In this document: positions 1 through 64,000 of the stretch, piece by piece
Position numbering within the stretch: the stretch's first letter is position 1
Layout of the letters: each line of letters begins with the position of its first letter
DNA from: a virus
Taxonomy: Duplodnaviria > Caudoviricetes
Virus record (IMG/VR): IMGVR_UViG_3300014641_000001
Coordinates: 1 to 64,000 of that record
Length of the DNA: 64,000 bases
Reading direction: 5' to 3' (one strand)
The notes under the pieces: generated by a model
The model's input: the letters and a program-made list of their open reading frames with translations, nothing else
The model's database searches: none
Told to the model about the DNA's origin: nothing
Translations under genes and position numbers: made by a program

Positions 1-20
1 ATATTATTTTAGCAAACACT

Positions 21-779
21 TTGCCAGAACATCGAATTTCAGTACTCACTTATTTGAATTACAACCAAACTTGGGACGAGATGGTACATTACTCTCCCAT
101 CTATATGATCCAGTGGTCGGGTTATAAGGCTAATTGGAGATCAAGTACAAAAGATAAACCAAATATTTATGATAAGTACCTATCATGTATGAACTGGTAT
201 TTTGAAAATGGATATATTCTGGATTTTGATTCAGATAGATATACGCAAAACAATTTTCAGTCATCCTTGTTAAATATGGAGAAATTAATACCATGTAAGA
301 ATTTTGGTATCATATATGATTTCGAGATTGCTGCCATAATGAAATACCAATCTTTATACAAACCATTAAATAGAAGTATTTTATTATTACTGCTCTCCTA
401 TGTTAGGGCTTTCACATGGACTCGCACCAATGAGATAACTGGTCATTCGGAAAAATCAAAAAAAGATAAGCCTGAAATATTTCATTCTAATTTTGAAGCA
501 ATGGGGAATTTTTTAGGAATGAATCGGAAAATGGTATCAAGAGCAACTATGGTTTTAGAAGAGTTGGGCTTTATAAAGACTTATAGAATGCCCAGCTATA
601 AGGACAAGGAATCAAATTGGCGTACCGATGATATCATTTACATTTTTCCATACAAGATATTACTCAATAATAAAACTTTTAGAATTTGTGATAAGGAAGA
701 ATACGATTGGGAAAGAGAATTAAAGTATGGAATCCAATATTTATTTGAACGAAGAAACAAGAAATTTTACCAGGACTAA
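21..779 (+). CDS. Hypothetical phage protein, possible winged-HTH; probably truncated by the window edge
   Basis: ORF is open near the window start; segment 'FEAMGNFLGMNRKMVSRATMVLEELGFI' is wHTH-like. Confidence 0.5.
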   Translation: MPEHRISVLTYLNYNQTWDEMVHYSPIYMIQWSGYKANWRSSTKDKPNIYDKYLSCMNWYFENGYILDFDSDRYTQNNFQSSLLNMEKLIPCKNFGIIYDFEIAAIMKYQSLYKPLNRSILLLLLSYVRAFTWTRTNEITGHSEKSKKDKPEIFHSNFEAMGNFLGMNRKMVSRATMVLEELGFIKTYRMPSYKDKESNWRTDDIIYIFPYKILLNNKTFRICDKEEYDWERELKYGIQYLFERRNKKFYQD

Positions 780-889
780 CAGAGAATAAACAAATCGTAA
801 CCAAACAATCAGTGGCTCACCAGAAAGGCGGTCAATGATGAACGAAATTATCACAAAAACTAAATATAAGAAGGAGAATTACAAATTAC

Positions 890-1075
890 ATGACAGGAAC
901 AAATACATACTCAAACAGAAAACATAGAACATATGGAGGTGCCATCAATGTAGAAAGCTTTAATACGGAATATCTGGGATTTTCAACTATGAGCGATATC
1001 GCAGGGCGAATTTTATCAGATATGAAATTTGACGAGCAATGCAGAAAGAATTGTGAAAGAAGGGACAGTAAATGA
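890..1075 (+). CDS. Hypothetical protein
   Basis: AAGGAG SD upstream; overlaps the start of the next gene. Confidence 0.6.
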   Translation: MTGTNTYSNRKHRTYGGAINVESFNTEYLGFSTMSDIAGRILSDMKFDEQCRKNCERRDSK

Positions 1076-1428
1076 AAATGAGCAATGAATTTATCGAAGA
1101 CGAGGAATTATTAGAAATAAAATCACCAACTTCAGTTCCTATTTATGAGCAGGAAGTATGTATCAATATGATGAGGGACGAGAAAACCGCAACTATTTAT
1201 ACGTCAGACAGCACCTACATAACAAAACTAGACAAACTATGTAATTCAAGTCCTGATATGTATTCAGTTATTGAGGAAACAAAGTGCGGAAAAACGTATT
1301 TACTACAAGATAAGACATTAATCAGTTTCCGGGCAAAGAAGAAAGAATTATCAGATGAGCAGAGACAAGCAGCTGGCGACCGTATGAGAAAATATCAGGC
1401 GAATAAATCAGCCCAGAATGGGTTTTAA
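1072..1428 (+). CDS. Hypothetical phage protein
   Basis: 118 aa ORF coupled to the previous gene. Confidence 0.65.
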   Translation: MKMSNEFIEDEELLEIKSPTSVPIYEQEVCINMMRDEKTATIYTSDSTYITKLDKLCNSSPDMYSVIEETKCGKTYLLQDKTLISFRAKKKELSDEQRQAAGDRMRKYQANKSAQNGF

Positions 1429-1553
1429 GCTGAAAGTTTCAATTACCACCATTGTACAGATAATTCTACTACCGTTGGTGGAGAAATATTTACCTAACAA
1501 ACATGTATTTAAAAATTCAATATTAATCAAGAAATAGAAAGGAAGACAAAAAT

Positions 1554-1898
1554 ATGCTTAGATATGAAACAGAGGCGAATGTAATAGTTTCAATTGATTT
1601 ACAGAATGGTTATACCGTTATTGCAATGGCGAGGTGGGATAATGAGAAGAAAAAATACTATACTACTCTCCGACTGCGCGAAAATACGGTTGAGAAATGG
1701 GATCTAATCGAAGAAGCTGCCAACATTGAAATGGAGTCAGATATAAAAACCATCAAGCGCGATATGGCGCAGTATGTAACGAATCTTCTTACTGACGGAT
1801 TCTTCAAGAAATACATAGACAGGTACGAATACGAACTGAAATGTTTCGATAGGGGTTTTGAGATTATGGAGAAAGAGAGGAAGTGTGCAAATGATTAA
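1554..1898 (+). CDS. Hypothetical phage protein
   Basis: AAGGA SD; 114 aa. Confidence 0.65.
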   Translation: MLRYETEANVIVSIDLQNGYTVIAMARWDNEKKKYYTTLRLRENTVEKWDLIEEAANIEMESDIKTIKRDMAQYVTNLLTDGFFKKYIDRYEYELKCFDRGFEIMEKERKCAND

Positions 1899-2181
1899 AG
1901 GATTGGTTAGATTTGGCAAGAAATTGGTTGGTGTATACGAGCCTGGTCATGAGTATTGGGTTAAGTTGAGTGATATACACATTACTCCTCAATTCAGGGA
2001 GTCTCGGATTAAATCGGACAAGTACAAGAGGAAATGGCAATTTTATCACCGTAACGGATATTGCGAAAGCAGAATTGTGTTAGATAAAGGCTTTGTATTA
2101 GTCGACGGATACAGTTCATACAAGATATACCGAGCATCTGAAGGTAAGGATTGTAGGGTGCCGGTGTGGTTTGTTGATTAG
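1891..2181 (+). CDS. Small ParB/Srx-like fold protein
   Basis: ATG at 1891 after GAGG; motif 'IVLDKGFVLVDGYSSY' resembles the ParB-N 'L.DG..R' motif. Confidence 0.5.
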   Translation: MIKGLVRFGKKLVGVYEPGHEYWVKLSDIHITPQFRESRIKSDKYKRKWQFYHRNGYCESRIVLDKGFVLVDGYSSYKIYRASEGKDCRVPVWFVD

Positions 2182-2207
2182 ATATAAATAAACTTCTGGG
2201 AGGATTT

Positions 2208-2537
2208 ATGAAAGGTAAAATTATTGATTTAAAATGGATTCCTGGCTGCAATATTAATTCTAGTCGAGGATATAAGAAAAATGAAATAAGAAAGGCAATG
2301 AAAAACGCTGATTATGTAAGGAATAATGGGTACGGAAATTATTCAGTAGTTGAATATAGCAAATATATTGCTACATTCCAATTTGACGATGGAACCATGT
2401 CATCATTTAATATTAAGCGGCAAATTAAGGACAGTCTAAATATATCGAGAATGTCAGATAGACAGAGAGATAAAATTGCTTCCATGTTGCCAATTTCTGT
2501 AGACGTTGATGGATATGACATTACATTTTTAGTTTAA
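2208..2537 (+). CDS. Hypothetical protein
   Basis: GGAGG SD; 109 aa. Confidence 0.65.
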   Translation: MKGKIIDLKWIPGCNINSSRGYKKNEIRKAMKNADYVRNNGYGNYSVVEYSKYIATFQFDDGTMSSFNIKRQIKDSLNISRMSDRQRDKIASMLPISVDVDGYDITFLV

Positions 2538-2552
2538 GCGAGGTGGAATATA

Positions 2553-5177
2553 ATAGAACATACACAATATACACTTGTAAAGATACCGATTAGTTTACTT
2601 ATAAAACAGCATTTTAATATTAACATTGATAGAGCATCCGAAATAAATAATGAATATTTGATAAAACAAGGCGATTCCCCTTTATTTGACCAAATAGAAA
2701 AACTTCGCGGAAGATGCTCTACTCATGCAAGTGAGATAATTCTTGTAGTAGCAAAGAAAAATCCCAGGCAAGAATCTGCTTTACGGCAAATATTAAATAC
2801 TGGATTTACATACAACGGGATTCACTATACACGTTTTGGGAAATCCGCATCTCAGGGAAAAGATGGAATAACCGCTTTTGTATGTGATGATATATTTGAT
2901 GAGTTATACATGATAACTCAAATGGATGTTGAGATTTCAGAATGCGTTATTTCTAAATATGAATCACAAAGGTGCTTACTTTTTAGTTCATGTACTCTTA
3001 TTAAGGGTTATATGCCCAAAATTGTTATAGTTGATGAGTATGAAAAAACAATCAAGAATCAATGGATAAAATATGTGGTAGAAAAAGAAAAGGAATTTAC
3101 TGATAAAGAGACCGGGGAAATTAAGAAATATAATTCCAGGGAAATTGAGGAGGGATATAAAGATATCAAGATTTCTCCGTTTGATGGCTGTGGTTGTCAC
3201 GAAAAAGAGTTTATGGAAAAGGTGAGTTCTCAGATTGGTTTAGACTACAATGCTGTTGGTTCGCAGGTAAGAATTCCATTTATGAAGGGGTATTCAGTAT
3301 ATGTTCCATTCAGAGATATTTTCAGAGAGTGGGGATATGAATACATAACTGATATATACGGCAAAAGGCATCATATAGATGAGATTGACTGTATTTGGAA
3401 CACTTCTATGTTTAAAGGACACAAGATATTTAAAGAAAAGTACGGTAACGAAGCATGGAATGAATATATAAAAACCGCCAACAAGTATGGTTTTTGCTTA
3501 GGTATAAGTAAATACAGTCACCATATTAAACACTTAAACAAATATACTCGCATGAATTTTCAATATTTACAGTGTTTGGATTTGTGGAATAAAAAATACA
3601 TGGACCACTATAACGGTGAGAGCAATGATATCTACGATATTTTAGATGAAAACAATGATGGAAGGATAATTAAGCTAGCTAAGTATACGACTGAATTATT
3701 TGAAAAAATCATAAAGGGAGAAAAGTTTTATACTTATAAATTCATGGGTATAAACGACACTGAAAATTATGAGCCAGAAAGCAAATATCTTGAAGCTGCA
3801 CTGATAAATGATGTTATGCTAAAAGATCCGGCAGTAAAGCAATTTATCTATCGCAAGTTAAAAAAGTCTATTGATGAGATGAAAGTTGGAAAAATATACT
3901 GCTCAGGCTTTTATCATACTGGAGTTGGTGATATGTTTGGATATTTGCAATATGTCGTTGGTGAAGAGCCTGTTGGCTGCTTAGGTGCAAGAGAACTATA
4001 TAGTGGCAATTTTGCTATCGGAGATTGTGTGTCGTTTAGATCTCCTTTGGTTGATTCTTCAGAGGTCAATAAAGCTAAAATTGTGCAGAACGACATTACT
4101 TCAAAATGGTTTAGCCATTTTAAAGATCAAGATGTGGTCATGTTTAATATGAATGACATTTCTTTACCTCAACAGGGGGGTGCCGATATGGATGGGGACA
4201 TTTTCCTACTGAGTAAAGATGAAATCCTTGTATCTTCTAAAATCGAAAAACCAATAATCTTAGACATAGAGGATAAGGTGACTGCGAAACCAAAACCATA
4301 TACGAAAGAGAATATCATTGAATATGAGGTTATGACAAGAGACAATCGTATTGGGGAAATTACTAATGTGGCCACAAGTATTGAAAATAGATATGCTATA
4401 AACGATGATGTAAAGAAATTGTACTCTGACTACTCATCTCTTCTAAGGGTGTTTCAAGGCAAAGAAATCGACTTCATTAAAACCGGATTTAGATGGCATA
4501 TGAACAATGGACTCCGAAAGTATATGAAACAATTGCCATACTTTTTACTCTTTAATTATCCTAAGAAAATGAAATCATTTCTATCTTTATGTGAGAAAAA
4601 TAAGCATATAGAAAAGAAAGAAGACAAGTTAAAGTTAAATGCTTACCACTCTCCGTCTCCTATGAATGAACTGTGTGATTATGTTTGTACTTGGGAAAAG
4701 AAAAATATTTTGTGGGATAGTAATATTAATAATCTGGTTGATACCAGATGTTTAATCATAGATAACGACTTAGATTTATCTGATAAGAGAGTGATGAGAA
4801 TTTGTAGAAAATACATCAACGACTATGCCAGCGAGATTAAGAGGCATATAAATCTTAGAGATAATTCAGGTAATGATCATGATTGTTTTTCTATGGATTT
4901 TCTAATTGATGATTTCAAAGCAAGAATCTCAAGGGATCTAGGATTCAGCGATGACCTGACAGCTAATTACATAATCAAGGTATCTTACGGAAGTCTCTCC
5001 ATTAGTAAGTCGCTTGCTTGGTCGGCATATGGGGACTATATTATTCAGAATCTTAAAAGCAACACCAATCCAAAAAGAAATATTTCTATAAGGGAGGTTC
5101 CTTATAAAACAAACGATTCATATGAGTATCTTGGTAAATATTACGAGTTTGAGGTAGGTGATACATATATACGATAG
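2553..5177 (+). CDS. YonO-like single-subunit RNA polymerase (RdRP-like double-psi-barrel family)
   Basis: Catalytic 'GGADMDGD' motif plus 'FRSP' and 'DGCG'; size and position upstream of virion genes match SPbeta. The frame is open from 2538 and SD GAGGTGG precedes ATA at 2553 (track start is TTG 2658). Confidence 0.85.
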   Translation: MEHTQYTLVKIPISLLIKQHFNINIDRASEINNEYLIKQGDSPLFDQIEKLRGRCSTHASEIILVVAKKNPRQESALRQILNTGFTYNGIHYTRFGKSASQGKDGITAFVCDDIFDELYMITQMDVEISECVISKYESQRCLLFSSCTLIKGYMPKIVIVDEYEKTIKNQWIKYVVEKEKEFTDKETGEIKKYNSREIEEGYKDIKISPFDGCGCHEKEFMEKVSSQIGLDYNAVGSQVRIPFMKGYSVYVPFRDIFREWGYEYITDIYGKRHHIDEIDCIWNTSMFKGHKIFKEKYGNEAWNEYIKTANKYGFCLGISKYSHHIKHLNKYTRMNFQYLQCLDLWNKKYMDHYNGESNDIYDILDENNDGRIIKLAKYTTELFEKIIKGEKFYTYKFMGINDTENYEPESKYLEAALINDVMLKDPAVKQFIYRKLKKSIDEMKVGKIYCSGFYHTGVGDMFGYLQYVVGEEPVGCLGARELYSGNFAIGDCVSFRSPLVDSSEVNKAKIVQNDITSKWFSHFKDQDVVMFNMNDISLPQQGGADMDGDIFLLSKDEILVSSKIEKPIILDIEDKVTAKPKPYTKENIIEYEVMTRDNRIGEITNVATSIENRYAINDDVKKLYSDYSSLLRVFQGKEIDFIKTGFRWHMNNGLRKYMKQLPYFLLFNYPKKMKSFLSLCEKNKHIEKKEDKLKLNAYHSPSPMNELCDYVCTWEKKNILWDSNINNLVDTRCLIIDNDLDLSDKRVMRICRKYINDYASEIKRHINLRDNSGNDHDCFSMDFLIDDFKARISRDLGFSDDLTANYIIKVSYGSLSISKSLAWSAYGDYIIQNLKSNTNPKRNISIREVPYKTNDSYEYLGKYYEFEVGDTYIR

Positions 5178-6006
5178 TAGCGAAACATATTTGTATGAAA
5201 TAATTGAAGACTATAAGGATGCTAAGACAGAAGAAGAAAAGGGCGAAATATTTAAATCGTTCTGCTCTTCTATCTGGTCTTCCGATAATAAAAGAAGAAT
5301 ATACACTAAATCAATAAACTTTAAAGTTAGAAAAGATTTATTAGAGACAGATTTAGGACAAGTATTTAATACATGGTCAAGTGTGGATTATAAATATTAT
5401 AAGTCAATGACAAAAGATGAAAATTGGTGTTCTATCATTCGACAAAAAATAAATAATATCTACACTAGATATTTTGATAAAGAAATTATCCTTTCAAAAG
5501 AGTATATGGACTTACTGAAGACACCTAAAAGATTGTATTACCAGTGGATTGATGGAATAGAAATGAGTGATATAGACGTAACCAGAATAATCGATGATTC
5601 TATAGATGATTCAATAAAAGTAAAACAGCGATTACAAATAGAGAAAATGACATTATCATGGAAAGATTATAAGAAACTAGTTGAGGTTTTTTTACATAAG
5701 TGTTTTGATAACTGTAAACTAATTGGAGATTATGAGGATAAAACCAGCATATCAAGCCGGTTGGATTTTTTGACAGAGGATAATTTTTATGTAAGTTATG
5801 TGAATAGAAGTCTTGATGGAGAAATACGAAAATATCAAAAAAAATATTATAATGTGCGTGATCATCAGAAATATAAACGTTGTAAAACATGTAGAGATAT
5901 TATAGAAAAAACCAATAATAAAAAATTGTTTTGTAATGAGTGTGCTAAAAATAATGAACGTGAAAGAAAGCGAAAAATAGCCTATAAGTATCGAGTAGCG
6001 AAATAG
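5158..6006 (+). CDS. Hypothetical protein with C-terminal Zn ribbon; possible RNAP partner or transcription factor
   Basis: Overlaps the RNAP stop; CKTC...CNEC motif. Confidence 0.55.
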   Translation: MIHIYDSSETYLYEIIEDYKDAKTEEEKGEIFKSFCSSIWSSDNKRRIYTKSINFKVRKDLLETDLGQVFNTWSSVDYKYYKSMTKDENWCSIIRQKINNIYTRYFDKEIILSKEYMDLLKTPKRLYYQWIDGIEMSDIDVTRIIDDSIDDSIKVKQRLQIEKMTLSWKDYKKLVEVFLHKCFDNCKLIGDYEDKTSISSRLDFLTEDNFYVSYVNRSLDGEIRKYQKKYYNVRDHQKYKRCKTCRDIIEKTNNKKLFCNECAKNNERERKRKIAYKYRVAK

Positions 6007-6311
6007 AAAACCCTAATACACCTTGTATCTAAGCCATTTGTAGGCATTTTTAGCTACGTATATATCATGTATGGAAAGACAAGTAAACACTTCGGTAAGC
6101 AGTTCGACGAGTAAATCAAAATGGCTTATATTTAGCCAGTTTTAAATAATTGCTTATTCTTATAAACTTATATTTTAAGTTAATTTCACGTCATAATCGA
6201 CGAATTATCCCTTTATTATCAACGTTTTTTCGAACTCAGTGAGTTCACTCTTTCCCTTCAAGTCAATGGCAGCATTACCATTCTGGTGGTGTTGTCATTG
6301 GTATTTTTTAT

Positions 6312-6384
6312 GGGTGTATAGCTTAGTTGGTAAAGCAATCGGCTTTTAACCGATAGACCTTGGGTTCAACCCCCAATACACCCA
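6312..6384 (+). tRNA. tRNA-Lys(UUU)
   Basis: Cloverleaf: acceptor GGGTGTA/TACACCC, anticodon arm ATCGG-CTTTTAA-CCGAT, GGTTCAAC T-loop. Confidence 0.93.
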
Positions 6385-6433
6385 CTACCGTATAAAACGG
6401 AATACAATTAAGAAAGCGAAGTGAATTATTACA

Positions 6434-6607
6434 TTGTTACTCATTTCAAAAAGTGAAGCAAAAGATTTACATAAACTGTATGGCATTCCATATGGTTATG
6501 AAGGAATTAGCCACACGGTTTCAAATGCAAGAACATATTACTTATGTGAATCAACGCCAAACAAAAAGTGCCTAAAGGAATATAGGAATGGCAAGATCGT
6601 CAAATGA
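6434..6607 (+). CDS. Small hypothetical protein (57 aa, not in ORF track)
   Basis: TTG start; open frame 'LLISKSEAKDLHKLYG...' to TGA. Confidence 0.55.
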   Translation: MLLISKSEAKDLHKLYGIPYGYEGISHTVSNARTYYLCESTPNKKCLKEYRNGKIVK

Positions 6608-6625
6608 CGAAATAACTTACGAAGG

Positions 6626-8077
6626 GTGGTTAGTACCATCGCTGCAAAGGCAAAATTAAAAGAAGACGGAATTATGTTTTGTGGCTCAAATGCCACCGAT
6701 GTTACAGGTTCTATGATTTTTATTAAATTTGGAGAAAAAAGGATTTTGTTAGAGTGTGGACTGTATCAGGACAATTCATATCTCGAAGCTTACAAGGTAA
6801 ACTCTGAAAAATTCAAATTTAAACCCAGCGAAATTGATTATGTATTTGTAGGTCATACTCATGTGGATCACATTGGGTTGGTTCCCAGACTGGTTAAGGA
6901 AGGGTTTACTGGAAAGATCATTATGACCCTTCCCTCTTCTATCATATCCAAGCATTTATTATTGAACTGTGCATTTATCTTATCTGATGAAGCCAGGGTA
7001 TTATCTAAACGATATGATAGAGATTATCAGCCAATTTACACCGATGAAGATGTGAAGAACACCTTACAATATATCTGGGTTTATAATGACTATGATAAAA
7101 TTTACCAATTAGATGACGCAGTGAGTTTTCAGTGGTTGAAAAATTCTCACTGTGTGGGAGCTGCACAGCTTCAACTCATTTTAAATGATGGAATTAAAAA
7201 GAAGAAAATTTTCTATACCTCTGACATCGGAGCATTAGAAACGAAAAATCATTATGTAGAAAATACAGAAATCCCATCCTTTTTCAACGATATCCTTGTC
7301 CTAGAGTCAACATATGGACTTAATACAAAGACTCCCAAGAAGACCAGAGAATTTGACGTTGAACATCTTAGAGTGGCTATAGAGACGGTTTTAGAACGTC
7401 AGGGAACACTTGTGCTACCGGCTTTTAGTTTCAGTCGTTCACAAGAATTACTTACGGTTTTATACGAATTGTTTGGACAAGATGAGAATTTTAAGGCACA
7501 AGTAGTCGTAGATTCTCTTTTGACTTGTGATATATGCGATACATATGGTGAAGTTTTAACAGGGGAATTTCTTGATAAATGGAATAAAGTTTATAATTGG
7601 GAAAATGTAACATATGTGCGTAAGAAGGTTGATTCCCAGGCTTGTGTGGCTGATACCACTCCTAAAATCGTAATTTCGTCAAGTGGATTCTGCACAAACG
7701 GCAGGATATTATCCTATTTGGATAAATATCTTCGCGATATTAATTCTATGATAGTCTTTTCTGGATTTGTGGGAGCAGATGAAAGCTATCTCTCTTATCG
7801 AATAAAGAATGGTAAGGCCCATAAAACAATTAACATCAATAAAAAGCCTGTGCCGAATCGTGCTGATTGTATTACGATGAGTACCTTCAGTTCCCATGCT
7901 AATTTTGATGATTTATTAAATTATGGAAGCAATTTAAGAACCAACCATCTTGTTTTGGTACATGGGTCGGAAGAGGCAAAGAATTGTTTAAAACACCATT
8001 TAAAAGAAGAGATATCCAAAAACAATAATACATATAAAGTCACATGTTCCAAGAAAGATATGGTTATCCCGTTATGA
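6626..8077 (+). CDS. MBL-fold metallo-hydrolase, beta-CASP/RNase-like
   Basis: HTHVDH motif, 'SHCVGA', 'SDIG', 'LESTYG', 'FSSHA', 'LVHGS'. Confidence 0.9.
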   Translation: MVSTIAAKAKLKEDGIMFCGSNATDVTGSMIFIKFGEKRILLECGLYQDNSYLEAYKVNSEKFKFKPSEIDYVFVGHTHVDHIGLVPRLVKEGFTGKIIMTLPSSIISKHLLLNCAFILSDEARVLSKRYDRDYQPIYTDEDVKNTLQYIWVYNDYDKIYQLDDAVSFQWLKNSHCVGAAQLQLILNDGIKKKKIFYTSDIGALETKNHYVENTEIPSFFNDILVLESTYGLNTKTPKKTREFDVEHLRVAIETVLERQGTLVLPAFSFSRSQELLTVLYELFGQDENFKAQVVVDSLLTCDICDTYGEVLTGEFLDKWNKVYNWENVTYVRKKVDSQACVADTTPKIVISSSGFCTNGRILSYLDKYLRDINSMIVFSGFVGADESYLSYRIKNGKAHKTININKKPVPNRADCITMSTFSSHANFDDLLNYGSNLRTNHLVLVHGSEEAKNCLKHHLKEEISKNNNTYKVTCSKKDMVIPL

Positions 8078-8109
8078 TGGGAAATATTATGAAGTCGGAG
8101 AGATAGCTT

Positions 8110-8358
8110 ATGAAAAACAAAAACTTGCTATCGTACATATTAGGACTAGCCACTGGATTTATCTTCATTCCATTAATAGAGGAATTAATCAATGTTGCAT
8201 TCTCTTGGATTGAAGTTCTTAAAACAAAGCCGTCAGGGATTATTAATGATTGGAATAAAAAAATGGCAACTGAAGATCAGGATGGCATGGCGTCTGATAC
8301 ATATGCTATTGGATTTCAGTATACACCAAATGAAGATGATTTTGATGAAGAAGAGTAA
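8110..8358 (+). CDS. Small membrane protein with acidic tail
   Basis: N-terminal hydrophobic segment; '...AIGF...DFDEEE'. Confidence 0.6.
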   Translation: MKNKNLLSYILGLATGFIFIPLIEELINVAFSWIEVLKTKPSGIINDWNKKMATEDQDGMASDTYAIGFQYTPNEDDFDEEE

Positions 8359-8413
8359 ATAAAAGCTCTTCTATTTTTATGCAGAAATTTAAGAATGAAA
8401 GGAAGATTTCTTT

Positions 8414-8638
8414 ATGATTAAAATAACTGAAAGTGCAGAGAAGTTGACTCCTGCTAAGAAAAATATTCAAGTAAAAGACGTTTATGTAAAAGACTTAAAA
8501 TTTGTTGATGAAACAGGCGATATCACTCAGCAAGTGATTGACGCTATGCCTGACGGGGTTGACAAGGTGAGCTTTAAAATTACGATTGAATTACTAGAAG
8601 AACCAGAATATGTTAATCTATCTGATGATGAAGAATAA
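8414..8638 (+). CDS. Small acidic phage protein
   Basis: SD present; 74 aa. Confidence 0.6.
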   Translation: MIKITESAEKLTPAKKNIQVKDVYVKDLKFVDETGDITQQVIDAMPDGVDKVSFKITIELLEEPEYVNLSDDEE

Positions 8639-8646
8639 GAAGGCAG

Positions 8647-10011
8647 GTGAAAATACTGTTTAATTTTGAAGAAGAATTGGCTAAATATGGTCTTACAAAA
8701 GAATCATATGAAGCCGTTTGCAAAGAAATTGAAATGAAACTTAATGGATTTAGTGATGTAGATTGGACTGAAATCAAAGACAAGTATAACATTCTATGTG
8801 CCGCCGATACAATTAGGAAGTCATCTTCTACTATTTTTGGAGGTCAATTTAGAACAGAGTATCTAAAAAGCAGGTCAATTTCAGAGAATATTACAGATAT
8901 TGAAAAGGCTCAGAATACATACAAGTCCGAATCATCTATTAATAAAGATGGCACTCTTTCAAGCGATAAACTCATTGTAATTAAGGAAGATGAATTAAAA
9001 AATCCTAATAGTTTATTAAAAGCACATGGTTTTGATATTAGAGACTGGGAACTTGTTTCAGCCAGAAATAATATTTGGAATGTGTATAGTAAACAAGATG
9101 GAATTCAAGAGCTTTACTCTAGTAAAATAGTAGTCAAGCCAAGAAGTGAAATATCTATAGAAGAAATACGTGATTTTTATAAGGGACTTATTGATGACTA
9201 CTCGTCTCCAACTGTTTCTGAATATAAAAAGAATTCAGGTAAATTAATGTTGGAAGTTCCAATTTTCGACTTACATCTTGGAAAATATTCTACGTCAGAT
9301 ATTGTAACGGATAATTATAATACTGAAATTGCAAGAGAATGCTTTAATAAAGTAATTGACGATGTAATACACAGATGCAAAGGAATGGATATTGAAAAGA
9401 TTTTGTTTCCAATTGGAAACGATTTGTTTCATTTTGACTCGGTTGGTTCAATGACTACCGGTGGGACTCCACAAGATACTGATATGAAACATCAGACATT
9501 ATTTAAGACGGGTGTATTACTACTTATTGATGGAATTAATAAGCTAAGTAAAGAGTTGAATACAAATGTTGATGTGTTTTGTGTAAACGGGAACCACGAT
9601 TTTCTTACAAGTTATCATGCTCTAATGTCCCTATGGTGTTTCTTTAATAATAATGAGAATGTTACTGTTGATCTCGGAACTTCCCCCAGGAAATATAGAG
9701 AATTCGGAAAAGTATTACTTGGATTCACACATGGAGACAAAGAAGGAAAACGCATATTTGGTCTTATGCAGACCGAAGCAGATGAATTATGGGGAAAAGT
9801 TAATGGACAATATAGAGAGTGGCATCTAGGACACTTACACTCTGAACAGGTAAAAGAAGAAAACGGAATAATCGTTAGAAATCTTCCATCTGTAACAGGT
9901 ACTGACGCATGGCATCATAATCAGGGTTATATTGGCGCTATTAGACGATGTACATGCTTTTTATGGGATAAAGATAACGGATTGGATTCTACATTTAATG
10001 TATTTATGTAA
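8647..10011 (+). CDS. Calcineurin-like metallophosphoesterase
   Basis: DLHLG, GND, GNHD, HGD and GHLH motifs. Confidence 0.88.
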   Translation: MKILFNFEEELAKYGLTKESYEAVCKEIEMKLNGFSDVDWTEIKDKYNILCAADTIRKSSSTIFGGQFRTEYLKSRSISENITDIEKAQNTYKSESSINKDGTLSSDKLIVIKEDELKNPNSLLKAHGFDIRDWELVSARNNIWNVYSKQDGIQELYSSKIVVKPRSEISIEEIRDFYKGLIDDYSSPTVSEYKKNSGKLMLEVPIFDLHLGKYSTSDIVTDNYNTEIARECFNKVIDDVIHRCKGMDIEKILFPIGNDLFHFDSVGSMTTGGTPQDTDMKHQTLFKTGVLLLIDGINKLSKELNTNVDVFCVNGNHDFLTSYHALMSLWCFFNNNENVTVDLGTSPRKYREFGKVLLGFTHGDKEGKRIFGLMQTEADELWGKVNGQYREWHLGHLHSEQVKEENGIIVRNLPSVTGTDAWHHNQGYIGAIRRCTCFLWDKDNGLDSTFNVFM

Positions 10012-10075
10012 GAAGAGCTATTACTACTCTTCTATTTTATTGACTAAAAATAATATAAAACAAGGAGATTTATAC

Positions 10076-10378
10076 ATGACCAAGGCAGAATTATTAAAAC
10101 AGATCACAAATGGCGTTTCAGAAATTGCAGAATTATCACAGAAAGATGTTGATGTCGTGTTGACAGCATATGCAACTGTTGTTACAGAGAGTTTAGCAGA
10201 AAATAAAGACGAAACCATTCCTCTTCCTGGATTGGGAACGTTTAAAGTAAAAGATGTAAATGAACGCAGAGGTACCATTATGTTGGGTGAGCGTAAAGGT
10301 GAAGAATACGTGACGCCAGCTCATCAGGAGCCTACCTTTAAGCTTTCAAAGTCAGTTAAGGGATTATTCATCGAATAA
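10076..10378 (+). CDS. hup: HU family DNA-binding protein
   Basis: 'MTKAELLKQI...LPGLGTFKVK...ERRG...PTFKLSK'; AGGAG SD before ATG 10076. Confidence 0.88.
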   Translation: MTKAELLKQITNGVSEIAELSQKDVDVVLTAYATVVTESLAENKDETIPLPGLGTFKVKDVNERRGTIMLGERKGEEYVTPAHQEPTFKLSKSVKGLFIE

Positions 10379-10392
10379 GGTGGTGATTTGTA

Positions 10393-10539
10393 ATGGGATA
10401 CGATGAAATTTTTAAAACCATTAATCTTACAGATGATGAAATTTCAATTCTAAAAGAAGTTCTCGAAGAACGACAAGATAGACGTGTATCGCTTGGAGAA
10501 ATGATTACTATTGAAACACTTTTGGAAAAGTTGGATTAA
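10393..10539 (+). CDS. Small hypothetical protein (48 aa)
   Basis: AGGTGGTG SD; open frame 'MGYDEIFK...EKLD'. Confidence 0.55.
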   Translation: MGYDEIFKTINLTDDEISILKEVLEERQDRRVSLGEMITIETLLEKLD

Positions 10540-10604
10540 ACATAATAACCTATTGACCAAAACAAATGGTCATAAACAATATAATTTAAAAGGAGGAATT
10601 ACAT

Positions 10605-10814
10605 ATGATTTACGATTATAAGAATAAGAAAATCACCTTTGAGTCTCCCGCTGAGGAGATTGATTACAAGAAGCACATGGCTGAGTATGGGCCAGCTACT
10701 GGAAAATCTCATCCGGATGATTGCCCGTATTGCAAGGCCAGAGGATGGGAAACATTTTCTGGTACTACATTCGATGATGAATGTGAAAAGTACGCAGAAG
10801 AAAATGAAGAATAA
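10605..10814 (+). CDS. Small protein with HxxxCxxC motif
   Basis: AAGGAGG SD; 'HPDDCPYC'. Confidence 0.65.
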   Translation: MIYDYKNKKITFESPAEEIDYKKHMAEYGPATGKSHPDDCPYCKARGWETFSGTTFDDECEKYAEENEE

Positions 10815-11014
10815 TTAGTAATTATGTGAGATTCTATGCGGTCAAACGTGTAGGGTCTATTTTTATGCCTGTTTTTAGGCGACAGAGAAAATTTGAGGAT
10901 CGTGAGAATAGTCCTCTCCTTATATGACAGTGAAATGTATACGGTGAGATGCGTATATGACAGCGAGGAAGAAATGAAGGTGAGACGCTTCATAAAACAT
11001 ATAAGGAGGAATTA

Positions 11015-11866
11015 ATGGTAACAAAATTTACTAAGAAAGAATTATTGAGGTTGGGTTGTAGTGATGAAGAAATATCTCTGGTAATGAAGTATCAAAAATT
11101 ATTACCTATGCCAGACAAAGATTTTGAAATGAATGCACGAGCACTTCATGAGTATTTACATGTTGGCAAAGATGTTTCTGCGTGGATTGTTTCAAGAATT
11201 AAGAAATATGACTTTAAGGAAAATATAGATTACATAATTTCCTATGAGACAAGCAACTCCAAAATTGGAGACGCTGATTTTTCAATCTTATCACAAGCAA
11301 AACGTAGTGCGTTAGGAGTTAAAACAGAATATTATCTCACTGTAAATATGTGCAAGGAATTATGTACTATAGAGAACAATGAACTTGGCAGATTAGCAAG
11401 AAGATACTTTATTCTAATGGAAGATTTAATAAAAAGAAATGAGGTTTGGTGGAAAGTAAGAAAACCACAAAGATTAAATTATAAACCTATGTGTAAGGCC
11501 ATTTCTGAAGCTGTACGTAAATCTACTGGAAATTATGGTGACGATTCGGATTTTTCAAGAGAAGCAAATATACTTAACAGAATAGCTACTGGTTGTTCTG
11601 CATTAGAAATTAAACTGTATTTAGGCGTTGGAATCAATGAACTGACTCGTGACAATTTAACTAATGACTATAATGAGAAAATTGCATTTTTGCAGGAACA
11701 GAACATATTATTACTCGGAATGGGATTGCCAATTGTCCAGCGTGTCAATATGCTGATTTCATTTTTTGATATTAAGTATCCAGATGCAAAACCATTACAA
11801 CATTATTTTGACAGAGGTTATCTATTGAAAGCCAGAGAGAAAATTTTAGAAGAATTGAACCGTTAA
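11015..11866 (+). CDS. AntA/AntB family antirepressor
   Basis: 'NARALHEYL..GKDVSAWI..RIKKYDF.ENIDY' and 'EYYLTVNMCKEL...GRLARRYFI'. Confidence 0.85.
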   Translation: MVTKFTKKELLRLGCSDEEISLVMKYQKLLPMPDKDFEMNARALHEYLHVGKDVSAWIVSRIKKYDFKENIDYIISYETSNSKIGDADFSILSQAKRSALGVKTEYYLTVNMCKELCTIENNELGRLARRYFILMEDLIKRNEVWWKVRKPQRLNYKPMCKAISEAVRKSTGNYGDDSDFSREANILNRIATGCSALEIKLYLGVGINELTRDNLTNDYNEKIAFLQEQNILLLGMGLPIVQRVNMLISFFDIKYPDAKPLQHYFDRGYLLKAREKILEELNR

Positions 11867-11888
11867 GGGTGAGCAATCACCCTTTTTA
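11865..11888 (+). terminator. Intrinsic terminator
   Basis: AAGGGTGA-GCAA-TCACCCTT followed by a T tract. Confidence 0.75.
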
Positions 11889-11914
11889 TATTGTTATGAA
11901 AGGAAGTGATACTT

Positions 11915-12928
11915 ATGGCACGAGGACGGATATACAACAATTTCTACACCGATGAACTATGGGCACAAGTAAATAAAGAAAATAAGAGGGTTTTAGATGA
12001 TTTTTTAGCCGAATATAAGCAAAGAAAGAAATCTAAAGGAACCATCAATGGTTATTTTAATGACTTACGGATAATTTTTATATATGTTTTAAAGGAATTG
12101 GATAACCGATCTATCCTGTCTTTGAATAAGAAGGATTTCCGTGGCATGAGTATTTATTTCTCAGAAGAATGTAACATGTCATCTAGTAGGGTGAACCGTT
12201 TAAAAAGTGCAATTAATAGTATGCTTACATTTTGTGAAGAAGATGATGATTACGATTATGAGGTGAATTTCGCAAAGAAAGTAGCTGGACTTCCTAAAGA
12301 ACGAGTTAAAGATGATGAAGACGATTTCTTTTTTACATTTGATGAATTTATAAAAGTTAGAGATATTTTGATTGAGAGAGGTAAACTCCAACACGCCGTA
12401 TTATGGTCTATAGGTTTTGATTCTGCCGGTAGAAAAAATGAATTATATCAGATTGAAAAAAATGGATTAATTGATGGGAATAAAACCAATGTTGTCATTG
12501 GAAAACGCAGCAAGAAATTTACACTTGTGTATTTGGATGACACAAAAGATTTGATTAAGAAATATCTTGACCAGCGTGGCGATGACGATATAGATTCTTT
12601 GTGGATCAAAGGTTCTGGTGAAAATAAGAGTCCCATTACTAAAGATGTTATCTATGACAGAGTGTGTTCCATATCAAAGGTACTATCAGAGGTGCGTGGA
12701 GGAGAAGAATGCAATATATTTCCGCATACTATGCGTCATAGTCGTTTAGAAAGTCTGGCCCAGGGTACGGATATGAGGTTACTAGACAAGAATGGTGAAC
12801 CTATTAAATATCCATTGGAACAAGTACAAGTGTTTGCACACCATTCAGATGTAAGTACTACTCAGGGGTATTTAAAAAATCATGACGATGACACAATTAA
12901 TCAGATGTTTGGTTTCTCTGATAATTAG
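11915..12928 (+). CDS. Tyrosine recombinase (second, not linked to att)
   Basis: 'SAGRKNEL' (R), 'GKRSK' (K), 'PHTMRHS' (HxxR), 'HHSDVSTTQGY' (H and Y). Confidence 0.88.
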   Translation: MARGRIYNNFYTDELWAQVNKENKRVLDDFLAEYKQRKKSKGTINGYFNDLRIIFIYVLKELDNRSILSLNKKDFRGMSIYFSEECNMSSSRVNRLKSAINSMLTFCEEDDDYDYEVNFAKKVAGLPKERVKDDEDDFFFTFDEFIKVRDILIERGKLQHAVLWSIGFDSAGRKNELYQIEKNGLIDGNKTNVVIGKRSKKFTLVYLDDTKDLIKKYLDQRGDDDIDSLWIKGSGENKSPITKDVIYDRVCSISKVLSEVRGGEECNIFPHTMRHSRLESLAQGTDMRLLDKNGEPIKYPLEQVQVFAHHSDVSTTQGYLKNHDDDTINQMFGFSDN

Positions 12929-12989
12929 AATCCGTCTTTCAATGGTAAAGGGTTACGCAATGCTCTCGCACTATGCAACCCTTGGATAT

Positions 12990-14456
12990 TTAATATGGAG
13001 TAAATTCTCTTTGTTTTTGTTGACCGGCTGCGAAAGCTGCAATTCTTGCATTTTCATCTTTTTCTGCCTTAGTTATCCACTTACCGCCAGTATTTATTTT
13101 ACTAGTGATTGTGTATGAAGACTGTATTATTAAATCTCCATCAAACAGGACTTGGGACACCATAGAAAGGAATTCTTCTTTCGAAGTCTTTTTGTAAGTA
13201 GGGAGATCAGGCATAGCAGAGTTTCTCCATCTGTTTGCCGCTTTTTTAGATTGTCTCTTTTCCCAATATGCCTGAGATGTTTTATTGTCGATAATAAAAC
13301 TATACCCATTAGTCTTTAGAATATCATCAATTGAACCATAAATAGCATCAAAATTTGCACCTGTATTATCAATTTTAATACTAGGTAAATCTCTGTTGCC
13401 GTATTTATAATATTCATTTGTCAGGCATTTACATCCGATGTCTTTCATGAAGTCTTTTATTGAGACAGTGAATGTAACAGGTTTAAAATACGTATTGTTC
13501 TTAATTAAAAATCTGATAACATCACCCTCAACTCCTACTATTTTTACATCTTTGCTACCTAGATGGTCTGCAAAGATAGTTATATTTCTTTGTGAAAATT
13601 CGGGATCAAAAACAAATTTCAAAGAATTCTCATCTAAAATACCGTTATTTTTTTGAATTACTTTCACTACTTTAAGGCAATTTTTAATTAGCCATGAGGT
13701 CAGTCTTTTATCACAAACCAACGGGTGAGTTTTAACTATTTCATAGTGCTCTAGTGCTTTATTGTATAGTTTCATAAATTTCTGCTTCAGTGAAGTATAT
13801 GTTATAAAAACCTCATCTATATTGCCGCCTTTGCTTATATAAATATTTTTAGCACGACGACAATCAACTAATGTATTTTTCAAATCACAACTTAAATTAT
13901 ATGGAAGAAGCACCGGAAATTCAGCTAACATTGACTCCGATTGTTTGAGAAATTCAACTTCGTCTCCTTCTAACACTTCAAATTCTATTAGTCTAGTGTC
14001 CCTACCGTAATCGCGTTGTGCCTTATTTAATTTTGTAATTACCGTGTCTAACCCATTGATTGTCTTAAAATTAGTAACGCATTCTCTTCCCACATTTAGC
14101 TCTGAGCCATTAAGTCGATTTACTATGTAACATATAAATTTATTCTTTTTTCCGCATAACCGACAAAAGACATCGCTAGTTGCTATTAAGTATGATGATT
14201 TTGAGTACCATTCATCTTCTACGTTATCCATTAACAGCTTCTTATTGTTGGTCAGCGTCATCCTTGCCTTATCATCAAAAACAAGATCTTTCTTTAGTTT
14301 GGATTTGGTTAAATCGGTGTATTTTTCTAGGCAGTCATATAGGTTCCCATAGATATCTATATTTTTTGCCTCTTCACTATTTTTTATTAACACCATTTCT
14401 TGTTTTGTAATAAGTTTAATATTACCAGATACAGAATTTGCACCCTTTTTAGACAT
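12990..14456 (-). CDS. Accessory hypothetical protein with N-terminal Zn-binding motif
   Basis: 488 aa, antisense to the module; 'CRLCGKK...NVGRECV'; own SD and promoter. Confidence 0.7.
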   Translation of the reverse strand: MSKKGANSVSGNIKLITKQEMVLIKNSEEAKNIDIYGNLYDCLEKYTDLTKSKLKKDLVFDDKARMTLTNNKKLLMDNVEDEWYSKSSYLIATSDVFCRLCGKKNKFICYIVNRLNGSELNVGRECVTNFKTINGLDTVITKLNKAQRDYGRDTRLIEFEVLEGDEVEFLKQSESMLAEFPVLLPYNLSCDLKNTLVDCRRAKNIYISKGGNIDEVFITYTSLKQKFMKLYNKALEHYEIVKTHPLVCDKRLTSWLIKNCLKVVKVIQKNNGILDENSLKFVFDPEFSQRNITIFADHLGSKDVKIVGVEGDVIRFLIKNNTYFKPVTFTVSIKDFMKDIGCKCLTNEYYKYGNRDLPSIKIDNTGANFDAIYGSIDDILKTNGYSFIIDNKTSQAYWEKRQSKKAANRWRNSAMPDLPTYKKTSKEEFLSMVSQVLFDGDLIIQSSYTITSKINTGGKWITKAEKDENARIAAFAAGQQKQREFTPY

Positions 14457-14477
14457 TCATACCTCCATATTATTTTT

Positions 14478-14533
14478 CGAACAGACGTTTTTACGGTTAA
14501 ATTTATTATATCGCAAACAAATAAAATAGTCAA
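14478..14533 (-). promoter_or_regulatory. SigA-type promoter with candidate LexA (SOS) box
   Basis: Minus strand TTGACT-17 nt-TATAAT (14533-14505); CGAACAGACGTTTT at 14478-14491. Confidence 0.6.
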
Positions 14534-14635
14534 TGATAGATACTATATATTGTGTTTTATGTAAACAAAACAATATATCTTGTTATTATCTTAATCTGCA
14601 TTACCAATCTAAAAGCATATAAACGGTTCTTTAAA

Positions 14636-14770
14636 AAGTGGCGAATGACTGCTGTGATGTCTAATTATGGAAATAGCGCAATTAGTTAGAGAAGATGTTC
14701 TCTACGAATCCGCAGACATGCGGTGAGGTAGGCGCTTGGAGATAAACAGGTGATGAGGAGTACCCCTGTA
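14636..14770 (+). ncRNA. Candidate structured ncRNA upstream of tRNA-Ile
   Basis: Outer pairing AAGTG..CTGCT/GGTAG..CGCTT encloses three hairpins (CTAATT/AATTAG, TAGAGAA/TTCTCTA, CCGCA/TGCGG), followed by ACAGG/CCTGT. Confidence 0.4.
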
Positions 14771-14774
14771 ATAT

Positions 14775-14848
14775 ACGAGTGTACCCAAGTGGTGAAGGGA
14801 TACGGCTTATATCCGTTAACGCCAAAGGTTCGATTCCTTTCACTCGTA
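14775..14848 (+). tRNA. tRNA-Ile(UAU)
   Basis: Acceptor ACGAGTG/CACTCGT, anticodon loop CT-TAT-AT, GGTTCGATTCC T-arm. Confidence 0.85.
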
Positions 14849-14897
14849 TCTATGATTTCAGAATTAATACACACACCTCCAAAGAAAGGAGAATGCA

Positions 14898-15749
14898 ATG
14901 GGAACTTTAATAAATTTAATAAATAGAGGCATTGCTGAAGAAGGTTATATTGAAAAAGCATCAAATGCAAATCTGGATTCCAAAACTGCTAATAAAGGTA
15001 CAAATAATTATACAAAATATTCCCGCGATGTAAACTCATGGGGATTAATGGGCTGTCAAGGTCAGCCATGGTGTTGTACTATGCAGTTTGCCCTTGAGTG
15101 TTATGAATTCGGTGTTGAAATAGCTTTAAAACATTGGAATATGACACGAAGTACATATGTTGGATACAATTGTTTCTCAACCTATAATGCTTTCAAAAAT
15201 GCAGGTAAAGTAGGTATAGAGCCACAATTAGGTGCAGTAGTCATTTTTGACTTCTCTCACGCAGGGCGAGTAATTAAAATATATTCCAAGAATGGACAAA
15301 AGTATTGGGATTGCTTAGAAGGTAATACTTCTTCAAATTTATCTGATCGTAATGGTGGACAAGTTAAAATCAAAACAAGACCATGGAGAGATTCTACTGT
15401 CAAAGGTTTTTGTTATGTCGACTATGAAATCGAAAAGAAATCTGGCTGGTTACAAGAAGATGGTGGTTGGAGATTTTATAATGGTGATACTGGTCTCCCA
15501 ATCCATAATGACTGGCTTAATGATAATGATAAATGGTACTGGTTTAACGGTGCCGGTATAATGATTACAAATACCTGGTATCAGTACAATGGTAACTGGT
15601 ACTATCTTGGAGCTGACGGCGCCATGTGTACATCTCAGTTGGTAGAAAACTCCGGAAAGATTTATGCTGTCGATGCTGATGGCAAAATGGTTACTGGTGA
15701 GATTGTATTGTCCACTTTATCAGATGGAGCATTGATATATAAGGGTTAG
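14898..15749 (+). CDS. Endolysin: CHAP domain plus cell-wall-binding repeats
   Basis: 'QPWC', 'SHAG', 'EGNT'; C-terminal 'KWYWFNGAG.M..NTWYQYNGNWYYLGADGAM'. Confidence 0.88.
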   Translation: MGTLINLINRGIAEEGYIEKASNANLDSKTANKGTNNYTKYSRDVNSWGLMGCQGQPWCCTMQFALECYEFGVEIALKHWNMTRSTYVGYNCFSTYNAFKNAGKVGIEPQLGAVVIFDFSHAGRVIKIYSKNGQKYWDCLEGNTSSNLSDRNGGQVKIKTRPWRDSTVKGFCYVDYEIEKKSGWLQEDGGWRFYNGDTGLPIHNDWLNDNDKWYWFNGAGIMITNTWYQYNGNWYYLGADGAMCTSQLVENSGKIYAVDADGKMVTGEIVLSTLSDGALIYKG

Positions 15750-15773
15750 CGAAATAGAAGAAAGGAAATTCTG

Positions 15774-16502
15774 ATGGTAACATTACAGAAATATGGACGA
15801 TCTTATAACAGAAATGTTTTGGAAATTGCCGGACTATCCACGGACATAAAGCCTATTGATAAATTAGAAAATGCCCATGTTGTAAATGGCTCTGTCTTTA
15901 TTGAAATAGATACAGGCAAGTCATATGTGTTTGACGAGGCAAATAAAATTTGGAATCAAAATGTGAGTTCTGGAGGAAGTAACGGCATGGACGGTAAATC
16001 GGCATATGAAATAGCGGTAGAGAATGGATTTGAAGGAACCGAGGCTGAATGGCTAGTCTCATTAAAAGGAGAAAAGGGTGATCCTGGTAAGGATGGCGCT
16101 CCTGGAACTCCCGGCGTCAAAGGAGCAACTGGAGCCGCTGGCATCCCCGGAAATGACGGACGAGGTGTATTATCAGCAGATGTAACATATCAGGCACACA
16201 CGTCGGGTACTGTTGCTCCCACAGGTACGTGGTCGAACACCGTTCCAACAGTGGCGGCAGGTCAATATCTTTGGACTAAAACTTTATTTACATATACTGA
16301 TGACACAGACACAACGGTTTATTCTGTTGGACGTATGGGTACAAATGGAAGTGCTGGTGCAAAAGGTGATACTGGAGAAACAGGAACCACAGGAGCACAC
16401 CCAATAGGCATAACACTTATTAAGACTGACGGGGTTATCACTGGTGGAACAGTAACTATGAGTGATACTACTACTTTTGAGATTGCTGTAACAGAAGAAT
16501 AA
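15774..16502 (+). CDS. Collagen-like (Gly-X-Y) protein
   Basis: 'GKSAYEIAVENGFEGTEAEWLVSLKG' followed by GXY repeats and a 'GQYLWTKT' module. Confidence 0.8.
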   Translation: MVTLQKYGRSYNRNVLEIAGLSTDIKPIDKLENAHVVNGSVFIEIDTGKSYVFDEANKIWNQNVSSGGSNGMDGKSAYEIAVENGFEGTEAEWLVSLKGEKGDPGKDGAPGTPGVKGATGAAGIPGNDGRGVLSADVTYQAHTSGTVAPTGTWSNTVPTVAAGQYLWTKTLFTYTDDTDTTVYSVGRMGTNGSAGAKGDTGETGTTGAHPIGITLIKTDGVITGGTVTMSDTTTFEIAVTEE

Positions 16503-16549
16503 TTGAATGAGTATTTTATTGGATTAATTAAATAGGTTTTTTGTAGTCA

Positions 16550-16582
16550 GAGAGTCGTCTTTTAATTAAGGCGGCTCTTTTT
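16550..16582 (+). terminator. Intrinsic terminator
   Basis: AGAGTCGTCTT/AAGGCGGCTCT followed by a T tract. Confidence 0.65.
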
Positions 16583-16587
16583 GTATT

Positions 16588-16672
16588 GTTTGCGTGGTCG
16601 AGAGGCTTATGACATCTGTCTTGAAAACAGAAGTGTTGAAAGGCACCGTGGGTTCAAATCCTACCGCAAACG
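16588..16672 (+). tRNA. tRNA-Ser(UGA)
   Basis: Acceptor GTTTGCG/CGCAAAC, loop CT-TGA-AA, long variable arm. Confidence 0.9.
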
Positions 16673-16744
16673 TTATTTTATTGCAAAGAGTTGGTTAGAA
16701 ATAATCAGCTCTTTTCCGTGTGTAAATAGAGAATTAAATTATAT

Positions 16745-16816
16745 GCCGATGTAGCACAATGGCTGTGCAGCTCACTTGTAATGAGAAGGTTGTTGGTTCA
16801 AATCCAATCGTCGGCT
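16745..16816 (+). tRNA. tRNA-Thr(UGU)
   Basis: Acceptor GCCGATG/CGTCGGC, anticodon arm CTCA-CTTGTAA-TGAG. Confidence 0.9.
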
Positions 16817-16818
16817 TT

Positions 16819-16928
16819 GAGTAGAAGGTTCAGGAAGTCATGAGCCTGGATAATGTGGTTACTAACCTCGCCACGCTTCTGCTCTATTGCTATTGTTTGA
16901 GGTTAGGTAATGAATGGAGGTTAGATAA
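16819..16928 (+). promoter_or_regulatory. Structured leader with an anti-SD loop upstream of the endonuclease
   Basis: Three-way junction whose loop CTAACCTC is complementary to GAGGTTAG at 16899 and at 16917 (the RBS). Confidence 0.55.
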
Positions 16929-18233
16929 ATGGCAAGAAAGAAAACACAAGAGGAATTTGAACGAGAAGTACAAAAAGTAAATCCTCATATTGAAATAAGT
17001 GGGGTATACCTGAATGGAAATTCAAAAATTCAATGCAAATGCAAGAAATGCAATAATGAATGGACTTCAACGGCACGAAATTTAATTAAGAAAACACAAT
17101 GTCTTAATTGTTTTCATAAAGAAAGGATATTTATATATCCAAACATACCCCATAATGAATTTATAGAGATTGTTAATAATAGCTATCCCAATTTGATTAT
17201 TACGGGTACATATGATCCAAATAAAAAATTAATTACATGCAAATGCACTAAATGTAATTGCGTTTCTAGGGTAAGAACACAGATGCTACTGGAGAGTACA
17301 TACGAGTGCCGTATTTGTAAAAATGGGAAAGAGAATATTAAGATCGGAATAAATGATATAAAAAGTATAAACCCTGTCATGTACGAAATGCTACAAGATA
17401 AGGGAGTTAATGAAAAACATTCGATAAATAGTCGCTCAAAAGCAGATTTTATATGTCCGTCGTGTGGCGCTACAATAAAGTCAAAAACCATAGATAAAGT
17501 AAATAGACTGGGGCTGAAATGTAAGTGTCAAGATGGCAATAGTCTTGGTGAAAAATACTTTTTTAATGTTATTCAGAGTGTCAGTAATAATGTTGAAAGT
17601 GAAAAATATCTAAATAACAATTTGTCATATAGATATGATTTTTATGGCGTAGAAAAAGGAATATCTTGGATTTGCGAAATTCAAGGAAAACAACATTACG
17701 GAAAAACTTTTGAGACATGTGGAGGACGGACTTTAATAGAAGAACAGTTAAACGATAAATTAAAAAAGGAATATGCTATTTCACAAGGTATTCATATTTA
17801 TGTAGAAATCGATTCTAAAGAGAGCGGTCTGAATCAATTAAAAGCGGCTATATTGAACAGTAAATTAACAGATATATTTTGTTTCAAAAATGTTGATTGG
17901 ATTTCATGTTATAAAAATGCATTGATTTCAGATGTCTTAGAAGTATGCAGATTATGGAATTCTGGATATAAGGTGATGCAAATTAGTAACATAACAAGAT
18001 ACAACAAAGGAAAGGTTAGGAGTTGTTTAATTAAAGGCAATTCTATCGGAATGTGCAAATATGACAATACGGTAAGTAACAAGATTAAAGTGCAGTGCGT
18101 TGACACAGGTGAAATATTTAATTCCCTTAGAGAAGCTGAAATAAAACATGGAATTAAACGTGGTAATTTGTCTGCTTACTTAAAGGGGTTGAATCTTCAA
18201 GTAGACAATAAAAAATGGAAATATGTATCATAA
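16929..18233 (+). CDS. Free-standing homing endonuclease-like protein (Zn ribbons, PD-(D/E)XK/EDxHD-like core, NUMOD-like tail)
   Basis: Multiple CxxC; 'YRYDFY...EIQGKQHY'; C-terminal 'VQCVDTGEIFNSLREA'. Confidence 0.75.
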   Translation: MARKKTQEEFEREVQKVNPHIEISGVYLNGNSKIQCKCKKCNNEWTSTARNLIKKTQCLNCFHKERIFIYPNIPHNEFIEIVNNSYPNLIITGTYDPNKKLITCKCTKCNCVSRVRTQMLLESTYECRICKNGKENIKIGINDIKSINPVMYEMLQDKGVNEKHSINSRSKADFICPSCGATIKSKTIDKVNRLGLKCKCQDGNSLGEKYFFNVIQSVSNNVESEKYLNNNLSYRYDFYGVEKGISWICEIQGKQHYGKTFETCGGRTLIEEQLNDKLKKEYAISQGIHIYVEIDSKESGLNQLKAAILNSKLTDIFCFKNVDWISCYKNALISDVLEVCRLWNSGYKVMQISNITRYNKGKVRSCLIKGNSIGMCKYDNTVSNKIKVQCVDTGEIFNSLREAEIKHGIKRGNLSAYLKGLNLQVDNKKWKYVS

Positions 18234-18282
18234 GACATCTTTTGAGGGTGTCTTTTTTAATTATTACGAAAGGTGGTGGCGA

Positions 18283-19330
18283 TTTGGCAAACCAAACAAA
18301 ATCTGAGGCGACGATTAATGCTTTAAAATCGCCAACCAAGATCAATTCTAAAAAAGATATTTCTATAAATACGAAGAATGATAAGAAAGTTTACACTTGT
18401 TCGTGTTGTGGGTCAGAATACGGTGAACTAAATAAAAATTTTAGTCCCACTAACTTACCACTCTTTAAAGGTACTGGATATTATCCTGTTTGTAAGAAGT
18501 GTATGGATCAGTTTTTCATTGAAATGACTGAAATATACTCTGGAAACGAAGAACAAGCAATTAAATACATCTGCCAAATGACAGGAGTATATTTTAATCC
18601 ATCTCCTCTTGGTGCAAGTAGGAAAATTAGCCAACATCGCAGTCGGTTAAGTACATATATAAGTAAGGTACAAATTAATCCTTGGATTGGAAAAACATAT
18701 ATTGACACATTAAAAGATGAATTTGAAACTGAAAATAATAATATAATCGAAACATTCGAAGATATTAAAGATTCTAAAAATACAAAATTAAAAACCGTCA
18801 AATTCTTTGGAACTGGATTTACCGATGATGATTATCAGTTTTTAGAGGATGAATATAAAGACTGGACGACAAGACATGAGTGTAGTACAAAATCTCAAGA
18901 AGAGGTTTTTAAACAGATTTGTTATGCCCAGTTAGACATTCTAAAAGCGAAACGGGAAAACCAACCAACAAAAGATTTAACAAGAACATTTCAGGATTTG
19001 TTGGCAACTGCAAATTTGCAACCTAAGCAAACAAAGGACAATACCTTAGCAGAGCAAAATACATTTGGAACTCTTATTAGAAAATGGGAGAACGAAAAAC
19101 CCATACCTGAGCCAGATGATGAGTGGAAAGATGTTGATGGTATCGCAAAATATATTACGGTTTATTTTCTGGGTCATTTGTGTAAAATGATGGGAATCAA
19201 AAATTCATATTCTCGCATGTACGAAGCGGAAATGGCTAAATACAAAGTAGAAAAACCAGAATACGAAGATGACGATGAAGCACTTTTTGATGCCGTGTTT
19301 GGTGGTGATTTAGATGATCCAAACCAATAA
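18283..19330 (+). CDS. Conserved pre-terminase protein (candidate small terminase)
   Basis: TTG after AGGTGGTGG; CSCC/CKKC; overlaps terL, as in SPbeta-like phages. Confidence 0.55.
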
Positions 19331-21071
19331 AAAAACAGAACAAGAAGTAGCTAATGATAAGGCTGCAAAAATAATGAACGGAGTTGCTATTTGGTGCAGC
19401 TTCTACCGCGCCAATCCTCATCGTTTCGCAAAAGATTATCTGAATACAACACTAAAGCTATTTCAGATAGTGTTATTGTACATGATGAATGTGAACAATT
19501 ATTTCATGTACCTTGCTGCCAGAGGACAAGGGAAAACATGGTTGACCGCTCTTTTTTGTACAATACGCTGTATTCTCTATCCTGGAACAAAAATATGTGT
19601 AGCTTCAAAAAATAGAAACCAAGCAAATGAAGTTTTAGAAAAAATCACAACCGACTTCATGGATAAATCAGATAATCTAAAACTAGAAATTGAAGATTAC
19701 TCTGTTGGACAAAATAAAGCATATGTATTGTTTAAAAATGGTTCGTGGATAAAGGTTGTTACTGCATCGGATTCAGGAAGATCAGCTAGGGCAAATATTC
19801 TTATAACTGATGAATTTAGAATGGTTGATTTAAATGTTATAAATACTGTTCTTAGAAAGTTTCTAACAGCGCCAAGAACGCCCAAATATCTAAGTAAAAA
19901 AGAATTTAAGCATCTTATAGAACGTAACAAAGAGATATATATGTCGAGTTGTTGGTTCAAGAGTCATTGGTCCTTTGAAAAAGCAAAGGCATATTGTGCT
20001 AATTTAGTCAACGATACAAAGAAATATTTTATTTGTGGATTGCCTTATCAAATATCTATCAAAGAAAATCTATTGTCAAGCGAACAGGTTGCCGACGAAA
20101 TGTCCGAAGCTGATTTTTCTGAAATGGCTTGGGATATGGAAATGGGATGTTTGTGGTATGGTGATAAGGATGGAAGTTTATTTTCATATGAAGATACCTC
20201 TAAAAATAGATTATTAAAAAAATGTGTGTATCCCACTAATATAGCTAGTTTGCTTTCTGAAAAATTCGCAAAGATACCAGACCTTAAACCGCAGGAACAG
20301 AGAATTATTTCAACGGACGTTGCACTACTTGCGTCTAAGAAACAAAATAATGATGCAGCTTCTATTTTTATAAACAGTGCAATACCAACGCAAAACCAAA
20401 AATATATCGGCAACATGATTTACACTGAAAATCATGAAGGATTGAACACAGACGAATTGGCGTTAATTATTCGCAGATATTTTGAAATGTATAAGTGTAC
20501 ATATATTGCCCTCGACGTAAAGGGGATAGGACTTGGTGTTTATGACTGTCTGATTAAAGATATGTATGACCCTACAACCGGACAGACATATGGAGCATTG
20601 AGTTGCTGTAACGACAAGGTATACGCAGACAGGTGTAAGGTGCCAAATGCTCCTAAAGTAATATGGGCTATCCAAGCAACAGCACAATTTAATAATGATA
20701 TGTATTTATCATTGCGTGAAGGATTTAGGCAACACAAAATAAATTTACTAATACATGAATTCGAAGCAGAAGAAACATTAAAAAGTATAAGAGGATATAA
20801 TTCTTTAAATATGAGCGATAAAACGCTTTTACAGCTTCCACACATTCATACTACTTTATTAATTAATGAATTAATTAATCTGGAGTACGAGGCAAGAGGA
20901 GTTAATATTAAAGTATATGAGAAATCCGGCATGAGAAAGGATCGTGTGTCAAGCGTAGGATATAATTATTGGGTTCAATGTCAGTTAGAAAATAAATTGA
21001 AAAAGCCAAAAGAAAAATCTTCCACCCCCTCTTCTCTCCCATTCCGCGCCCCACAATTATATTCGCATTAA
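19314..21071 (+). CDS. terL: Terminase large subunit
   Basis: Walker A 'ARGQGKT', Walker B 'LITDE', nuclease 'STDVA...NDA', 'KDRVSS'. Confidence 0.92.
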   Translation: MIQTNKKTEQEVANDKAAKIMNGVAIWCSFYRANPHRFAKDYLNTTLKLFQIVLLYMMNVNNYFMYLAARGQGKTWLTALFCTIRCILYPGTKICVASKNRNQANEVLEKITTDFMDKSDNLKLEIEDYSVGQNKAYVLFKNGSWIKVVTASDSGRSARANILITDEFRMVDLNVINTVLRKFLTAPRTPKYLSKKEFKHLIERNKEIYMSSCWFKSHWSFEKAKAYCANLVNDTKKYFICGLPYQISIKENLLSSEQVADEMSEADFSEMAWDMEMGCLWYGDKDGSLFSYEDTSKNRLLKKCVYPTNIASLLSEKFAKIPDLKPQEQRIISTDVALLASKKQNNDAASIFINSAIPTQNQKYIGNMIYTENHEGLNTDELALIIRRYFEMYKCTYIALDVKGIGLGVYDCLIKDMYDPTTGQTYGALSCCNDKVYADRCKVPNAPKVIWAIQATAQFNNDMYLSLREGFRQHKINLLIHEFEAEETLKSIRGYNSLNMSDKTLLQLPHIHTTLLINELINLEYEARGVNIKVYEKSGMRKDRVSSVGYNYWVQCQLENKLKKPKEKSSTPSSLPFRAPQLYSH

Positions 21072-21101
21072 TAAAAATTCGAGAAAGGAGGAAATCACAA
21101 A

Positions 21102-22625
21102 ATGTCAAAAACAGAAGTTACAGAAATCAACACAAAAACAACTGAAACAACCAAGCAAGAAATATCAGAAAAACAGAGATTGCAATTTGACTCGGCTCTG
21201 CAATATATGAAAACTGCTAAACTTATACTTCGTGACTTGGAAAATGAACAGCAGTCAAATCAGTTTTTTAAAAAGTATAAGCGTGAAGATATATTAAGAT
21301 GGCTAGAAAATCCTTCTCGATATGAATCTAAGTTAATTGAAGTGTGCCGATATTTGGCTGGCAGTTCTCAACACTTTAGGCGGTTATACGAATACTTCGG
21401 GAAGATGTCTATGCTTGCCTATATCGTACTTCCGTATAAATTGGACGAAGATAATTTTGATGCCCCCGTTTTTAAAAAACAGTATAAAAAAATCATAGAC
21501 AAACTGGAAGTAATGAACATCAAAAATGAGTTTTCAAAAGTAATTGATGTGTTGTTTCGAGAAGATATTGCCTACTGCTATGAATATTCTACAAATGATA
21601 GCTACTTTATAAAACTCTTACCATATAACTATTGTCAAGTAAATACGATTGTAGATGGAGTATTAGGATTTTCATTTAACTTTAGTTTCTTTGATAAATA
21701 TCCAAAAAAGCTGTCAATGTACGGAGATGAATTCCAGACGAAGTACGCCTTATATAAAAGTGACAGAAAGAAATATAAATGGCAAGAACTTGATAGTGCA
21801 AACTCATTTGCATTAAAGTTATCTGATAATCTCGACTATGTTATTCCTATGTTTGCAAATCTTATCCCCTTTTTATATGACATTGAAGATATTAAGCAGC
21901 TTGATAAGAGTAAAAAAGAGATGGACAATTATAAACTTTTACTTATGAAACTAGAATTAAATGATGATGGTGATTATAAAATTGACTATCAGGAATATGA
22001 AAAGTTTTATAATATGATCAGTTCTGTTCTTCCAAAAAATATTGGGATCGGTATGTCGATTGCAGATATTAAGGATTATACATTTGAGCGTAGTGGTGCT
22101 ACTAGTGAGATTAGTGCATATAGCCAGGCTCAATCTGACTACTGGTCTTCAGCAGGTGTGTCGGAATTGCTATTTAATGGTTCAAAGTCATCTTCTGCTA
22201 CTATTAGTAACTCAATTAAAAACGATAGTGAGTTAGTTTTTTATGTTCACAGAATGATTGAACGTGTCATTAATAGGAAACTTAAACAAGAGTCTGGAAA
22301 ATATAAATTCAAAATTAATATTCTTGATGTCACGCAATTTAATCAAAAAGAGTATTTGGACAACCTTTTAAAAGTGTCTACATATGGATACCCTGTCAAA
22401 CTTTCCATATTGGCCATATTCGGATACACACCATCTGATACATATGGGATGACGATTTTAGAAGATGTTTTAGACTTGGTTAGTAAGTGGAAGCCTTTAC
22501 AATCTGCAAACACTATGTCTGGTGACTCTAACGAGGAAGGCGGCGCTCCCTCAAAAGATGATAACGAATTATCGGAGGCTGGGATTCAGACTCGCGAAAA
22601 TGACAATAGGAACGAAAATGCTTAA
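21102..22625 (+). CDS. Portal protein
   Basis: Follows terL; 507 aa; 'AGVSELLFN' and C-terminal 'PLQSANT...GAP'. Confidence 0.8.
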   Translation: MSKTEVTEINTKTTETTKQEISEKQRLQFDSALQYMKTAKLILRDLENEQQSNQFFKKYKREDILRWLENPSRYESKLIEVCRYLAGSSQHFRRLYEYFGKMSMLAYIVLPYKLDEDNFDAPVFKKQYKKIIDKLEVMNIKNEFSKVIDVLFREDIAYCYEYSTNDSYFIKLLPYNYCQVNTIVDGVLGFSFNFSFFDKYPKKLSMYGDEFQTKYALYKSDRKKYKWQELDSANSFALKLSDNLDYVIPMFANLIPFLYDIEDIKQLDKSKKEMDNYKLLLMKLELNDDGDYKIDYQEYEKFYNMISSVLPKNIGIGMSIADIKDYTFERSGATSEISAYSQAQSDYWSSAGVSELLFNGSKSSSATISNSIKNDSELVFYVHRMIERVINRKLKQESGKYKFKINILDVTQFNQKEYLDNLLKVSTYGYPVKLSILAIFGYTPSDTYGMTILEDVLDLVSKWKPLQSANTMSGDSNEEGGAPSKDDNELSEAGIQTRENDNRNENA

Positions 22626-22643
22626 AGATACAGATGGATTTAT

Positions 22644-22835
22644 ATGAATAATACAATATTGGTGTTTGACCAAGAAAAAGCGATACTTCTCTCTTCTCTT
22701 GGTTTCAAATATATTTATGACAGTGTGAACGGAAAGAAAGTTCATGCTTTTTTATTTTCAGAGGAACTTTTAAAATACGTGAATACGAATTTTACAAATA
22801 ATGATTTCCTTCTGAATAAAGGTTTAAGATTTTAA
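22644..22835 (+). CDS. Small hypothetical protein
   Basis: 63 aa between portal and protease. Confidence 0.6.
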   Translation: MNNTILVFDQEKAILLSSLGFKYIYDSVNGKKVHAFLFSEELLKYVNTNFTNNDFLLNKGLRF

Positions 22836-22848
22836 GGAAGGAGTAAAT

Positions 22849-24345
22849 ATGTCAGAAGTAAATAGAATCATACCGATTATATTTGAGAAGGTACAAGATT
22901 ATTCTAATGCGGATACTAGATTTATAAAAGTGAAAATCAAGATGATGCATCTTGGACTTAACCTTAATAACAGTATCTTCAATAAGGAAGTGGTCGATGA
23001 AGCTATTCCAACTCTTTGCAACACCCCAATACTTGCATATGTGGAAAAGAATAGCGAAGGAGATGATGACTTTTCTGACCATAGACAGGAATTAAGTATT
23101 GAAAATGGCGCAATAAAAGTCACTTATAAATGTATTCCATTTGGGGTTATTGGCGAATCATGCAATCCGAGATATGAAAAATATACTGCCGAAGACGGGA
23201 TCGAACGTACATACTTGGTTGTTGATGGATTAATTTGGAGCAAAATTGAACATGCTGATATTTTTACTAGAGATTTTATTAAAGATGCAAGTATGGAACT
23301 TACAGAAAATTATTCTGGTAAATTTGATGAGGATAATCATTTTGTATTCACAAAAATTGAGTTTGATGGAATCTGTGCCTTGGGTAATAACGTGGAACCA
23401 GCAATGAAAGGTGCCAACATTGAAGTTAATTTTGCTTTGAGCGAAATACAAACAAAGTTGGAACAGTTTAATGCTTGTATAAAAGATAAAACAGCTATTA
23501 CAGATAATTCAATGAAAGGAGATAGTATTATATTGGATAACGAGAAAATCGAAAGTGTCTTAAAAGAATTTAGTGTCAAAAGAGAAGACATTAATTTTGA
23601 GATAACGGACACAATGACAGAAACTGAATTAAGAGATAATTTAAAAACTTTTAATAATAGTAATTCTGATGACGAGAATAAAAATGCCCCCAAAATTTAT
23701 ACTGATTTTTCAACATATAATGAAAAACGAGAATTATTAAGAAGTGTATTAAAGCGTGAAGAAAAGCGAGATGAAAACGGAAGTCTGGAGTATTATTTAG
23801 GATTTTGGATCGCTGACTTTGATGACTCTTATGTTTACGTCGAAAAAGAAGAATATAACGGTGAAGAATGGTCTTATGAGAAGGGACGGTTTGGATACAC
23901 ACTTTCCGAAAATGTTGCCTCTATAACAAGCGAATTTGAGCCAATGATTGTAAAGTGGCTTACTGCGGAGGAATATTCTGCCATTGAAAAGATGCGCTCT
24001 ACCTATGAAAGCTTTGAGGCAAATAAAGGTGAATTTGAACGTTTACAGAAGTTTGAAAAAGATACTTTAAATGAACGAAGAGATACAGATCTAAAGCTGT
24101 TATATGAAAAGTTCGACGAGAAGCTTGCAGATTGTGAAGAGTATAAAACGTTAAAAGAATCCAATACAGATTTTTCTGTAGAAGATATTGAGATGAAGTG
24201 CTTTGCATTAATTGGTAAGATCGCAACCAACTTTTCAACAGAAAAGAAAAGTGATGTTATTAAATTAGATTTTGAAGTATCCGAGAAAGACACCGACACT
24301 GATGATGGGTACGGCGGAATCTTGGCTTCTAAATACAATAAATAA
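22849..24345 (+). CDS. Prohead protease/scaffold (YonD-like)
   Basis: 'H.GLNLNNS', 'DFSDH', 'SME', 'CALG..VEPAM'; acidic coiled-coil C-terminus. Confidence 0.75.
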   Translation: MSEVNRIIPIIFEKVQDYSNADTRFIKVKIKMMHLGLNLNNSIFNKEVVDEAIPTLCNTPILAYVEKNSEGDDDFSDHRQELSIENGAIKVTYKCIPFGVIGESCNPRYEKYTAEDGIERTYLVVDGLIWSKIEHADIFTRDFIKDASMELTENYSGKFDEDNHFVFTKIEFDGICALGNNVEPAMKGANIEVNFALSEIQTKLEQFNACIKDKTAITDNSMKGDSIILDNEKIESVLKEFSVKREDINFEITDTMTETELRDNLKTFNNSNSDDENKNAPKIYTDFSTYNEKRELLRSVLKREEKRDENGSLEYYLGFWIADFDDSYVYVEKEEYNGEEWSYEKGRFGYTLSENVASITSEFEPMIVKWLTAEEYSAIEKMRSTYESFEANKGEFERLQKFEKDTLNERRDTDLKLLYEKFDEKLADCEEYKTLKESNTDFSVEDIEMKCFALIGKIATNFSTEKKSDVIKLDFEVSEKDTDTDDGYGGILASKYNK

Positions 24346-24408
24346 AACAATTTGTATGAGCGCATAAGACGCTCTATTTTTGTGTTCAAAAATAAGGAGG
24401 AACAAAAC

Positions 24409-24894
24409 ATGGCAAATTATTGTGTCGTTACACGTGAAAAAATGACTAGCGAATGGGATGGTTCTAAAAGAATCTCAGTAAAGTACCGTCCAAGTGGCGT
24501 TGATGCTGCAATCGAAAATGGAAATGTTGTAGTTGTAGGTGATTTGATTGATGGTGAAAGGGAAGTTTATGCAACTTCTACTCCTGCCGTTGATACGCCT
24601 GTAGCGAAATTGGCTCTTATCACAACCCCAGAGGTAATGGCCGATGAAAGAAAGAAAAATATCGCAGAATTTAGAAACGAAGCAGGTGAAGTATGCACAG
24701 CCGATCTATTATTCTCTCGTGATATCTTCTCTCTTACCGCTGAAGGATTTACTGGTACACCAGCAAAGGGAAGTATCGTAGAATTACAGGCCGGTACGAA
24801 ATTAAAAGTAGTTTCAACTGTCACTTCTGGTTCTACTGCTGTAGGAAAAATCATTGATTACGTGAATGGTAAATATGCCGTTCAGGTTGACTAA
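24409..24894 (+). CDS. Capsid decoration / head protein
   Basis: AAGGAGG SD before ATG 24409; 'IENGNVVVVG'; lies just before the MCP. Confidence 0.65.
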   Translation: MANYCVVTREKMTSEWDGSKRISVKYRPSGVDAAIENGNVVVVGDLIDGEREVYATSTPAVDTPVAKLALITTPEVMADERKKNIAEFRNEAGEVCTADLLFSRDIFSLTAEGFTGTPAKGSIVELQAGTKLKVVSTVTSGSTAVGKIIDYVNGKYAVQVD

Positions 24895-24926
24895 TCTTAT
24901 AAAAATATTAAGGAGGAATATACATA

Positions 24927-25928
24927 ATGGCCGATAAATTAAAAGTGTTAAAACTTGCTACTGATATGATTAAGGGTAGAGTAGATAGTAACTTTGCGGA
25001 CGCTTCAAAAAATTCAGAAGCACTTGTTGAACAGTTAATTGAACTGAACGGTGGTTCTAAGGATTTAGATTTCAAGAGATTCCATAGAGGGAATCCAGTT
25101 TTCGATATTGTAGAGGAAATTATTCCTGTAATTGTTCACGAGGGACTTACCGGAGATGAATTCTTTTTTAACCTTGTAGATTATAGAAATATTGCACTGG
25201 GTGACGATATAGATTTCTGGACTGAAGACAAAACAGAATTCGTAGTTGCTGATGCAGCCTATGGCACCAGCGGAATTCGTAGACAGAGACTTGGTGCTAT
25301 GGAAAAGTACAACGTTAAGTCACAGCTTAAAGTTATTAAGGTATATGAAGAATTAAAAAGACTCATGGCAGGCAGAGTAGATTTTAATACCTTTATCAGA
25401 AAAGCCGGCGAGGCCATGACTAAGGAAGTTAGACAGGATACCTATACTGTATTTAATGGTGTGACAACTACTACTCGTGGTCTGAATTCTACGTATGTAA
25501 AATCTGGAACTTATTCCGAAGATACTCTGTTAGAACTCGTTGAGCATGTGGAAGCTGCAAATAACGCAGTCGCAACAATTATGGGAACTAAATCTGCTCT
25601 TAGAAAGGTTACTACCGCTGTCGTATCCGACGAAGCAAAAACAGATCTCTATAATATGGGATTCTATGGAAAGTTTAATGGTACAAACATGATTTATCTC
25701 CCTCAGAGACATCAGACTGGTACGGATACTTTCTTACTCGATAATAGCAAGATCTATGTATTTGCTGGTGTTGATAAGCCTATTAAGGTAGTGAACGTTG
25801 GAGAAGGTATTCTTTCTGTAAATGACCCATTACAACAGGCCGACTTTACCCAGAATTATCTCTATGGGCAGGAGTTCGGAGTGGGACTTGTCTTTAATAC
25901 AAAACAGGGATTTTATTCTTTAGCGTGA
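24927..25928 (+). CDS. Major capsid protein
   Basis: 333 aa, strong SD, expected position in the head module. Confidence 0.8.
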   Translation: MADKLKVLKLATDMIKGRVDSNFADASKNSEALVEQLIELNGGSKDLDFKRFHRGNPVFDIVEEIIPVIVHEGLTGDEFFFNLVDYRNIALGDDIDFWTEDKTEFVVADAAYGTSGIRRQRLGAMEKYNVKSQLKVIKVYEELKRLMAGRVDFNTFIRKAGEAMTKEVRQDTYTVFNGVTTTTRGLNSTYVKSGTYSEDTLLELVEHVEAANNAVATIMGTKSALRKVTTAVVSDEAKTDLYNMGFYGKFNGTNMIYLPQRHQTGTDTFLLDNSKIYVFAGVDKPIKVVNVGEGILSVNDPLQQADFTQNYLYGQEFGVGLVFNTKQGFYSLA

Positions 25929-25996
25929 CGTATCGTTTGGGCGGCTTAAATGCCGCCTTAACTTGAATAAAAGGAAAATAAAAGGAGGATTTTAAA

Positions 25997-26626
25997 ATGG
26001 CAAACGGAAGACCAGGAAGACCTAAAAAGGTAGAAGCTGAAAATACTAATAATAATATCCCGGAAAATACAGAAAAAAATGTTGATGACATGGTGAATAC
26101 CACAACAGACTTGAAGGTGTCAACAAGGAAGAAATTAAAATTAGATGATAATGTATCTCTCCTTGTTTCCAGTAATATCTTCGGCGAATTGATTTATATC
26201 AACCATAAAACTGGTGATAAATACACTTGGGAAAATATGGGTGACGTACAGAGTTTATATGTTTCTGACATTAGAGCTATGAAATCAAATCAGCGAAAAT
26301 TCTTAGAACAGAACTGGATTGTTATTGATGGAATTGCTGACACATCTGAGGAATATGAAGGCGTTGATGTTACGGAAATCTACGAAGCGTTACAGATTTC
26401 TAACTACTATAAAAACTTCTTATGTCCATCTAATTTAAATGATGTATTTAACTGGAGTGTTGAAGATATTAGAAACAAGGTGCCAAAAATGCCAGTCTCT
26501 ACTAGAGAAACAATTGCAATTAGAGCAAATGAATTGATTAAATCTGGAATTATAGATTCTATTGCAAAGGTAAAAGTATTAGAGGAGGTTATTGGTTGTG
26601 AATTAGCCTCTGAAGACGACGATTAG
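25997..26626 (+). CDS. Head module protein
   Basis: Follows MCP; strong SD. Confidence 0.6.
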   Translation: MANGRPGRPKKVEAENTNNNIPENTEKNVDDMVNTTTDLKVSTRKKLKLDDNVSLLVSSNIFGELIYINHKTGDKYTWENMGDVQSLYVSDIRAMKSNQRKFLEQNWIVIDGIADTSEEYEGVDVTEIYEALQISNYYKNFLCPSNLNDVFNWSVEDIRNKVPKMPVSTRETIAIRANELIKSGIIDSIAKVKVLEEVIGCELASEDDD

Positions 26627-26637
26627 GGGGTGCGGTT

Positions 26638-27069
26638 ATGACTTCCTATTCAGAAATAATTGAGGTATTTTTAAATAAAATTACTGATATGGACTTACCT
26701 CGATTTGATGATTTAGTACGTGAATCTATAATTATTAATTATATGAAATCGGCGTGTACCAAATTTGCAAAGGTCTGCGAAGTAGATTTATATGATAGAA
26801 ATGATGTTGAAAAATGCTTTAATAGTGTCTTAGATGATGAAATTATTGATATTATCACTGAAAATATGCTTGTAGAATGGCTCAAGCCAAAAGTACTGTT
26901 CACTGATAACTTATCAAACATATTAAACACAAAAGATTTTTCTATGTACAGTCCTGCTAACATGTTAAAGGAATTAAGAGAAACTTTGGCTTATCTCAAA
27001 AAAAGCGCAAGAGGTTTAATTAACAATTACTCTTTTGCTCACTCGGAGGTAGGTAAAAATGGTAAATGA
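26638..27069 (+). CDS. Putative head-tail adaptor
   Basis: 'MTSYSEI...FL.KITD', 'KDFSMYSPAN'; gene order. Confidence 0.6.
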   Translation: MTSYSEIIEVFLNKITDMDLPRFDDLVRESIIINYMKSACTKFAKVCEVDLYDRNDVEKCFNSVLDDEIIDIITENMLVEWLKPKVLFTDNLSNILNTKDFSMYSPANMLKELRETLAYLKKSARGLINNYSFAHSEVGKNGK

Positions 27070-27337
27070 TTTTTTAGGTAATATTATTGGTAACATTTAT
27101 AAGGTATTGCCTCTTAAGGAAGAAGAAAATTCATATTTGCCCGAATATCTGGATAGTTTATTGGTTCAATTAAAAGGAGCATTAATAACTTATCCGGGAC
27201 TTTCTTCAAATGTAAGATATATAACTATTATTAATAGTATTCAGTATTTTTGTAGCAATGATTTTTCAATTAAGCAATGTAAAAGAGAAGTATTTAAATG
27301 TATTGAGAATATTAACAAAATACAGAATGAGGTGTAA
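27059..27337 (+). CDS. Hypothetical structural module protein
   Basis: Translationally coupled ORF. Confidence 0.6.
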   Translation: MVNDFLGNIIGNIYKVLPLKEEENSYLPEYLDSLLVQLKGALITYPGLSSNVRYITIINSIQYFCSNDFSIKQCKREVFKCIENINKIQNEV

Positions 27338-27339
27338 AT

Positions 27340-28356
27340 ATGGAATATTGGGATATTTACAACGCTCGCCTAACTGTTAATGGATCTACGCAAAGAGAAA
27401 GAAATGTCAATCGTCTAAAACAGAATATCCTCTCTAAAGCTCCATCTAACCCATCGTACAAAGAAATCAGGCTAAATGGCGATGATACATATCTCGTAAT
27501 CAATACTGGAACAAAGCCTTACTATAAAGAATTTGAATCTCTACCCGAACAGAAAATTCTAGCCGGTGATTATATAGAATGGTCAAACAATATTTGGTTA
27601 GTATATGAAGCTGACAGTGATGATGAGGTTTACACCGATGGCAATTTAAGACAATGCCAATATGAGCTATTCTGGCAAAATTCTGGTGGTAAAATTATAT
27701 CAAGACATGCTTGGGTACAGAATGCGTCTGCTTACAACAATGGAGAATCCGGTAATAACACAATTACCTTGCAGTCAAATCAGTTTATGGTATACGTTCC
27801 ATACGATGACGATACTCTTCTACTAGATAATGGACTTCGAATGCATATATCACGCAGTAACAGAAAGTGCAAACCATATAAACTGACTAGACCTGATGAC
27901 GTTGCTATGGGATATGGTGAAAAGGGTGTGCTGGGGCTTGTTTTTACACAAGATGAATACAACCCTACAGAAGATAGATTAGTTGAGTTGGAAGATGGTA
28001 AGTCCGTGTGGATATGTAAGTACTTCTCTCCCACTACTCCACCAGACCCAGATCCACCCGATGAAACAGCGAATTTATCTGCTGTTATCAGTGGAAATAC
28101 AAGCCTGAAAATCGGGTTTGAAAGAACCTATACTGTGACATTCACTGATGCAGATGGCAATGTGGTTAATGATGTAGATTATAAATGGAATGTGGTAAGT
28201 GATTTTGATGAAAAGATAATTCGATATACAAACGGTAAAACAATCAAATTAAAGGTAGACGATGACTCGCTGATTGACGAGTCATTTTTATTGAGTGTGA
28301 CTATTGATGGTAATTTTATAACGAAAGTTCGGATTACTTTAGTTGAAGGATTTTAA
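27340..28356 (+). CDS. Putative head closure protein with C-terminal Ig-like domain
   Basis: Gene order; Pro-rich linker followed by a beta-rich domain. Confidence 0.55.
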   Translation: MEYWDIYNARLTVNGSTQRERNVNRLKQNILSKAPSNPSYKEIRLNGDDTYLVINTGTKPYYKEFESLPEQKILAGDYIEWSNNIWLVYEADSDDEVYTDGNLRQCQYELFWQNSGGKIISRHAWVQNASAYNNGESGNNTITLQSNQFMVYVPYDDDTLLLDNGLRMHISRSNRKCKPYKLTRPDDVAMGYGEKGVLGLVFTQDEYNPTEDRLVELEDGKSVWICKYFSPTTPPDPDPPDETANLSAVISGNTSLKIGFERTYTVTFTDADGNVVNDVDYKWNVVSDFDEKIIRYTNGKTIKLKVDDDSLIDESFLLSVTIDGNFITKVRITLVEGF

Positions 28357-28367
28357 GGAGGTATCAT

Positions 28368-28847
28368 TTGACATTAAGAGATATTGGAAAATATAAAAAC
28401 AGATTATTTTCTTCTATCGTCCAATCAGAAGACGTTGCAGAATTAATTCTGGGTAAAAATTATGATAAAGAGAACGTTGATGAACTTTTGACGTATAAAC
28501 ACATATTTCCGTATCTTTACATAAATGATACCCAAACTCAACAATGTTCATATGTCTGTGTAGAGGTTGACGTGCCTCGTACAATGGATTTTTCTTACAA
28601 GGATATGAAAGTTATTATATGGTGCTATTGTCATAGAGGAATTATGAAATATTCTAAAAGTGGATATTTAGGAACAAGAGCAGATATTCTCACAGATATG
28701 GTTGATAGACTATTAAATAGTTCAAACGACTTTGGTTTGGGGAGATTGAGATTACAGTCTGCAACATACCTTGTGCCAAATAAAGAGTTCTATGGTAGAC
28801 AATTAATATATACCTGTCCAGAATTTAATATAGACAATAAATTGTAA
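28368..28847 (+). CDS. Putative tail terminator/completion protein
   Basis: Gene order; 'IFPYLY...RADIL'. Confidence 0.55.
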   Translation: MTLRDIGKYKNRLFSSIVQSEDVAELILGKNYDKENVDELLTYKHIFPYLYINDTQTQQCSYVCVEVDVPRTMDFSYKDMKVIIWCYCHRGIMKYSKSGYLGTRADILTDMVDRLLNSSNDFGLGRLRLQSATYLVPNKEFYGRQLIYTCPEFNIDNKL

Positions 28848-28859
28848 GGCGGTGGCTTC

Positions 28860-29657
28860 TTGAACAAATATGATCTAGAACACAAATTGCTCAGGGGTAG
28901 CCCATTATTGCTAGGCGATATACCAACATATAAAATATCACTAGGAGAAATGGCGGACATTGGATTTACAAAACTTCAAAACGCAATATCTATTTTGTGC
29001 ATGGACGACGATAAAGCAAGTGAATTGTTAAATGGTGTTATAGAAAATCCATCTACATTCATGCTTATAATGGTAAGCATTTTACAAGAACAAAATTCTA
29101 TAAAATGTGGACAATTGAAAGCAAGCGAGCTAGATAGTTTATTAAGTGTTACTATACCATCGTTTTTATCTCTTTTTTTTAAAAAGGAGGTTACATTTCA
29201 TCAAGACTACGGATTTTTTATAGGAAATCAAGAAGATGAAAAACGTTTATTAAATGACATAAATTATGATGACTTCAGAACAATCTTAAAAGAACGAAAC
29301 TGTCTAATTGATTTAAATGGTGTAGATGAAAATGATAATCCAAGCAATGAAATGGCAAAGAAGTTAATAGAAAAACGAAAAAAGCTACGTGAAAAGTTAA
29401 ATAAGGCCAAACGAGTAAATGGTGAAGACGATGGTATAAATATGGCTGACTTAATAAGCATATTTGCACAGGCTGAACATATGCCATTGCAGGAAGTGTA
29501 TGATAGATACGATATTTATCAGTTCAACAATCAATTTAACCGTTTAAGAATAATGGATGATTTTCATGTAAACATACAAGCATTGTTGGCTGGAGCAAAA
29601 AGTGAAGATGTAAAACTTCAGCATTGGCTCTCAAAAATAGAGAAACAAGATGATTAA
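28860..29657 (+). CDS. Tail module protein (possible assembly chaperone)
   Basis: Lies before the tail tube; 'IYQFNNQF.RL...ALLAGA...HW'. Confidence 0.5.
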   Translation: MNKYDLEHKLLRGSPLLLGDIPTYKISLGEMADIGFTKLQNAISILCMDDDKASELLNGVIENPSTFMLIMVSILQEQNSIKCGQLKASELDSLLSVTIPSFLSLFFKKEVTFHQDYGFFIGNQEDEKRLLNDINYDDFRTILKERNCLIDLNGVDENDNPSNEMAKKLIEKRKKLREKLNKAKRVNGEDDGINMADLISIFAQAEHMPLQEVYDRYDIYQFNNQFNRLRIMDDFHVNIQALLAGAKSEDVKLQHWLSKIEKQDD

Positions 29658-29708
29658 AGTCGGTACTTAAGTATCGGCTTATTTTATTGAAAATTAGGAG
29701 GAAACATA

Positions 29709-30509
29709 ATGGGTGCTAATACTAAATTTGGTGCTAAAGAAGTTATGGATGTAATTCTTTATGATATGTCCACAAGTAAACCAGTAATCTTTTTTGATAC
29801 TTTAAAGACCTCTTCTATCGAAGTAACTGCAGAAAAGGTGTACGCAAGAGGTGGTAAAGGCAATGCGAAGCTTATCACTTGGGAATTAAATAAGGAAGGT
29901 AAGTTAACCATTGAAGACGCCTTACTCTCACCAAAGTCCCTTGAATTAATATCTGGTGTTGCTACCGTAACGGGGGCGCAGACAGTATATATGAGGCAGT
30001 CAACAGAATTTGACACCACTGGTGCAACTCCCAAAGATAAAGGAGAATTATATCCTTTAACGGCAAGTTCTTCTGGTGTTATTGAACTGGCTTATGTTCC
30101 AAAGGAAGCAGCGAGTCAGATTTTGGTATATGAAGCTAGCGATGATTGCGGTACTCCAATTGCAATGACCGGAGCACAACTCACCGGTAAGACTTTAACT
30201 GTAGCTGCGGCATCAAACAAAAAGGTTATTGTTTATTATACATTTGCAAGTGCCGCCACTACAGAAACTTACGTAATTGATGCTTCTCACTTTAGTGGTA
30301 CATATAAGCTGGTAGGCAACACAGTAATCAGAAATAGGGAGACAGGAAAAGATGAAGCATTCCAGGTTGTAATACCTAACTTGAAATGGAGTTCTAATCT
30401 TAATCTAGACTTCTCTGCTGAAGGAGATCCGCAGCCAACCTCATTTGAATGTGAGATCATGAAGGCTGCAAGCAGTTCTACTATGGTTCAGATGACGAGA
30501 TGGGCATAA
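29709..30509 (+). CDS. Major tail tube protein
   Basis: 'FDTLKTS.IE...YARGGKGN..LI.W' and 'SAEGDP..SFE'. Confidence 0.78.
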   Translation: MGANTKFGAKEVMDVILYDMSTSKPVIFFDTLKTSSIEVTAEKVYARGGKGNAKLITWELNKEGKLTIEDALLSPKSLELISGVATVTGAQTVYMRQSTEFDTTGATPKDKGELYPLTASSSGVIELAYVPKEAASQILVYEASDDCGTPIAMTGAQLTGKTLTVAAASNKKVIVYYTFASAATTETYVIDASHFSGTYKLVGNTVIRNRETGKDEAFQVVIPNLKWSSNLNLDFSAEGDPQPTSFECEIMKAASSSTMVQMTRWA

Positions 30510-30542
30510 TGCTCGTCTCTTGCTGTTATAGGAGGACTATTA

Positions 30543-30743
30543 GTGAAAGTTAAGATTGAAAAAGTAGTAGAAGGAACCTATGGCTATGATTCAATTATAG
30601 TTACAATTGACAAAATGAAAACCGACATTGTTTTTGATGCAAAGCATAAGGTAAAGCAGTATGAAGGAAAATACGTTGATTTATCTAATGAGAACGGAAT
30701 TTTTAAGATCAAAGAAATTAAAGTATCTGAAAATATAAAATAG
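30543..30743 (+). CDS. Small hypothetical protein
   Basis: GGAGG SD; GTG start. Confidence 0.6.
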   Translation: MKVKIEKVVEGTYGYDSIIVTIDKMKTDIVFDAKHKVKQYEGKYVDLSNENGIFKIKEIKVSENIK

Positions 30744-30828
30744 TGATTGAATTGTATAGTGTGAGGGATATGCACATTCAATCATTTGCATATCCCTATT
30801 TTTTACGTCTTGGAAAGGAGGATATATT

Positions 30829-31002
30829 ATATACGAAACAAAATTTGATAAGGAATATCAAAGCCAATATCTAGCAGAGGTAAATTATCTTACAGGAAAA
30901 GGCATTAAATATACTTTTGTGAAGAAAATAAATGGATTAATTACTTACAAATATGAAAAGAATAAAAGGCTTTTCAAAGCGTTATCGGAATTCTATTCAT
31001 AA
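30829..31002 (+). CDS. Small phage protein (57 aa, ATA start, not in track)
   Basis: AAGGAGG, 7 nt, ATA; 'KFDKEYQSQYLAEVNYL..KGIKYTFVKKINGLITYKY'. Confidence 0.6.
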   Translation: MYETKFDKEYQSQYLAEVNYLTGKGIKYTFVKKINGLITYKYEKNKRLFKALSEFYS

Positions 31003-31142
31003 ATAAAGAGACAATATTAGATGAGGTTATGTAAGACAATACATGTAAAAGTGGATAGCATACCCGTGAGGAAATTGATATTTCCAATAGACAGGAAGGT
31101 TTGCCATTTTCCTATTATTCAAAGTAACAAGGAGGTATTATC

Positions 31143-31397
31143 ATGGAATTTTTAAATGAATTTATGTTGCCAGTGGTATTAGGCATCTGTTTGTGCGCAG
31201 GTTATGTAATCAAACAGTGGGTAAAAGATGTGGATAATAAATACATTCCTACAATTTGTGTAGTATTAGGTATCTTCCTTGCCGCGTGGATTAACGGTTG
31301 GACTGTTACTCCACAGATTATTTTAAGTGGAGCCGTTTCTGGGCTTTCATCTACTGGACTTCATCAGCTCTTTAAACAGTATTTAGAGAAAAAGTAA
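31143..31397 (+). CDS. Holin
   Basis: Small protein with 2-3 TM segments; 'NKYIP', 'GAVSGLSSTGLHQLFKQ'. Confidence 0.85.
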   Translation: MEFLNEFMLPVVLGICLCAGYVIKQWVKDVDNKYIPTICVVLGIFLAAWINGWTVTPQIILSGAVSGLSSTGLHQLFKQYLEKK

Positions 31398-31431
31398 TTG
31401 TGATGTTAACGAAAGGTACGGTACATAATGA

Positions 31432-31941
31432 GTGAACGAATTAAAGGCACTACTGCAGGTTGATTTCCCACTTGTACTTTCAAGTATACTTATAATTTTT
31501 ACGGGATTTAAAGGCATCGTTACTCTTTTAGAGTGGATAGCCGATAAGACTGGATTGGAATTTAAGTGGTTGAGAAAAAAGCGTGAAGATCACGAATTGT
31601 TGATGAAGACGGCTAGCGAGTTGGTTGAGTTAAGAAACCAAAGAAATATAGATGTAGAAGAATCTATTAAACATGATGTGGCAATCAGGTCAGACTTGGC
31701 TGAATTAAAAACTATGTTTATCGACAGAGAAATTGATACCATGAGGTGGGAAATAATTAATTTTTCCACTAAAATCTCTGAGGGCAAATCTTGCAATAAG
31801 GACAGTTACAAACACTGTCTTCGAATTTACGAAAAATATGAGAAGATGCTTGAAGATAATCATATGACTAACGGAGAAGTAGATTTATCAATGGAAATTG
31901 TAAACGAGTCATATAAGGAAAAACTAAAGAATGGATTTTAA
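31432..31941 (+). CDS. Membrane-anchored, holin-associated protein
   Basis: N-terminal TM segment then coiled coil; 'YEKYE...NGEVD'. Confidence 0.6.
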   Translation: MNELKALLQVDFPLVLSSILIIFTGFKGIVTLLEWIADKTGLEFKWLRKKREDHELLMKTASELVELRNQRNIDVEESIKHDVAIRSDLAELKTMFIDREIDTMRWEIINFSTKISEGKSCNKDSYKHCLRIYEKYEKMLEDNHMTNGEVDLSMEIVNESYKEKLKNGF

Positions 31942-31946
31942 GTTGA

Positions 31947-31977
31947 AAGGGCGATTTCATTTCGAAGTCGCTCTTTT
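31947..31977 (+). terminator. Intrinsic terminator
   Basis: AAAGGGCGATTTC/GAAGTCGCTCTTT. Confidence 0.65.
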
Positions 31978-32021
31978 GGTATATCAAAACGGAGAATATT
32001 AAGATGGGAGGTGATAATTAA

Positions 32022-33140
32022 ATGTTTAAATCGTATAAGTATCGAATATATCCTAACGCACAACAAGAAGATCTTATTCAGAAAACCTTTGGAAGTTGCA
32101 GGTTTGTGTATAATCAGACTCTTTCGTATAGAAAAAAGCTATATGAAGTCGAAGGAAAATCATTAAGTAAATTAGACTGTAAAGCTTATATGAGTCGCAC
32201 TTTAAAGAAAGAACACACGTGGTTAAGTGAAGTTGATAAATTTTCTTTAGAAAATTCGATATTTGATCTTGATTTTGCTTATAAAATGTTCTTTAAAAGC
32301 CACGCGGGGTATCCTAAGTACAAAAGTAAACACAACAATAGGAATTCATATAAAACAAATTGTAACTATTGTGGAAAACCAACCATTGAAGTTTCTTTTG
32401 AAGAAAGCGAAATTAAACTTCCAAAGCTAAGATGGGTAAAAGCAAAGATTCATAGAGAATTTATAGGTAAAATAAAATCAGCAACAATTTCACAAGTACC
32501 ATCTGGTAAGTATTTCGTATCTATATTAATAGAAACAGAACATATTCCACTGGAATCTACTGGTCATATGATAGGTATAGATCTTGGCATTAAAGATTTA
32601 CTTATCACTTCCGATAGAGAAAAGTTTGATAATGTTCGCCCCACTAAAAAATATGAATATAAATTGGCGAAAGAACAACGTAAACTCTCTTGTAAACAAA
32701 AGGGTAGTAAGAATTGGAATAAACAAAGGATCAAAGTAGCTAAAGTCTATGAAAAAATTCATAATACCAGAATTGATAATCTACATAAAATTACACACAA
32801 ACTAATCAGCGATAACCAAGTGATAGTTAGTGAGAATTTGGCAGTTTCAAACATGGTAAAGAATCACAATCTTGCAAAAGCAATAACTGATTGTGGGTGG
32901 TATGAACTTACGAGACAATTACAGTATAAGGCTGATTGGAATAATCGAGATTATATCAAAATCGGTAGATTTGTTCCAAGTAGTCAGTTGTGTTCTAATT
33001 GTGGTTATCAGAATCCAGACACAAAGAATTTATCTGTTAGAGAATGGACTTGTCCTATATGTGTAACTATTCACGACAGAGACGTTAATGCTGCAAAGAA
33101 TATATTAAATGAGGGATTAAGGCTATTAAGTGTATCTTAG
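32022..33140 (+). CDS. tnpB: RNA-guided endonuclease TnpB (IS200/IS605 family); no tnpA nearby
   Basis: HTH 'YKYRIYP...FGSCRFVYN'; RuvC D (GIDLG), E (VSENL), D (DRDVNAA); CSNC/CPIC Zn finger. Confidence 0.93.
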   Translation: MFKSYKYRIYPNAQQEDLIQKTFGSCRFVYNQTLSYRKKLYEVEGKSLSKLDCKAYMSRTLKKEHTWLSEVDKFSLENSIFDLDFAYKMFFKSHAGYPKYKSKHNNRNSYKTNCNYCGKPTIEVSFEESEIKLPKLRWVKAKIHREFIGKIKSATISQVPSGKYFVSILIETEHIPLESTGHMIGIDLGIKDLLITSDREKFDNVRPTKKYEYKLAKEQRKLSCKQKGSKNWNKQRIKVAKVYEKIHNTRIDNLHKITHKLISDNQVIVSENLAVSNMVKNHNLAKAITDCGWYELTRQLQYKADWNNRDYIKIGRFVPSSQLCSNCGYQNPDTKNLSVREWTCPICVTIHDRDVNAAKNILNEGLRLLSVS

Positions 33141-33266
33141 ATGATATTAGTACGGCAGGAACTGTCGGAATTTACGCTTGTGGAGATAGTAGGTTACGAG
33201 GTCAGCGAAGCAAGAAATTGTGTTAATTTATATCACAATTGTTCACCGACAATAAGTTGATGCAAA
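33141..33266 (+). ncRNA. Candidate TnpB omegaRNA / right end plus guide
   Basis: 'ACGGCAGGAACTGTCGGAATTTACGCTTGTGGAG...AAGCAAGAA', a subterminal hairpin, the TTCAC end (33242-46), then a putative guide. Confidence 0.65.
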
Positions 33267-33280
33267 AGTTTGGTCTATAT

Positions 33281-33385
33281 ATGAAATATAGGCCCGTTAC
33301 ATATGTTACTAAAAAGGGATTAGAATACATTCGTAAGATTCTTCGCAAGGACGGGTATTATGATTGCGATTTAGTGACTGAATAA
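33281..33385 (+). pseudogene. C-terminal remnant of a KilAC-type antirepressor
   Basis: 'YRPVTYVTKKGLEYIRKIL'. Confidence 0.55.
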
Positions 33386-33430
33386 AAATATAGACACGAC
33401 TCCACTAGTTGATGTGGTGGAGTTTTTATT

Positions 33431-33637
33431 ATGCTGAAAAAGGAGAAATATATGAATTTTGATAGGAATTTACCTAGAGAAATGCAGTGGAATATATCGT
33501 TAGATGAAGATTTCGACGGGTCAAAGAAAAAGATACTCAATATTCTTAAAGAACAAAAAGTATCTTTATCCAAAACAAGAGCTTTGTTTAATAGTATTTT
33601 AGATGAAATTGAAGATCTCAACCCGATCACATTATAG
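33431..33637 (+). CDS. Small hypothetical protein
   Basis: AGGAG SD (likely start 33452); converges with the next gene. Confidence 0.5.
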   Translation: MLKKEKYMNFDRNLPREMQWNISLDEDFDGSKKKILNILKEQKVSLSKTRALFNSILDEIEDLNPITL

Positions 33638-33814
33638 AAACTTAATGTTATGATATTCACTTTCAATCGCATCACATATAATACTGGATATCTTTGCAAT
33701 CTCTGCTATTTGGTCAGGAATATTCATTTGACTGCAGTTTAATAATCGATTTTGCTTAACATATTCCATTGTAAGCTGATGTGCGAGTTGTTTGCCTTCT
33801 TGCGTTTGAAGCAT
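33632..33814 (-). CDS. Small hypothetical protein
   Basis: AAGGAGGT SD on the minus strand. Confidence 0.6.
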   Translation of the reverse strand: MLQTQEGKQLAHQLTMEYVKQNRLLNCSQMNIPDQIAEIAKISSIICDAIESEYHNIKFL

Positions 33815-33879
33815 GTGACACCTCCTTAATATTGATACATGAATTATAGCATTTTATAAAAAGAAAAGGAAGTGAAGTT

Positions 33880-34332
33880 ATAAACAGAACTAAATTTAAT
33901 GTATCCAAAGATATAGATAAGAGAACTTATGATGGAATCGTGTTTGATTCAGTATTAGAAATGAAATACTACAGAGACGTTCTATTACCGCTGGTGAAGA
34001 GTGGTGATGTGGTAAATTATGAATTGCAAAAACCATACGAGTTACAACCAAAGTTCGTACACGATACGAAATCAGTTCAGCCAATTAAATATGTGGCTGA
34101 CTTTTTTATTGTTTATAAAGATGGGCATGAAGAAGTTATAGATACAAAAGGTTGTCCAGACAGTGTCGCCACTTTAAAGAGGAAATTGTTTTGGTACCAC
34201 TACCCCACCGTAAATTATAAATGGATTTGTTATTCAAAAATTGACGGAGGCTGGTGTGAATATGAAACCGTTAAGAAAGCAAGGTCTGAACGGAAACGAA
34301 TAAAGAAAAGCTCTATCAATAACAGAGTTTAA
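33880..34332 (+). CDS. DUF1064-like PD-(D/E)XK nuclease
   Basis: 'DGIVFDSVLE..YY', 'YVADF', 'VIDTKG'; frame open to ATA 33880 after the SD. Confidence 0.78.
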   Translation: MNRTKFNVSKDIDKRTYDGIVFDSVLEMKYYRDVLLPLVKSGDVVNYELQKPYELQPKFVHDTKSVQPIKYVADFFIVYKDGHEEVIDTKGCPDSVATLKRKLFWYHYPTVNYKWICYSKIDGGWCEYETVKKARSERKRIKKSSINNRV

Positions 34333-34528
34333 TATACATCACCATAAGATACCAACATTGGTAAAACTACACAAAGGAAATTGTCAAAACAACGCTTAAG
34401 ACAGAATAACCAACGCTTATGTAAGGTTGCACAACCGCAACGCATTATGTGCTATATTGTACATAATAAATTTATTAGTAAATGCAGATACTATCTTCAT
34501 AAAATAAAACTTATAAAGGTGGCATTGC

Positions 34529-34738
34529 ATGAAAATTAAACTGCGCAGTTTAAGAATTAAACAACACATGTCTATGGAAGATTTGGCAATAAAAGCTTTG
34601 ATTAGCAAATCTACAATAAGCAGGATTGAATCTGGGGATATGATTCCGTCTATTGATATATTGTGTAGGTTATGCGTAGCTCTTGGCGTCACTTTAAACG
34701 ACATGGTGGACTGCAAAGGAGGTTTTTATGATGACTGA
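34529..34738 (+). CDS. XRE family HTH regulator
   Basis: 'SMEDLA...ISKSTISRIESG...PSIDILCRLC.AL'. Confidence 0.88.
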   Translation: MKIKLRSLRIKQHMSMEDLAIKALISKSTISRIESGDMIPSIDILCRLCVALGVTLNDMVDCKGGFYDD

Positions 34739-34976
34739 ATTTATTATTGATGGTGGTGTAGGTGTGGAATTTAATCCAATACAAGATGTGGTTGAAAAAC
34801 AAACTGTAAAAGTAGTGTGTTTTGCTGATGATGGAGCTTTCGAGTTTCGTGTGTTAGAAAAGGCTATTATACCATTATATGATGTGCATGAATTTATTAA
34901 ATCTAGATTCAATCTACATAGAAATGCTAAATGGTTATTGTTGCCACATGAGGTAGAAATTAGTGAAACTGAATAA
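34728..34976 (+). CDS. Hypothetical protein
   Basis: AGGAGG SD; coupled to the HTH gene. Confidence 0.6.
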   Translation: MMTEFIIDGGVGVEFNPIQDVVEKQTVKVVCFADDGAFEFRVLEKAIIPLYDVHEFIKSRFNLHRNAKWLLLPHEVEISETE

Positions 34977-35035
34977 TAGTATATTTTAAGAGCTGATCGC
35001 GATGGTCGGCTCTTATTTAAATTGGAGGAAAATCT

Positions 35036-35242
35036 ATGATTAATTATATTAAATCAAAGTTATTCTTTGCGAAACTTAAGATGGAGTTATATAAAGCGTT
35101 ATCTCACAGCGAAGATTATTTAGAGATGTTCACAAAGTTGGCTGTTGCTTCTAAGGATATGACACCCGAAGAAGTAAAAAGTGAATTTCTTAAGGAGTTT
35201 GCTGGTGTCGTCCATGATTATGTACATAGAGATGATAAGTAA
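35036..35242 (+). CDS. Hypothetical protein
   Basis: GGAGG SD. Confidence 0.6.
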   Translation: MINYIKSKLFFAKLKMELYKALSHSEDYLEMFTKLAVASKDMTPEEVKSEFLKEFAGVVHDYVHRDDK

Positions 35243-35682
35243 TGGCTAGAACTTTTAAATCTTTTATTGAAATGGAAAACTTTATTGACTCAGCATGTGA
35301 AAATGCCGTAAAGAAAACTTGCAATAGATTACTTGGGACTTTGCAAGAATTAATTATGTCAGAATACTATGATGCGTATGAACCCAAACAGTACCAAAGA
35401 ACTATGCAGTTCTATGAATCAGCAATGACAGAAATGCTTACTAGTACTTGTGGACAGATCTTTATGAATCCAGACAAGATGGATTATCCTTTTAGCGGAA
35501 GGGGTTGGTCATGGGACGGCGCTACTCAGATATCCGCTGCTAATGAAGGAATTCATGGTGGCTGGACAACTAAAGAGTCAGTACAACATAGATACTGGGA
35601 TGAATTTGAAAGTTATTGTGATAACAACGCTCTGAAAATTCTCAAAGAGGAACTTAAAAGGGCGGGCGTAGATACAAAATAA
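35242..35682 (+). CDS. Tail module protein (possible neck/gp10-like)
   Basis: 'YYDAYEP..YQRT'; lies before the tape measure gene. Confidence 0.55.
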   Translation: MARTFKSFIEMENFIDSACENAVKKTCNRLLGTLQELIMSEYYDAYEPKQYQRTMQFYESAMTEMLTSTCGQIFMNPDKMDYPFSGRGWSWDGATQISAANEGIHGGWTTKESVQHRYWDEFESYCDNNALKILKEELKRAGVDTK

Positions 35683-35780
35683 AATCTCCACCATATTATA
35701 GTCAACATTTATTTATTAACCCACTCTCCTTTCACACAAGGGGAGTTTTTTATTGTGTAAATTTTTGAGAGGAGAATTAT

Positions 35781-37153
35781 ATGGCTGATTTTAGAACTCT
35801 CGTAGAACTTATATTTGATAAAGCAAAAGCGAGAAATGAATTAAATAGCATTTTAAAGGAATTACAAAAAGACGCCAATTTAAAAACGGAAATAAAAGTC
35901 GGTACTTCTGAAGCAAAGAAGGCAAAAAAGGATTTAAATGAAACCGCTTCAGCAATTGGGAAGATTGTAACTGAATCTAGGCAGTTGTCAAAAGTTAATA
36001 CAATTAAGACATGGGCTGACAACAACACTAAAGCCATGAAGATGTTTGGTGATCAGATTCAGGACATCATCACCAAAATGGGAAAGGCTAATCTTTCGCT
36101 GTCTGATTTTAAAGGTCTAGATGCCGATTTTAATAGGATTAAAATAGCGTCCAGAGATATGAATTTACTTGGTAAGACCTGGGGTGATTCGTTTAAGGCA
36201 GACGCAAGCAAATTTGCTTCATGGTTGCTTCCTTCTGGCGGAATCATGACTGCCATTAGTGGACTGCGTAAAATGAAGGATTCTATCGTTGATATAGATA
36301 CAGCCATGACTAATCTATATAAGGTGTCCGATGAAACAGACTCAAAATATAGACAGTTTCTTCAAAGTTCAAATATAGAAGCCCAGAGACTTGGGAGAAC
36401 AGTATCCAGTCTCATTGAGCAAACTGCAACTTGGAAAAAACTTGGTTTTACCACTGATGAGTCAAGTGAATTGGCGAAAATATCATCAATTTATGCTAAC
36501 GTAGGTGAAGTGTCTGATGACACTGCTGTTTCGGATTTAGTGACAGCAATGAAAGCCTTTAACATTGCAGGATCAGACAGTATAACAATTGTAGATTCGC
36601 TTAACAAATTGGGTAACGAATTTGCTACCGATGCTGCCTCTCTCGGAGAAGGACTAAAAAACTCCGCATCTTCTCTTCGTCTTGCAGGAAACGATATAGA
36701 TCAGACTCTTGCTATGCTAACAGGTGGTACAGAAATTATTCAGAATGCAGGAGAAATGGGAAATGCTCTGAAAATACTGAGTATGAGAATACGAGGTATG
36801 AAAGGCGAGCTGGAAGCACTCGGAGAAGAATATGACAATGTGGAGTCAATATCAAAAATCCAAACCCAGATCTTGAATCGTACTGGCGGTACAGTAAATA
36901 TATTTGACAATAATGGAAACTTCAAGTCTACGTATGAGATACTAAAGGGAATATCAGAAGTATGGGATAAAATTTCTCAAACCGACCAGGCCGACCTTTT
37001 AGAAGTTATCGCGGGTAAACAGCGCGGTAACAGCGTTGCAGCTTTAATTCAATCATTCCAATCTGGGCAAGTGCAAAAGGCATTAGAGGCTTCAATGAAC
37101 TCTGCTGGATCAGCTTATGAAGAACAGAGCAAATGGATGGAATCAATTGAGGC
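35781..37153 (+). CDS. Tape measure protein, exon 1
   Basis: TP901-like TMP core ('DTAMTNLYKVSDET', 'IVDSLNKLGNEFA', 'GNALKILSMRIRG', 'IAGKQRGN'); reading continues only if spliced after GAG GC. Confidence 0.88.
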
Positions 37154-37562
37154 AGACTTTTGCCTCGTTGCGTAGAAATATGTAACATTAATATATTTAA
37201 TTGCAGGTAATGCCTTAGAGCCTTACACCACAATATAGGGGAAACCACTATATGATGGTTTTACAACGTAAGGATTGGCTGTTCATGCAGCGAAGCACCC
37301 TAACGTATTCCGTAGACCATACGGTACTTTAGTCGAGGGTGAACGTTCAACGACTAGATTCATGTCGAGATTTGGACTAGAGAATAAGGGTGGAAATCCC
37401 GAATATCCAGATCAATAATCGTAGGGCGCAAATCGCAAATGGCGTGGGTGAAATTCCCTTAAATCGAAAAGGTATACTCTCAGCACGTAGTGGTGGAGAT
37501 GAAGAAATAGTCTAGTCTCATATGAAAATATGAGTTGATTGTTATTATAAAAAAGGAGTTTG

Positions 37563-37697
37563 AATGAAAAAATTCGTCAAAGAATATTCAACTCAATTAA
37601 CCCCATTAAAGGAGTATTTGGAGAAGGAATTAAATCCTCTTTCGCAAAAGTGATCTAAGGAGTAACTACATATAAGTACACAAATTCTGGAGAGTAA
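37563..37697 (+). pseudogene. Degenerate paralog of the 30829 gene, inside intron 1
   Basis: AAGGAG SD; 'MKKFVKEYSTQL...KGIKSSFAKVI*GVTTYKY' with frameshift and stop. Confidence 0.5.
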
Positions 37698-37761
37698 TTT
37701 ATATTACTCTCCTATTTTTATACAAGTAAATAGATAATTAAAGGAGAATAAACGTGGATAA

Positions 37762-39198
37762 ATGAACAAAAAATATAATCAAGAGAAGGCAATAGAAATT
37801 ATGCAGTCATACGGATATAAACTTGACGACATATATAAATCATATAACCATAAACTAAGAATAGTTGATAATGATGGATATATCTATTATAGAAGCCTTG
37901 GTGACATATTATCAAATAAAACACCCACGAAATTTGGTCGTGGGAATCCATTTACAATTGAGAATATTAAAAATTACACTTATCAAAATAATATACAAAC
38001 ACAATTGCTGTCTGAATCTTTTACTGAATCTAGTGGTTTATTATTATGGAAGTGTAGTTGTGGCAAATCATATACATGCTCGTGGAATGCATTTGAAAAC
38101 GATAAACATTTATGCAATGATTGCTCGATTAAAGACAGAGGACTTAAGCAAAGAATCAACAAGGCTAATGTAATTGATAAGGTTAAAAGTATGGGCTATC
38201 ATATTGTTGAAATTGCTGATGATATATGTGTTTTCGACAGCATAAAAATATCAGACGATTTAGGATATAAATATTATCCAGTAATAAATAATATCATATA
38301 CGATAAAAGACCTTTTAGGTTTCATAAATCAAATATTTTTTCAATCGATAATGTAAATAACTATTTTAGGCTAATTGGAGAAACTGATTATACATGCGTT
38401 AGCAATGAATATATTGACAATACCTCTGACTTGGAAATATTACATAAAAAATGCGGAACGGTATTTAATGCCAAACTCACTAAACTAACTGACAAAGGAG
38501 TTAGTTATTGCAATATGTGTCCAAAATGTAAAACGACTAAAACCGAATCGGTTCACGCATCAGTTCTGAAACAAGTATTTCTAAATAAACATCCTGATTC
38601 TGTATTAGAGGATAAATCTTGCATAAACTCAAAGACAGGCTACTCGCTCCCTACTGATATCGTTAATCACAGATTAAAATTGGCAATAGAAATACAAAGT
38701 TCTCTACATGATAATAGAAAGGATATTGATCTGTATAAAAAGAATTTCTGGATTGATAGAGGGTATGATTTTTATTCTCCCGATATTAGAGATTATTCTA
38801 TATTGGGTATGATACAATTATTTTTTAAAGATATCGAATCAATACCAAAATATATAGATTATAACTTTTCGAATTGTGTGGATTTCATCGAAATACAAAA
38901 CATGATTGATTCGGGGCATACGATTATTGAGATAGCTAGTATTAAGAATATCTCAGAAGCTACAATAAGGGGGCTCGTCACTGACAAAAAGGTAATCTTG
39001 CCTCCCGACTATAAAAATAAAATATTTAAAATAAAACCCATATTAAGGCTTGATGTTAAGGGAAATGTAATTAAAAGATATGAATCGTTAAGTTCTATAT
39101 CAAGAGATGGATTCGCCACAGGTACCATTAGAAGAGTATTAAAAGGTAAACAAAAGTTGTCGTATGGAACGAAATGGATTTATGACATAAAAAAATAA
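37762..39198 (+). CDS. Intron-encoded homing endonuclease (Zn motifs, PD-(D/E)XK-like core, NUMOD1-like tail)
   Basis: 'PTDIVN...AIEIQSSLHD'; CSC/CNDC/CPKC; C-terminal 'DVKGNVIKRYESL...GTKWIY'. Confidence 0.78.
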   Translation: MNKKYNQEKAIEIMQSYGYKLDDIYKSYNHKLRIVDNDGYIYYRSLGDILSNKTPTKFGRGNPFTIENIKNYTYQNNIQTQLLSESFTESSGLLLWKCSCGKSYTCSWNAFENDKHLCNDCSIKDRGLKQRINKANVIDKVKSMGYHIVEIADDICVFDSIKISDDLGYKYYPVINNIIYDKRPFRFHKSNIFSIDNVNNYFRLIGETDYTCVSNEYIDNTSDLEILHKKCGTVFNAKLTKLTDKGVSYCNMCPKCKTTKTESVHASVLKQVFLNKHPDSVLEDKSCINSKTGYSLPTDIVNHRLKLAIEIQSSLHDNRKDIDLYKKNFWIDRGYDFYSPDIRDYSILGMIQLFFKDIESIPKYIDYNFSNCVDFIEIQNMIDSGHTIIEIASIKNISEATIRGLVTDKKVILPPDYKNKIFKIKPILRLDVKGNVIKRYESLSSISRDGFATGTIRRVLKGKQKLSYGTKWIYDIKK

Positions 39199-39244
39199 AA
39201 ATAACAATCAAAGAATGGTATTGCGAACCATTCTAAATATATCG

Positions 39245-39434
39245 AAAAACACAACAGTATGAAGCTTCATTTCAATCACTATCACAAACTATTATTAATT
39301 CAAATTTCTTAAAGTTTCTTATAGATTCTGGTACGACATTTAATAATGTATTAGATAAGACAATAAACGGCTTTGGTGTTTTGTCTACTACGCTTTCCGG
39401 TGCTGGTATAGCGGCATTCATTAAAAACTACGGT
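39245..39434 (+). CDS. Tape measure protein, exon 2 (not in ORF track)
   Basis: No start codon; reads (A)KTQQYEASFQSLSQTIINSNFLKFLIDSG...GIAAFIKNYG, in frame with exons 1 and 3. Confidence 0.82.
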
Positions 39435-40079
39435 TAACTCTGTAATAAGAGTTACGCTTAAATTTCCGAGGGATTTAAGTTGGCCTATCATGGGGAAGAA
39501 TATATCATAATGGCGATATAAACAATTCCATGGGACGAAAGTTTTAAAATAAAAAGAGGATTAATTGCTTGAAAGTGTAATGCTCACTACTCTTCTATTT
39601 TAGAAGAAACCGAAAAATAAGGTAAATAAGTCAAACGGTTTACACACCGGAGTGAGATTTCTAGGGATAAAAAATAATTCCCGACAGATGTACAATCACC
39701 AACGAAGCAGCTAGCCCTATCTGTGTATCACGATGTATAATCCGATGGTAACAATTGCGCAAGCAATGTCGGGATAAGATCATTAATGATAGGGAGTGTT
39801 CAGAGAGCACCACTCCTCACAGTACATGAAAGCCATATTTCATTGTGCTGTTAACGCATGTTCCAAAGTGTACACGATATCAACGCTTCACGAGGCGCTG
39901 GATATTATAATGTTGTAAAAGATATGGGCTACAGCCTATCATTGAGCGTAATATGGAAAAGTTAATCGTTTCTATGTTATGTATCAAAATAGTTATGTAG
40001 ATTCTCCCATATTTTTAAATAAAGTATTTATTCTCCTTTTTATATGATTGAATACTAATATAATGTACCATCCTATATA

Positions 40080-40283
40080 TTGTTTGAATATAATACAATA
40101 AATCAAATGGAGATGTATAGAAATATGACGAAAAAAATTATTAATTTGACCGAAGAAGGCGAAGCTCTAGGATATCCAAAAACTCCAGATTCTGAGATGA
40201 TAGAGATGGGTATATTTGATGGAAAGATAATCAATTTTATAAAAGTAATGTTTATAAAGATAGTTAAAATGATGAAAAGGTAG
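40080..40283 (+). CDS. Small hypothetical protein (intron 2 cargo)
   Basis: GGAG SD suggests a later start (about 40124); ends at a hairpin. Confidence 0.4.
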   Translation: MFEYNTINQMEMYRNMTKKIINLTEEGEALGYPKTPDSEMIEMGIFDGKIINFIKVMFIKIVKMMKR

Positions 40284-40296
40284 TCAATAGACTACC

Positions 40297-40458
40297 TTAT
40301 TCCTCGTTCTTTTTATTTTTGTCGTTATCATTAACATGTTTAATTTCTGAGAACATCTCTACCACATATTCTGGTCTAGGCGTACTTGGATACTGTTCTC
40401 CTTTTTCATTGGTGTTATTAGTACTTGTCATCTTGATAACATTTTCATCGTCTGACAT
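40297..40458 (-). CDS. Small hypothetical protein, 53 aa (intron 2 cargo, not in track)
   Basis: GGAGGAG SD; 'MSDDENVIKMTS...KKNEE'; overlaps the end of the upstream membrane gene. Confidence 0.6.
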   Translation of the reverse strand: MSDDENVIKMTSTNNTNEKGEQYPSTPRPEYVVEMFSEIKHVNDNDKNKKNEE

Positions 40459-41023
40459 TTATTTCTCCTCCTTCTATATGAATATTTTGTATATTATTAT
40501 TTATAAATTTGGTCTCATAGTAATCAATACCGACACCGAATGTATACGATAAAATAGATACTGCGAAAGTGATGCATATGAAATAACTCAACGATTTATG
40601 TTTCATGTTCTTTGTAATGTTCACATTTCTATTATGAATGGCTTCATTAATAAAACATTCACAGAGCATATTATTTACATGTATATCTGCTTTTTTAATA
40701 TGCTTTTTATCTGTCATTTGATATGTTTGTGAGATCGCAACAGCCATATCTTTAATTGGGAAATAACTCATTTTATAGCCAGAGTATGCTTTATAAAACT
40801 TGTGCAAGCAAATTATAAATAAAATCGTTGACAAAGCGCAAAATATCAAGTAAACAATAGTACACCATGATAAAGAAAAACGAACAAATTGTGACCAAAG
40901 TAATATTTGTGCACTACCAAGTATTGTAAGAAACGTAATACAAGTATTAATTTTATTACTTAATCTATCGGAATATTCTATCTCCTTATAATATAAATCT
41001 TTGTATTCTTCAAGCAATTCCAT
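40445..41023 (-). CDS. Three-TM membrane protein (intron 2 cargo)
   Basis: AAGGAG SD; three hydrophobic segments. Confidence 0.75.
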   Translation of the reverse strand: MELLEEYKDLYYKEIEYSDRLSNKINTCITFLTILGSAQILLWSQFVRFSLSWCTIVYLIFCALSTILFIICLHKFYKAYSGYKMSYFPIKDMAVAISQTYQMTDKKHIKKADIHVNNMLCECFINEAIHNRNVNITKNMKHKSLSYFICITFAVSILSYTFGVGIDYYETKFINNNIQNIHIEGGEINVRR

Positions 41024-41309
41024 ATGATGATGTTCTCCTTTGTATCATATGGAATATTTTACCATCGTCAATACAATAAAACAAGAAACAGATGTTTGTC
41101 GATGAGGATATAAAATCGACATATTTCGACATTTATAATATTGAGTTAGTCATTAAGCTGTATATTAAAATAACATAAGCTGAACCCCTCTTTTATACTA
41201 CAATCTTGCGTCTTACTAGCTTCATTGTTTTCAAAATTTTTATACCTATCTGGAAATTTCTTCCACTCCATGATATAATAATTTTTAAAAGAGATACAGG
41301 AGGGATTGT

Positions 41310-41900
41310 ATGAAAAGGTTGGTTTTAGGGTTGTTATGTATCACTGTATGTTTACAATTAAGTGCTTGTGATAAAAACACGTCGGTCACCACAAGTAAAG
41401 AAAAAGAAACAATAACAGAATCATCAAATTTATCTGAAGATGAACAGAAAGCAGAATTAAATGCGATCTATCAAGAAATTGACGAAGCAAATAAATACTG
41501 TAATGATTTGGCAAAACTATTATATGACTATTGGGACAACCGTGAATATGAAGCGTTTTTTGACCACAGTGTTTTTTTGGAAAGAGATAAAAAATATAAT
41601 ACATACGGGAATTATAATAGTGGTAGTTTTTATGGCGATGCAAAGACCTGCTATGAATATCGTGATAAAATTGAAAAAAATATGGAAGATGCACGTCAAA
41701 GATTGAAAGAATTAGAGGTGTCTGAAAGTGTACAGGGGTATTATGATTCTGTAAAGAAGTTGTATTTGAATGTCGATGCATATCATAGTTTTGCATCTGA
41801 TTTCCCAGAAGGTTATTCAAAAATTACATATTCTCAAACATTTAGTAAACATCAATCAGAATACGACTCTTTAATAAGTGAATTAAAGTTTGAGCAGTAG
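41310..41900 (+). CDS. Lipoprotein (intron 2 cargo)
   Basis: Signal peptide with lipobox 'LSAC'; promoter TGGAAA-17-TATAAT with extended TG; own terminator. Confidence 0.8.
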   Translation: MKRLVLGLLCITVCLQLSACDKNTSVTTSKEKETITESSNLSEDEQKAELNAIYQEIDEANKYCNDLAKLLYDYWDNREYEAFFDHSVFLERDKKYNTYGNYNSGSFYGDAKTCYEYRDKIEKNMEDARQRLKELEVSESVQGYYDSVKKLYLNVDAYHSFASDFPEGYSKITYSQTFSKHQSEYDSLISELKFEQ

Positions 41901-41969
41901 TATATAAAAAGTTTGCTGACAGTATTAGTATATTCTAATAAATTATTTTTAGATATGATCACAAAATTT

Positions 41970-41998
41970 AGAGCCAGTTATTTGACTAGCTCTTTTTT
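41970..41998 (+). terminator. Intrinsic terminator inside intron 2, between convergent genes
   Basis: AGAGCCAGTT/GACTAGCTCT followed by T tract. Confidence 0.7.
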
Positions 41999-42063
41999 GT
42001 ATATAAAAGGGAGCAAAAATGCACTATCATATACGCTACAATTTTTCGATTTACTAATATCAA

Positions 42064-42489
42064 TCAAAACTTACTTCCACAGTTATTACACTTCCAAGTC
42101 TTACCGTTATCTCCCATGCCGAAAATTCCAAATGCAGCTATCTTTGCGACCTTTTTTGTTGCGGATATTTTAGAGAGGTTTGTGCTGCTACATGTGGGGC
42201 ACTTTGGAACATTTTGATGTGTACCTTTTGGAATGTATCCGGCTAAAAGACGAGTATCGCTTCCGGTAGTGGGTAAATCTTCTCTTGTGATTAAATCTGT
42301 GTCGGAAACATTCCCACAACAACATGTAATTAGAATTCCATCTTTTAACTTGCAATAATCTGAATTTACTCTATCAAATTTGTCATCTATTCCCTCTTTT
42401 ACAAATATTGTATTCCCGCATTTTTCGCAGAGTATTTCTATTTCTATTGGTGATCCATTCTCGTTATTAATAGCTTTTTTTAAATACAT
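42064..42489 (-). CDS. Zn-ribbon protein (intron 2 cargo)
   Basis: GGGAGGG SD before ATG 42489; CEKC, 'PKCPTCSSTN..KIS...K.WKCNNCG.KF'. Confidence 0.78.
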   Translation of the reverse strand: MYLKKAINNENGSPIEIEILCEKCGNTIFVKEGIDDKFDRVNSDYCKLKDGILITCCCGNVSDTDLITREDLPTTGSDTRLLAGYIPKGTHQNVPKCPTCSSTNLSKISATKKVAKIAAFGIFGMGDNGKTWKCNNCGSKF

Positions 42490-42518
42490 AGTTCCCTCCC
42501 TATACATATTTTATTATG

Positions 42519-45500
42519 CAACTGCAATCCCTCGGAAAGTCGATTGTGAACTTTAATAGCATTATAGCATCTGGGACAGGAACAAATCAATCTTTTGCGA
42601 AAGTTTTAGAAGGGATTAGCACACAGGAAAAAATCAATTTAGTAACTAGAAGCAGTCTAACCGATGCTCAAAAGATTGGTATTCTTGCAACAGCTGGTTT
42701 AAGTGCAGAGGAATTGAAAGCAGTAGCTTCCACTACTACTCTCTCCACTTCACAGACCACTGCAACAGCAACTACAACTGGATTCGGTACTGCCCTTAAA
42801 GGTCTTTGGGCAACCATGATGGCAAATCCTTTAATTGCAATAGGAATGGCCGTAACAGCTATCTCAACAGCATGGAATATTTATAATCAGTCCATCGAAA
42901 AAACAAGACAAGCTTCGGCCGATGCGGCGGGCGCATTAAACGAAACCACCTCATCAATTAATGATTATGCTGAAAAGTATAAAAAATTACACGATGAACT
43001 TGTCAAGGCAAATACTACCGAAGAACGTCAACATGAAATAAAAAGTGACCTTCTTGCGCTTCAACAAGAATTAAATGATAAGTACGGAGATGAATATGGC
43101 AAATTAAATCTTGTTACAGATGCTTATAATGATCAAACCGATGCAATCCTAGCAAGAAACAAAGCCGCGGCGCAGAATTATCTTCTTGAAAATAGAAAAG
43201 GTATAGCCGATGCTACAAAACAAATGGAACAAGACCGCACTTATACACTTGGTAGCACTGGTAATTTATCAAACGACTATGCAAAAGAAATATATAATAT
43301 AGCGTCAAAATATTCAGACCAGGGCATAAAATTAGAGTCTCTTAAAAATAACGGAGTAGATGCCTATACTATTAAGTTTTATGGAAATGCAGAAAATGCA
43401 GAAAAAGTTATACGTAGCCTCTCCAATGAGATCCAAGATCTTGGGCATAAATACGAAGATAATAATTTCATCAATGGATTCTTAGATAACTCAACAAATG
43501 CACTTAAAGAGAATCAAAAAACATTAGATAAATATGATGAAATATATAACTCTGCATTGATGTCTCAAATTGCAACTGACAATGAATTGTCGGGAGGTTA
43601 CGAGAAGGCCACAAGTGCCGTTAAAGCATATAACGATGCACTAATTTCTGGTGACGAATCTAAAATATTATCGACAAGAGATGACCTCAATGAAGTTAAA
43701 AATTCCATTGATTTAACAAGCGAAAACTGGAAACGATACGGGAATGTAATGACTGATATTTTCAGCCAGGCAAACACAGGGCTATACGATTTCAGAGATG
43801 CACTCTCTTCAAACAACGATAATATCAAAGACTATGCTAAAAGTCTAAAAGGTTTATCAAAGACAGATGTAATGTCCATGGCAAATGATGGGCAAGATGA
43901 TAACTTTGATAAAATAGTTAAATCTGCTGATAAATATGGATTAAGCGTTAACCAGGTCATCGATGAACTAATCAGATTGAAATACGTTCAAGATGATATC
44001 TTCAAGTCTGGTGAAGCAACATTCACTCCTCTCTCCAAACAAGAAGTAATTTCAAACATCAATTCACTGTCCGAAGGTTTTGAATCCCTTGATAAAATTA
44101 TGAAGAGCATATCCGACAAAGACAATCCATTTGACTATGCTCTGCTTGATGATGGTAAGTTTACGAAGATATTCAGCACCCTAAATGATGGTGGTGAAGC
44201 TTACGCTAACTTCATCGAAAAAGTGTCGTCATCACCCAAAGATATAAAAGCTACTCAAAGTGCATTTAACGATCTGGTAACAACTTGGATTGATAGCTCT
44301 GGTGTATTAGATGGGCTTACCGAAGACAATGCTAACCTTGCTACTGCTATGCTTCAGAATATGGGTGTTGCTAATGCCGAAGAAGTTGTAATGACAAGAC
44401 TTTCCATTGTACAGGAACACCTGGCAGCGCAAAAAGCTTATACGGCAGAAATGAGTGACGCTCTCGCCAATGCTACAGCTAGTGAAATTCCAGGAATCAT
44501 AGAAGAAGCAACTCAAAGTGACATAGCTAAAGTTGCACTGGCTGGTCTGGTATTAGAGAAAGAATTCTTCAATGGAAATGCACTAGATACTAGTGGTGAC
44601 ATTGAGAATATTATCTCTCTTGTTGGAGTAATTGGAACTGCTAATACGGCACTCAAAGCTTTAAATACTTTAAAGGCCGGAGGTAGTGTTGGTGGCAACA
44701 TAGGCGGAAAAGAAGGTTATGAAGCTCTTGTAAGAAATGCAGAAAAGGAAGCCGAAGACGCAATAAAATCTGCTTCCGAATATAAAGGCAAGGGAGCAAA
44801 TATTAATGCATCGTATACAGGTGGTACAAAAACAAATAAACCATCTGGCTCTAAAAAGGATAAAAAAGATTTCTCAGAAGTATTTGACTGGGTAGAAACT
44901 ACAATTAAACGAGTAGACGAAAAGATCCAAGACATCCAGAGTAAAATTTCTGATACATCAAACTGGAAGCCTAAAAACACTCTTACAGATACAGCTATTG
45001 ATGAAATGGCAAATAAAATAACTGCCTTACAGTCTCAGTTAGATACATACCAGAAGAAGGCAGATTCTTACAACCTCTCTCCCACTTACATAGACAAAAT
45101 CAAAAATGGCACTCTTGAAATTGAAACTGTTACTGATGAAGTAATTGCAAACAATATCAAAGGTTATCAAGAATGGTATAACAAAGCTGAAGATGTTCGC
45201 AAGAAGATAGATGAAACAAAAAAGACTTTGAAAGAACTTGCTCAGACCAAACTTGAAAATATTATCAATGATTTTGATAGTCTTGTTTCGTTAATGGATA
45301 AGTACGCTTCATATAGTAATAATCTTTTAAATCTACAAAAGGAATTGGGCGAATCTATTACCAATACAGATTATGAACGGTTAATTAATCAACAGGAAGC
45401 AATTTATAAGCAGTTGCATAGTAAGTATAATTCGCTATCCAATGAATTATCTAAAGCGGTAAGTAAAGGAACAATTGAGGTGGGTTCAAATGAATGGCGT

Positions 45501-47333
45501 AAATACAACGAGGAATTAATTGCTGTAAATTCCTCTATGAATGATGCTGTTTCTTCAATGAACGATTTCAGAAAAGCACTAATCAACTTGCCATTTGAGG
45601 AGCTAGAGAGGATTTCTAGTGCACTCGATGGAATTAACAATGGAATCAACACCATGTCTGATCTAATTGGCGACGATGGACTTTTAGACGGAGGAATGCT
45701 TACATCTAAGGGTCTTGCTAAAATTGCTCTATTAGGACAACAGTATGCTAATGCTAAACAACAAGCGGCCGATTACGAAGAAGCCATTAATGCTATTAAT
45801 GAGATGTATGAAAATGGTTCTCTCACACAGGCCGAGTATAACGAAAAACTCAATGAATATACCAACGCTCAATTATCAGCAGTAAAAGCTACGAAAGAAG
45901 CCGAACAAGCTATCTTGCAGTTTAGATATAATGCAATCCAGGCACAGATAGATGATATGAATAATTTAATTGCTGCCAAGAAGAAAGCATTGCAGACTGA
46001 AAAGGACTATCAGGATTATCTTGAAAGTATTAGCGAGAAACAGACTGACATTAATAATTTACAGGCAAAGATTGATGAACTGTCACTGTCTACCGATAGG
46101 AAAGATATTGCACAGAGATTACAGTTAGAACAGCAGCTATCAGATGCAAAGAAAGATTTGGCTAAGACACAAGCTGACTATGCTTATGATAAAACTATTG
46201 AAAGCCTAGATAAGCAGGAAGAGGACTATCAGGACGCAAAGAAAAAAGAGCTTGATGAACTTAAGTCAAATACTGATGCACAGAAGAAGGTAATAGAAGA
46301 ATATCTCGGACAGGTAAAAGATAACTACAAAACAGTCTACAATACCCTGACTAAGTATGGAACCGATTATAATGTTACCATGACTAGCGAACTAACTTCT
46401 CCATGGGAGTCAGCTAATAGCGCCGTGTCTACATTTAAAGACGCTGTGTCAGAAGCTATCTCACAGATTAATATTGACATTGCTAATATTGATTTGTCAA
46501 AGCTTACAGAATTAGTGAGTACAATGCAAGGATTCTCCGCAGGTGGAAATAATTCGGCTTCATTTGAGGATATTACCGGTTCCGGAACGTGGCAAAAGAA
46601 CTCTAGGGGCTGGTGGTACGGAGCTTCTAATGATGATTACGCTTCTGATGGAATCTACACCATTGGAGGTAAGCAGTATAGCTTCAACGAAGATGGCTAT
46701 ATGAAAACTGGTTGGGACGATAGCAATGGTGATTGGCGGTATTTTGAGCCTGAGAATGGTCAGATGGTTAAATCTGCATGGAGAAAGTCTAAAGATGGTA
46801 AAGACTACTATCTGAAATCTGATGGTACTATGGCTACAGACATGGCTATCAAAGCGAAAGACGGCAACGGGTATTATTATATTGATGACAGTGGTGTATG
46901 GGACGGAAAAACAATATCCTATGATGATGTGAAAAAGAGAAATATCACTGTTGGATATAAAAGTGGCACTACTAATTCTAAGCCAGGATTAAAATATGTT
47001 AACGAAGATGGGCCAGAATTGATTGTTGCTAAAAATGGTACTGTTCTCAATTCAGTAGGTGGCGATACCATCTTTACAAAGAATATGACTGATAAGCTAT
47101 GGGATTTTGCTATTGATCCAAGTAAGTTTGTGTTGGCTAATATGCCGAAGTATGATTATAGGGCAATGGCTATGGCTAATCGAAACAACGTTTCTATGAA
47201 TATCGATAGCCCACTACTTGTAGTACAGGGTAACGCAGATAAAGAAGTATTAACTCAAATGAATGAAAGACTAGATACTTTCATTAACAAGGAAATACCT
47301 CAGAAAATGATGGAAATGTCAAAACAACATTAA
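42519..47333 (+). CDS. Tape measure protein, exon 3, with C-terminal cell-wall-binding repeats
   Basis: Long coiled coil; 'ANPLIAIG'; 'VNEDGPEL'; no SD before ATG 42516. Confidence 0.88.
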   Translation, partial: QLQSLGKSIVNFNSIIASGTGTNQSFAKVLEGISTQEKINLVTRSSLTDAQKIGILATAGLSAEELKAVASTTTLSTSQTTATATTTGFGTALKGLWATMMANPLIAIGMAVTAISTAWNIYNQSIEKTRQASADAAGALNETTSSINDYAEKYKKLHDELVKANTTEERQHEIKSDLLALQQELNDKYGDEYGKLNLVTDAYNDQTDAILARNKAAAQNYLLENRKGIADATKQMEQDRTYTLGSTGNLSNDYAKEIYNIASKYSDQGIKLESLKNNGVDAYTIKFYGNAENAEKVIRSLSNEIQDLGHKYEDNNFINGFLDNSTNALKENQKTLDKYDEIYNSALMSQIATDNELSGGYEKATSAVKAYNDALISGDESKILSTRDDLNEVKNSIDLTSENWKRYGNVMTDIFSQANTGLYDFRDALSSNNDNIKDYAKSLKGLSKTDVMSMANDGQDDNFDKIVKSADKYGLSVNQVIDELIRLKYVQDDIFKSGEATFTPLSKQEVISNINSLSEGFESLDKIMKSISDKDNPFDYALLDDGKFTKIFSTLNDGGEAYANFIEKVSSSPKDIKATQSAFNDLVTTWIDSSGVLDGLTEDNANLATAMLQNMGVANAEEVVMTRLSIVQEHLAAQKAYTAEMSDALANATASEIPGIIEEATQSDIAKVALAGLVLEKEFFNGNALDTSGDIENIISLVGVIGTANTALKALNTLKAGGSVGGNIGGKEGYEALVRNAEKEAEDAIKSASEYKGKGANINASYTGGTKTNKPSGSKKDKKDFSEVFDWVETTIKRVDEKIQDIQSKISDTSNWKPKNTLTDTAIDEMANKITALQSQLDTYQKKADSYNLSPTYIDKIKNGTLEIETVTDEVIANNIKGYQEWYNKAEDVRKKIDETKKTLKELAQTKLENIINDFDSLVSLMDKYASYSNNLLNLQKELGESITNTDYERLINQQEAIYKQLHSKYNSLSNELSKAVSKGTIEVGSNEWRKYNEELIAVNSSMNDAVSSMNDFRKALINLPFEELERISSALDGINNGINTMSDLIGDDGLLDGGMLTSKGLAKIALLGQQYANAKQQAADYEEAINAINEMYENGSLTQAEYNEKLNEYTNAQLSAVKATKEAEQAILQFRYNAIQAQIDDMNNLIAAKKKALQTEKDYQDYLESISEKQTDINNLQAKIDELSLSTDRKDIAQRLQLEQQLSDAKKDLAKTQADYAYDKTIESLDKQEEDYQDAKKKELDELKSNTDAQKKVIEEYLGQVKDNYKTVYNTLTKYGTDYNVTMTSELTSPWESANSAVSTFKDAVSEAISQINIDIANIDLSKLTELVSTMQGFSAGGNNSASFEDITGSGTWQKNSRGWWYGASNDDYASDGIYTIGGKQYSFNEDGYMKTGWDDSNGDWRYFEPENGQMVKSAWRKSKDGKDYYLKSDGTMATDMAIKAKDGNGYYYIDDSGVWDGKTISYDDVKKRNITVGYKSGTTNSKPGLKYVNEDGPELIVAKNGTVLNSVGGDTIFTKNMTDKLWDFAIDPSKFVLANMPKYDYRAMAMANRNNVSMNIDSPLLVVQGNADKEVLTQMNERLDTFINKEIPQKMMEMSKQH

Positions 47334-47337
47334 ATGT

Positions 47338-47365
47338 AGAGAGCATCTTAACTGATGCTCTCTTT
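47338..47365 (+). terminator. Intrinsic terminator
   Basis: AGAGAGCATC/GATGCTCTCT followed by TTT. Confidence 0.7.
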
Positions 47366-47436
47366 ATTAAATTGAACACAAAGTTTATACTGTGGCTTCT
47401 TATATAAAAAAAATCAAATTGGAAGGAGGTTTTAAA

Positions 47437-48225
47437 TTGCATAGTCTATTTACATTCGGCGAAAACAGCAGCGATGAATTTGGAGTAATTGCAGTATATT
47501 TCGAAAATAATAAATATCAAGGATTATACAGTGGTCAGTCTACAGAATTAATAACCGATAAATCTGCACAATCTTTAGAATGGGAAATCATATCGCAGAA
47601 TTATGATAAGCCAATGGAATTTATATTTCAAATCATTAATTCAGATGGGTCTCCTATAAGTCAGGAGCAGCAACGTGCAATATCTAAATGGCTATGTAAG
47701 CGTGGTGAATATAACTGGCTATTCATTCAAGACGAATACTATTCTGATATATGGTTGCATTGCAATATCAATCATCCGCAAGTATGGGCAGTAAATGATA
47801 CAGTGGGCATGCAATTTACTGTAACTACCTCTTCTGCTTTAGCCTTTTCGGAGGAACATGAATACTACTTCTCTCTCACTGACAACAATAAAATAATTGA
47901 TGACCTATATATAGTCAACGACGAGGAGATTCATATATTTCCATATATAGAAATTACTATGTTGAAATCCGGCAATCTTGAAATAAGCAACAGTCAAGAA
48001 ATCGATTCAGAGTATGTTATGAAAATAAAGAATGTAAGCATTGGTGAAAAAATCGTATTAACTACAGACGGTATAATCTCGTCTTCTATCACAAGTCACG
48101 ATGTATTGAATGATTCTAATTTAAAGTGGCTTAAATTTTATGAAGGCAGCACTGTACTTACTTTTAATCTTGCTTGTGAAGGAGTGATTAAATATAGAGA
48201 ATATCGAAAGTTGGTGGCATTTTAA
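47437..48225 (+). CDS. Distal tail protein (Dit-like)
   Basis: Follows TMP; 'FTFGENSSDEFG', 'AISKWL'; AGGAGG SD before TTG. Confidence 0.7.
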   Translation: MHSLFTFGENSSDEFGVIAVYFENNKYQGLYSGQSTELITDKSAQSLEWEIISQNYDKPMEFIFQIINSDGSPISQEQQRAISKWLCKRGEYNWLFIQDEYYSDIWLHCNINHPQVWAVNDTVGMQFTVTTSSALAFSEEHEYYFSLTDNNKIIDDLYIVNDEEIHIFPYIEITMLKSGNLEISNSQEIDSEYVMKIKNVSIGEKIVLTTDGIISSSITSHDVLNDSNLKWLKFYEGSTVLTFNLACEGVIKYREYRKLVAF

Positions 48226-51071
48226 TGGTTAAATTTGATGCTTACAGAAAACCTGTGATCCCACGGGTATTTTTGGCCTATCCAAATAAAAAACTAATAT
48301 GTCAGCTTAATGCCAAAAGTAAAAGTTCTGTATTATATATTGTAGGGGTCTCACAGCTTAAGTTCTCTATCTATAAATATCATGAAAAGGTTGAGAACCA
48401 AGGATTTGATGATATATCTGTTGGTAAATACATATGGCTAGAGAATATCGGCTGGTACAGAATTACAGATATCAGTCGTAAAGACAGCGGATCTAATCCA
48501 TATCTCGAAATAACTTGTTATGATTTAACTTATGAACTAAAGCAGACGTATCTTACATCATTTGGTTCTATGGGAACTGAAGATGATGAACAAGGCGGAC
48601 TTGATCGATATGCCTTATATGACGCCAACGATGTTACGCATAGCATTGCTCACATTTTTATGGACAAAAATCCTGGTTGGAAATTCAAATTTATTGACCC
48701 GGAGATATCAAAGAATCGTCGTAGCTTCGACAACGATAGTGTCACGTCATATGACTTTCTTACTGGCGATGTATCAGATACGTTTGAATGTATCTTTGTG
48801 TTCGACAGTAATGACCGAAGTGTAAGTGCCTATAAAGCTGAAAACATTGGGAAAGAAGTTCCTATCGCCCTATCGTTCATGAATCTCATTAAGGAACTAA
48901 ATATTACTTGGAATGAAAATGATATTAAAACTGTTTTAAATGTTACTGGTGGTAATGATGCAAGCGGTACTGCTCTGTCTATTGCTTCTGTAAATCCTGC
49001 TGGTAATAATTATGTAAGTAATTTCAGCTATTTCTATAATGATATGAGTAAGGCTTTAAAAGAAAAACTGGAAGAATATTATCGGCTAATGGATAATAAT
49101 AAAGGTTTAATTACCACTGCTCTATCACAGTTAAAGACTTTACAAGATGGATTGGATAGTTTATATAATAAAAGGCCATCTGCTGAGTCAAGTACAGATT
49201 GGAAGCAATATGGTCTTGTTGGATTAAAAGCAAAGGCAAATACATACAAGGAACAAATGTCTGTGTTGACTGATATAAAAAATGCAGATCCGATTGCCCA
49301 GGCACAATACAATAATTACAACACTCTTTGGAATGCTGTTAATAATGAAATCTCAGTCAGACAGTCACAGATAACAACTAAAGAAAATCAGATCAAAGCA
49401 AAGCAAACCGAAGTGCTTTCTTATGTAGTTAGAATTGATGATGTACTTGGCGAAGAATTGTATCAAGAATTACAACCATTTGTCAGAGAAGATAATTTAT
49501 GTGACAACTCCTATATCGCCACTCCAATTATGACTGAATCTGATATATTGGAAATGAAACAGGATTTGTATAAACATGGTGTTGATGAATTGAGTAAGGT
49601 GTGCTACCCTCAATTTGATATGGAAGTTAATTCTATAAACTTTCCAGTACTGTTTAAATATAAAGTATGGACAGATCAACTTGATCTAGGAGACATTCTT
49701 GCAATCAAATATTCTGATGAAGAATTTATAAAAGCTAGACTTCTTAAAATGGAAATTGATTGGGAAGATTTTAGTAAATTCAAGCTTACATTCAGCTCAA
49801 AGTCGAGCATAACTGGCGGTTGGTTTGATTTCGTCGCCATGCAGAAACTTGTAGATAAGACAAGTACTTCTCTTAGTTACAACACCTCTGGTTGGAATCA
49901 AGCATCGAAACAAGCAAATGAAGCCTTTTATAGCACTCAGAAAGAATTCCTTGACTTAAGTAGTCAGCAGATTGAAAGCAACGGAAAGAATCAGGAAGTG
50001 CTTATTGATAGCACCGGTATTTTATTGAAAAAATGGCTACCTGACTTAAATAAATATGCTCCTGAAAAACTTTGGATTACCAATCGACAAATATTATTAT
50101 TTGAGGAACCAGATGGGACTAATCTTCGTGAGCCAAAGCTTGCTATAGGTAAAGTGTATGTGACTAATAATGGCAAAACAACATCGTACTACGGCATTTC
50201 TGCAGATGTAATCTATGGTGGATTATTTATAGGGGAAGCTCTTAAAATACAGAATAAGAATAACACTCTCACTCTTGATGAAAATGGTTTTATTGCTTCT
50301 GCAACAAATGGTTTCAAGGTGCAAATTAATCCGGATAATCCTGGTCAGATATTTAATATATCTAAAAGTGGTGCGAGCCTACTATATATAGATGCCGTAA
50401 AAGACAAACTTATATTTAAAGGTCGTGCTGAAATTGATGAAGGATTAATTGGTGGCTGGACTATAACCACAAATAGACTGTTTTCTGGTGGCGTCGGCAT
50501 GTCTTCCGATGTTAATAGCGGAGCTGTGTCATTCTGGGCCGGTAATTCTAACGCCATTTCTGCTCCATTTAGGGTGACGAACCAAGGTAAATTAGTTGCT
50601 TCTGACGCTGATATATCTGGTAGAATTACAGCTACTTCAGGTAAAATTGGCGGCTATACTATAGATGGAAATGTGCTGAGAGGTACTGTAAACTCTTATA
50701 TAGTTGGAGGTAGAATAAGTATCAACGACGACTTTTTTTACGTTGCTGATGATGAAATTAACCTTGGAGATTTTGTTGTTACCTATACAAACAGAGCTTT
50801 ACTTATGTCATCAGATGAATATACGGGAATGTCCGCAAGAACTTCTACAAGTAGATTTGCTATGTGGGCTGGATATTCAGGGGGAAGCGCAAGCAATATA
50901 AGTAACTATGTGTTTGCTGTTGATGGCAATTATGTTTATGCAGAGGACATTAAAATTACTGGTAACTCATGGTGGGCAGGTTGGACACTTACCGAAACAT
51001 TAATTAGAGCATATCAAAGACTAGATGATTTACAAGATCAAATTGATGACTTAGACACTTCTGGCATGTGA
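48225..51071 (+). CDS. Tail hub/spike protein (Tal-like)
   Basis: Follows Dit; 948 aa; C-terminal beta-helix-like 'GKIGGYTI' repeats. Confidence 0.7.
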   Translation: MVKFDAYRKPVIPRVFLAYPNKKLICQLNAKSKSSVLYIVGVSQLKFSIYKYHEKVENQGFDDISVGKYIWLENIGWYRITDISRKDSGSNPYLEITCYDLTYELKQTYLTSFGSMGTEDDEQGGLDRYALYDANDVTHSIAHIFMDKNPGWKFKFIDPEISKNRRSFDNDSVTSYDFLTGDVSDTFECIFVFDSNDRSVSAYKAENIGKEVPIALSFMNLIKELNITWNENDIKTVLNVTGGNDASGTALSIASVNPAGNNYVSNFSYFYNDMSKALKEKLEEYYRLMDNNKGLITTALSQLKTLQDGLDSLYNKRPSAESSTDWKQYGLVGLKAKANTYKEQMSVLTDIKNADPIAQAQYNNYNTLWNAVNNEISVRQSQITTKENQIKAKQTEVLSYVVRIDDVLGEELYQELQPFVREDNLCDNSYIATPIMTESDILEMKQDLYKHGVDELSKVCYPQFDMEVNSINFPVLFKYKVWTDQLDLGDILAIKYSDEEFIKARLLKMEIDWEDFSKFKLTFSSKSSITGGWFDFVAMQKLVDKTSTSLSYNTSGWNQASKQANEAFYSTQKEFLDLSSQQIESNGKNQEVLIDSTGILLKKWLPDLNKYAPEKLWITNRQILLFEEPDGTNLREPKLAIGKVYVTNNGKTTSYYGISADVIYGGLFIGEALKIQNKNNTLTLDENGFIASATNGFKVQINPDNPGQIFNISKSGASLLYIDAVKDKLIFKGRAEIDEGLIGGWTITTNRLFSGGVGMSSDVNSGAVSFWAGNSNAISAPFRVTNQGKLVASDADISGRITATSGKIGGYTIDGNVLRGTVNSYIVGGRISINDDFFYVADDEINLGDFVVTYTNRALLMSSDEYTGMSARTSTSRFAMWAGYSGGSASNISNYVFAVDGNYVYAEDIKITGNSWWAGWTLTETLIRAYQRLDDLQDQIDDLDTSGM

Positions 51072-51166
51072 CATTGACAGTATAAAATTGAGATGATATT
51101 ATATTTATAAACAGTTTGATTATTTTTATGTGATTAAGTATAATATTATGCCAAGGAGGTTCTTAA

Positions 51167-51925
51167 ATGAAAAAATTATCTTTATTAATTACTATTGGTG
51201 TATTTTCAATATATTCACTCACAAATGTTTTTGCGGGTGAATGGAAAAACGAAAATGATAAATGGAGATACCAAGAAGATGATGATACTTACCCCATCAA
51301 TTCGTGGAAAGAAATCAATGGTAAATGGTACTATTTTAACGAAGGGGGATATATGTTATCAGATACGAAAACTCCAGATGGATATACAGTGGCGGAATCA
51401 GGTGAATGGATTGATACTATGAAAAACTCAACGGTTGCGGCTGATAAAAAATATGTGTTTGAGGAAGGAGGCATGTGGATTAGCAAAGGTAAGATTCCCG
51501 AAGGAGATTATGTTTACTATCCAACACTTTCTACAAAAGATCCTGTTGTGATTGGTTCATCAAGTATAACTGATGATTTTAACTATATTAAATTGCATAT
51601 GGAAGATTTTCTCAATCCGGGCACATACGTTCCCGTCGCAAGCATAGGACAACTAGACATAAGTGGGGACGGTGTTTTTTGCGTTGGTAAAGATGTTAAA
51701 GCCGGAACATATAATTTAACCCCTATAGATTACGATGGTTCAAAATTGGTGATTCCCATGTGTATAGTATATAATACTATTCCATCAAACAAAGATAATG
51801 TTTCTCCCGAAAAAAATATTAATCAAAAATTGTATATAGGTAAAAAAAGAAATAATATTGTAACGGTTGTTGACGGACAATATATTCAAATTATTGACGC
51901 GTCCGCAGACTTTGTAAGACCATAA
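51167..51925 (+). CDS. Secreted protein with cell-wall-binding repeat (moron)
   Basis: Signal peptide ending 'VFA'; 'WKEINGKWYYFNEGGYML..T.TPDGY.V..SG.W'; own TTGACA promoter and terminator. Confidence 0.8.
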   Translation: MKKLSLLITIGVFSIYSLTNVFAGEWKNENDKWRYQEDDDTYPINSWKEINGKWYYFNEGGYMLSDTKTPDGYTVAESGEWIDTMKNSTVAADKKYVFEEGGMWISKGKIPEGDYVYYPTLSTKDPVVIGSSSITDDFNYIKLHMEDFLNPGTYVPVASIGQLDISGDGVFCVGKDVKAGTYNLTPIDYDGSKLVIPMCIVYNTIPSNKDNVSPEKNINQKLYIGKKRNNIVTVVDGQYIQIIDASADFVRP

Positions 51926-52000
51926 GAATCTATTCAAGAGTAGGACTAATCTCCTACTCTTTATTATTATTAAAATTGAATTTAGGAGGAATTTTTCAAT

Positions 52001-52405
52001 TTGAAATTACCATTAAATATAGTTTATGAAGTCACATGTATGTTATTACAAATTAAAACTCTGAGATTAGGACTAAAAGTTGATTATTGGTGTAATAAGA
52101 ATATAAAACTCTTTGCTGATGAATACAACTTTTACCTTGAGCAACTTAATGATATCTACTCTCGCTATTGTAATAAGGACAACACTGGACAGTATGCGAA
52201 ATTAAATGATAATGGTGGTATTGAGTTTAATTTCAAGCCAGATATAAACATTAAGGACTTTGAAAAGGAAATGAATGATGTCATGTATATGCCAAGCGAC
52301 GAGTTTGAGCCATATATCATGAATGAAGAAACATTTAATAGTTTACCAAATGTAGAATCCAGCAAGTTTAACATTGACCTGCTGGCTTTTTTATTGCCCG
52401 AATAA
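52001..52405 (+). CDS. Hypothetical tail-associated protein
   Basis: GGAGG SD; TTG start. Confidence 0.6.
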   Translation: MKLPLNIVYEVTCMLLQIKTLRLGLKVDYWCNKNIKLFADEYNFYLEQLNDIYSRYCNKDNTGQYAKLNDNGGIEFNFKPDINIKDFEKEMNDVMYMPSDEFEPYIMNEETFNSLPNVESSKFNIDLLAFLLPE

Positions 52406-52439
52406 GGGAAGAAAAACACAATAGAAGGGAGGTTTTATC

Positions 52440-55235
52440 TTGATATCTTATAAGGCTATAAGAGCTGATGTTTCGCAGGAAATGAGTTATGTATATGAGA
52501 AAGTTAAACAGTATGATAACTTATCTCGTAAATATAGGATAATTATTACGGACAAGGGAAATATGGTTTCATTGAATGGAAATGAGGCTATTAGAATACG
52601 AATGTGGGCCGATGGAGAGTCAATTCCATACGTTGACAAATGGCTTGATGATCCATGGGAAAATGGATATCCTATTTTAATTATGACAAGCGGCATGCTA
52701 TCAAAAGTAGGTAAGGTGAAATATGAATTCGTTATACAAGAACCCGGTAGTCCTGCCCTTATTTCCACTAGGCAACAAAACTTATTAATTCAAAAATCAT
52801 TAATTAATTATGATGGGTTAATTGCAAGCGAAGATTTTGATGTGCTATCTCATCTTATCGGGCAGGCAACAACAATACCTGATCTTATAAATGATATAAA
52901 TGTAAGTTTGGATGATGTATCAAATAAAATATCAGAAGTAAATTCTACTATGGCTGAATACGAGCGACAAATGCAAATATACGCCACTGAGTATGGAGAA
53001 ATGAAAACTGATATGCAGGATATTATAGATGCCTTGCATGTTTATATGGAAAATGTTGAAAATTCAGCAGCAAGCAGCGCAAAACTTTCTGAAAGCTGGG
53101 CGATTGGTGGAACAAATTCTAGAGATGGAGAAGCTACAAATAATTCAAAATTCCATAGTGATCAGTCAAAATTGTATTCTGACATGGCTAAAGAGTCTGC
53201 TGATAGAGCGGAGGAGTTTGCGGGACATGTAGATCCTAAAACTCTAAGCCAGATAAATGCGGTTGACGAAAGTGGATTATTAGGAACTATCGGAGCTATA
53301 GTTACAGGACAAGAATTAACGAACGAAATGTCTAGTAGAATCTCCACTGAATTACTACGTAAAAGTGAGTTTAATACTGCAATGACTGGTGTAAATTCAC
53401 AGTTAGCTGAAAATTTTGCACAAATTGGTGATTTAGGAGCTAGTAAGGCTGACAAAATAGAAGTAAATTTATTGGCGACTGATAAGGCTGATAAAGCTTA
53501 TGTTGATTTAAATGTCTCTGCGTTAGATGTTAAAATAAACTCACAAGCGAGTGGTTCACCGAAAGGTGTTTATAACACTGTAACAGATTTACAAATAGCA
53601 TTTCCCACTGGAAACTCAAATATTTATGTAGTTACAGCGGATGGAAAATGGTATTATTGGAATGGTTCGGCTTGGACAGTAGGAGGCGCATACCAGAGTA
53701 CGGGAATTGGTAAAAAAACAATAACATTTTTAAATACAGATTTCATAGACGTTGGAAAAAACATATTCAATAAAAATACGGTTACTAATGATTACTACGT
53801 TCAATATAATACAGGAGTTTTAGTAAAAAATACTTTATATGCAGCTAGTAATTATATTCCCGTAGAGCCTATTTTGGACTATTACATGAATTACGCTGAT
53901 CAAGTGGCATTTTATGATGCCAACAAAAACTATATAAGCGGCAAAGGTATGGACGGAAATACATTTTCGACGCCTTCAAATTGTGCATATATTCGAGTAT
54001 CATTAAATAAAAATTATTTAAACTATCTTCAAGTTGAAAAAGGATCTGCCCCAACAGATTATGAAGAATGGGGATATGGAATAAATTATCTAAAACCAAT
54101 GGGAGAAACGCTTGATAGAATTAAAAATATAGAGAGTTTATCAAGTAAATTGCCATATAAAAGTGTACTTAAAATTATAGATGACTTAAAAAACCCTTTT
54201 ATTAAAACAAAAATCAAAATTATTGGTGATAGTATAACGGCTGGCGTAGGAGGTACAGGATATTCACCCACTGGCGAATCCATAGGAACGACGGAATATA
54301 GAGCAAATATTACAACAGCTACTTGTTGGGCTAATAGCCTAAAAAAAAATTTAGAAAGTAATTATAACAAATACAGATATGTTAGTTTACTTGACGAACG
54401 GATAAGAAAATATAGTTCTAATGCTTATCCAATAACTTTAACATATAATGGAAACACAAAACTTGGTACTAACTTAGCATTTATAAATCTAAGCAAAGTA
54501 AATTTCATAAAGTTTAATTTCTATGGGGATAAATTTACTATAGTCCACTCTAAATTGAGCGGGGGTGGAATTATAGATGTATATGTCGATAAAATTAAAG
54601 TGGGTTCGATAGATTCATATAGCCCCGTTTTCGAATGGAGCCAAGAAACAGAATTTATAACTTCTTTAGGAAATCATACAGTTGTGCTACAAGAAACAAA
54701 TACAAAAAATGATGATTCTGTTGGCTTATCAGTATTTTTAGAAGCTATAAAAATACCAAAAGTTGTTACGGTTAAAAACTGGGGAATATCTGGTATTGGA
54801 ACACATGAAATTCTTAATATGAAAGATAGTTTAATTGAGACTGATGATGATATAGTAATTATGCAAATTGGTACTAATGATAGAGTTAAAAGAACCGTTG
54901 CTGAAAGCACAAAAGATTTGCAAAGACAAGTAATCAACTATGTTGAGGGATTGGGAAAAAAGATAATTCAAATGGTTGCACCACCATCATCATTAACAAG
55001 TGAAGATTTGTCATCAAGAAATTTTCATATGTGGGATGTTGACAGGGTTATTGGCGAATTGTCGGCAGAACTAAACAGAGAATATATTTCTAATTATCAA
55101 TATTTTAAAAAATATTGTGCAGAACAAAATATAAACATTGATACACTATTAAGTGATGGTCTACATCCAAATGATAGAGGATATGAATTAATATATAGTT
55201 ATATTTGTTCAAGATTAGAGCTGCCATCAGAGTAA
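52440..55235 (+). CDS. Receptor-binding/tail fibre protein: BppU-like N-terminus plus SGNH/GDSL esterase
   Basis: 'VKQYDNLSR' N-terminus; SGNH blocks 'GDSIT', 'GISG', 'GTND', 'DGLHP'. Confidence 0.8.
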   Translation: MISYKAIRADVSQEMSYVYEKVKQYDNLSRKYRIIITDKGNMVSLNGNEAIRIRMWADGESIPYVDKWLDDPWENGYPILIMTSGMLSKVGKVKYEFVIQEPGSPALISTRQQNLLIQKSLINYDGLIASEDFDVLSHLIGQATTIPDLINDINVSLDDVSNKISEVNSTMAEYERQMQIYATEYGEMKTDMQDIIDALHVYMENVENSAASSAKLSESWAIGGTNSRDGEATNNSKFHSDQSKLYSDMAKESADRAEEFAGHVDPKTLSQINAVDESGLLGTIGAIVTGQELTNEMSSRISTELLRKSEFNTAMTGVNSQLAENFAQIGDLGASKADKIEVNLLATDKADKAYVDLNVSALDVKINSQASGSPKGVYNTVTDLQIAFPTGNSNIYVVTADGKWYYWNGSAWTVGGAYQSTGIGKKTITFLNTDFIDVGKNIFNKNTVTNDYYVQYNTGVLVKNTLYAASNYIPVEPILDYYMNYADQVAFYDANKNYISGKGMDGNTFSTPSNCAYIRVSLNKNYLNYLQVEKGSAPTDYEEWGYGINYLKPMGETLDRIKNIESLSSKLPYKSVLKIIDDLKNPFIKTKIKIIGDSITAGVGGTGYSPTGESIGTTEYRANITTATCWANSLKKNLESNYNKYRYVSLLDERIRKYSSNAYPITLTYNGNTKLGTNLAFINLSKVNFIKFNFYGDKFTIVHSKLSGGGIIDVYVDKIKVGSIDSYSPVFEWSQETEFITSLGNHTVVLQETNTKNDDSVGLSVFLEAIKIPKVVTVKNWGISGIGTHEILNMKDSLIETDDDIVIMQIGTNDRVKRTVAESTKDLQRQVINYVEGLGKKIIQMVAPPSSLTSEDLSSRNFHMWDVDRVIGELSAELNREYISNYQYFKKYCAEQNINIDTLLSDGLHPNDRGYELIYSYICSRLELPSE

Positions 55236-55464
55236 TAAGATTAAGGCAATTAGTGTTATATATTTCACGTGGTTGATCTTTTTGAGTGCGTGTGCGTGAA
55301 ATATCAGTCTTAAAAGTAAGTATTAAAATTTAGGGAATAGTCGAGTTCGATACTCTTCTATTCCCTATTTTTTACTCGTATGAAAGTACTCTTTTATTGG
55401 CATTTCAATACTACATATTGTATTACTCTTTAATTTCAACTGCATTATATAGTATTGCTATTTT

Positions 55465-55677
55465 TTATTCCCCATCTTCATGTTTATATCCATTATTCTT
55501 TCTTCTAAGATTATCAATAATTAATTTGCTTTCCTTATTATCTTTTTCTAATTCTTCTATGATATTTAAATTGTTATTAATTGCTTCTATGGCACTAGAT
55601 GATACTGGAGACTCCATATCTTGATCATCAAGATAAATATATGTCCAGCCTGAAGAACCACCAATAATATTATCCAT
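55465..55677 (-). CDS. Small hypothetical protein
   Basis: AGGTAGGTG SD on the minus strand. Confidence 0.55.
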   Translation of the reverse strand: MDNIIGGSSGWTYIYLDDQDMESPVSSSAIEAINNNLNIIEELEKDNKESKLIIDNLRRKNNGYKHEDGE

Positions 55678-56002
55678 AATTTTTCACCTACCTTTTACTA
55701 TAGTATATCATATCTTTTTCAAAAATACGGCAGCTCGTTTAAAGGAGTCATTTTTCTATTATCCGTAGGCTAAAGGTATTTCTGGCATACTATCGTATGC
55801 AAAAGAAGACATCAGGCTGTGGTTCAAGACAACCCCCCCTGTATACCATCAACTCTACCTAAAGTTAATCGCTTAGATAGATAGAAGAATATCTCTCCCA
55901 ACCTTTTTCGTTCCATCAGTGGTAAGTCGGTTAGCAAACATATGTTCTGTTTTATAAAAAAATATGCCGAAAGTCTTCAAGTGAGGGCTTTCGGCATAAG
56001 AT

Positions 56003-56248
56003 TTAGTTACCCTGTTCAACTTCAGCTTTGGATATAAGTAATTCCTTTAATTCAGCCAAGGACATGTTTTGCTCTTCTAGTATTGATGAAACCTCTTTAA
56101 ACTCTTCTAACTTAATTTCATCTTGTATTTGCTTCTCTTTTTCCTGTAACGTTTTGATTGAGGCTTTATATTGCTCAATCGAATCTTGTGTGTCTTTTAG
56201 TTCATCTCTGAGTTTTACGAGTGGTGATTTGCGAACACCTCTTGGCAT
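56003..56248 (-). CDS. Small coiled-coil protein
   Basis: AAGGAGG SD before ATG 56248; 'MPRGVRKSP'; terminator at 55965-55996. Confidence 0.7.
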   Translation of the reverse strand: MPRGVRKSPLVKLRDELKDTQDSIEQYKASIKTLQEKEKQIQDEIKLEEFKEVSSILEEQNMSLAELKELLISKAEVEQGN

Positions 56249-56361
56249 ATTAGTACCCTCCTTACAATTGGTCATATAAACATATAGATTATATCACACA
56301 ATTTGCATTATATACAATAAAATAGTTACATGCTTAAATGAGTCCTGATTGTAATATAAAG

Positions 56362-56610
56362 TTGCCCCAAATTTTGCCCCAAATTGTTCCGATTTATATT
56401 GATTCGAAACGGTTTATAATGGCAAATTTTTATCTTCGTATTGTTGAGAAATGCCGTAATTACGTGTGTTTGCGACATTTCTCAATATTGTGTCGTATTT
56501 TAATTAAAACTGCGTCCTTATTTGCATTATCGTCTAAATGCCTGTATTTACTAGGTTTTATTTATCTGATTTTACTTTATTTGATTGTTGCCCCAAATTT
56601 GCCCCAAATT
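56362..56610. repeat. attP-like site: two pairs of TTGCCCCAAA arm repeats
   Basis: Tandem TTGCCCCAAA at 56362-56385 and 56588-56610, immediately downstream of the integrase. Confidence 0.75.
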
Positions 56611-56622
56611 TTTATTTAATTA

Positions 56623-57798
56623 TTAGCTTATCATAGGCAACGTCATTGCCTTAGCAGCTTCTTCATCCAATACATGAATATAAGAATTATATGTTGTTGT
56701 GGTATTGCTATGCCCCATTAATTTACTTACTACAGATATTTCTACACCCTTTCGAATTAGCTCTGAACCAAATGTATGTCTTAGTAGGTGCACCCAAATA
56801 TGTGGAAGCTCAGTTCCTGCAATAATCGCATCTAACGCTCTCTGTATACTCCTAGCTAACGTATATCCACCGGTTTCGCTACAGCAAACAATATCAGATA
56901 TAATATCTTTCTTCTTATTACTCTCGTTTATTTCTGATAAAATAAATTTAATTTCATCATTCATAGGAATAATTCTATTAGATTTTCGGGTCTTTGTACT
57001 TTTAATGAAAGACTGTCTTGTATTGGAACTTTCACTTTTTACATTATATTGCATCGATTTGTTTATTTTAATTATATTGTTTACAAAATCGATATCGTTC
57101 CACTCTAGTGCAACGGCTTCACCAATTCGCATACCAGTATTTAGGATTAAAAGAAGTGTAAGCCCATATCTGTATTTATAAGAATCATTACTGTTATTTT
57201 TCTGTAAACAAAGTTCCTTGAATATGGTAATCTGATCTGGTGTTAGTGCAAACGTCTCTTTTCTTTTCACATTGCAGAAAGTTTCTTTTGGAATTACTAC
57301 GCCTTGCATTGGATTAAAATTTATATCCTTATTTTTTATTGCGTAACTATACACTCCTGAAACGAATGCGAAAATATTTTTAATTGTTCCGTAGCTATAT
57401 TGTTTATCTGAAGAGGTTGCAAGTGAATTAAAGAAATCCTGTAGCTCATCTGCTTTCAGCGACCCAAACTGTTTGTTACGAATTTTAGATTCTCCAATTT
57501 GCTTATTCACAATAATATCAAGTCTATTATACGTCGATAACTCAATTGTTTTACTTTTCTTCTTGATATAATTTAAGCAATAATCATAAAAATTCGCTGT
57601 TTTTGGATTTATTAGCCCATCATCATATTCTCTAATTATTGACTTTAGTTTTCTTTTACACTCTGCTTCACTTTTACCATATACATATTTCGTCAATCCA
57701 TTTAAAGTGACTCTTCCCTCGTGTCTACCGTCTGAACGTTTTCTAACACTTCCTTCGTGCCATGAATTACGTTTATTCTGTTTTTGTGTAACACTCAT
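56623..57798 (-). CDS. int: Tyrosine integrase
   Basis: Arm-binding N-terminus 'EGSVRKRSDGR'; 'TGMRIGE', 'HLLRHTF', 'MGHS...TYNSY'. Confidence 0.93.
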   Translation of the reverse strand: MSVTQKQNKRNSWHEGSVRKRSDGRHEGRVTLNGLTKYVYGKSEAECKRKLKSIIREYDDGLINPKTANFYDYCLNYIKKKSKTIELSTYNRLDIIVNKQIGESKIRNKQFGSLKADELQDFFNSLATSSDKQYSYGTIKNIFAFVSGVYSYAIKNKDINFNPMQGVVIPKETFCNVKRKETFALTPDQITIFKELCLQKNNSNDSYKYRYGLTLLLILNTGMRIGEAVALEWNDIDFVNNIIKINKSMQYNVKSESSNTRQSFIKSTKTRKSNRIIPMNDEIKFILSEINESNKKKDIISDIVCCSETGGYTLARSIQRALDAIIAGTELPHIWVHLLRHTFGSELIRKGVEISVVSKLMGHSNTTTTYNSYIHVLDEEAAKAMTLPMIS

Positions 57799-57877
57799 AA
57801 CTATAATCCCTCCTAAAAAGAGTGTTACAATCAAGACTAATTAAGCCCTTCAATTATAACACTCACGAATATTTATA

Positions 57878-58066
57878 TCAATATTTTATTTCTTTTCCAA
57901 TATTTTCATTGATCCAATCGTTTAATCTTTCTTCAGTTGTTATGTAATCTTTCCCAACTTTTGTAACCGGAAGTATATTTGATATAAGCAATTCATTTAA
58001 TTTGGTTTTTCCAAATGGAAGTATCTCAAGTAAGTCCTTTTTAGTAAGTATTTTTATTATTACCAT
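57878..58066 (-). CDS. Excisionase-like HTH protein
   Basis: 'LTKKDL.EILPFGKTK..ELL....LP..KVG..Y......L.DWI'; upstream of int. Confidence 0.75.
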   Translation of the reverse strand: MVIIKILTKKDLLEILPFGKTKLNELLISNILPVTKVGKDYITTEERLNDWINENIGKEIKY

Positions 58067-58074
58067 CTCCTTTA

Positions 58075-58743
58075 TTAATAGCAATACTGATGCCATTTAG
58101 TCTTCAAATACACACCATTCCCTTGTTTACCTTTTGACTGATAAATAACATATCCCGGTAGCACACTCCCATTTTCAAGCAGCCACTTTGCATTTGCCCA
58201 ATTACTTTCCGTAGGCTTTCGATTATAATTGCCATCGGCTACACTGGAATACTGTTTTTTCTCAAATACCACTCCTTTAATCGTGTCTGGGTACTCGGAA
58301 TGAGCTACACGATTCAAGACTACAGATCCCACATATTTTTGTTCTGCATCATCGCAAAATTGCGCCTCACCAGCTAGTACATGTGCCATTACGTACAAAT
58401 CCTCAGTGGTATATGTTACTTCATCATCGTTTAGAAATTCTGACTTTATGTATGCGTACCCGTCCTCTGTGGTAATCATGCTCCAACCTCCGATATCCAG
58501 TACAACCTCAAATGTTGTGTTTAAGAGTGTATGACCTAAAATTTTTGATCTTGTATTAGGTTCTTCTCTAATGTTTACTCCTGCTTGATTAGCAAATTTC
58601 AACGTAAAATCTGTAGTATATGGTAATTCTGATTCAAACTGTGCCGCAGTAGCGGTTTCTTCTACATAATTCGCCCATGTCGCCATGGGCATCGTAAAGG
58701 CGAGACAGAATGATGTCATGCCTACTGTTATTAATTTTCTCAT
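58075..58743 (-). CDS. SH3 plus SleB/Hydrolase_2 cell wall hydrolase
   Basis: Signal peptide; 'VNIREEP' SH3 motif; 'GEA...VGSVVLNRV....PDTIKGVVF...QYS'. Confidence 0.88.
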   Translation of the reverse strand: MRKLITVGMTSFCLAFTMPMATWANYVEETATAAQFESELPYTTDFTLKFANQAGVNIREEPNTRSKILGHTLLNTTFEVVLDIGGWSMITTEDGYAYIKSEFLNDDEVTYTTEDLYVMAHVLAGEAQFCDDAEQKYVGSVVLNRVAHSEYPDTIKGVVFEKKQYSSVADGNYNRKPTESNWANAKWLLENGSVLPGYVIYQSKGKQGNGVYLKTKWHQYCY

Positions 58744-58849
58744 TACAATCCTCCAAATTTTCGATTTGAAGGATACCGGTATCCTATAGTTTAAAATTGA
58801 TTTATGTAAAGCCTATGTTTGCAACCACAGGCGCTCAGTATGTTACTAA

Positions 58850-59443
58850 CTACTTATAGCTACTTCCTAGCATACCCATACCACGTTCACTAGTAATGGA
58901 TTTAAGTTCATCATACGAGATTTCTTTTGAGATCATTTTAGGAATTGGTAATATTAGCGCTTGGCATATTGCTTTAGAATATGGGTAGATAATTGTTGGA
59001 TTTTCTTCAATGTCTAATCCATCTACTTTTAAATATATACGACATTCAAAATCGTCTATGTATATTCCTCCATATTCGTCATAAACGCCATATATATCTG
59101 TAAGTTCCTTTAAGGAAAATTTAGAAATAATCATTTCTTTATTGGTTGTGTTCGTAATAGGACATAGCCATTCATTCCTGAAGCCACTATCTATAATTCC
59201 CGATCTCTGGGCGATTCCTTTTGTCCCTGTAGATCCCCTTTCTTTTAATACGGCAACATAATCATTTGAAAACGCACTTGCAATTCCTGTTGGGATTAAT
59301 TTCGTTTCATGAGTGGGAACTATAATATAGTCCTCTTCAAAACAAGGGTAAATGTCATATCCTGCGTCTTCAGTCCTTTTCGTTGGTATAATTGCGTTTG
59401 GTTTAACCTTTGCCCATAATAATTTGTTGGTACTTACTATCAT
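58850..59443 (-). CDS. dut: dUTPase (trimeric)
   Basis: 'AGYD', 'ERGS', 'GIIDSGFR', 'RGMGMLGS'. Confidence 0.92.
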   Translation of the reverse strand: MIVSTNKLLWAKVKPNAIIPTKRTEDAGYDIYPCFEEDYIIVPTHETKLIPTGIASAFSNDYVAVLKERGSTGTKGIAQRSGIIDSGFRNEWLCPITNTTNKEMIISKFSLKELTDIYGVYDEYGGIYIDDFECRIYLKVDGLDIEENPTIIYPYSKAICQALILPIPKMISKEISYDELKSITSERGMGMLGSSYK

Positions 59444-59455
59444 TTAATTCTCCTT

Positions 59456-59557
59456 CTATTCGTCATCTGTATCCCAATTTCTAGAACTAGCTACACACAA
59501 AGATGTTAAGATTAGTCCTAGTAGTGCACCGACAAATAATCCTACTATAAACCACAT
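59456..59557 (-). CDS. Small membrane peptide (33 aa)
   Basis: AAGGAG SD; 'MWFIVGLFVGALLGLILTSLCVASS'. Confidence 0.6.
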   Translation of the reverse strand: MWFIVGLFVGALLGLILTSLCVASSRNWDTDDE

Positions 59558-59584
59558 AATCTATTTCTCCTTATAATAATTTTC

Positions 59585-60067
59585 TTAGCTTATTTTTTCT
59601 GCATATTGATTGTTACTTGCTAAATAAACACCCAATGCATCATCATAGTGTTTTTCATGGCCAGGTATATATCTGCCAAATTTTACTATTACGTTCTCGT
59701 ATTGTTGTAAACAATCTATTTGTTTAATAATCTCATCTCTGTAATAACCCGTATATATAACAAAATCATCATTGCATTTGTTCACCCTAAAATGGTCCAC
59801 TAAATTAACCACTTCTTCAAACTGTAAAAACGGCTCCAAGCCTCCAATAACTATCGCTTTTGTAATTGAATTATTAATATATCTACGGAATATTTCATCA
59901 GTAGACATATTAATAATTTTAGAGGTTGCAAGTGATGAGTTTTGACACACGGACTTGTCAAGACATTGCTCATTGCAGCATTTCCAATCGCAGACGATAG
60001 AACCTATAAACAATGAAGGCTTTTTGTAATTTACAAAATCCTCATCTCGTAACCCCTTGATTCTCAT
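59585..60067 (-). CDS. nrdG: Anaerobic RNR activase (radical SAM)
   Basis: 'CDWKC...CQN', 'GGLEP', 'YTGY', 'KFGRY', 'SNNQ'; next to nrdD. Confidence 0.88.
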   Translation of the reverse strand: MRIKGLRDEDFVNYKKPSLFIGSIVCDWKCCNEQCLDKSVCQNSSLATSKIINMSTDEIFRRYINNSITKAIVIGGLEPFLQFEEVVNLVDHFRVNKCNDDFVIYTGYYRDEIIKQIDCLQQYENVIVKFGRYIPGHEKHYDDALGVYLASNNQYAEKIS

Positions 60068-61993
60068 TTAACCTATCTCCCTCATTCTATCCATTTCAAA
60101 CCAATCTCTTTTTACAAACTCTGATTTTCTTTCTTTGGAATATGTTTTTTCAGGAGTTAAGAATCCAACGATTCTTTGCCATGTAGTTTCAACCGGTTCC
60201 CCACAGTATGGGCATATTGTTCCGTAAAATCCGTGATTATTTTTACATGTACTAATTCTCAAACAGAAAGCAAAATAAACCACACCTTGATCTGCGACAT
60301 AATTTAGCATATCCCAGGCTGTATCAAAGTTCTCCAATGGAGCGTCTAAATTAATATGTGCTATACTTCCACCTGAACAAGCCTTATCAAGAATAGCACT
60401 AAGTCTTATTTTCTCCTGCAATGTAGTTTTCACGCCAAGTGGAATCCACTGGTTGCCATATAGGGGGAGTTCATATGCTTCATCTGGATAAAAGAATCTA
60501 TCTTTTTCCATAAGAATCGCTGCCGCTCTCTCAGCAGGTATTTCTTCAATATTTATCTGATAGTCTTTATTAGTCCCAAAATCATTCTTTGTATCTGTAA
60601 TCATTTTCAGAATGTCTTTTGCAAACTCGATGCCATCGGTAGAGTAGAATGTGTTGCTAAACTCGTCTTTATTGGTATATCCAAACTTCTGTAAGGCTTC
60701 ATAAACACCAATGATGCCAATTGTGTTATATTGAGACTCTATAGACATTACATCTTTTGAATAATTTGGTAACAATCCTTTCTTTATATTTCTTTCAATA
60801 ATACCCCTTACACAATCAAGAGCCTGAAGGTTAAGAATCACTAAATCCTTCAATGCACCTAAATAGTCTTCTTTTGTACTATTTTCATATGCAATCCTAG
60901 CAAGGTTTATAGTATTTACCTTAATGCTACCTACTTCTAGAGCCGTACCTCCTATCGAATTAAAATAACCTAGGTTCTTAACATCGCTAATCAGACGACA
61001 GCAGTTGCTTAATGAGGTAATATCATCGCTTACAAAAAAGTTACTGTCAGCCCACTTCATATTATGTTTACAACACCACTTAGCGAAATCTTCGTCTACA
61101 AACTTTCCATCTTTACGGAGCAACGAATAAGAAAGTACCGGAAAAGTCATCATGTTCTTACTTCTAACTTCGCTTACCACTTCCATAAAACTCTTCTGGT
61201 ACTCAATCAGTTCATCAATATAGTCAATAATAAATGTGCCGTCTGGGAATTCTTTGCCGCCATATAAAGATTCCATATATGGATGATCAAAGATAGAGAA
61301 ATTCGTAAACGCCGACTGATTTACTCTCAAATATGGCTGATTTAATTTGTAGATAATCCTTTGGAATTCTTGATCCCGGTATCTTTCTGGTGTGCCGGTA
61401 TAATAACCATCTTCTACATCCTTTTTCCAGAAATAAAATGAGTAAATTAAGAAGCTAGGTAGTCCACAAGCTCCTGATGTTCTATTGCTTGTCCAGCTTA
61501 CAAATTCACCGACAAAATCAGTATATGTAACTAAGTGTTTTGGAGGCTGAGCGTTAAAGTTGTCAATAAAATATAGACCTTTCTTCACCAAGCGTTCAAT
61601 ATCATAAGCAAAGCAATATGGTTTCATTGTGGAGCTAGCAGCATCATGTAAATAAAAATGTCCGTCCCACTCAGCTTTCAACCATTCATTTGCCGTCTTG
61701 AATCCATATTTCTTATTTAACTCGTAGTAGATCTTGTTGAACGCAAGCAACTTTGAGTGAGGTTTATTCATTTCTGCCTCTAGAGAACAGATATCTTTTG
61801 TCCCAGCATTAGCATTACCATCTATACTTGCATCTGCCACAGTCTGTTTATCTACGAAATTGTCAATGAAATCAGTATAGCTAAGTTGAGCCTCTGAAAA
61901 TCCATTCAGTCTTGCCATTTCTTCTCCATACTCATTAAGCATTTTATTAAATGCCGTGGTAAAATTTTTATTCAGTTTGATATTAATGTCCAT
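60068..61993 (-). CDS. nrdD: Class III ribonucleotide reductase, no ATP cone
   Basis: 'YLHD', 'PYC', 'SNCCRL', 'IPAE', glycyl-radical loop 'RIVGFL'. Confidence 0.92.
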   Translation of the reverse strand: MDINIKLNKNFTTAFNKMLNEYGEEMARLNGFSEAQLSYTDFIDNFVDKQTVADASIDGNANAGTKDICSLEAEMNKPHSKLLAFNKIYYELNKKYGFKTANEWLKAEWDGHFYLHDAASSTMKPYCFAYDIERLVKKGLYFIDNFNAQPPKHLVTYTDFVGEFVSWTSNRTSGACGLPSFLIYSFYFWKKDVEDGYYTGTPERYRDQEFQRIIYKLNQPYLRVNQSAFTNFSIFDHPYMESLYGGKEFPDGTFIIDYIDELIEYQKSFMEVVSEVRSKNMMTFPVLSYSLLRKDGKFVDEDFAKWCCKHNMKWADSNFFVSDDITSLSNCCRLISDVKNLGYFNSIGGTALEVGSIKVNTINLARIAYENSTKEDYLGALKDLVILNLQALDCVRGIIERNIKKGLLPNYSKDVMSIESQYNTIGIIGVYEALQKFGYTNKDEFSNTFYSTDGIEFAKDILKMITDTKNDFGTNKDYQINIEEIPAERAAAILMEKDRFFYPDEAYELPLYGNQWIPLGVKTTLQEKIRLSAILDKACSGGSIAHINLDAPLENFDTAWDMLNYVADQGVVYFAFCLRISTCKNNHGFYGTICPYCGEPVETTWQRIVGFLTPEKTYSKERKSEFVKRDWFEMDRMREIG

Positions 61994-62207
61994 TTGTGTC
62001 TCCTTGCTCCATTGTTTTTATCCATTTTGTTGCTTCTAAAAAGTCAATAACTACATCATCTACTTCTAACATAGGGGCCGATAAGAATCCCTTCTCTAAC
62101 ATAACGCTCGTATCATTAATTTCTTCAAAAACAATACTTTTTTCGATTAACTTCTTTTTTAAAACTTCACACCTTGGACAATGTGTAGAATATAATTTGA
62201 TTTGCAA
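61983..62207 (-). CDS. Glutaredoxin/NrdH-like redoxin
   Basis: 'YSTHCPRC' and 'SAPML'. Confidence 0.82.
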   Translation of the reverse strand: MQIKLYSTHCPRCEVLKKKLIEKSIVFEEINDTSVMLEKGFLSAPMLEVDDVVIDFLEATKWIKTMEQGDTNGH

Positions 62208-62226
62208 GTCTCAATCCTCCTCCTTA

Positions 62227-62688
62227 TTAACCGTAATATTTTTCTATGTACTCCAAAGCATCTAATCTTGCATCATACCCTGTTTCAATCCTATTACAAC
62301 ACTCGACCACAAACGGGTGACATACTTTCTTTAAATCTAATGGTAATGTACCACCGCCAATCTCAATCTCATCATCTTCCAGGAATCCGATAATTGGTTT
62401 TCTTGCTTTCCATGCCCAAGCAATTTCCATAATACTTCCTACCGATTGCCTTATACTCTGAAGATTAACTAATATTACATCAGCCTTTTCAACCCTGTTA
62501 TCACAAAATCTAAGGATTTCAGTATCAGACTTATGAAGTTGCTCACGGTAATTATAGTAATTGTTTGGATTCCAAGCCCTAAAAGAGTCAGAATTATTTT
62601 CAAACCATTTAATGCAAATTTCCCTCCACCAGTTACTGTCTTCAAAATTGACTTTTTCTGATGCTCCACATAACCAAACATGTTTCAT
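62227..62688 (-). CDS. Nucleoside 2-deoxyribosyltransferase-like protein
   Basis: 'ADVILVNL...SVGSIMEIAWA...KPII'. Confidence 0.8.
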   Translation of the reverse strand: MKHVWLCGASEKVNFEDSNWWREICIKWFENNSDSFRAWNPNNYYNYREQLHKSDTEILRFCDNRVEKADVILVNLQSIRQSVGSIMEIAWAWKARKPIIGFLEDDEIEIGGGTLPLDLKKVCHPFVVECCNRIETGYDARLDALEYIEKYYG

Positions 62689-62703
62689 TTCACTCCTCCC
62701 TTC

Positions 62704-62916
62704 CTATAAGTCCCAATTCGATTTCAAGCTTGATTCACTACTATAGGGTACATTTAACCGCTTTAGTTCATGGTTCAGTATTGTATCGTAGAAAACTGAT
62801 ACTTCATATCCATGCTTCATCTGCTCAATCTCGATTTCGTAAATATGGCCTTTAATAAATCCCATGGCATTTGATTTTCCTTTGTAAGTGCTTAACATTC
62901 TCTCATTGAAAACCAT
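62704..62916 (-). CDS. Small hypothetical protein
   Basis: In-operon ORF. Confidence 0.5.
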   Translation of the reverse strand: MVFNERMLSTYKGKSNAMGFIKGHIYEIEIEQMKHGYEVSVFYDTILNHELKRLNVPYSSESSLKSNWDL

Positions 62917-62946
62917 CTTTCATTGATCCTTTCTATCTATCGCCAA

Positions 62947-63648
62947 TCAATATTGGCTAACAGGTCGCTTTCTGACCTCTTCATTAATAGAATCTACTAC
63001 TTGTTGTACATCTTTATTTCCATCTACAACGAAATCAACTTCGTCCTTTATTCCTAAGAACATTCCAAAGTCTCTTTCAACTCTTGAGCATATTTCGTTT
63101 TTATCGTCGAATGTAAACTTATCAATTCCACATCTCTTTATGTAACGAATTACTCTGTTTCCAAGGTTAGTATCAATATATATCGTAAATAAGTTCTTCG
63201 AAGTATCAAGGCTTCTGTTTAATTGACGTATTCCATTAGGTGTAAGTACCACCACTCTGTTTCCACTCATATATTCGCTTTTTGGTGTACCGTAGAATCT
63301 ATTTTGAGAATATTCTTCATATTCAGCGAAAAAACCCTCATCTAATAGCTTCTTAAACTCATCATTTGATATAAACCAGTAATCTTCACCATTAACCTCA
63401 TTTTCTCTTTTGTTTCTTGTAGTATAAGAAATGATCTTTTTATATCCTAGTTTTGATACCAAATAATCTTCGACCGTTGATTTCCCAGATCCAGAAGCGC
63501 CTATCAATATAATTGTATATGGATTATGATTTTTGTTCGTTGGAGTATAACGCTCACCACAAGCGCTGTTTTTGTCTATCCAACAATTGTTATCTATATG
63601 TATGCATCTCTGACAAATAATGCTACTTGGATTTCCCAATTTACTCAC
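62947..63648 (-). CDS. gmk: Guanylate kinase with Cys-rich N-terminal extension
   Basis: 'GASGSGKST', 'SYTTR..R..EVNGEDYWF', 'FYGT'. Confidence 0.88.
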   Translation of the reverse strand: MSKLGNPSSIICQRCIHIDNNCWIDKNSACGERYTPTNKNHNPYTIILIGASGSGKSTVEDYLVSKLGYKKIISYTTRNKRENEVNGEDYWFISNDEFKKLLDEGFFAEYEEYSQNRFYGTPKSEYMSGNRVVVLTPNGIRQLNRSLDTSKNLFTIYIDTNLGNRVIRYIKRCGIDKFTFDDKNEICSRVERDFGMFLGIKDEVDFVVDGNKDVQQVVDSINEEVRKRPVSQY

Positions 63649-64000
63649 CTCCCAATACTAATTCTCTAAACATCGGTAGCTCTTCAACCCATTTACAAAA
63701 TGCTCTCCATTCAAGGAGTCGGTGATTTCTTCGCTGATAATACATAGTCTTCAACTGCTGATAATTTGTAGTAAATCCAGCAGTTAACTCAAACCCGGAA
63801 GGAACGTTATATAGAATTGTCAAATATAATTCCATTGCAAACTCAGTCCCTTTGTCTTCCAACCCGTTATAGACATCAATCATTTCTTGAACTACATCAA
63901 TTATTCTCTGATCTACATATTCATTACATTGATTTTTAAAAGCAAATTTTGTGATACGATGCATAGTTGACTGACTGGAAATAAAGTCTATGAAGTGGTA
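63641..64000 (-). CDS. ThyX-like protein, partial (runs off the window)
   Basis: 'SSQSTMHR', 'TNYQQLKTMYYQRRNHRL.EW'; in the nucleotide metabolism cluster. Confidence 0.55.
   Translation of the reverse strand, partial: YHFIDFISSQSTMHRITKFAFKNQCNEYVDQRIIDVVQEMIDVYNGLEDKGTEFAMELYLTILYNVPSGFELTAGFTTNYQQLKTMYYQRRNHRLLEWRAFCKWVEELPMFRELVLGGE

Follow-up and report, generated by a model that had tools for sequence, protein, structure and literature searches.

A tape measure gene in three pieces in an SPbeta-like gut phage: sequence evidence for two group I introns, the second carrying accessory genes

Introduction

In the 64,000-nt stretch of phage DNA analyzed here (the window), the gene for the tape measure protein (TMP) lies in three pieces. 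Are the two intervening sequences introns, such that a single protein is made from a single message, or do the pieces function as separate genes? The source record is a metagenomic contig that is 61% complete, and the host phage is an SPbeta-like gut phage of Lachnospiraceae; a search for a YonO-type phage RNA polymerase (SPbeta YonO) gave no match, which at 61% completeness is uninformative either way. An earlier note on this DNA implied that introns in TMP genes were new. This part of the note does not hold: group I introns at three TMP sites in prophages of the Bacillus cereus group were described by Tourasse and Kolsto in 2008, with two of them in one TMP gene in strain E33L (PMC2504315), and Barth et al. 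(2023) detected spliced TMP transcripts of Vibrio phage ICP1 by RNA-seq and RT-PCR (PMC10448857). We infer that the present three-piece TMP is a member of this known kind, the gene being split by two introns of group I; the novel part is the second, cargo-bearing intron.

Results

The three pieces form one open frame

Joining 35781-37153, 39245-39434 and 42519-47333, all on the + strand, yields 6378 nt, i.e., 2125 codons with a sole, terminal stop, which confirms the earlier proposal that the TMP locus is one open frame of 2125 aa once the three pieces are joined. Exon 1 (35781-37153; 457 codons plus 2 nt) has a Shine-Dalgarno (SD) sequence, GAGAGGAG, upstream and matches PF10145 (PhageMin_Tail) at E = 1e-21. 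Exon 2 (39245-39434; 190 nt) is followed directly by TAA (39435-39437); its frame opens at 39237 and holds no start codon, which is why it is missing from the ORF listing, as had been pointed out. Exon 3 (42519-47333; 1604 codons plus stop) begins with CAACUG, and its product contains choline-binding repeats (residues ~1379-1462). No SD is present in the window upstream of the ATG at 42516, which directly precedes exon 3, in contrast to exon 1, the intron-1 ORF and the lipoprotein gene described below, each of which has its own. Gene callers miss exon 2 and divide the rest into proteins of 464 aa and 1605 aa, so the suspected risk of misannotation as separate genes is real.

The gene is recognizable as a TMP gene by its PF10145 domain, its match to a TMP profile and its position in the tail module, and it is homologous to SPbeta yomI and to the TMP of Brevibacillus phage Sundance. 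On the phrog_4211 profile, exon 1 covers positions 578-883 and exon 3 positions 954-1674, leaving a gap of the size of exon 2. Four uninterrupted homologs were used for comparison (P0001, 2139 aa; P0002, 2124 aa; P0003, 2129 aa; P0006, 2202 aa). When they are placed on the window by tblastn, their order is preserved across all three exons, with residues 2-455 at 35799-37154 (E = 5e-163), residues 456-526 at 39246-394xx (E = 5e-20) and residues 533-2093 at 42552-47207 (E = 0). In a MAFFT alignment the junctions IEA|KTQQY and KNYG|QLQS fit the uninterrupted homologs without an indel, no residue being lost or gained, so that the junctions given in the earlier note stand and the spliced protein is collinear with intron-free homologs of 2124-2202 aa across both of them. 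Against three relatives, dN/dS lies between 0.06 and 0.15 in the N part and between 0.12 and 0.38 in the C part, indicating that purifying selection acts on both halves of the gene. A megablast search of phage records with the TMP locus and a tblastn search with the N-terminus of exon 3 gave no match, and exon 2 searched alone gave only weak matches.

Two other kinds of intervening element were considered and rejected: an intein or split intein, because of the in-frame stops and because no extra residues are left relative to the homologs, and a group II intron, because the 5' end does not read GUGYG and domain V was not seen by eye.

Intron 1 has the features of a canonical phage group I intron

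Intron 1 (37154-39244, + strand; 2091 nt) matches the Rfam group I model RF00028 over its full length (model positions 1-253) with 56.2 bits (gathering threshold 50) and E = 1e-13 when the window segment 37144-37534, which holds the core helices P1-P9, is scored. No intron was called by Rfam when the entire 64-kb window or the 5.8 kb from 36900 to 42700 was searched; the miss in these long searches is due to filters, since the short stretch scored. P1 reads GAGGC|A...UGCCUC, an R-like element lies at 37345-37358, an S-like element at 37501-37513 and a 3' hairpin at 39213-39233, and the core at the 5' end is followed by an endonuclease-like ORF and a 46-nt 3' tail ending in G39244. Judged by these elements, intron 1 is a canonical phage-type group I intron. 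Notably, the conserved U.G pair of the model aligns with C37153-G37162 at the cleavage site, and U.G is not found there. This C-G pair looks like a lineage trait, because an intron in another gut phage (L041), 72% identical and inserted at another TMP site, has the same ...AGGC|A junction (in full, ...AGGC|A...G|A); removal of the L041 intron also restores a collinear protein. By blastn, a gut phage intron is 72.6% identical to intron 1 with 93% of the query covered, and the intron region of Staphylococcus phage K lysK is ~72% identical over 123 nt of the core.

The exact insertion site is known because the DNA of two relatives, L003 and L004, runs directly from 37153 to 39245, with exons 1 and 2 contiguous; in L003, exon 1 DNA is 94.5% identical up to 37153. 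Joining across intron 1 restores a frame collinear with these intron-less alleles. The precise absence of intron 1 from two relatives whose exon 1 proteins are 96% and 91% identical points to a recent mobile insertion, and the intron probably entered the lineage by homing. A 5' splice site after U37147, which would form the U.G pair, was rejected: it would cost the protein the conserved residues E and A, and is contradicted by the relatives' DNA, which is continuous up to 37153.

The intron-1 ORF (37762-39198, + strand; 478 aa, with its own SD) matches phrog_559, annotated 'HNH endonuclease', at E = 2e-19. No Pfam, NCBIfam or PDB match was found, the Pfam HNH models gave nothing up to E = 10, and no HNH motif was seen by eye. 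The protein has two CxxC pairs and a D...ExQ...HD stretch and, by eye, looks more like a PD-(D/E)xK/Vsr-type core. The L041 intron also bears an endonuclease-like ORF, unrelated to that of intron 1.

The second intervening sequence begins with a group I core

The second intervening sequence (IVS2; 39435-42518, + strand; 3084 nt) consists of a 5' group I core, cargo, a short AT-rich tail and the final G42518. A structure for it, first drawn by hand from the window sequence, was then checked against eight homologs (alignment A4). Helix tables and covariation on this alignment define a core at 39435-39864, within the first ~440 nt, in which helices P1-P8 occur in canonical order with the P3/P7 pseudoknot: P1 (39435-39441/39448-39454, with covariation), P2 (39457-39466/39470-39479), P3 (39556-39560/39814-39818), P4 (39565-39570/39705-39710), P5 (39575-39577/39697-39699), P6 (39715-39721/39788-39794), P7 (G39803[A39804]GAGCA39809/39859-39864) and P8 (39821-39831/39838-39849). 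P7.1 and P7.2 are lacking between P7 and P3'.

For the 66 proposed pairs in 11 helices, 97.2% of alignment cells are paired, as against 36-49% with slid partners, although this percentage is biased upward because the structure was derived from the same sequences; the observed value was reached by 0 of 500 shuffles. Stronger evidence comes from the pairs with changes on both sides, of which there are 22 compared with 1-3 in slid controls. P7 has the canonical bulged A adjoining a G-C pair, G39803[A39804]G39805AGCA pairing with UGUUCC (39859-39864), and where its 5' strand varies among relatives (AG, GA, AA) the partner is UU every time. The P/R-like sequences agree with the Rfam consensus (R-like GUUCAGAGAGCAC against consensus GUUCAaAGACUA). 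In each of the eight sequences the P1 hairpin, of which three distinct complementary versions occur, begins at intron position +1, and U stands at exon position -1 in 8/8; the exon-side pairing of P1 amounts to 3 bp after a bulge of 1-4 nt and is absent in L005, and a P10 pairing (AACU/AGUU) can be drawn for the window and for L010 but does not fit L014, where it is weak. Neither window positions 39420-39990 nor the minimal L014 form matches RF00028 up to E = 10, and the core gave no blastn match among phages. The covariation nevertheless indicates that the 5' part of IVS2 forms a group I core despite the Rfam miss. Group I membership is supported by Rfam for intron 1 and by covariation for the IVS2 core.

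IVS2 recurs at the same codon with a variable interior

In at least seven further related loci (L003, L004, L005, L010, L014, L034, L038, L040), a 5' element homologous to that of IVS2 stands after the very same TMP codon, where this lineage has the boundary KN(Y/F/L)(G/D)|Q(L/F). Among them, L034 is a prophage TMP locus of the isolate Lacrimispora sp. HJ-01, whose genome is complete (NZ_CP173277.1). Total length ranges from 0.86 kb (861 nt in L010) to 11.5 kb, and core and 3' splice site are separated by 2.6 kb in the window and by as much as ~11 kb in L005. The 3' junction is G|CA(A/G) in the window, L003, L004, L005, L010, L014 and L034. The tails in front of it are not conserved, and there is no conserved 3' RNA domain. 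Nucleotides after P7' can be paired with the tail over 5-8 bp in a P9-like manner (GUGUA/UAUAC in the window, AAAGUAC/GUACUUU in L010, GGUAAAC/GUUUAUU in L014) at a consistent position, but these pairings are no better than those of shuffled tails, each being equalled by 20-60% of shuffled AT-rich tails; a long-range P9-like helix is only a lead. In a further locus, L033, a different sequence without an Rfam match follows a differently ending TMP N part, and L039 gives a hint of an IVS2 fragment at another place.

Cargo occupies the stretch that separates the core from the final 30-90 nt of IVS2; its content is variable and often antisense. In the window it holds genes for a 192-aa predicted membrane protein of no found family (40445-41023, - strand, antisense to TMP), a 196-aa predicted lipoprotein with a signal peptide, an LSAC lipobox and its own SD (41310-41900, + strand), and a 141-aa double zinc-ribbon protein (42064-42489, - strand, antisense; SD GGGAGGG at 42491-42500), for which a promoter-like site lies at 42590-42561, inside exon 3. 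Terminator-like hairpins on the sense strand occur inside the cargo. The cargo proteins lack a PADLOC match, none of them matches an NCBIfam or Pfam family significantly, and the zinc-ribbon protein falls only into unnamed clusters in the atlas. L003 is 99.4% identical in DNA to window positions 39243-41320 and lacks the lipoprotein gene; zinc-ribbon genes occur at the equivalent position in L003, L034, L005, L010 and L014. IS-like genes are found within the L005 IVS2, and no transposase is present in that of the window.

Is IVS2 spliced?

The most serious alternative, which we nonetheless consider unlikely, is that intron 1 alone is spliced and that IVS2 is a fixed insertion dividing the product into a 521-aa protein that stops at TAA 39435-39437 and a 1605-aa protein that starts at ATG 42516, the conserved 5' RNA being a relic or serving another role such as 3' end formation or stabilization of the upstream mRNA. 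Such a division would account for the ATG or TTG in front of exon 3 in 5/6 distinct versions (seen in the window, L003, L034, L004, L005 and L014) and for the stop directly after the 5' junction in most of them; moreover, cargo of up to 11.5 kb with antisense genes and terminator-like hairpins would burden read-through and folding, and Rfam makes no call on the RNA. However, exon 3 lacks an SD in the window, and in L010 neither the junction, where the preceding triplet is TAG (TAG|CAA), nor the next 22 codons offer it a start codon. Separate genes would have no need of exact collinearity with uninterrupted homologs, which is kept in three diverged lineages, and a complete catalytic core, the G-binding P7 included, with compensatory changes would be unexpected in a relic. 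P1 starts exactly at the junction.

We see little chance that the locus is a decaying TMP gene of a defective prophage, with inactivating insertions and leftover open frames: the record is an incomplete contig and IS-like genes do lie inside the L005 IVS2, but no damage is seen in the 1604 codons of exon 3 or in the N part, dN/dS against three relatives is low (0.06-0.38), and the split is retained in lineages at only 45-60% protein identity with long intact frames (1610-2405 aa). Equally improbable is splicing in trans between a core-bearing upstream transcript and a downstream transcript with its beginning within the cargo. The sense-strand terminator-like hairpins would fit such an arrangement, as would the complementarity between nucleotides after P7' and the 3' tail; yet the latter spans just 5-8 bp and is not above chance, no 3' RNA domain is conserved, and no promoter for a separate 3' piece was identified in the window's 29-nt spacer.

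Discussion

Taken together, we regard it as likely that the locus is one TMP gene with three exons, expressed as a late transcript of ~11.5 kb that yields a 2125-aa ruler once two group I introns have spliced themselves out. Both intron RNAs would splice in cis in infected cells: late transcription would cross the ~11.5 kb, removal of the introns would produce the 6378-nt frame, and the remote 3' splice site of IVS2 would be the G preceding CAA. On this model IVS2 would be a divergent group I family fixed in the TMP lineage, with its catalytic helices all in the first ~440 nt, and the region behind the core would have turned into a variable site for moron-like membrane, lipoprotein and zinc-ribbon genes. 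We give roughly even credence to the more specific proposal that IVS2 is a distinct, uncatalogued group I family in the TMP genes of SPbeta-like Lachnospiraceae phages, whose 3' periphery, formerly an endonuclease slot, now serves as a landing pad for lysogenic-conversion-type genes (0.4 to ~11 kb). That two splicing events could act as a checkpoint in tail assembly, as was suggested earlier, is speculation.

The closest precedents, TMP-IVS1, -IVS2 and -IVS3 of the B. cereus group, are likewise group I introns in the TMP genes of temperate Firmicutes phages; related ones have adapted to different sites via P1, and a homing endonuclease gene is missing from some (PMC2504315). Those introns are of the IA1/IA2 type and of ordinary size, are found by standard models and reside in lambdaBa01-like phages (PMC2504315), whereas the present IVS2 resides in an SPbeta-like phage, lacks P7.1/P7.2, is RF00028-negative and carries kilobases of non-endonuclease cargo. 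In ICP1, too, the TMP gene is split by intervening sequences, which bear HNH-3 endonuclease genes, two of them in the TMP locus of one isolate, and endonuclease content varies in constant surroundings (PMC10448857), as it does here between the window and L041. Splicing is demonstrated in ICP1 and deduced from sequence here, and there is no relationship between the two in host, phage type or intron sequence. For antisense genes within a spliced intron of a phage structural gene, the capsid intron of mycobacteriophage LittleE is a precedent, having an internal ORF on the opposite strand and RT-PCR-confirmed splicing (Pope et al., 2013; PMC3706429), but it contains a single endonuclease ORF and no accessory cargo and belongs to an unrelated phage group (PMC3706429).

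The Staphylococcus phage K lysK intron differs from intron 1 in lying in an endolysin gene and in its endonuclease ORF. In the T4 sunY (nrdD) intron, studied by Michel et al. in 1990 (Genes Dev 4:777), the core helices are reportedly all upstream of a long insert, and the remote 3' splice site is said to be chosen by the terminal G together with short pairings. Both introns described here share this reported layout; the sunY insert is said to be one sense-strand endonuclease ORF of ~0.8 kb, whereas IVS2 holds 0.4-11 kb of variable, mostly antisense genes. The IStron CdISt1 of Clostridioides difficile combines a 5' group I ribozyme with kilobases of non-intron genes in one excised unit, but its cargo is an IS200/IS605-type transposon that mobilizes the element, while the IVS2 of the window has no transposase.

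For annotation, it matters that protein databases hold many truncated TMP relatives ending in ...KNYG; under the proposed structure, tail lengths predicted from the size of the miscalled TMP would be off by a quarter. Intron surveys of gut phages would undercount because the Rfam model misses the IVS2 family even when given its own short sequence; the 861-nt IVS2 of L010 offers a compact candidate form. If the more specific proposal on IVS2 is true, synthesis of the TMP depends on a ribozyme reaching a 3' splice site kilobases away, and an essential late gene doubles as a safe harbor for accessory cargo. The occurrence of the same intron, at the same codon, with unrelated cargo in related phages suggests that introns may provide places within essential genes where insertions are tolerated.

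Results

The open-reading-frame listing divides the tail tape measure protein (TMP) gene between a 464-aa frame (35781–37175), which carries a PhageMin_Tail domain, and a 1605-aa frame (42516–47333), with other ORFs in between. On the tape-measure profile PHROG 4211, the two frames cover positions 578–883 and 954–1674, respectively, leaving ~70 positions uncovered, about as many as the proposed exon 2 would fill. Joining exon 1 (35781–37153), exon 2 (39245–39434), and exon 3 (42519–47333) gives 2125 codons whose sole stop is terminal, as the earlier note had claimed; that exon 2 lacks a start codon was likewise confirmed, its frame opening merely 9 nt upstream. A search for longer relatives of exon 1 yielded four uninterrupted TMPs of 2124–2202 aa, which share the choline-binding repeats at the C-terminus, and in tblastn each of them falls on the window as three collinear pieces (for the homolog P0002, residues 2–455, 456–526, and 533–2093 match 35799–37154, 39246–394xx, and 42552–47207). 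In the alignment to intron-free homologs that the note had proposed, both junctions are indel-free and collinear (IEA|KTQQY and KNYG|QLQS). From these sequence comparisons, we infer that both introns are spliced.

Both TMP halves, before and after the second intervening sequence (IVS2), are under purifying selection (dN/dS 0.06–0.38). The N-terminal half is similar to SPbeta YomI and to the TMP of Brevibacillus phage Sundance, a likeness by which we class the phage as SPbeta-like. The source IMG/VR record is 124 kb long, the window being its first 64 kb, and prophage relatives are found in Lachnospiraceae (Lacrimispora sp. HJ-01 and one Lachnospiraceae MAG). The TMP C-terminus (46650–46900; exon 3 residues ~1379–1462) has choline-binding repeats (PF19127 and PF19085) and matches endolysin PHROGs and therefore includes a cell-wall-binding module.

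For intron 1 (37154–39244), Rfam reported nothing on long stretches covering it; on 451 nt, it returned RF00028 over the full model at 37144–37534 (56.2 bits against a gathering score of 50; E 1e-13). The core is ~72% identical to the lysK intron region of phage K and 72.6% identical to the intron of a gut phage record (L041). The intron is exactly absent from two related loci, L003 and L004 (exon 1 protein 96% and 91% identical), in which the equivalent of 37153 joins directly to 39245. In the covariance-model alignment, the usual U.G cleavage-site pair falls on C37153-G37162. The C at −1 looks like a lineage trait and not an error, because the related L041 intron, which lies at a different TMP site, has the same junctions (...AGGC|A...G|A), and its removal likewise restores a collinear protein. 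An alternative 5′ site after U37147 was rejected, as it would remove two conserved residues. The sole match of the 478-aa internal ORF is phrog_559, named HNH endonuclease; an HNH motif, sought in this ORF, was not confirmed. The ORF of the L041 intron is unrelated to it. In both the window (37565–37651) and L041 (~4395), the intron core is followed by a short ORF that begins with MKKF.KEY, although the large downstream endonuclease-like ORFs are unrelated.

IVS2 (39435–42518) gave no Rfam match, short stretches included. In many relatives, the N-terminal half of the TMP stops at the same residue (...KNYG, ...KNFD, or ...KNLD), and nhmmer places a homolog of the first ~440–470 nt of IVS2 right after that codon in L003, L004, L005, L010, L014, L034 (the Lacrimispora sp. 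HJ-01 prophage), L038, and L040. A hand-drawn structure was checked against an alignment of eight core sequences, with partners slid by 1–3 columns and 500 shuffles as controls. Pairing holds in 97.2% of 498 cells (slid partners, 36–49%), and 22 pairs are changed on both sides (slid controls, 1–3); none of the 500 shuffles reached the observed pairing values. In each of the eight sequences, P1 starts at intron position +1, and three different complementary versions of it occur (UAACUC/GAGUUA, UAGCCA/UGGCUA, and CAGCC/GGCUG). P3 is GAGGA/UCCUC (AAGGA/UCCUU in L010 and L038), P4 is UUGCUU/AAGCAG, and P5 is GUG/CAC, CCA/UGG, or CCG/CGG, its extension wholly missing in L014. Two additional helices, closed by a GNRA loop, extend P6. 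In P7 (G[A]GAGCA/UGUUCC), the bulged A adjoins a G-C pair, and P8 is long. The Rfam group I consensus is matched in the order of the helices, in the P3/P7 pseudoknot, and in the sequences resembling P, R, and S. Because of this likeness, the pairing with its double changes, and the position of P1, we take the element at the 5′ end to be a divergent group I core, with P2.1 and an extended P5 and without P7.1/P7.2 between P7 and P3′.

Alignment columns 260 and 278 (39796 and 39813) covary perfectly in all sequences (G-C in four, A-U in four, plus the contig L039). Column 260 (G or A) lies two positions past P6 3′ and column 278 (C or U) directly before P3 3′; as a pair, they would flank the P7 5′ strand on both sides, a contact that the standard group I drawing lacks. 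L039, which has no TMP match, holds the 3′ half alone of an IVS2-type ribozyme (3916–4071; P6b to P7′), which may be left over from recombination or may represent the intron family in a different setting. In the metagenomic relative L038 (6328–12059), the TMP is interrupted at least once more, upstream of the IVS2 site: the stretches matching homolog residues 27–311 and 410–525 differ in frame and are separated by ~4 kb. Three or more TMP introns may therefore exist in some relatives. In five other loci (L007, L008, L012, L018, and L033, near locus position 11300–11650), the N-terminal frame stops in a similar region and unrelated sequence follows, which may reflect other introns or true gene ends; Rfam found no match in the L033 sequence.

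IVS2 is shortest in L010 (861 nt) and longest in L005 (11.5 kb); the window version measures 3084 nt, and those of L003, L034, L004, and L014 measure ~3.5, 3.9, 4.4, and 7.1 kb, respectively. Its content varies from phage to phage. Window and L003 DNA are 99.4% identical as far as 41320 and divergent beyond. In the window, the predicted cargo genes encode a membrane protein and a double zinc-ribbon protein, both antisense, and a lipoprotein on the sense strand; none of the three is assignable to a family. Of the seven versions with a located 3′ junction, six have an antisense zinc-ribbon gene adjoining exon 3; L004 has a lipoprotein gene in that place. IVS2 of the L005 phage includes IS-like genes, with a 533-aa ORF and two small ORFs forming an IS66-type-like unit (L031 reverse complement, 4009–6411), besides several large sense-strand ORFs. 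Terminator-like hairpins on the sense strand and a predicted antisense promoter lie in the path of read-through transcription.

Every version of IVS2 ends at G|CA(A/G), and the protein resumes at Q(L/F)(K/Q). Tail sequences leading up to the 3′ splice site show no conservation, P10 fits some versions only, and pairing of the nucleotides after P7′ with the tail, although consistent in position, is not above chance. At the DNA level, L003 and L004 match the flanks of the first ~190 nt of exon 3 (42519–42713) at 87–92% but not this stretch itself; the segment it encodes is homologous but far more divergent, a pattern that a recombination or co-conversion tract beside an intron would be expected to produce.

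Discussion

The main alternative to splicing is that IVS2 divides the TMP into two proteins. The triplet before exon 3 is ATG or TTG in most versions. We consider a division unlikely because this triplet is TAG in L010, no Shine-Dalgarno sequence precedes exon 3, exact collinearity is maintained in three diverged lineages, and the catalytic core of IVS2 has been kept. In the T4 sunY intron, the core lies at the 5′ end and the 3′ splice site is remote, a layout that the spliced reading of IVS2 shares.

The three-exon TMP is not the first of its sort, because B. cereus-group prophages have been described as carrying TMP group I introns at three sites, with two introns in one TMP gene and related introns retargeted via P1 (Tourasse and Kolsto, 2008; PMC2504315), and because the TMP gene has been called frequently interrupted, with spliced ICP1 TMP transcripts shown (Barth et al., 2023; PMC10448857). 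For a phage capsid gene, a spliced intron that contains an endonuclease gene in antisense orientation has also been shown (Pope et al., 2013; PMC3706429). TMP introns, including two per gene, are thus established, and the present gene adds another example. What is new is a probable intron family, invisible to Rfam, at one fixed codon of the TMP gene, together with the non-endonuclease cargo that it carries, which is variable and largely antisense.

Follow-up and report, generated by a model that had tools for sequence, protein, structure and literature searches.

Terminator-like hairpins inside two group I-type introns of a phage tape-measure gene: probable read-through in cis by a YonO-type RNA polymerase

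The IStrons CdISt1 and BcISt1 carry a 5' group I ribozyme, and foreign genes, about 2 kb at most, separate its last core helix from the 3' splice site. The element is removed by splicing as a whole, as in vivo work on BcISt1 demonstrated (Tourasse, Stabell and Kolsto 2014, PMC4227781). Their cargo is of the IS200/IS605 or IS607 type, with both ORFs in the forward direction and an inverted-repeat stem around it that follows P9.2 (PMC4227781). In prophages of the Bacillus cereus group, the group I introns TMP-IVS1, 2, 3a and 3b occupy several sites of the tape-measure gene. Some of them hold an HNH or GIY-YIG endonuclease gene, at most one each, and neither internal terminators nor antisense genes nor multi-gene cargo have been described for them (Tourasse and Kolsto 2008, PMC2504315). 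In T4, endonuclease genes lie in essential units with promoters and hairpins of their own, and the intrinsic terminators of mobE and segF let only part of the read-through pass (Edgell, Gibb and Belfort 2010, PMC2988022). In SPbeta, 37 late genes form a single operon for the single-chain RNA polymerase YonO, an enzyme with little pausing and without the flap domain that hairpin-dependent termination needs (Forrest et al. 2017, PMC5467207); its behaviour at intrinsic terminators is deduced from the operon structure and the missing domains. Finally, organelles contain group I introns that are naturally spliced in trans (Isoetes cox1, PMC2731911; Prasinoderma rnl, PMC3873408), where halves that are encoded apart and separately transcribed are joined by base pairing between them.

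The window analysed here, a 64,000-nt stretch of DNA from a gut phage, contains a tape-measure gene that is split by two introns and collinear with uninterrupted homologues of 2124-2289 aa. Exon 1 (35781-37153, plus strand; PF10145, phrog_4211) is collinear with residues 2-460 of the uninterrupted proteins P0001-P0003 and P0006, exon 2 (39245-39434, plus strand, 63 codons) matches residues 456-526 of P0002, and exon 3 (42519-47333, plus strand) is collinear with residues 533-2093 of the same protein. The homologues align across both junctions without loss, indicating that the gene was interrupted precisely, and the three exons together are open across about 2125 codons. No Shine-Dalgarno sequence was found for exon 3, and the codon preceding its splice site in the relatives is ATG, TTG, TCG, ACG or TAG.

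Intron 1 (37154-39244, plus strand, 2091 nt) is a group I intron with a P1-P9 core at 37144-37534. When 37130-37570 was searched alone, the Rfam model RF00028 matched over its full length (1-253) with 56.2 bits against a gathering score of 50 (E 9.7e-14); the same match was missed when an 8-kb or the 64-kb stretch was searched. The intron contains an in-frame stop codon at 37173-37175, and its removal yields the open frame ...WMESIEA/KTQQYEASFQ..., which matches P0001-P0003 and P0006. Its terminal nucleotide is G39244. The P1 helix does not have a U.G pair at the last exon position, as the sole frame-keeping join that uses G39244 sets C37153 opposite G37162; C at this position is a rare, reported exception among group I introns (PMC4227781). 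At the 3' end, the loop UUGCGA (39221-39226) of a terminal hairpin (39212-39234, plus strand, ΔG -9.1) is complementary to the core loop UCGCAA (37433-37438). The stems of this hairpin covary in the related loci L021 and L025, and in L011 the counterpart loop UUACGA pairs with UUGUAA of the core.

The interior of intron 1 holds a 29-aa remnant ORF (37565-37653) and an HNH homing-endonuclease-like ORF of 478 aa (37762-39198, plus strand; phrog_559, E 1.8e-19), and in this respect the intron is of the ordinary kind known from the TMP-IVS elements. Between these two ORFs lies a hairpin with a T-tract (37689-37719, plus strand; ΔG -14.3, z -5.8), in which a 10-bp stem-loop at 37689-37712 is followed by UAUUUUUAU. 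The first-pass annotation had reported this element, and our analysis bears it out. The homologous stretch of L021 is coding sequence and can fold into a weak hairpin only. The position upstream of the HNH gene resembles the T4 arrangement. However, the T4 terminators belong to free-standing genes, with the following gene rescued by a promoter 3' of them (PMC2988022), whereas here the terminator stands between the ribozyme core and the 3' splice site, so that any termination would destroy the message.

Intron 2 (39435-42518, plus strand, 3084 nt) begins with a ribozyme at about 39435-39910, and cargo then fills the intron up to the 3' splice site. In 14 loci, the 5' splice site is directly followed by a conserved RNA of 475 nt. 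Within this core, 97.5% of cells were paired, and the 38 compensatory pairs compare with 2-10 for slid controls. All loci kept U(-1) and the terminal G, with G before the start of exon 3 in 13 of 13. [quoted passage not shown] The internal guide GGCC (39482-39485) pairs with GGU of exon 2 (39432-39434). The helices appear to follow the expected group I order (P3-P9, with P4-P6 and a putative P3/P7 pseudoknot) with P/Q/R-like motifs, the helix names being assigned in this analysis, and the P7 helix is conserved with zero compensatory changes. RF00028 gave no match to intron 2 at E values up to 10, even when 621 nt were searched alone. The covarying pairs and the covarying guide nevertheless support the classification of intron 2 as group I-like. 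A junction-pattern scan of metagenome contigs returned spliced-junction matches at chance level only.

The cargo of intron 2 comprises four ORFs. The first (40080-40283, plus strand, 67 aa) and the second (40445-41023, minus strand, 192 aa; promoter-like site at 41071-41044) belong to no family. The third (41310-41900, plus strand, 196 aa) has a lipoprotein-signal-like N-terminus and a promoter-like site with an extended -10 element at 41251-41279. The fourth (42064-42507, minus strand, 147 aa) is a Zn-ribbon ORF with weak matches to Zn-ribbon families only, and 12 of 13 related introns keep its C-terminal CPxC...CxxC domain in that position. A minus-strand promoter-like site, TTGATT-18-TATAAT with TG, lies inside exon 3 at 42561-42590, is a consensus match only and is positioned for this ORF. 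The start codon of the fourth ORF at 42507 leaves a cargo-free 3' piece of 11 nt before the splice site at 42518. The 3' piece is thus as short as first proposed, and it has no conserved fold. A long-range pairing suggested for it (39986-40000 with 42500-42512) proved to be at chance level: it reaches -4.5 kcal/mol, and other 15-mers of the intron reach -8.8 kcal/mol with the same 3' segment. Across the 14 related loci, pairing of the last 45 nt of the intron with its first 700 nt never beat shuffled sequences (17-84 of 100 were equal or better).

This cargo sets intron 2 apart from the IStrons. It is variable and non-transposon, it includes minus-strand genes, promoters of its own and bidirectional terminators, and an extended pairing with exon 3 takes the place of the enclosing stem. 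No transposase family was found in any cargo ORF, and the cargo flanks showed no significant pairing with each other.

Two hairpins lie between convergent cargo ORFs. The element at 41970-41998, between the ORFs at 41310-41900 and 42064-42507, has T-tracts on both strands, of which the first-pass annotation had noted the one on the plus strand; its 41970-41993 hairpin has a ΔG of -10.8 with the tail UUUUUUG on the plus strand and a ΔG of -13.8 with the tail AAAUUUUG on the minus strand. The hairpin at 40278-40298 exists as claimed (9 bp; ΔG -15.5 on the plus strand and -16.1 on the minus strand) but is a poor plus-strand terminator, because AUUCCUCGUUC, 11 nt that are not U-rich, stands ahead of any U run. 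It is better suited to the minus strand, where its tail is UUUCAUCAUUUU and it would serve the ORF at 40445-41023. The stem-loop and U-tract layout of intrinsic terminators was thus present on the plus strand at 37689-37719, on both strands at 41970-41998 and on the minus strand only at 40278-40298. On this layout, the intron hairpins look like ordinary intrinsic terminators of cargo cassettes, and those of intron 2 are predicted to be shared terminators between convergent cargo genes with promoters of their own. Plus-strand terminators recur, in differing cargo sets, in 10 of the 14 related introns, while four have the same layout without one; the flanking exons are intact in all.

That the introns are real, that their cores lie at the 5' end and that the hairpins stand between core and 3' splice site agrees with the earlier interpretation. 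Given this position, production of the tape-measure protein would need either read-through or the joining of separate RNAs.

Evidence relevant to this choice comes from the start of exon 3. Intron 2 carries a candidate 20-nt guide (39463-39482, plus strand) that runs into the internal guide and is complementary to the first 20 nt of exon 3 (42519-42538) at 18 of 20 positions, an inverted repeat designated I6. The predicted duplex of -27.9 kcal/mol compares with a mean of -9 kcal/mol for other exon-3 windows. This extended P10 was kept in 13 of 14 related loci at -23 to -31 kcal/mol. A cross table showed it to be clade-specific, with compensatory changes at exon positions +3, +12, +15 and +18, and it includes G.U pairs that hold on the plus-strand RNA only. 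To the described systems it adds, as new in this work, a guide that would pair intron 2 with the start of exon 3 and would explain how a remote 3' splice site is captured.

The same pairing would physically permit splicing in trans, in which late or host transcripts end in the cargo and a separate exon-3 RNA, made from an internal start, is captured by the guide at 39463-39482, so that exons 2 and 3 would be ligated across two molecules. At about 20 bp and -28 kcal/mol, the guide is far longer than the usual P10, exceeds what cis splicing normally needs and is present for the 3' exon alone, while exon 2 would be held by 3 bp only for as long as 2.6 kb of cargo is transcribed; both points count against splicing in cis. 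The recurrence of plus-strand terminators among the relatives and the organelle precedents (PMC2731911, PMC3873408), in which RNA pieces are joined by base pairing as could occur here, also agree with trans-splicing. However, the organelle introns pair their two halves and not a guide with an exon, and the three exons of this gene are collinear on one strand. Sites resembling sigma-A promoters on the plus strand of 41998-42518 did not exceed chance (3 against 3.5 ± 1.9 expected; sigma-A-like consensus only), and this segment is occupied by the minus-strand ORF. Moreover, the four relatives without a plus-strand terminator share the layout and the guide, and the rest of the late cluster requires read-through regardless. 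We consider joining in trans quite unlikely.

The conservation of the guide also bears on whether the gene is functional. An estimated completeness of 61% for the record and the truncated small ORF in intron 1 would fit a decaying prophage in which the tape-measure protein is never made. This is scarcely credible, as the open exons are collinear with their homologues, the same intron and intact exons occur in 14 loci with different cargo, and the guide and the exon co-evolve.

The intron hairpins are not peculiar to the introns. Across the late cluster (16.9-55.4 kb) we counted 16 strict plus-strand hairpin/T-tract sites, 13 of them intergenic, and the 33-50 kb section contained 16 terminator-like sites against 7.9 ± 2.8 in shuffled sequences. 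Ten strict sites lie outside the introns, including one 35 nt 5' of the tape-measure start codon (35723-35746, plus strand; ΔG -10.8 to -11.4, tail UUUUUUAU) and one 6 nt 3' of its stop codon (47339-47362, plus strand; ΔG -14.7). Energies were similar outside (-8.9 to -15.6) and inside the introns (-8.6 to -13.1), and the hairpins at the cluster end were stronger (-19 to -24). A repeated motif is common to the hairpin at 51936-51961 and the cargo hairpins of L009 and L037. With at least seven similar sites upstream of the tape-measure gene, the proposal that the intron terminators are what confines the tape-measure protein to late expression finds no support; they look like ordinary cargo terminators.

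The window also encodes a YonO-type single-chain RNA polymerase of 839 aa (2658-5177, plus strand; phrog_8308). In tblastn searches it matched SPBc2 yonO over 95% of its length (24% identity, E 4e-12) and a Thomasclavelia phage RNA polymerase (E 1e-79). As in SPbeta, the YonO homologue precedes a late structural cluster that runs in one direction, with sense-strand hairpin/T-tracts between its genes, including both tape-measure flanks. The SPbeta late operon itself contains nine such sites, among them both flanks of yomI, in addition to annotated stem-loops. It differs in that yomI is uninterrupted, the known SPbeta introns lying in ribonucleotide reductase genes. The suggested read-through by a YonO-like polymerase thus gains indirect support from the homologue, from the hairpins after many late genes and from the nine elements of the SPbeta operon.

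Two other readings of the hairpins were weighed. First, termination may simply be leaky, so that the host RNA polymerase, with or without a phage antiterminator, passes often enough for the few tape-measure copies needed per virion. The stems are AU-rich (4 G-C pairs) with interrupted T-tracts, their energies of -8.6 to -14.3 are well below those at the cluster end, and the internal terminator of T4 mobE halts only about 30% of transcripts (PMC2988022). However, the cluster lies directly 3' of the YonO homologue, in the SPbeta arrangement, and over ten partial terminators in succession would add up to severe polarity for the host enzyme. In addition, 2-3 kb of untranslated intron RNA would be exposed to Rho. 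Leaky termination is thus an unlikely explanation. Second, the hairpins might act mainly in RNA stability or processing, protecting the 3' ends that cleavage or intron release leaves on the cargo, endonuclease and late mRNAs. Hairpins of the same kind directly follow the stop codons of many late genes, and the motif shared with the L009 and L037 cargo hairpins fits such a role, but the intron 2 hairpins stand precisely where convergent genes meet and have T-tracts on either strand, the classic layout of a bidirectional terminator. A role in stability would also be compatible with cargo terminators that are read through; as the main function we regard it as very improbable.

We favour read-through in cis as the probable explanation, because equivalent hairpins punctuate the late cluster, SPbeta has the same pattern and a YonO homologue is encoded. 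It is most likely the phage's own RNA polymerase that passes the intron hairpins. Small accessory-gene cassettes would ride in both tape-measure introns, with the hairpins as their intrinsic terminators. Those of intron 2, between convergent cargo genes with sigma-A-like promoters, would serve both strands and thus keep the expression of the cargo insulated in the lysogen. Once the phage grows lytically, the YonO-type enzyme would transcribe the late cluster, tape-measure gene included, on the plus strand and would pass the intron hairpins as it must pass their equivalents between other late genes, judging from SPbeta, so that the full precursor is made in one piece. The ribozyme cores would be transcribed first, and each must reach a 3' splice site 1.7-2.6 kb onward. 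Intron 1 may find its site through pairing of the 3'-terminal hairpin loop with the core loop, and intron 2 through the 20-nt guide beside its internal guide sequence, which would pair with exon 3 over that exon's first 20 nt. Splicing in cis would then restore a tape-measure protein of about 2125 aa.

The tape-measure gene lies on the plus strand, and its three exons (35781-37153, 39245-39434 and 42519-47333) were placed by alignment to uninterrupted homologues. Taken together, exons 1, 2 and 3 matched the uninterrupted tape-measure proteins (2124-2289 aa) with no loss and no overlap. The phrog_4211 profile spans exons 1 and 3, and its unmatched gap is the size of exon 2. Choline-binding repeats (PF19127 and PF19085) were found near the C-terminus at 46650-46900 (aa 1379-1462 of the exon 3 ORF) and also occur in the uninterrupted homologues. 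The related loci L017, L023 and L024 contain no intron, and intron 1 is absent from L001, L015 and L016. When the 11.7-kb region was compared with the phage collection at the nucleotide level, nothing matched. We also searched metagenome contigs for an intron-less allele or a spliced copy with a degenerate exon 2-exon 3 junction pattern; the eight matches were all unrelated, chance occurrences.

Searched alone, intron 1 (37154-39244) scored 56.2 bits against the Rfam group I model (threshold 50), with P1-P9 all within 37144-37534; neither intron was detected when the whole window or 8 kb was searched. Intron 1 carries an HNH gene and ends in a hairpin (39212-39234) whose conserved counterparts in L021 and L025 have covarying stems. 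The core loop UCGCAA (37433-37438) and the loop of this hairpin, UUGCGA (39221-39226), are complementary. In an ORF-less relative of intron 1 (L011, 12459-12689), the corresponding two sites read UUACGA and UUGUAA, a covarying loop pair. The frame-keeping 5' splice site (37153/37154) comes after a C paired with G, as compared with the usual U.G. Close kin of the intron 1 ribozyme (81-89% identity) occur in other phages, in L021 (7962-10000), L025 (8097-10000) and L011 (12192-12689), where they are inserted elsewhere in the tape-measure gene, at sites corresponding to about aa 254 and about aa 410 of the uninterrupted homologue P0002. These other insertion sites and the absence of intron 1 from three relatives fit a mobile intron family retargeting within one gene.

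Intron 2 (39435-42518) had no Rfam match in any search, including when searched alone. Just 3' of its 5' splice site, a stretch of about 475 nt is conserved across 14 related loci, which come from Lachnospiraceae genomes and IMG/VR phages. In a 12-sequence alignment, the helix set, in which we assigned the helix names, was 97.5% paired as compared with 38-45% for slid partners, and it held 38 compensatory pairs as compared with 2-10 in controls. The last exon base was always U, facing G, and the adjacent pair was A-U, C-G or G-C in four of the 12 sequences each. The terminal intron base is G in every related locus. From the Rfam score of intron 1 and the conservation and covariation of intron 2, we accept both as self-splicing-type introns and infer their splicing from sequence. 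A group II intron was ruled out, as a GUGYG start, a domain V and an Rfam group II match were all missing. An independent exon 3 gene was ruled out for the family, since a Shine-Dalgarno sequence is missing and the codon preceding the splice site is ATG, TTG, TCG, ACG or TAG in relatives.

The first-pass annotation had suggested a possible long-range pairing in intron 2, between about 39986-40000 and about 42500-42512. This pairing was at chance level, and we rejected it. Exon 3 begins with 20 nt that are complementary, at 18 of 20 positions, to 39463-39482, the 20 nt just 5' of the internal guide, and the duplex reaches -27.9 kcal/mol as compared with a mean of -9 for other exon 3 windows. 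The pairing is present in 13 of the 14 loci (-23 to -31), with an unbroken run of 21 pairs in L018 and L047. Guide-exon pairing is confined to members of the same clade (-21 to -31 vs. -6 to -13 across clades). Compensatory changes occur at exon 3 positions +3, +12, +15 and +18, and the G.U pairs are valid only on plus-strand RNA. No extended guide for the 5' exon of intron 2 rose above controls, and no cargo-enclosing inverted-repeat stem of the IStron style rose above shuffles in any of the 14 loci. The exon 3 guide overlaps a local hairpin (39459-39479), and exon 3 must displace this hairpin because part of the guide forms its loop and 3' arm. We speculate that exon 3 binding to the loop may open the hairpin and that the first splicing step is allowed only thereafter, such that the ribozyme would wait for its distant 3' exon.

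Phage group I introns are normally compact and carry one endonuclease gene at most. Beyond its conserved core, intron 2 varies among loci from 0.4 to 6 kb. In the window, its cargo consists, in order, of a plus-strand ORF (40080-40283), a hairpin (40278-40298), a minus-strand ORF (40445-41023; promoter-like site 41071-41044), a plus-strand ORF (41310-41900; promoter-like site 41251-41279 with an extended -10), a hairpin (41970-41998) and a minus-strand ORF (42064-42507). The best promoter-like site for the last ORF (42590-42561, minus strand) is within exon 3, just beyond the 20-nt target of the guide, and a transcript from it would run antisense to the 3' splice site. Searches of Pfam, PHROGs, NCBIfam and PADLOC assigned the cargo no function above threshold. 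Direct repeats flanking the cargo, a possible sign of DNA-level excision, were limited to short AT-rich chance repeats.

In 12 of 13 related introns, the last cargo gene is a minus-strand ORF of 95-153 aa located 11-80 nt from the 3' splice site (42064-42507 in the window, L006 14269-14673, L009 7865-8290 and L040 11347-11643, among others). Its C-terminal motif is conserved (NIPKCPTC.S....KIS ... FG..G ... C.NC), and no nuclease or other family was recognised in it. The minimal intron of L040 (864 nt) consists of the core, this ORF and the ORF's terminator, and nothing else. The ORF may be the original gene of the intron.

The hairpins described in the first-pass annotation were borne out. 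In intron 1, the hairpin and T-tract at 37689-37719 comprise a stem-loop at 37689-37712 (-14.3 kcal/mol, z -5.8) followed by UAUUUUUAU. In intron 2, the hairpin at 41970-41998 (stem-loop 41970-41993) scores -10.8 on the plus strand, with the tail UUUUUUG, and -13.8 on the minus strand; that at 40278-40298 scores -15.5, and its U run begins 11 nt past the stem on the plus strand, while the minus strand is U-rich immediately past the stem. From the cargo layout, both intron 2 hairpins thus lie between convergent genes, with T-tracts for both strands, and they are the predicted terminators of the cassettes themselves. Plus-strand terminators were found in 10 of the 14 related introns, each time 3' of plus-strand cargo genes; in the other four, the cargo is wholly on the minus strand. 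The 37689 hairpin lies 3' of a 29-aa remnant ORF and 50 nt 5' of the HNH gene, and the counterpart stretch in L021 is still coding, with a weak hairpin only. It is similar to the terminators within T4 mobE and segF, and that of mobE halts about 30% of transcripts (PMC2988022).

Terminator-like sites were enriched across 33-50 kb (16 vs. 7.9 ± 2.8 in shuffles). Under one strict rule set, 16 plus-strand hairpin/T-tract sites were found in 16.9-55.4 kb; 13 were intergenic, and 10 lay outside the introns, mostly right after a stop codon. The tape-measure gene itself is flanked by such sites, 35 nt 5' of its start and 6 nt 3' of its stop. The late-cluster hairpins outside the introns equal the intronic ones in energy, and those at the cluster end are much stronger. 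A terminator-like hairpin, AAGAGTAGGA..TCCTACTCTT, is nearly identical in the late cluster of the window (51936-51961) and in the intron cargo of other phages (L009 6225-6254 and 7827-7856, L037 14548-14571).

A YonO homologue (2658-5177) precedes the one-directional late cluster. In SPbeta, 37 genes form one operon that YonO transcribes from a single start; the enzyme shows little pausing, and the flap domain that serves in hairpin-dependent termination is missing from it (PMC5467207). The same strict rules found nine sites in the SPbeta late operon, including both flanks of the tape-measure gene yomI, and these coincide with stem-loops annotated in its record. Tail-gene expression must pass many late-cluster hairpins anyway, so the intronic ones add nothing special, and by analogy with SPbeta, read-through in cis is the simplest account. 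The earlier proposal of read-through by a YonO-like polymerase gains from the homologue and the equivalent hairpins in both phages; the read-through itself, and the behaviour of YonO at terminators, we infer. The accompanying idea, that the tape-measure protein is limited to the late programme by the intron terminators, is weakened, because many similar hairpins already have to be passed in the late cluster. Terminators inside introns turn out to be an ordinary property of cargo cassettes and of the phage's late operon generally.

The alternative, that exon 3 is joined in trans from a separate transcript, keeps some plausibility because the long guide would permit two RNAs to associate. However, the exons are collinear on a single strand, the 520 nt from the last plus-strand terminator to the splice site are taken up by a minus-strand ORF, with promoter-like sites no commoner there than by chance, and family members lacking any plus-strand terminator retain the same guide. 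We therefore regard trans-splicing as a very unlikely main route. It is also unlikely that the guide makes exon ligation independent of covalent continuity, with exons 1-2 and the ribozyme capturing a separately made exon 3 RNA after the late transcript is terminated or cut in the cargo. If true, a group I intron that naturally splices in trans would be known for the first time from a phage or bacterium.

Elsewhere in the window, a second HNH-type ORF (16929-18233; phrog_559, phrog_9084) lies upstream of the terminase, just 3' of two tRNA genes (16588-16672 and 16745-16816) and two plus-strand hairpins (16550-16579 and 16688-16711), and it could be another homing element. A minus-strand NrdD-like ORF (60068-61993, 641 aa) aligns with a 978-position profile over positions 1-340 only, and beyond that it matches a second family; this gene is possibly split or interrupted.

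Prophage tape-measure genes are already known to contain group I introns (PMC2504315). IStrons share the layout of intron 2, with the ribozyme first and cargo ahead of the 3' splice site (PMC4227781), and in a Didymium intron, an endonuclease gene lies antisense and has a promoter of its own (PMC3073962). Compared with these, the novel features are the 20-bp P10 and a cargo of several genes, on both strands and with terminators. An essential structural gene houses introns with whole transcription units, including promoters, minus-strand genes and bidirectional terminators. Tape-measure expression would therefore require a polymerase that disregards those terminators, together with an RNA device that reaches a splice site kilobases away, either the 20-bp guide for the exon or a tether between two loops. 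If confirmed, the arrangement would show how introns can safely store accessory genes that change, allow YonO-type polymerases to be studied at terminators in a natural setting, and offer a natural counterpart of the long-guide ribozymes engineered for trans-splicing.

Follow-up and report, generated by a model that had tools for sequence, protein, structure and literature searches.

A probable divergent group I ribozyme holds exchangeable accessory genes within the tape measure gene of temperate Lachnospiraceae phages

The tape measure protein (TMP) gene in our window, the whole 64,000-nucleotide stretch of DNA analysed here, is interrupted twice, and we consider it probable on comparative sequence grounds that the second interruption, intron 2, is a divergent group I ribozyme of temperate Lachnospiraceae phages, with helices P1 to P9 within its first ~470 nt and a tolerant cargo bay between P9 and the terminal G (Table 1). 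The exons are collinear with uninterrupted homologs, the fold covaries, P1 and P10 covary, and variable cargo lies at a fixed site; such comparisons speak for a group I ribozyme with its putative 3' splice site kilobases downstream of the core. Group I introns are not known to bring along more than a mobility gene, namely a homing endonuclease or, in IStrons, a transposon. We somewhat favor the further view that in this temperate gut phage lineage the ribozyme serves as a dedicated, heritable 'cargo bay', in which a ~20-bp P10 tether would permit splicing across any insert, and defence systems, toxins, repressor/antirepressor cassettes and envelope proteins would be swapped by recombination within an essential late gene, with promoters of their own, mostly antisense, driving their expression in the lysogen.

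Table 1. Positions of the TMP exons, the introns, the elements of the putative ribozyme and the cargo in the window
Feature	Position	Strand	Remark
TMP exon 1	35781..37153	+	PhageMin_Tail domain, Pfam PF10145, E=1.4e-21
Intron 1	37154..39244	+	canonical group I intron with HNH homing endonuclease ORF downstream of core
TMP exon 2	39245..39434	+	63 codons; last nucleotide U 39434
Intron 2 (whole)	39435..42518	+	3084 nt: putative ribozyme core, cargo bay, terminal G
P1 / internal guide region	39435..39485	+	hairpin A, hairpin B, IGS
Hairpin A	39435-39454	+	97% paired; AU to GC in 6 sequences
Hairpin B / extended guide	39457-39482	+	within guide region
IGS GUUGGCC	39479-39485	+	guide region
Putative ribozyme core	39486..39905	+	helix coordinates as listed per helix
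P2	39488-39533	+	core
P3	39556-60/39814-18	+	core
P4	39566-70/39705-09	+	core
P5	39575-79/39689-93	+	P5abc-like extension 39583-39682
P6	39710-11/39798-99	+	extension 39715-39794
P7	39805-09/39859-63	+	core
P8	39819-39851	+	core
P9 hairpin	39877-39905	+	core
Cargo ORF, 67 aa	40080..40283	+	100% identical in L009
Cargo ORF, 53 aa	40297..40458	-	100% identical in L009
Cargo ORF, 192 aa	40445..41023	-	three hydrophobic (TM-like) segments; 99.5% identical in L009
Promoter-like site for 192-aa ORF	41071-41044	-	score 10/12
Promoter-like site for lipoprotein ORF	41251-41279	+	score 10/12, extended -10
Lipoprotein ORF, 196 aa	41310..41900	+	leader ends in lipobox LSAC
G+C-rich hairpin flanked by T/A runs	41970..41993	.	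between convergent cargo genes; terminator-like on both strands
Antisense Zn-ribbon protein, 147 aa	42064..42507	-	weak Zn-ribbon Pfam hits
Terminal G (omega G) of intron 2	42518	+	G in 15/15 loci
Extended P10 target, first 20 nt of exon 3	42519..42538	+	pairs with 39465-39484
TMP exon 3	42519..47333	+	1604 codons; C-terminal choline-binding repeats (Pfam PF19127, PF19085)

Alignment to the intact homolog P0001 places exon 1 on residues 3-460, exon 2 immediately after it on residues 461-522, and exon 3 on residues 538-2130; in P0006, exon 3 matches from residue 565 onward. Exon 1 ends, as read from the sequence, at a GAG GC|A junction, and every related locus has a conserved exon 2. The three exons are collinear and gapless with uninterrupted TMP homologs of 2124-2202 aa, collinearity extending to P0001, P0002, P0003, P0006, P0096 and P0101, and the TMP fragments and 'intergenic' islands in such phages are parts of one gene. 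An earlier note on this DNA had placed the end of exon 2 at AAC TAC GGT (39434), followed by TAA, and the start of exon 3 at CAACTGCAA (42519), directly 3' of a G at 42518; both are read as such in the sequence, and its contention that joining exons 2 and 3 gives an uninterrupted TMP holds, since the G|Q join leaves no gap relative to P0006 and falls at the same point in the intron-less alleles (..NFE|QLKN.. and ..NFQ|DLKS..).

In support of our reading, the exon 3 frame is open for 1531-1613 aa in divergent relatives. One could instead suppose that nothing is spliced: the locus would be an accessory-gene hotspot at the DNA level, the TMP would consist of two polypeptides (~520 and ~1600 aa) acting together, or the prophages would be defective, and the ~470-nt RNA would have another role, for example in regulatory or antisense control. 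We regard this as very unlikely. An ATG at 42516 does stand directly ahead of the exon 3 frame in the window, but it has no purine-rich Shine-Dalgarno sequence upstream, as the first reading of the sequence had observed, and the codon preceding exon 3 is ACG, TCG or AGG in 8 of 15 loci, with the G alone conserved, so that exon 3 is without a conserved start codon. Set against intact TMPs, the insertion falls in frame and leaves no gap, and a cargo-less 542-nt version of the element interrupts the gene likewise.

The 5' part of intron 2 is a conserved structured RNA of ~470 nt; core identity across relatives is 66-100%, and the sequence downstream of the core is unrelated. We drew the core structure by hand and tested it on an alignment (A4) of 17 distinct cores, with 500 shuffles and slid structures as controls. 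The alignment has 93.4% of its cells paired (shuffles 84.9%, slid controls 37-45%), and of 97 pairs, 38 show changes in both partners; neither value was reached in any shuffle (0/500). Compensatory changes occur in P3, P4, P7 and P8, and also in P5 (P5 and P9 were tested separately), with the covariation of P3 and P7 depending on one divergent sequence, L047. The 17 cores fit the topology P3-[P4-P5-P6]-P7-P3'-P8-P7', which contains the P3/P7 pseudoknot, and their covariation supports the P7 pairing GAGCA/UGUUC, P8 and the R-like element that had been proposed from the window alone.

When the core was set beside the RF00028 consensus by eye, its P (AAUUGC..GAAA), Q (GCAGC) and R (GUUCAGAGAGCA) elements looked similar, and the S/J8-7 element UAAYRYAUGUUC had partial similarity only. 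The RF00028 model found no match at E<=10 either in the intron 2 core, searched over 39400-40100 and 35000-43500, or in the cargo-less homolog L037, and an Rfam scan of the whole window at gathering thresholds returned tRNAs only; this class of intron is missed by the Rfam group I model. Of the group I core claimed earlier, then, the topology is upheld by covariation, and a match to the family model did not emerge. The Rfam result would suit an RNA that does not splice; the folding of the core into a group I topology, with its P3/P7 pseudoknot, speaks against this. Several other pairings were considered and rejected: P7 as AGCAC/GUGCU, because GUGCU covaries as part of P8; P3 as GGAGUG/CACUCC, because AGUGAG pairs with CUCACU in all sequences; and P4 with the GNRA hairpin strand CAAGCA, because the AUUGC-GNRA-GCAAU hairpin is invariant. 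RNAalifold alone was likewise set aside, as the P3/P7 pseudoknot is not representable by it and P4 was mispaired with the R element.

The boundaries of intron 2 were set by collinearity with intact TMPs, and P1 and P10, whose pairing persists across 15 loci, bear them out. At the 5' splice site U39434 forms a wobble pair with G39483, a U-G wobble present in 17 of 17 sequences, and the pair at exon position -2 is AU in seven of these, CG in five and GC in five. Two points count against our reading here: the exon share of P1 is 3 bp only, and conservation at the start of the intron follows hairpin A, a local fold, more closely than it follows the intron strand of P1. At the other end, the two nucleotides before the terminal G vary among the 15 loci. 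The earlier note had AGTTGGCC (39478-39485) pairing with both exon ends, which stands, although the pairing with exon 3 is far longer than was claimed: 39465-39484 and 42519-42538 are complementary at 18 of 20 positions, forming a duplex of -26.6 kcal/mol compared with -7.8 ± 2.5 for shuffled exon sequence. The guide pairs with 13-21 of the first 21 exon 3 nucleotides in all 15 loci, at -16.5 to -28.9 kcal/mol (shuffled exon about -5 to -8), and compensatory changes convert CCCUCGGAAA/UUUCCGAGGG to AUCUAGGUAA/UUGCCUAGAU and CAACUU/AAGUUG to CAUCUU/AAGGUG. Covariation between IGS and exons, whose absence from homologs had been named as evidence against splicing, was found across 17 sequences and 15 loci; guide pairing with both exon ends covaries with coding changes, which would be unexplained if the RNA did not splice. 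We also rejected a reading of the two arms as transposon terminal inverted repeats: the left one begins only 30 nt into the insert, and the right one is in conserved exon 3 coding sequence.

We infer that intron 2 is spliced, and in cis, from a pre-mRNA whose late transcription would read through it and its internal terminators. The internal guide would pair with the last three exon 2 nucleotides, creating the U-G wobble at the 5' splice site; after the first step, the guide (39465-39484, ~20 nt) would pair with the first 20 nt of exon 3 and tether the 3' splice site 2.6 kb away; and the terminal G 42518 would enter the P7 G-binding site for the exons to be ligated. The ligated exons would have a junction of the type ...AACTACGGT^CAACTGCAA..., reading ...KNYG-QLQSLGK... 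in a TMP of ~2125 aa. Cargo genes, many of them antisense and of putative function, would have promoters of their own and be active, for instance, in the lysogen, and intron 2 would give morons and defence genes a neutral place to dock within an essential late gene.

The same ribozyme might instead act in trans, with the transcript from the TMP promoter stopping at internal terminators (exon 1-exon 2-ribozyme), a second transcript from the cargo bay or 3' spacer supplying the terminal G and exon 3, and the 20-bp duplex joining both, an arrangement that we think unlikely. It would account for the sense-strand terminator-like hairpin at 41970-41993, which counts against our main reading, for the AT-rich spacer of 11-97 nt that precedes the 3' splice site in cargo-bearing introns, and for a guide/exon 3 duplex that far exceeds the usual P10, with -16 to -29 kcal/mol sufficing for intermolecular pairing. 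However, the 542-nt L037 intron, without internal genes, has the long P10 as well, so this feature does not single out split transcription; a conserved promoter on the sense strand was not identified ahead of the 3' splice site; and promoter-like sites are not enriched, with 26 found versus 21.3 ± 5.2 expected in shuffled sequence. Phage late transcription, moreover, often passes through terminators. The cargo-bay ribozyme favored above might even work in trans across such terminators. The hairpin itself was called by the scan on the minus strand only, its plus-strand reading as a terminator being made by eye (TTTTTTG after it).

Beyond the window, some 20 sequences, from phages (IMG/VR contigs), Lachnospiraceae prophages and metagenome contigs, have the element with its core at this one TMP site; every copy with upstream flank sits at the same TMP codon, and there is one copy per genome, including the window's. 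Intron length runs from 542 nt (L037, no cargo) through 881 nt (L047) to 5702 nt, with cargo of 0 to about 5.2 kb comprising none to about six unrelated genes on both strands. The intron of the [Clostridium] asparagiforme prophage (loci L032/L041) measures 1124 nt, and Enterocloster lavalensis KCTC 15153, [Clostridium] asparagiforme DSM 15981 and Lacrimispora sp. HJ-01 are candidate lysogens. The relatives' cargo includes GmrSD-like nuclease, MazF-like, NYN and PBECR3 proteins, and also repressor/antirepressor pairs and secreted proteins. The conserved core with variable cargo anticipated for related phages is therefore present, and the idea of a landing pad for morons gains support, since defence-type and toxin-type genes among that cargo fit it. 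Internal terminators and independently oriented genes would also look like an ordinary moron island, as expected if no splicing took place.

The window's own cargo agrees in its translations with the initial description, a protein with three TM segments, a lipoprotein, a Zn-ribbon protein and two small ORFs on both strands, and, as also described, none of these five ORFs is an endonuclease by Pfam, PHROG or PADLOC. The 67-aa, 53-aa and 192-aa ORFs matched no known family in Pfam or PHROG, a PADLOC search of the window cargo returned nothing, and Atlas look-ups of the Zn-ribbon protein and the lipoprotein returned no function, the nearest Atlas clusters of the latter being Bacillota lipoproteins or hypothetical proteins. 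A weak signal-peptide match of the lipoprotein ORF, which is replaced in L009 by a 363-aa secreted protein, is the sole PHROG result for this cargo. The start codon of the Zn-ribbon gene lies 11 nt from the 3' splice site, across which antisense genes and a promoter-like site would give convergent transcription, a further point against our reading.

An antisense zinc-ribbon gene adjoins the 3' splice site in nearly every copy. Its C-terminal module of ~45 aa (CPxC...CNxCG) occurs in the last antisense gene of L009, L011-L014, L032, L033, L035 and L036, and the gene is the only one in the 881-nt intron L047. This near-constant item, together with a weak Pfam match of the window's protein to Zn_ribbon_IS1595 (E=0.0098) and an IStron-like architecture, in which a 5' group I core is followed by genes and the 5' and 3' sequences pair (PMC4227781), could suggest a degenerate IStron or homing intron whose mobility gene was lost or replaced, with the Zn-ribbon protein as remnant or substitute. 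We hold this to be extremely unlikely: no transposase, TnpA or TnpB was found in any cargo ORF examined (Pfam, PHROG, PADLOC), and no homing endonuclease (LAGLIDADG, GIY-YIG, HNH, His-Cys, PD-(D/E)XK or EDxHD) in intron 2 of the window or of its relatives; all copies occupy one homologous TMP site, one per genome, whereas IStrons are multi-copy at diverse sites; and the Zn-ribbon module has paralogs elsewhere in related phages and no nuclease motif, while in L010 the last gene is a lipoprotein gene instead.

IStrons are the closest known element to intron 2, which is without a transposase. CdISt1, BcISt1 and CbISt combine a group I core with a 3' gene part (Tourasse et al., 2014; PMC4227781). 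Like intron 2, IStrons have the group I ribozyme at the 5' end, protein genes between the core and a remote 3' splice site, and complementary 5'/3' sequences that help bring the ends together; they share its kilobase range and occur in Clostridia and their phages. Their cargo, however, is an IS200/IS605 or IS607 transposase/TnpB module that leads to transposition to many target-motif sites. Intron 2 has no such module, occupies a single conserved insertion site in one gene, and holds cargo that differs per phage (defence, toxin-like, regulatory, envelope), is often antisense and reaches ~5.2 kb.

Phage introns with homing endonuclease genes (HEGs), such as the window's intron 1 and the ICP1 TMP intron (PMC10448857), resemble intron 2 in being of self-splicing type within an essential structural gene, with P10 helping to define the 3' splice site. 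Their ORF can follow the catalytic core, which puts the 3' splice site at a distance, as in intron 2. The T4 nrdD/sunY intron likewise has its ORF 3' of the core. They carry one sense-strand HEG, whereas intron 2 carries none and up to about six unrelated genes on both strands, and their P10 measures a few bp, compared with ~20 bp. P7.1/P7.2, typical of phage IA2 introns, are absent from intron 2, which has 4 nt only between P7 and P3', and intron 2 escapes RF00028, whereas intron 1 scores 56 bits. Prophage moron and defence hotspots, in turn, also hold variable, independently transcribed genes at a fixed position in syntenic phages, among them type IV restriction-like, toxin-like, repressor/antirepressor and lipoprotein genes, but known hotspots lie between genes; intron 2 lies inside essential coding sequence, where it would be harmless only through RNA splicing.

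The comparative data describe one ribozyme hosting genes of many kinds, including restriction-like and toxin-like defence genes, at a fixed insertion point in the TMP of prophages in common gut Lachnospiraceae. An RNA element with swappable genes at its tail end would thus admit foreign genes inside an essential gene without destroying the TMP, and a splice site several kilobases off may be located by means of a 20-bp exon tether. Intron 2 ties ribozyme biology to the search for phage-encoded defence hotspots and, if our reading is true, would represent a new class of accessory-gene hotspot dependent on RNA catalysis, and a natural design for payload insertion into essential genes without inactivation.

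Megablast and tblastn searches of INPHARED returned no near relatives; exon 2 gave the sole match, a weak one, with the TMP of the Thomasclavelia phages TR-TP1 and TR-TP2. Intron 1 of the same gene is recognised by RF00028 at 37144-37534 (56.2 bits, E=1.9e-12), and its ORF at 37762-39198 matches phrog_559, an HNH endonuclease (E=1.8e-19); the relatives L009-L014 are without intron 1, and exons 1 and 2 are contiguous there.

Judged by sequence comparison, intron 2 of the tape measure protein (TMP) gene is probably a cis-splicing cargo intron, which bears out the earlier note's observation of a cargo-carrying group I intron at this place; all of its sequence details on intron 2 are present in the window, which covers the opening 64 kb of an IMG/VR virus record 124 kb long. 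The TMP gene is made of three exons and two interruptions, as follows from the collinearity of the three exons with intact TMPs (BLASTP) and from the DNA of intron-less alleles. A protein search seeded with exon 1 returned uninterrupted TMPs of 2124-2289 aa with an identical domain set; in BLASTP alignments with homologs, exon 2 adjoins residue 458 of exon 1, and the final G of exon 2 and the Q that opens exon 3 (42519) match residues 563/564 of the intact homolog P0006 without a gap. At the intron 2 point, two intron-less alleles read ...KNFE^QLKN... and ...ENFQ^DLKS... in DNA.

Features of the TMP region in the window and of related loci (L0xx)
Feature	Position	Strand	Remarks
tRNA genes (four)	6312-6384, 14775-14848, 16588-16672, 16745-16816		Rfam; upstream of structural module
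TMP exon 1	35781-37153	+	PhageMin_Tail domain
Intron 1	37154-39244	+	
Intron 1 group I match	37144-37534		Rfam RF00028, 56 bits
Intron 1 ORF	37762-39198		478 aa; HNH endonuclease, phrog_559; downstream of core
TMP exon 2	39245-39434	+	
Intron 2	39435-42518	+	3084 nt
Extra pairing, 5' exon strand	39425-39432		AAACU.CG
Guide segment facing exon 3	39465-39484		
P2 and P2.1	39488-39533		
Extra pairing, intron strand	39538-39546		CG.AAAGUUU
Hairpin and TTTTTTG	41970-41993	+	G+C-rich
TMP exon 3	42519-47333	+	choline-binding repeats
Guide partner in exon 3	42519-42538		first 20 nt; 18/20 complementary
Promoter-like site	42561-42590	-	TTGATT-18-TGnTATAAT
Divergent gene pairs	L013:7039-8720; L038:3328-5575; L033:9198-11733		in cargo bays
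Tandem Zn-ribbon paralogs	L032 ~3.0-6.4 kb (reverse strand); L041:190-2134		[Clostridium] asparagiforme prophage
Further exon 1 insertions	L011:1868-3457; L035:5148-6436; L036, equivalent position (reverse strand)		1.3-1.6 kb
TnpB-like gene	L053:808-1908		OrfB_IS605 / Cas12f1-like_TNB
Split TMP of phage TR-TP1 (L001)	PQ571309.1, 23364-31193		

Rfam searches of 39400-40100 and 35000-43500 (E<=10) gave no group I match apart from intron 1, and the group I model had no match on the compact homolog L037 either. We drew intron 2 by hand as a group I fold and scored it on an alignment of 17 distinct cores. The fold comprises P1 (GGU^UAAC with GUUGGCC in the window sequence), P2 and P2.1, P3 (GAGGA/UCCUC), J3/4 (UUAAU), P4 (UGCUU/AAGCA), P5 (GUGUA/UGUAC) with a P5abc-like three-way extension, P6 (GC/GU), whose long extension terminates in an invariant hairpin with a GNRA cap, J6/7 (UCAGA), P7 (GAGCA/UGUUC), a 13-bp P8, J8/7 (UAACGCA) and P9 as one hairpin; P3' lies only 4 nt after P7, so that P7.1/P7.2 are lacking. 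Standard pairs fill 93.4% of 1613 cells versus 84.9% in column shuffles, none of 500 of which reached as high, and with the 3' partner shifted by 1-3 columns 37-45% of cells are paired. Both-sided changes affect 38 of 97 pairs versus 22.6 in shuffles (0/500): five pairs in P2, four in P2.1, two in P3 and seven in P8, with single pairs in P4 (UA to CG in six sequences) and P7 (AU to GC). The central pairs of P5 covary as well (UA to CG in 6 sequences, GU to CG in 7), and the covariation in P3 and P7 comes from one divergent sequence, L047. Compared by eye, AAUUGC..GAAA, ..GCAGC and GUUCAGAGAGCA are similar to elements P, Q and R in the RF00028 consensus. We conclude that the intron 2 RNA has the defining group I architecture, and that the Rfam model misses it because its core is too divergent and its P5 and P6 are too expanded. 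One difficulty is that the exon part of P1 is just 3 bp. RNAalifold also pairs the end of the 5' exon with a strand just after P2, all positions being invariant and the pairing hence without covariation; this helix might act as one more tether of the 5' exon, offsetting the short P1.

At the 5' splice site, the final U of the exon faces a guide G in all 17 sequences, and the neighboring pair is G-C (the window type; exon GGU, guide GCC), C-G (GCU, GGC) or A-U (GAU, GUC). The intron ends in G in 15/15 loci, after AT, TT, TC, AC or AG. Just 5' of its P1 part, the guide pairs with the 3' exon over about 20 nt, P10-like in position, as a self-comparison of the window revealed; across loci, gapless pairing covers 13-21 of the first 21 nt of exon 3 (21/21 in L033, L034 and L036), with RNAduplex energies of -16.5 to -28.9 kcal/mol versus -4 to -8 for shuffled exons. 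This pairing tracks coding changes in exon 3, from CCCUCGGAAA with guide UUUCCGAGGG in the window to AUCUAGGUAA with UUGCCUAGAU in L014, GAUAUCGGAAU with AUUCCGAUAUC in L047 and AUCCCUGGC with GCCAGGGU in L037; where exon 3 starts with CAUCUU (His for Gln), the guide reads AAGGUG, not AAGUUG or AAGAUG. Covariation of guide and 3' exon, which the earlier note had named as the decisive comparative test, is thereby found across loci. The P1 loop holds two conserved local hairpins, A, which involves the first seven intron nucleotides, and B, which sequesters part of the guide and whose 5' strand resembles exon 3; together they suggest a possible conformational switch. We infer splicing of intron 2 itself from these sequences, and a gene in which the intron is not spliced appears very unlikely. 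The covariation also disfavors separate translation of exon 3: no more than 5/15 loci have ATG directly ahead of it, 8/15 have ACG, TCG or AGG, and no Shine-Dalgarno sequence lies upstream.

The sense-strand hairpin and T run that lie 3' of the core and ahead of the 3' splice site, the hairpin being reported by the scan on the minus strand only, mean that cis-splicing needs read-through of this terminator or that the reaction is bimolecular. They lend some weight to trans-splicing, which we nonetheless consider unlikely. Both modes would be compatible with the long P10, but this pairing is also present in L037, which carries no cargo.

Relatives of intron 2 were drawn from tblastn-confirmed IMG/VR loci and from an exact-pattern scan for an invariant core 24-mer in IMG/VR, GTDB genomes and metagenomes. 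The core occurs in about 30 loci (17 distinct sequences), with named carriers among prophages of Enterocloster lavalensis (KCTC 15153, L040), [Clostridium] asparagiforme (DSM 15981, L041, with a 1124-nt intron), Lacrimispora sp. (HJ-01, L042), Clostridium sp. and a Lachnospiraceae bacterium, the three named strains being cultivable, and it lies directly 3' of an exon 2 homolog, at the same codon, in every locus with sufficient flank. Identity to the window is 66-100% over the first ~440-475 nt, and beyond them most loci share no related sequence. Measured between its two splice sites, the intron spans 542 nt in L037, where it has no ORF, 881 in L047, 1124 in L032, 1712 in L014, 1796 in L011, 1873 in L012, 3498 in L009, 3857 in L042, 4238 in L013, 4416 in L010, 4686 in L036, 5453 in L035, 5702 in L033/L034 and >6 kb in L038, a lower bound as its 3' end falls beyond the examined stretch.

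The cargo sits in the stretch that separates the P9 hairpin from the terminal G. In the window it consists of 67-aa and 53-aa ORFs, a 192-aa protein that has three hydrophobic segments, a 196-aa lipoprotein with the lipobox LSAC at the end of its leader and a 147-aa Zn-ribbon protein; none of the five matched a nuclease, transposase or defense family. In L009 the core is 100% and the initial 1.3 kb of cargo 99.6% identical to the window, followed by a different secreted protein and a diverged start of exon 3, which points to recombination within the putative cargo bay. Other loci carry NYN-domain proteins (L010, L038), YbjQ-domain proteins (L010, L036), MazF/PemK-like proteins (L011, with a weak match in L033), a PBECR3 nuclease-like protein (L013), HTH repressors paired with BRO-N/ANT or P22_AR_N/ANT antirepressors (L013, L038), an HTH + S24 (LexA-like) protein beside a 582-aa GmrSD_N protein that also matches PADLOC NsnA (E=1.3e-28; L033) and secreted proteins with choline-binding repeats (L009, L012). 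In the divergent pairs, a CI-like or LexA-like HTH repressor faces an antirepressor or the GmrSD-like nuclease, and the pairs resemble self-regulated cassettes rather than loose ORFs. All 14 cargo-bearing introns with their 3' end in the examined sequence finish with an antisense gene, whose start codon is 11-97 nt away from the 3' splice site; nearly all such genes encode a conserved C-terminal Zn-ribbon module of ~45 aa. Paralogs of the module also occur elsewhere in these phages. Three or four paralogs of the Zn-ribbon gene family stand in tandem upstream of the TMP gene, on the opposite strand, in the [Clostridium] asparagiforme prophage, and L035 has three within the intron itself. Promoter-like sites with 10/12 matches, the best in the window, sit just upstream of three cargo genes, with no enrichment of such sites overall over shuffles. 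One of the three, the best site for the antisense Zn-ribbon gene, lies inside exon 3, facing the intron; RNA made from it would run antisense to the 3' splice site and P10 target and would permit antisense control of splicing.

Group I introns bearing HEGs are documented in TMP genes, as in ICP1 (PMC10448857), whereas intron 2 carries no HEG. IStrons join a 5' group I ribozyme to a 3' IS200/IS605 or IS607 element within 1.4-2.6 kb (PMC4227781); the cargo of intron 2 occupies the region where they hold the IS element, and its layout works in the same way, but without a transposase and with just one insertion site intron 2 does not belong among the IStrons. A degenerate IStron or homing intron is barely plausible to us. 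Our full-text literature search returned no group I intron with variable non-mobility genes. Strong comparative evidence supports the earlier proposal that intron 2 may give accessory genes a neutral docking site within a virion gene that is essential.

Intron 1 is not present in the closest relatives of the window. [quoted passage not shown] Intron 1 thus seems to splice after C, with a C-G pair in place of the U-G wobble at the 5' splice site, a rare variant. Further insertions in exon 1 of related TMPs fall after residues ~223 and ~337 of the window's exon 1, so that intron or insertion sites in the TMP of this lineage of phages number at least four, of which the intron 2 site is the only one filled in all of these genes. 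In an intron-less relative, a TnpB-like gene lies directly upstream of an uninterrupted 2202-aa TMP. In Thomasclavelia phage TR-TP1, an isolated phage, the deposited annotation breaks the TMP into distinct 'tape measure' CDSs with two HNH endonuclease genes interspersed, probably reflecting unannotated introns of the ordinary HEG-bearing kind.
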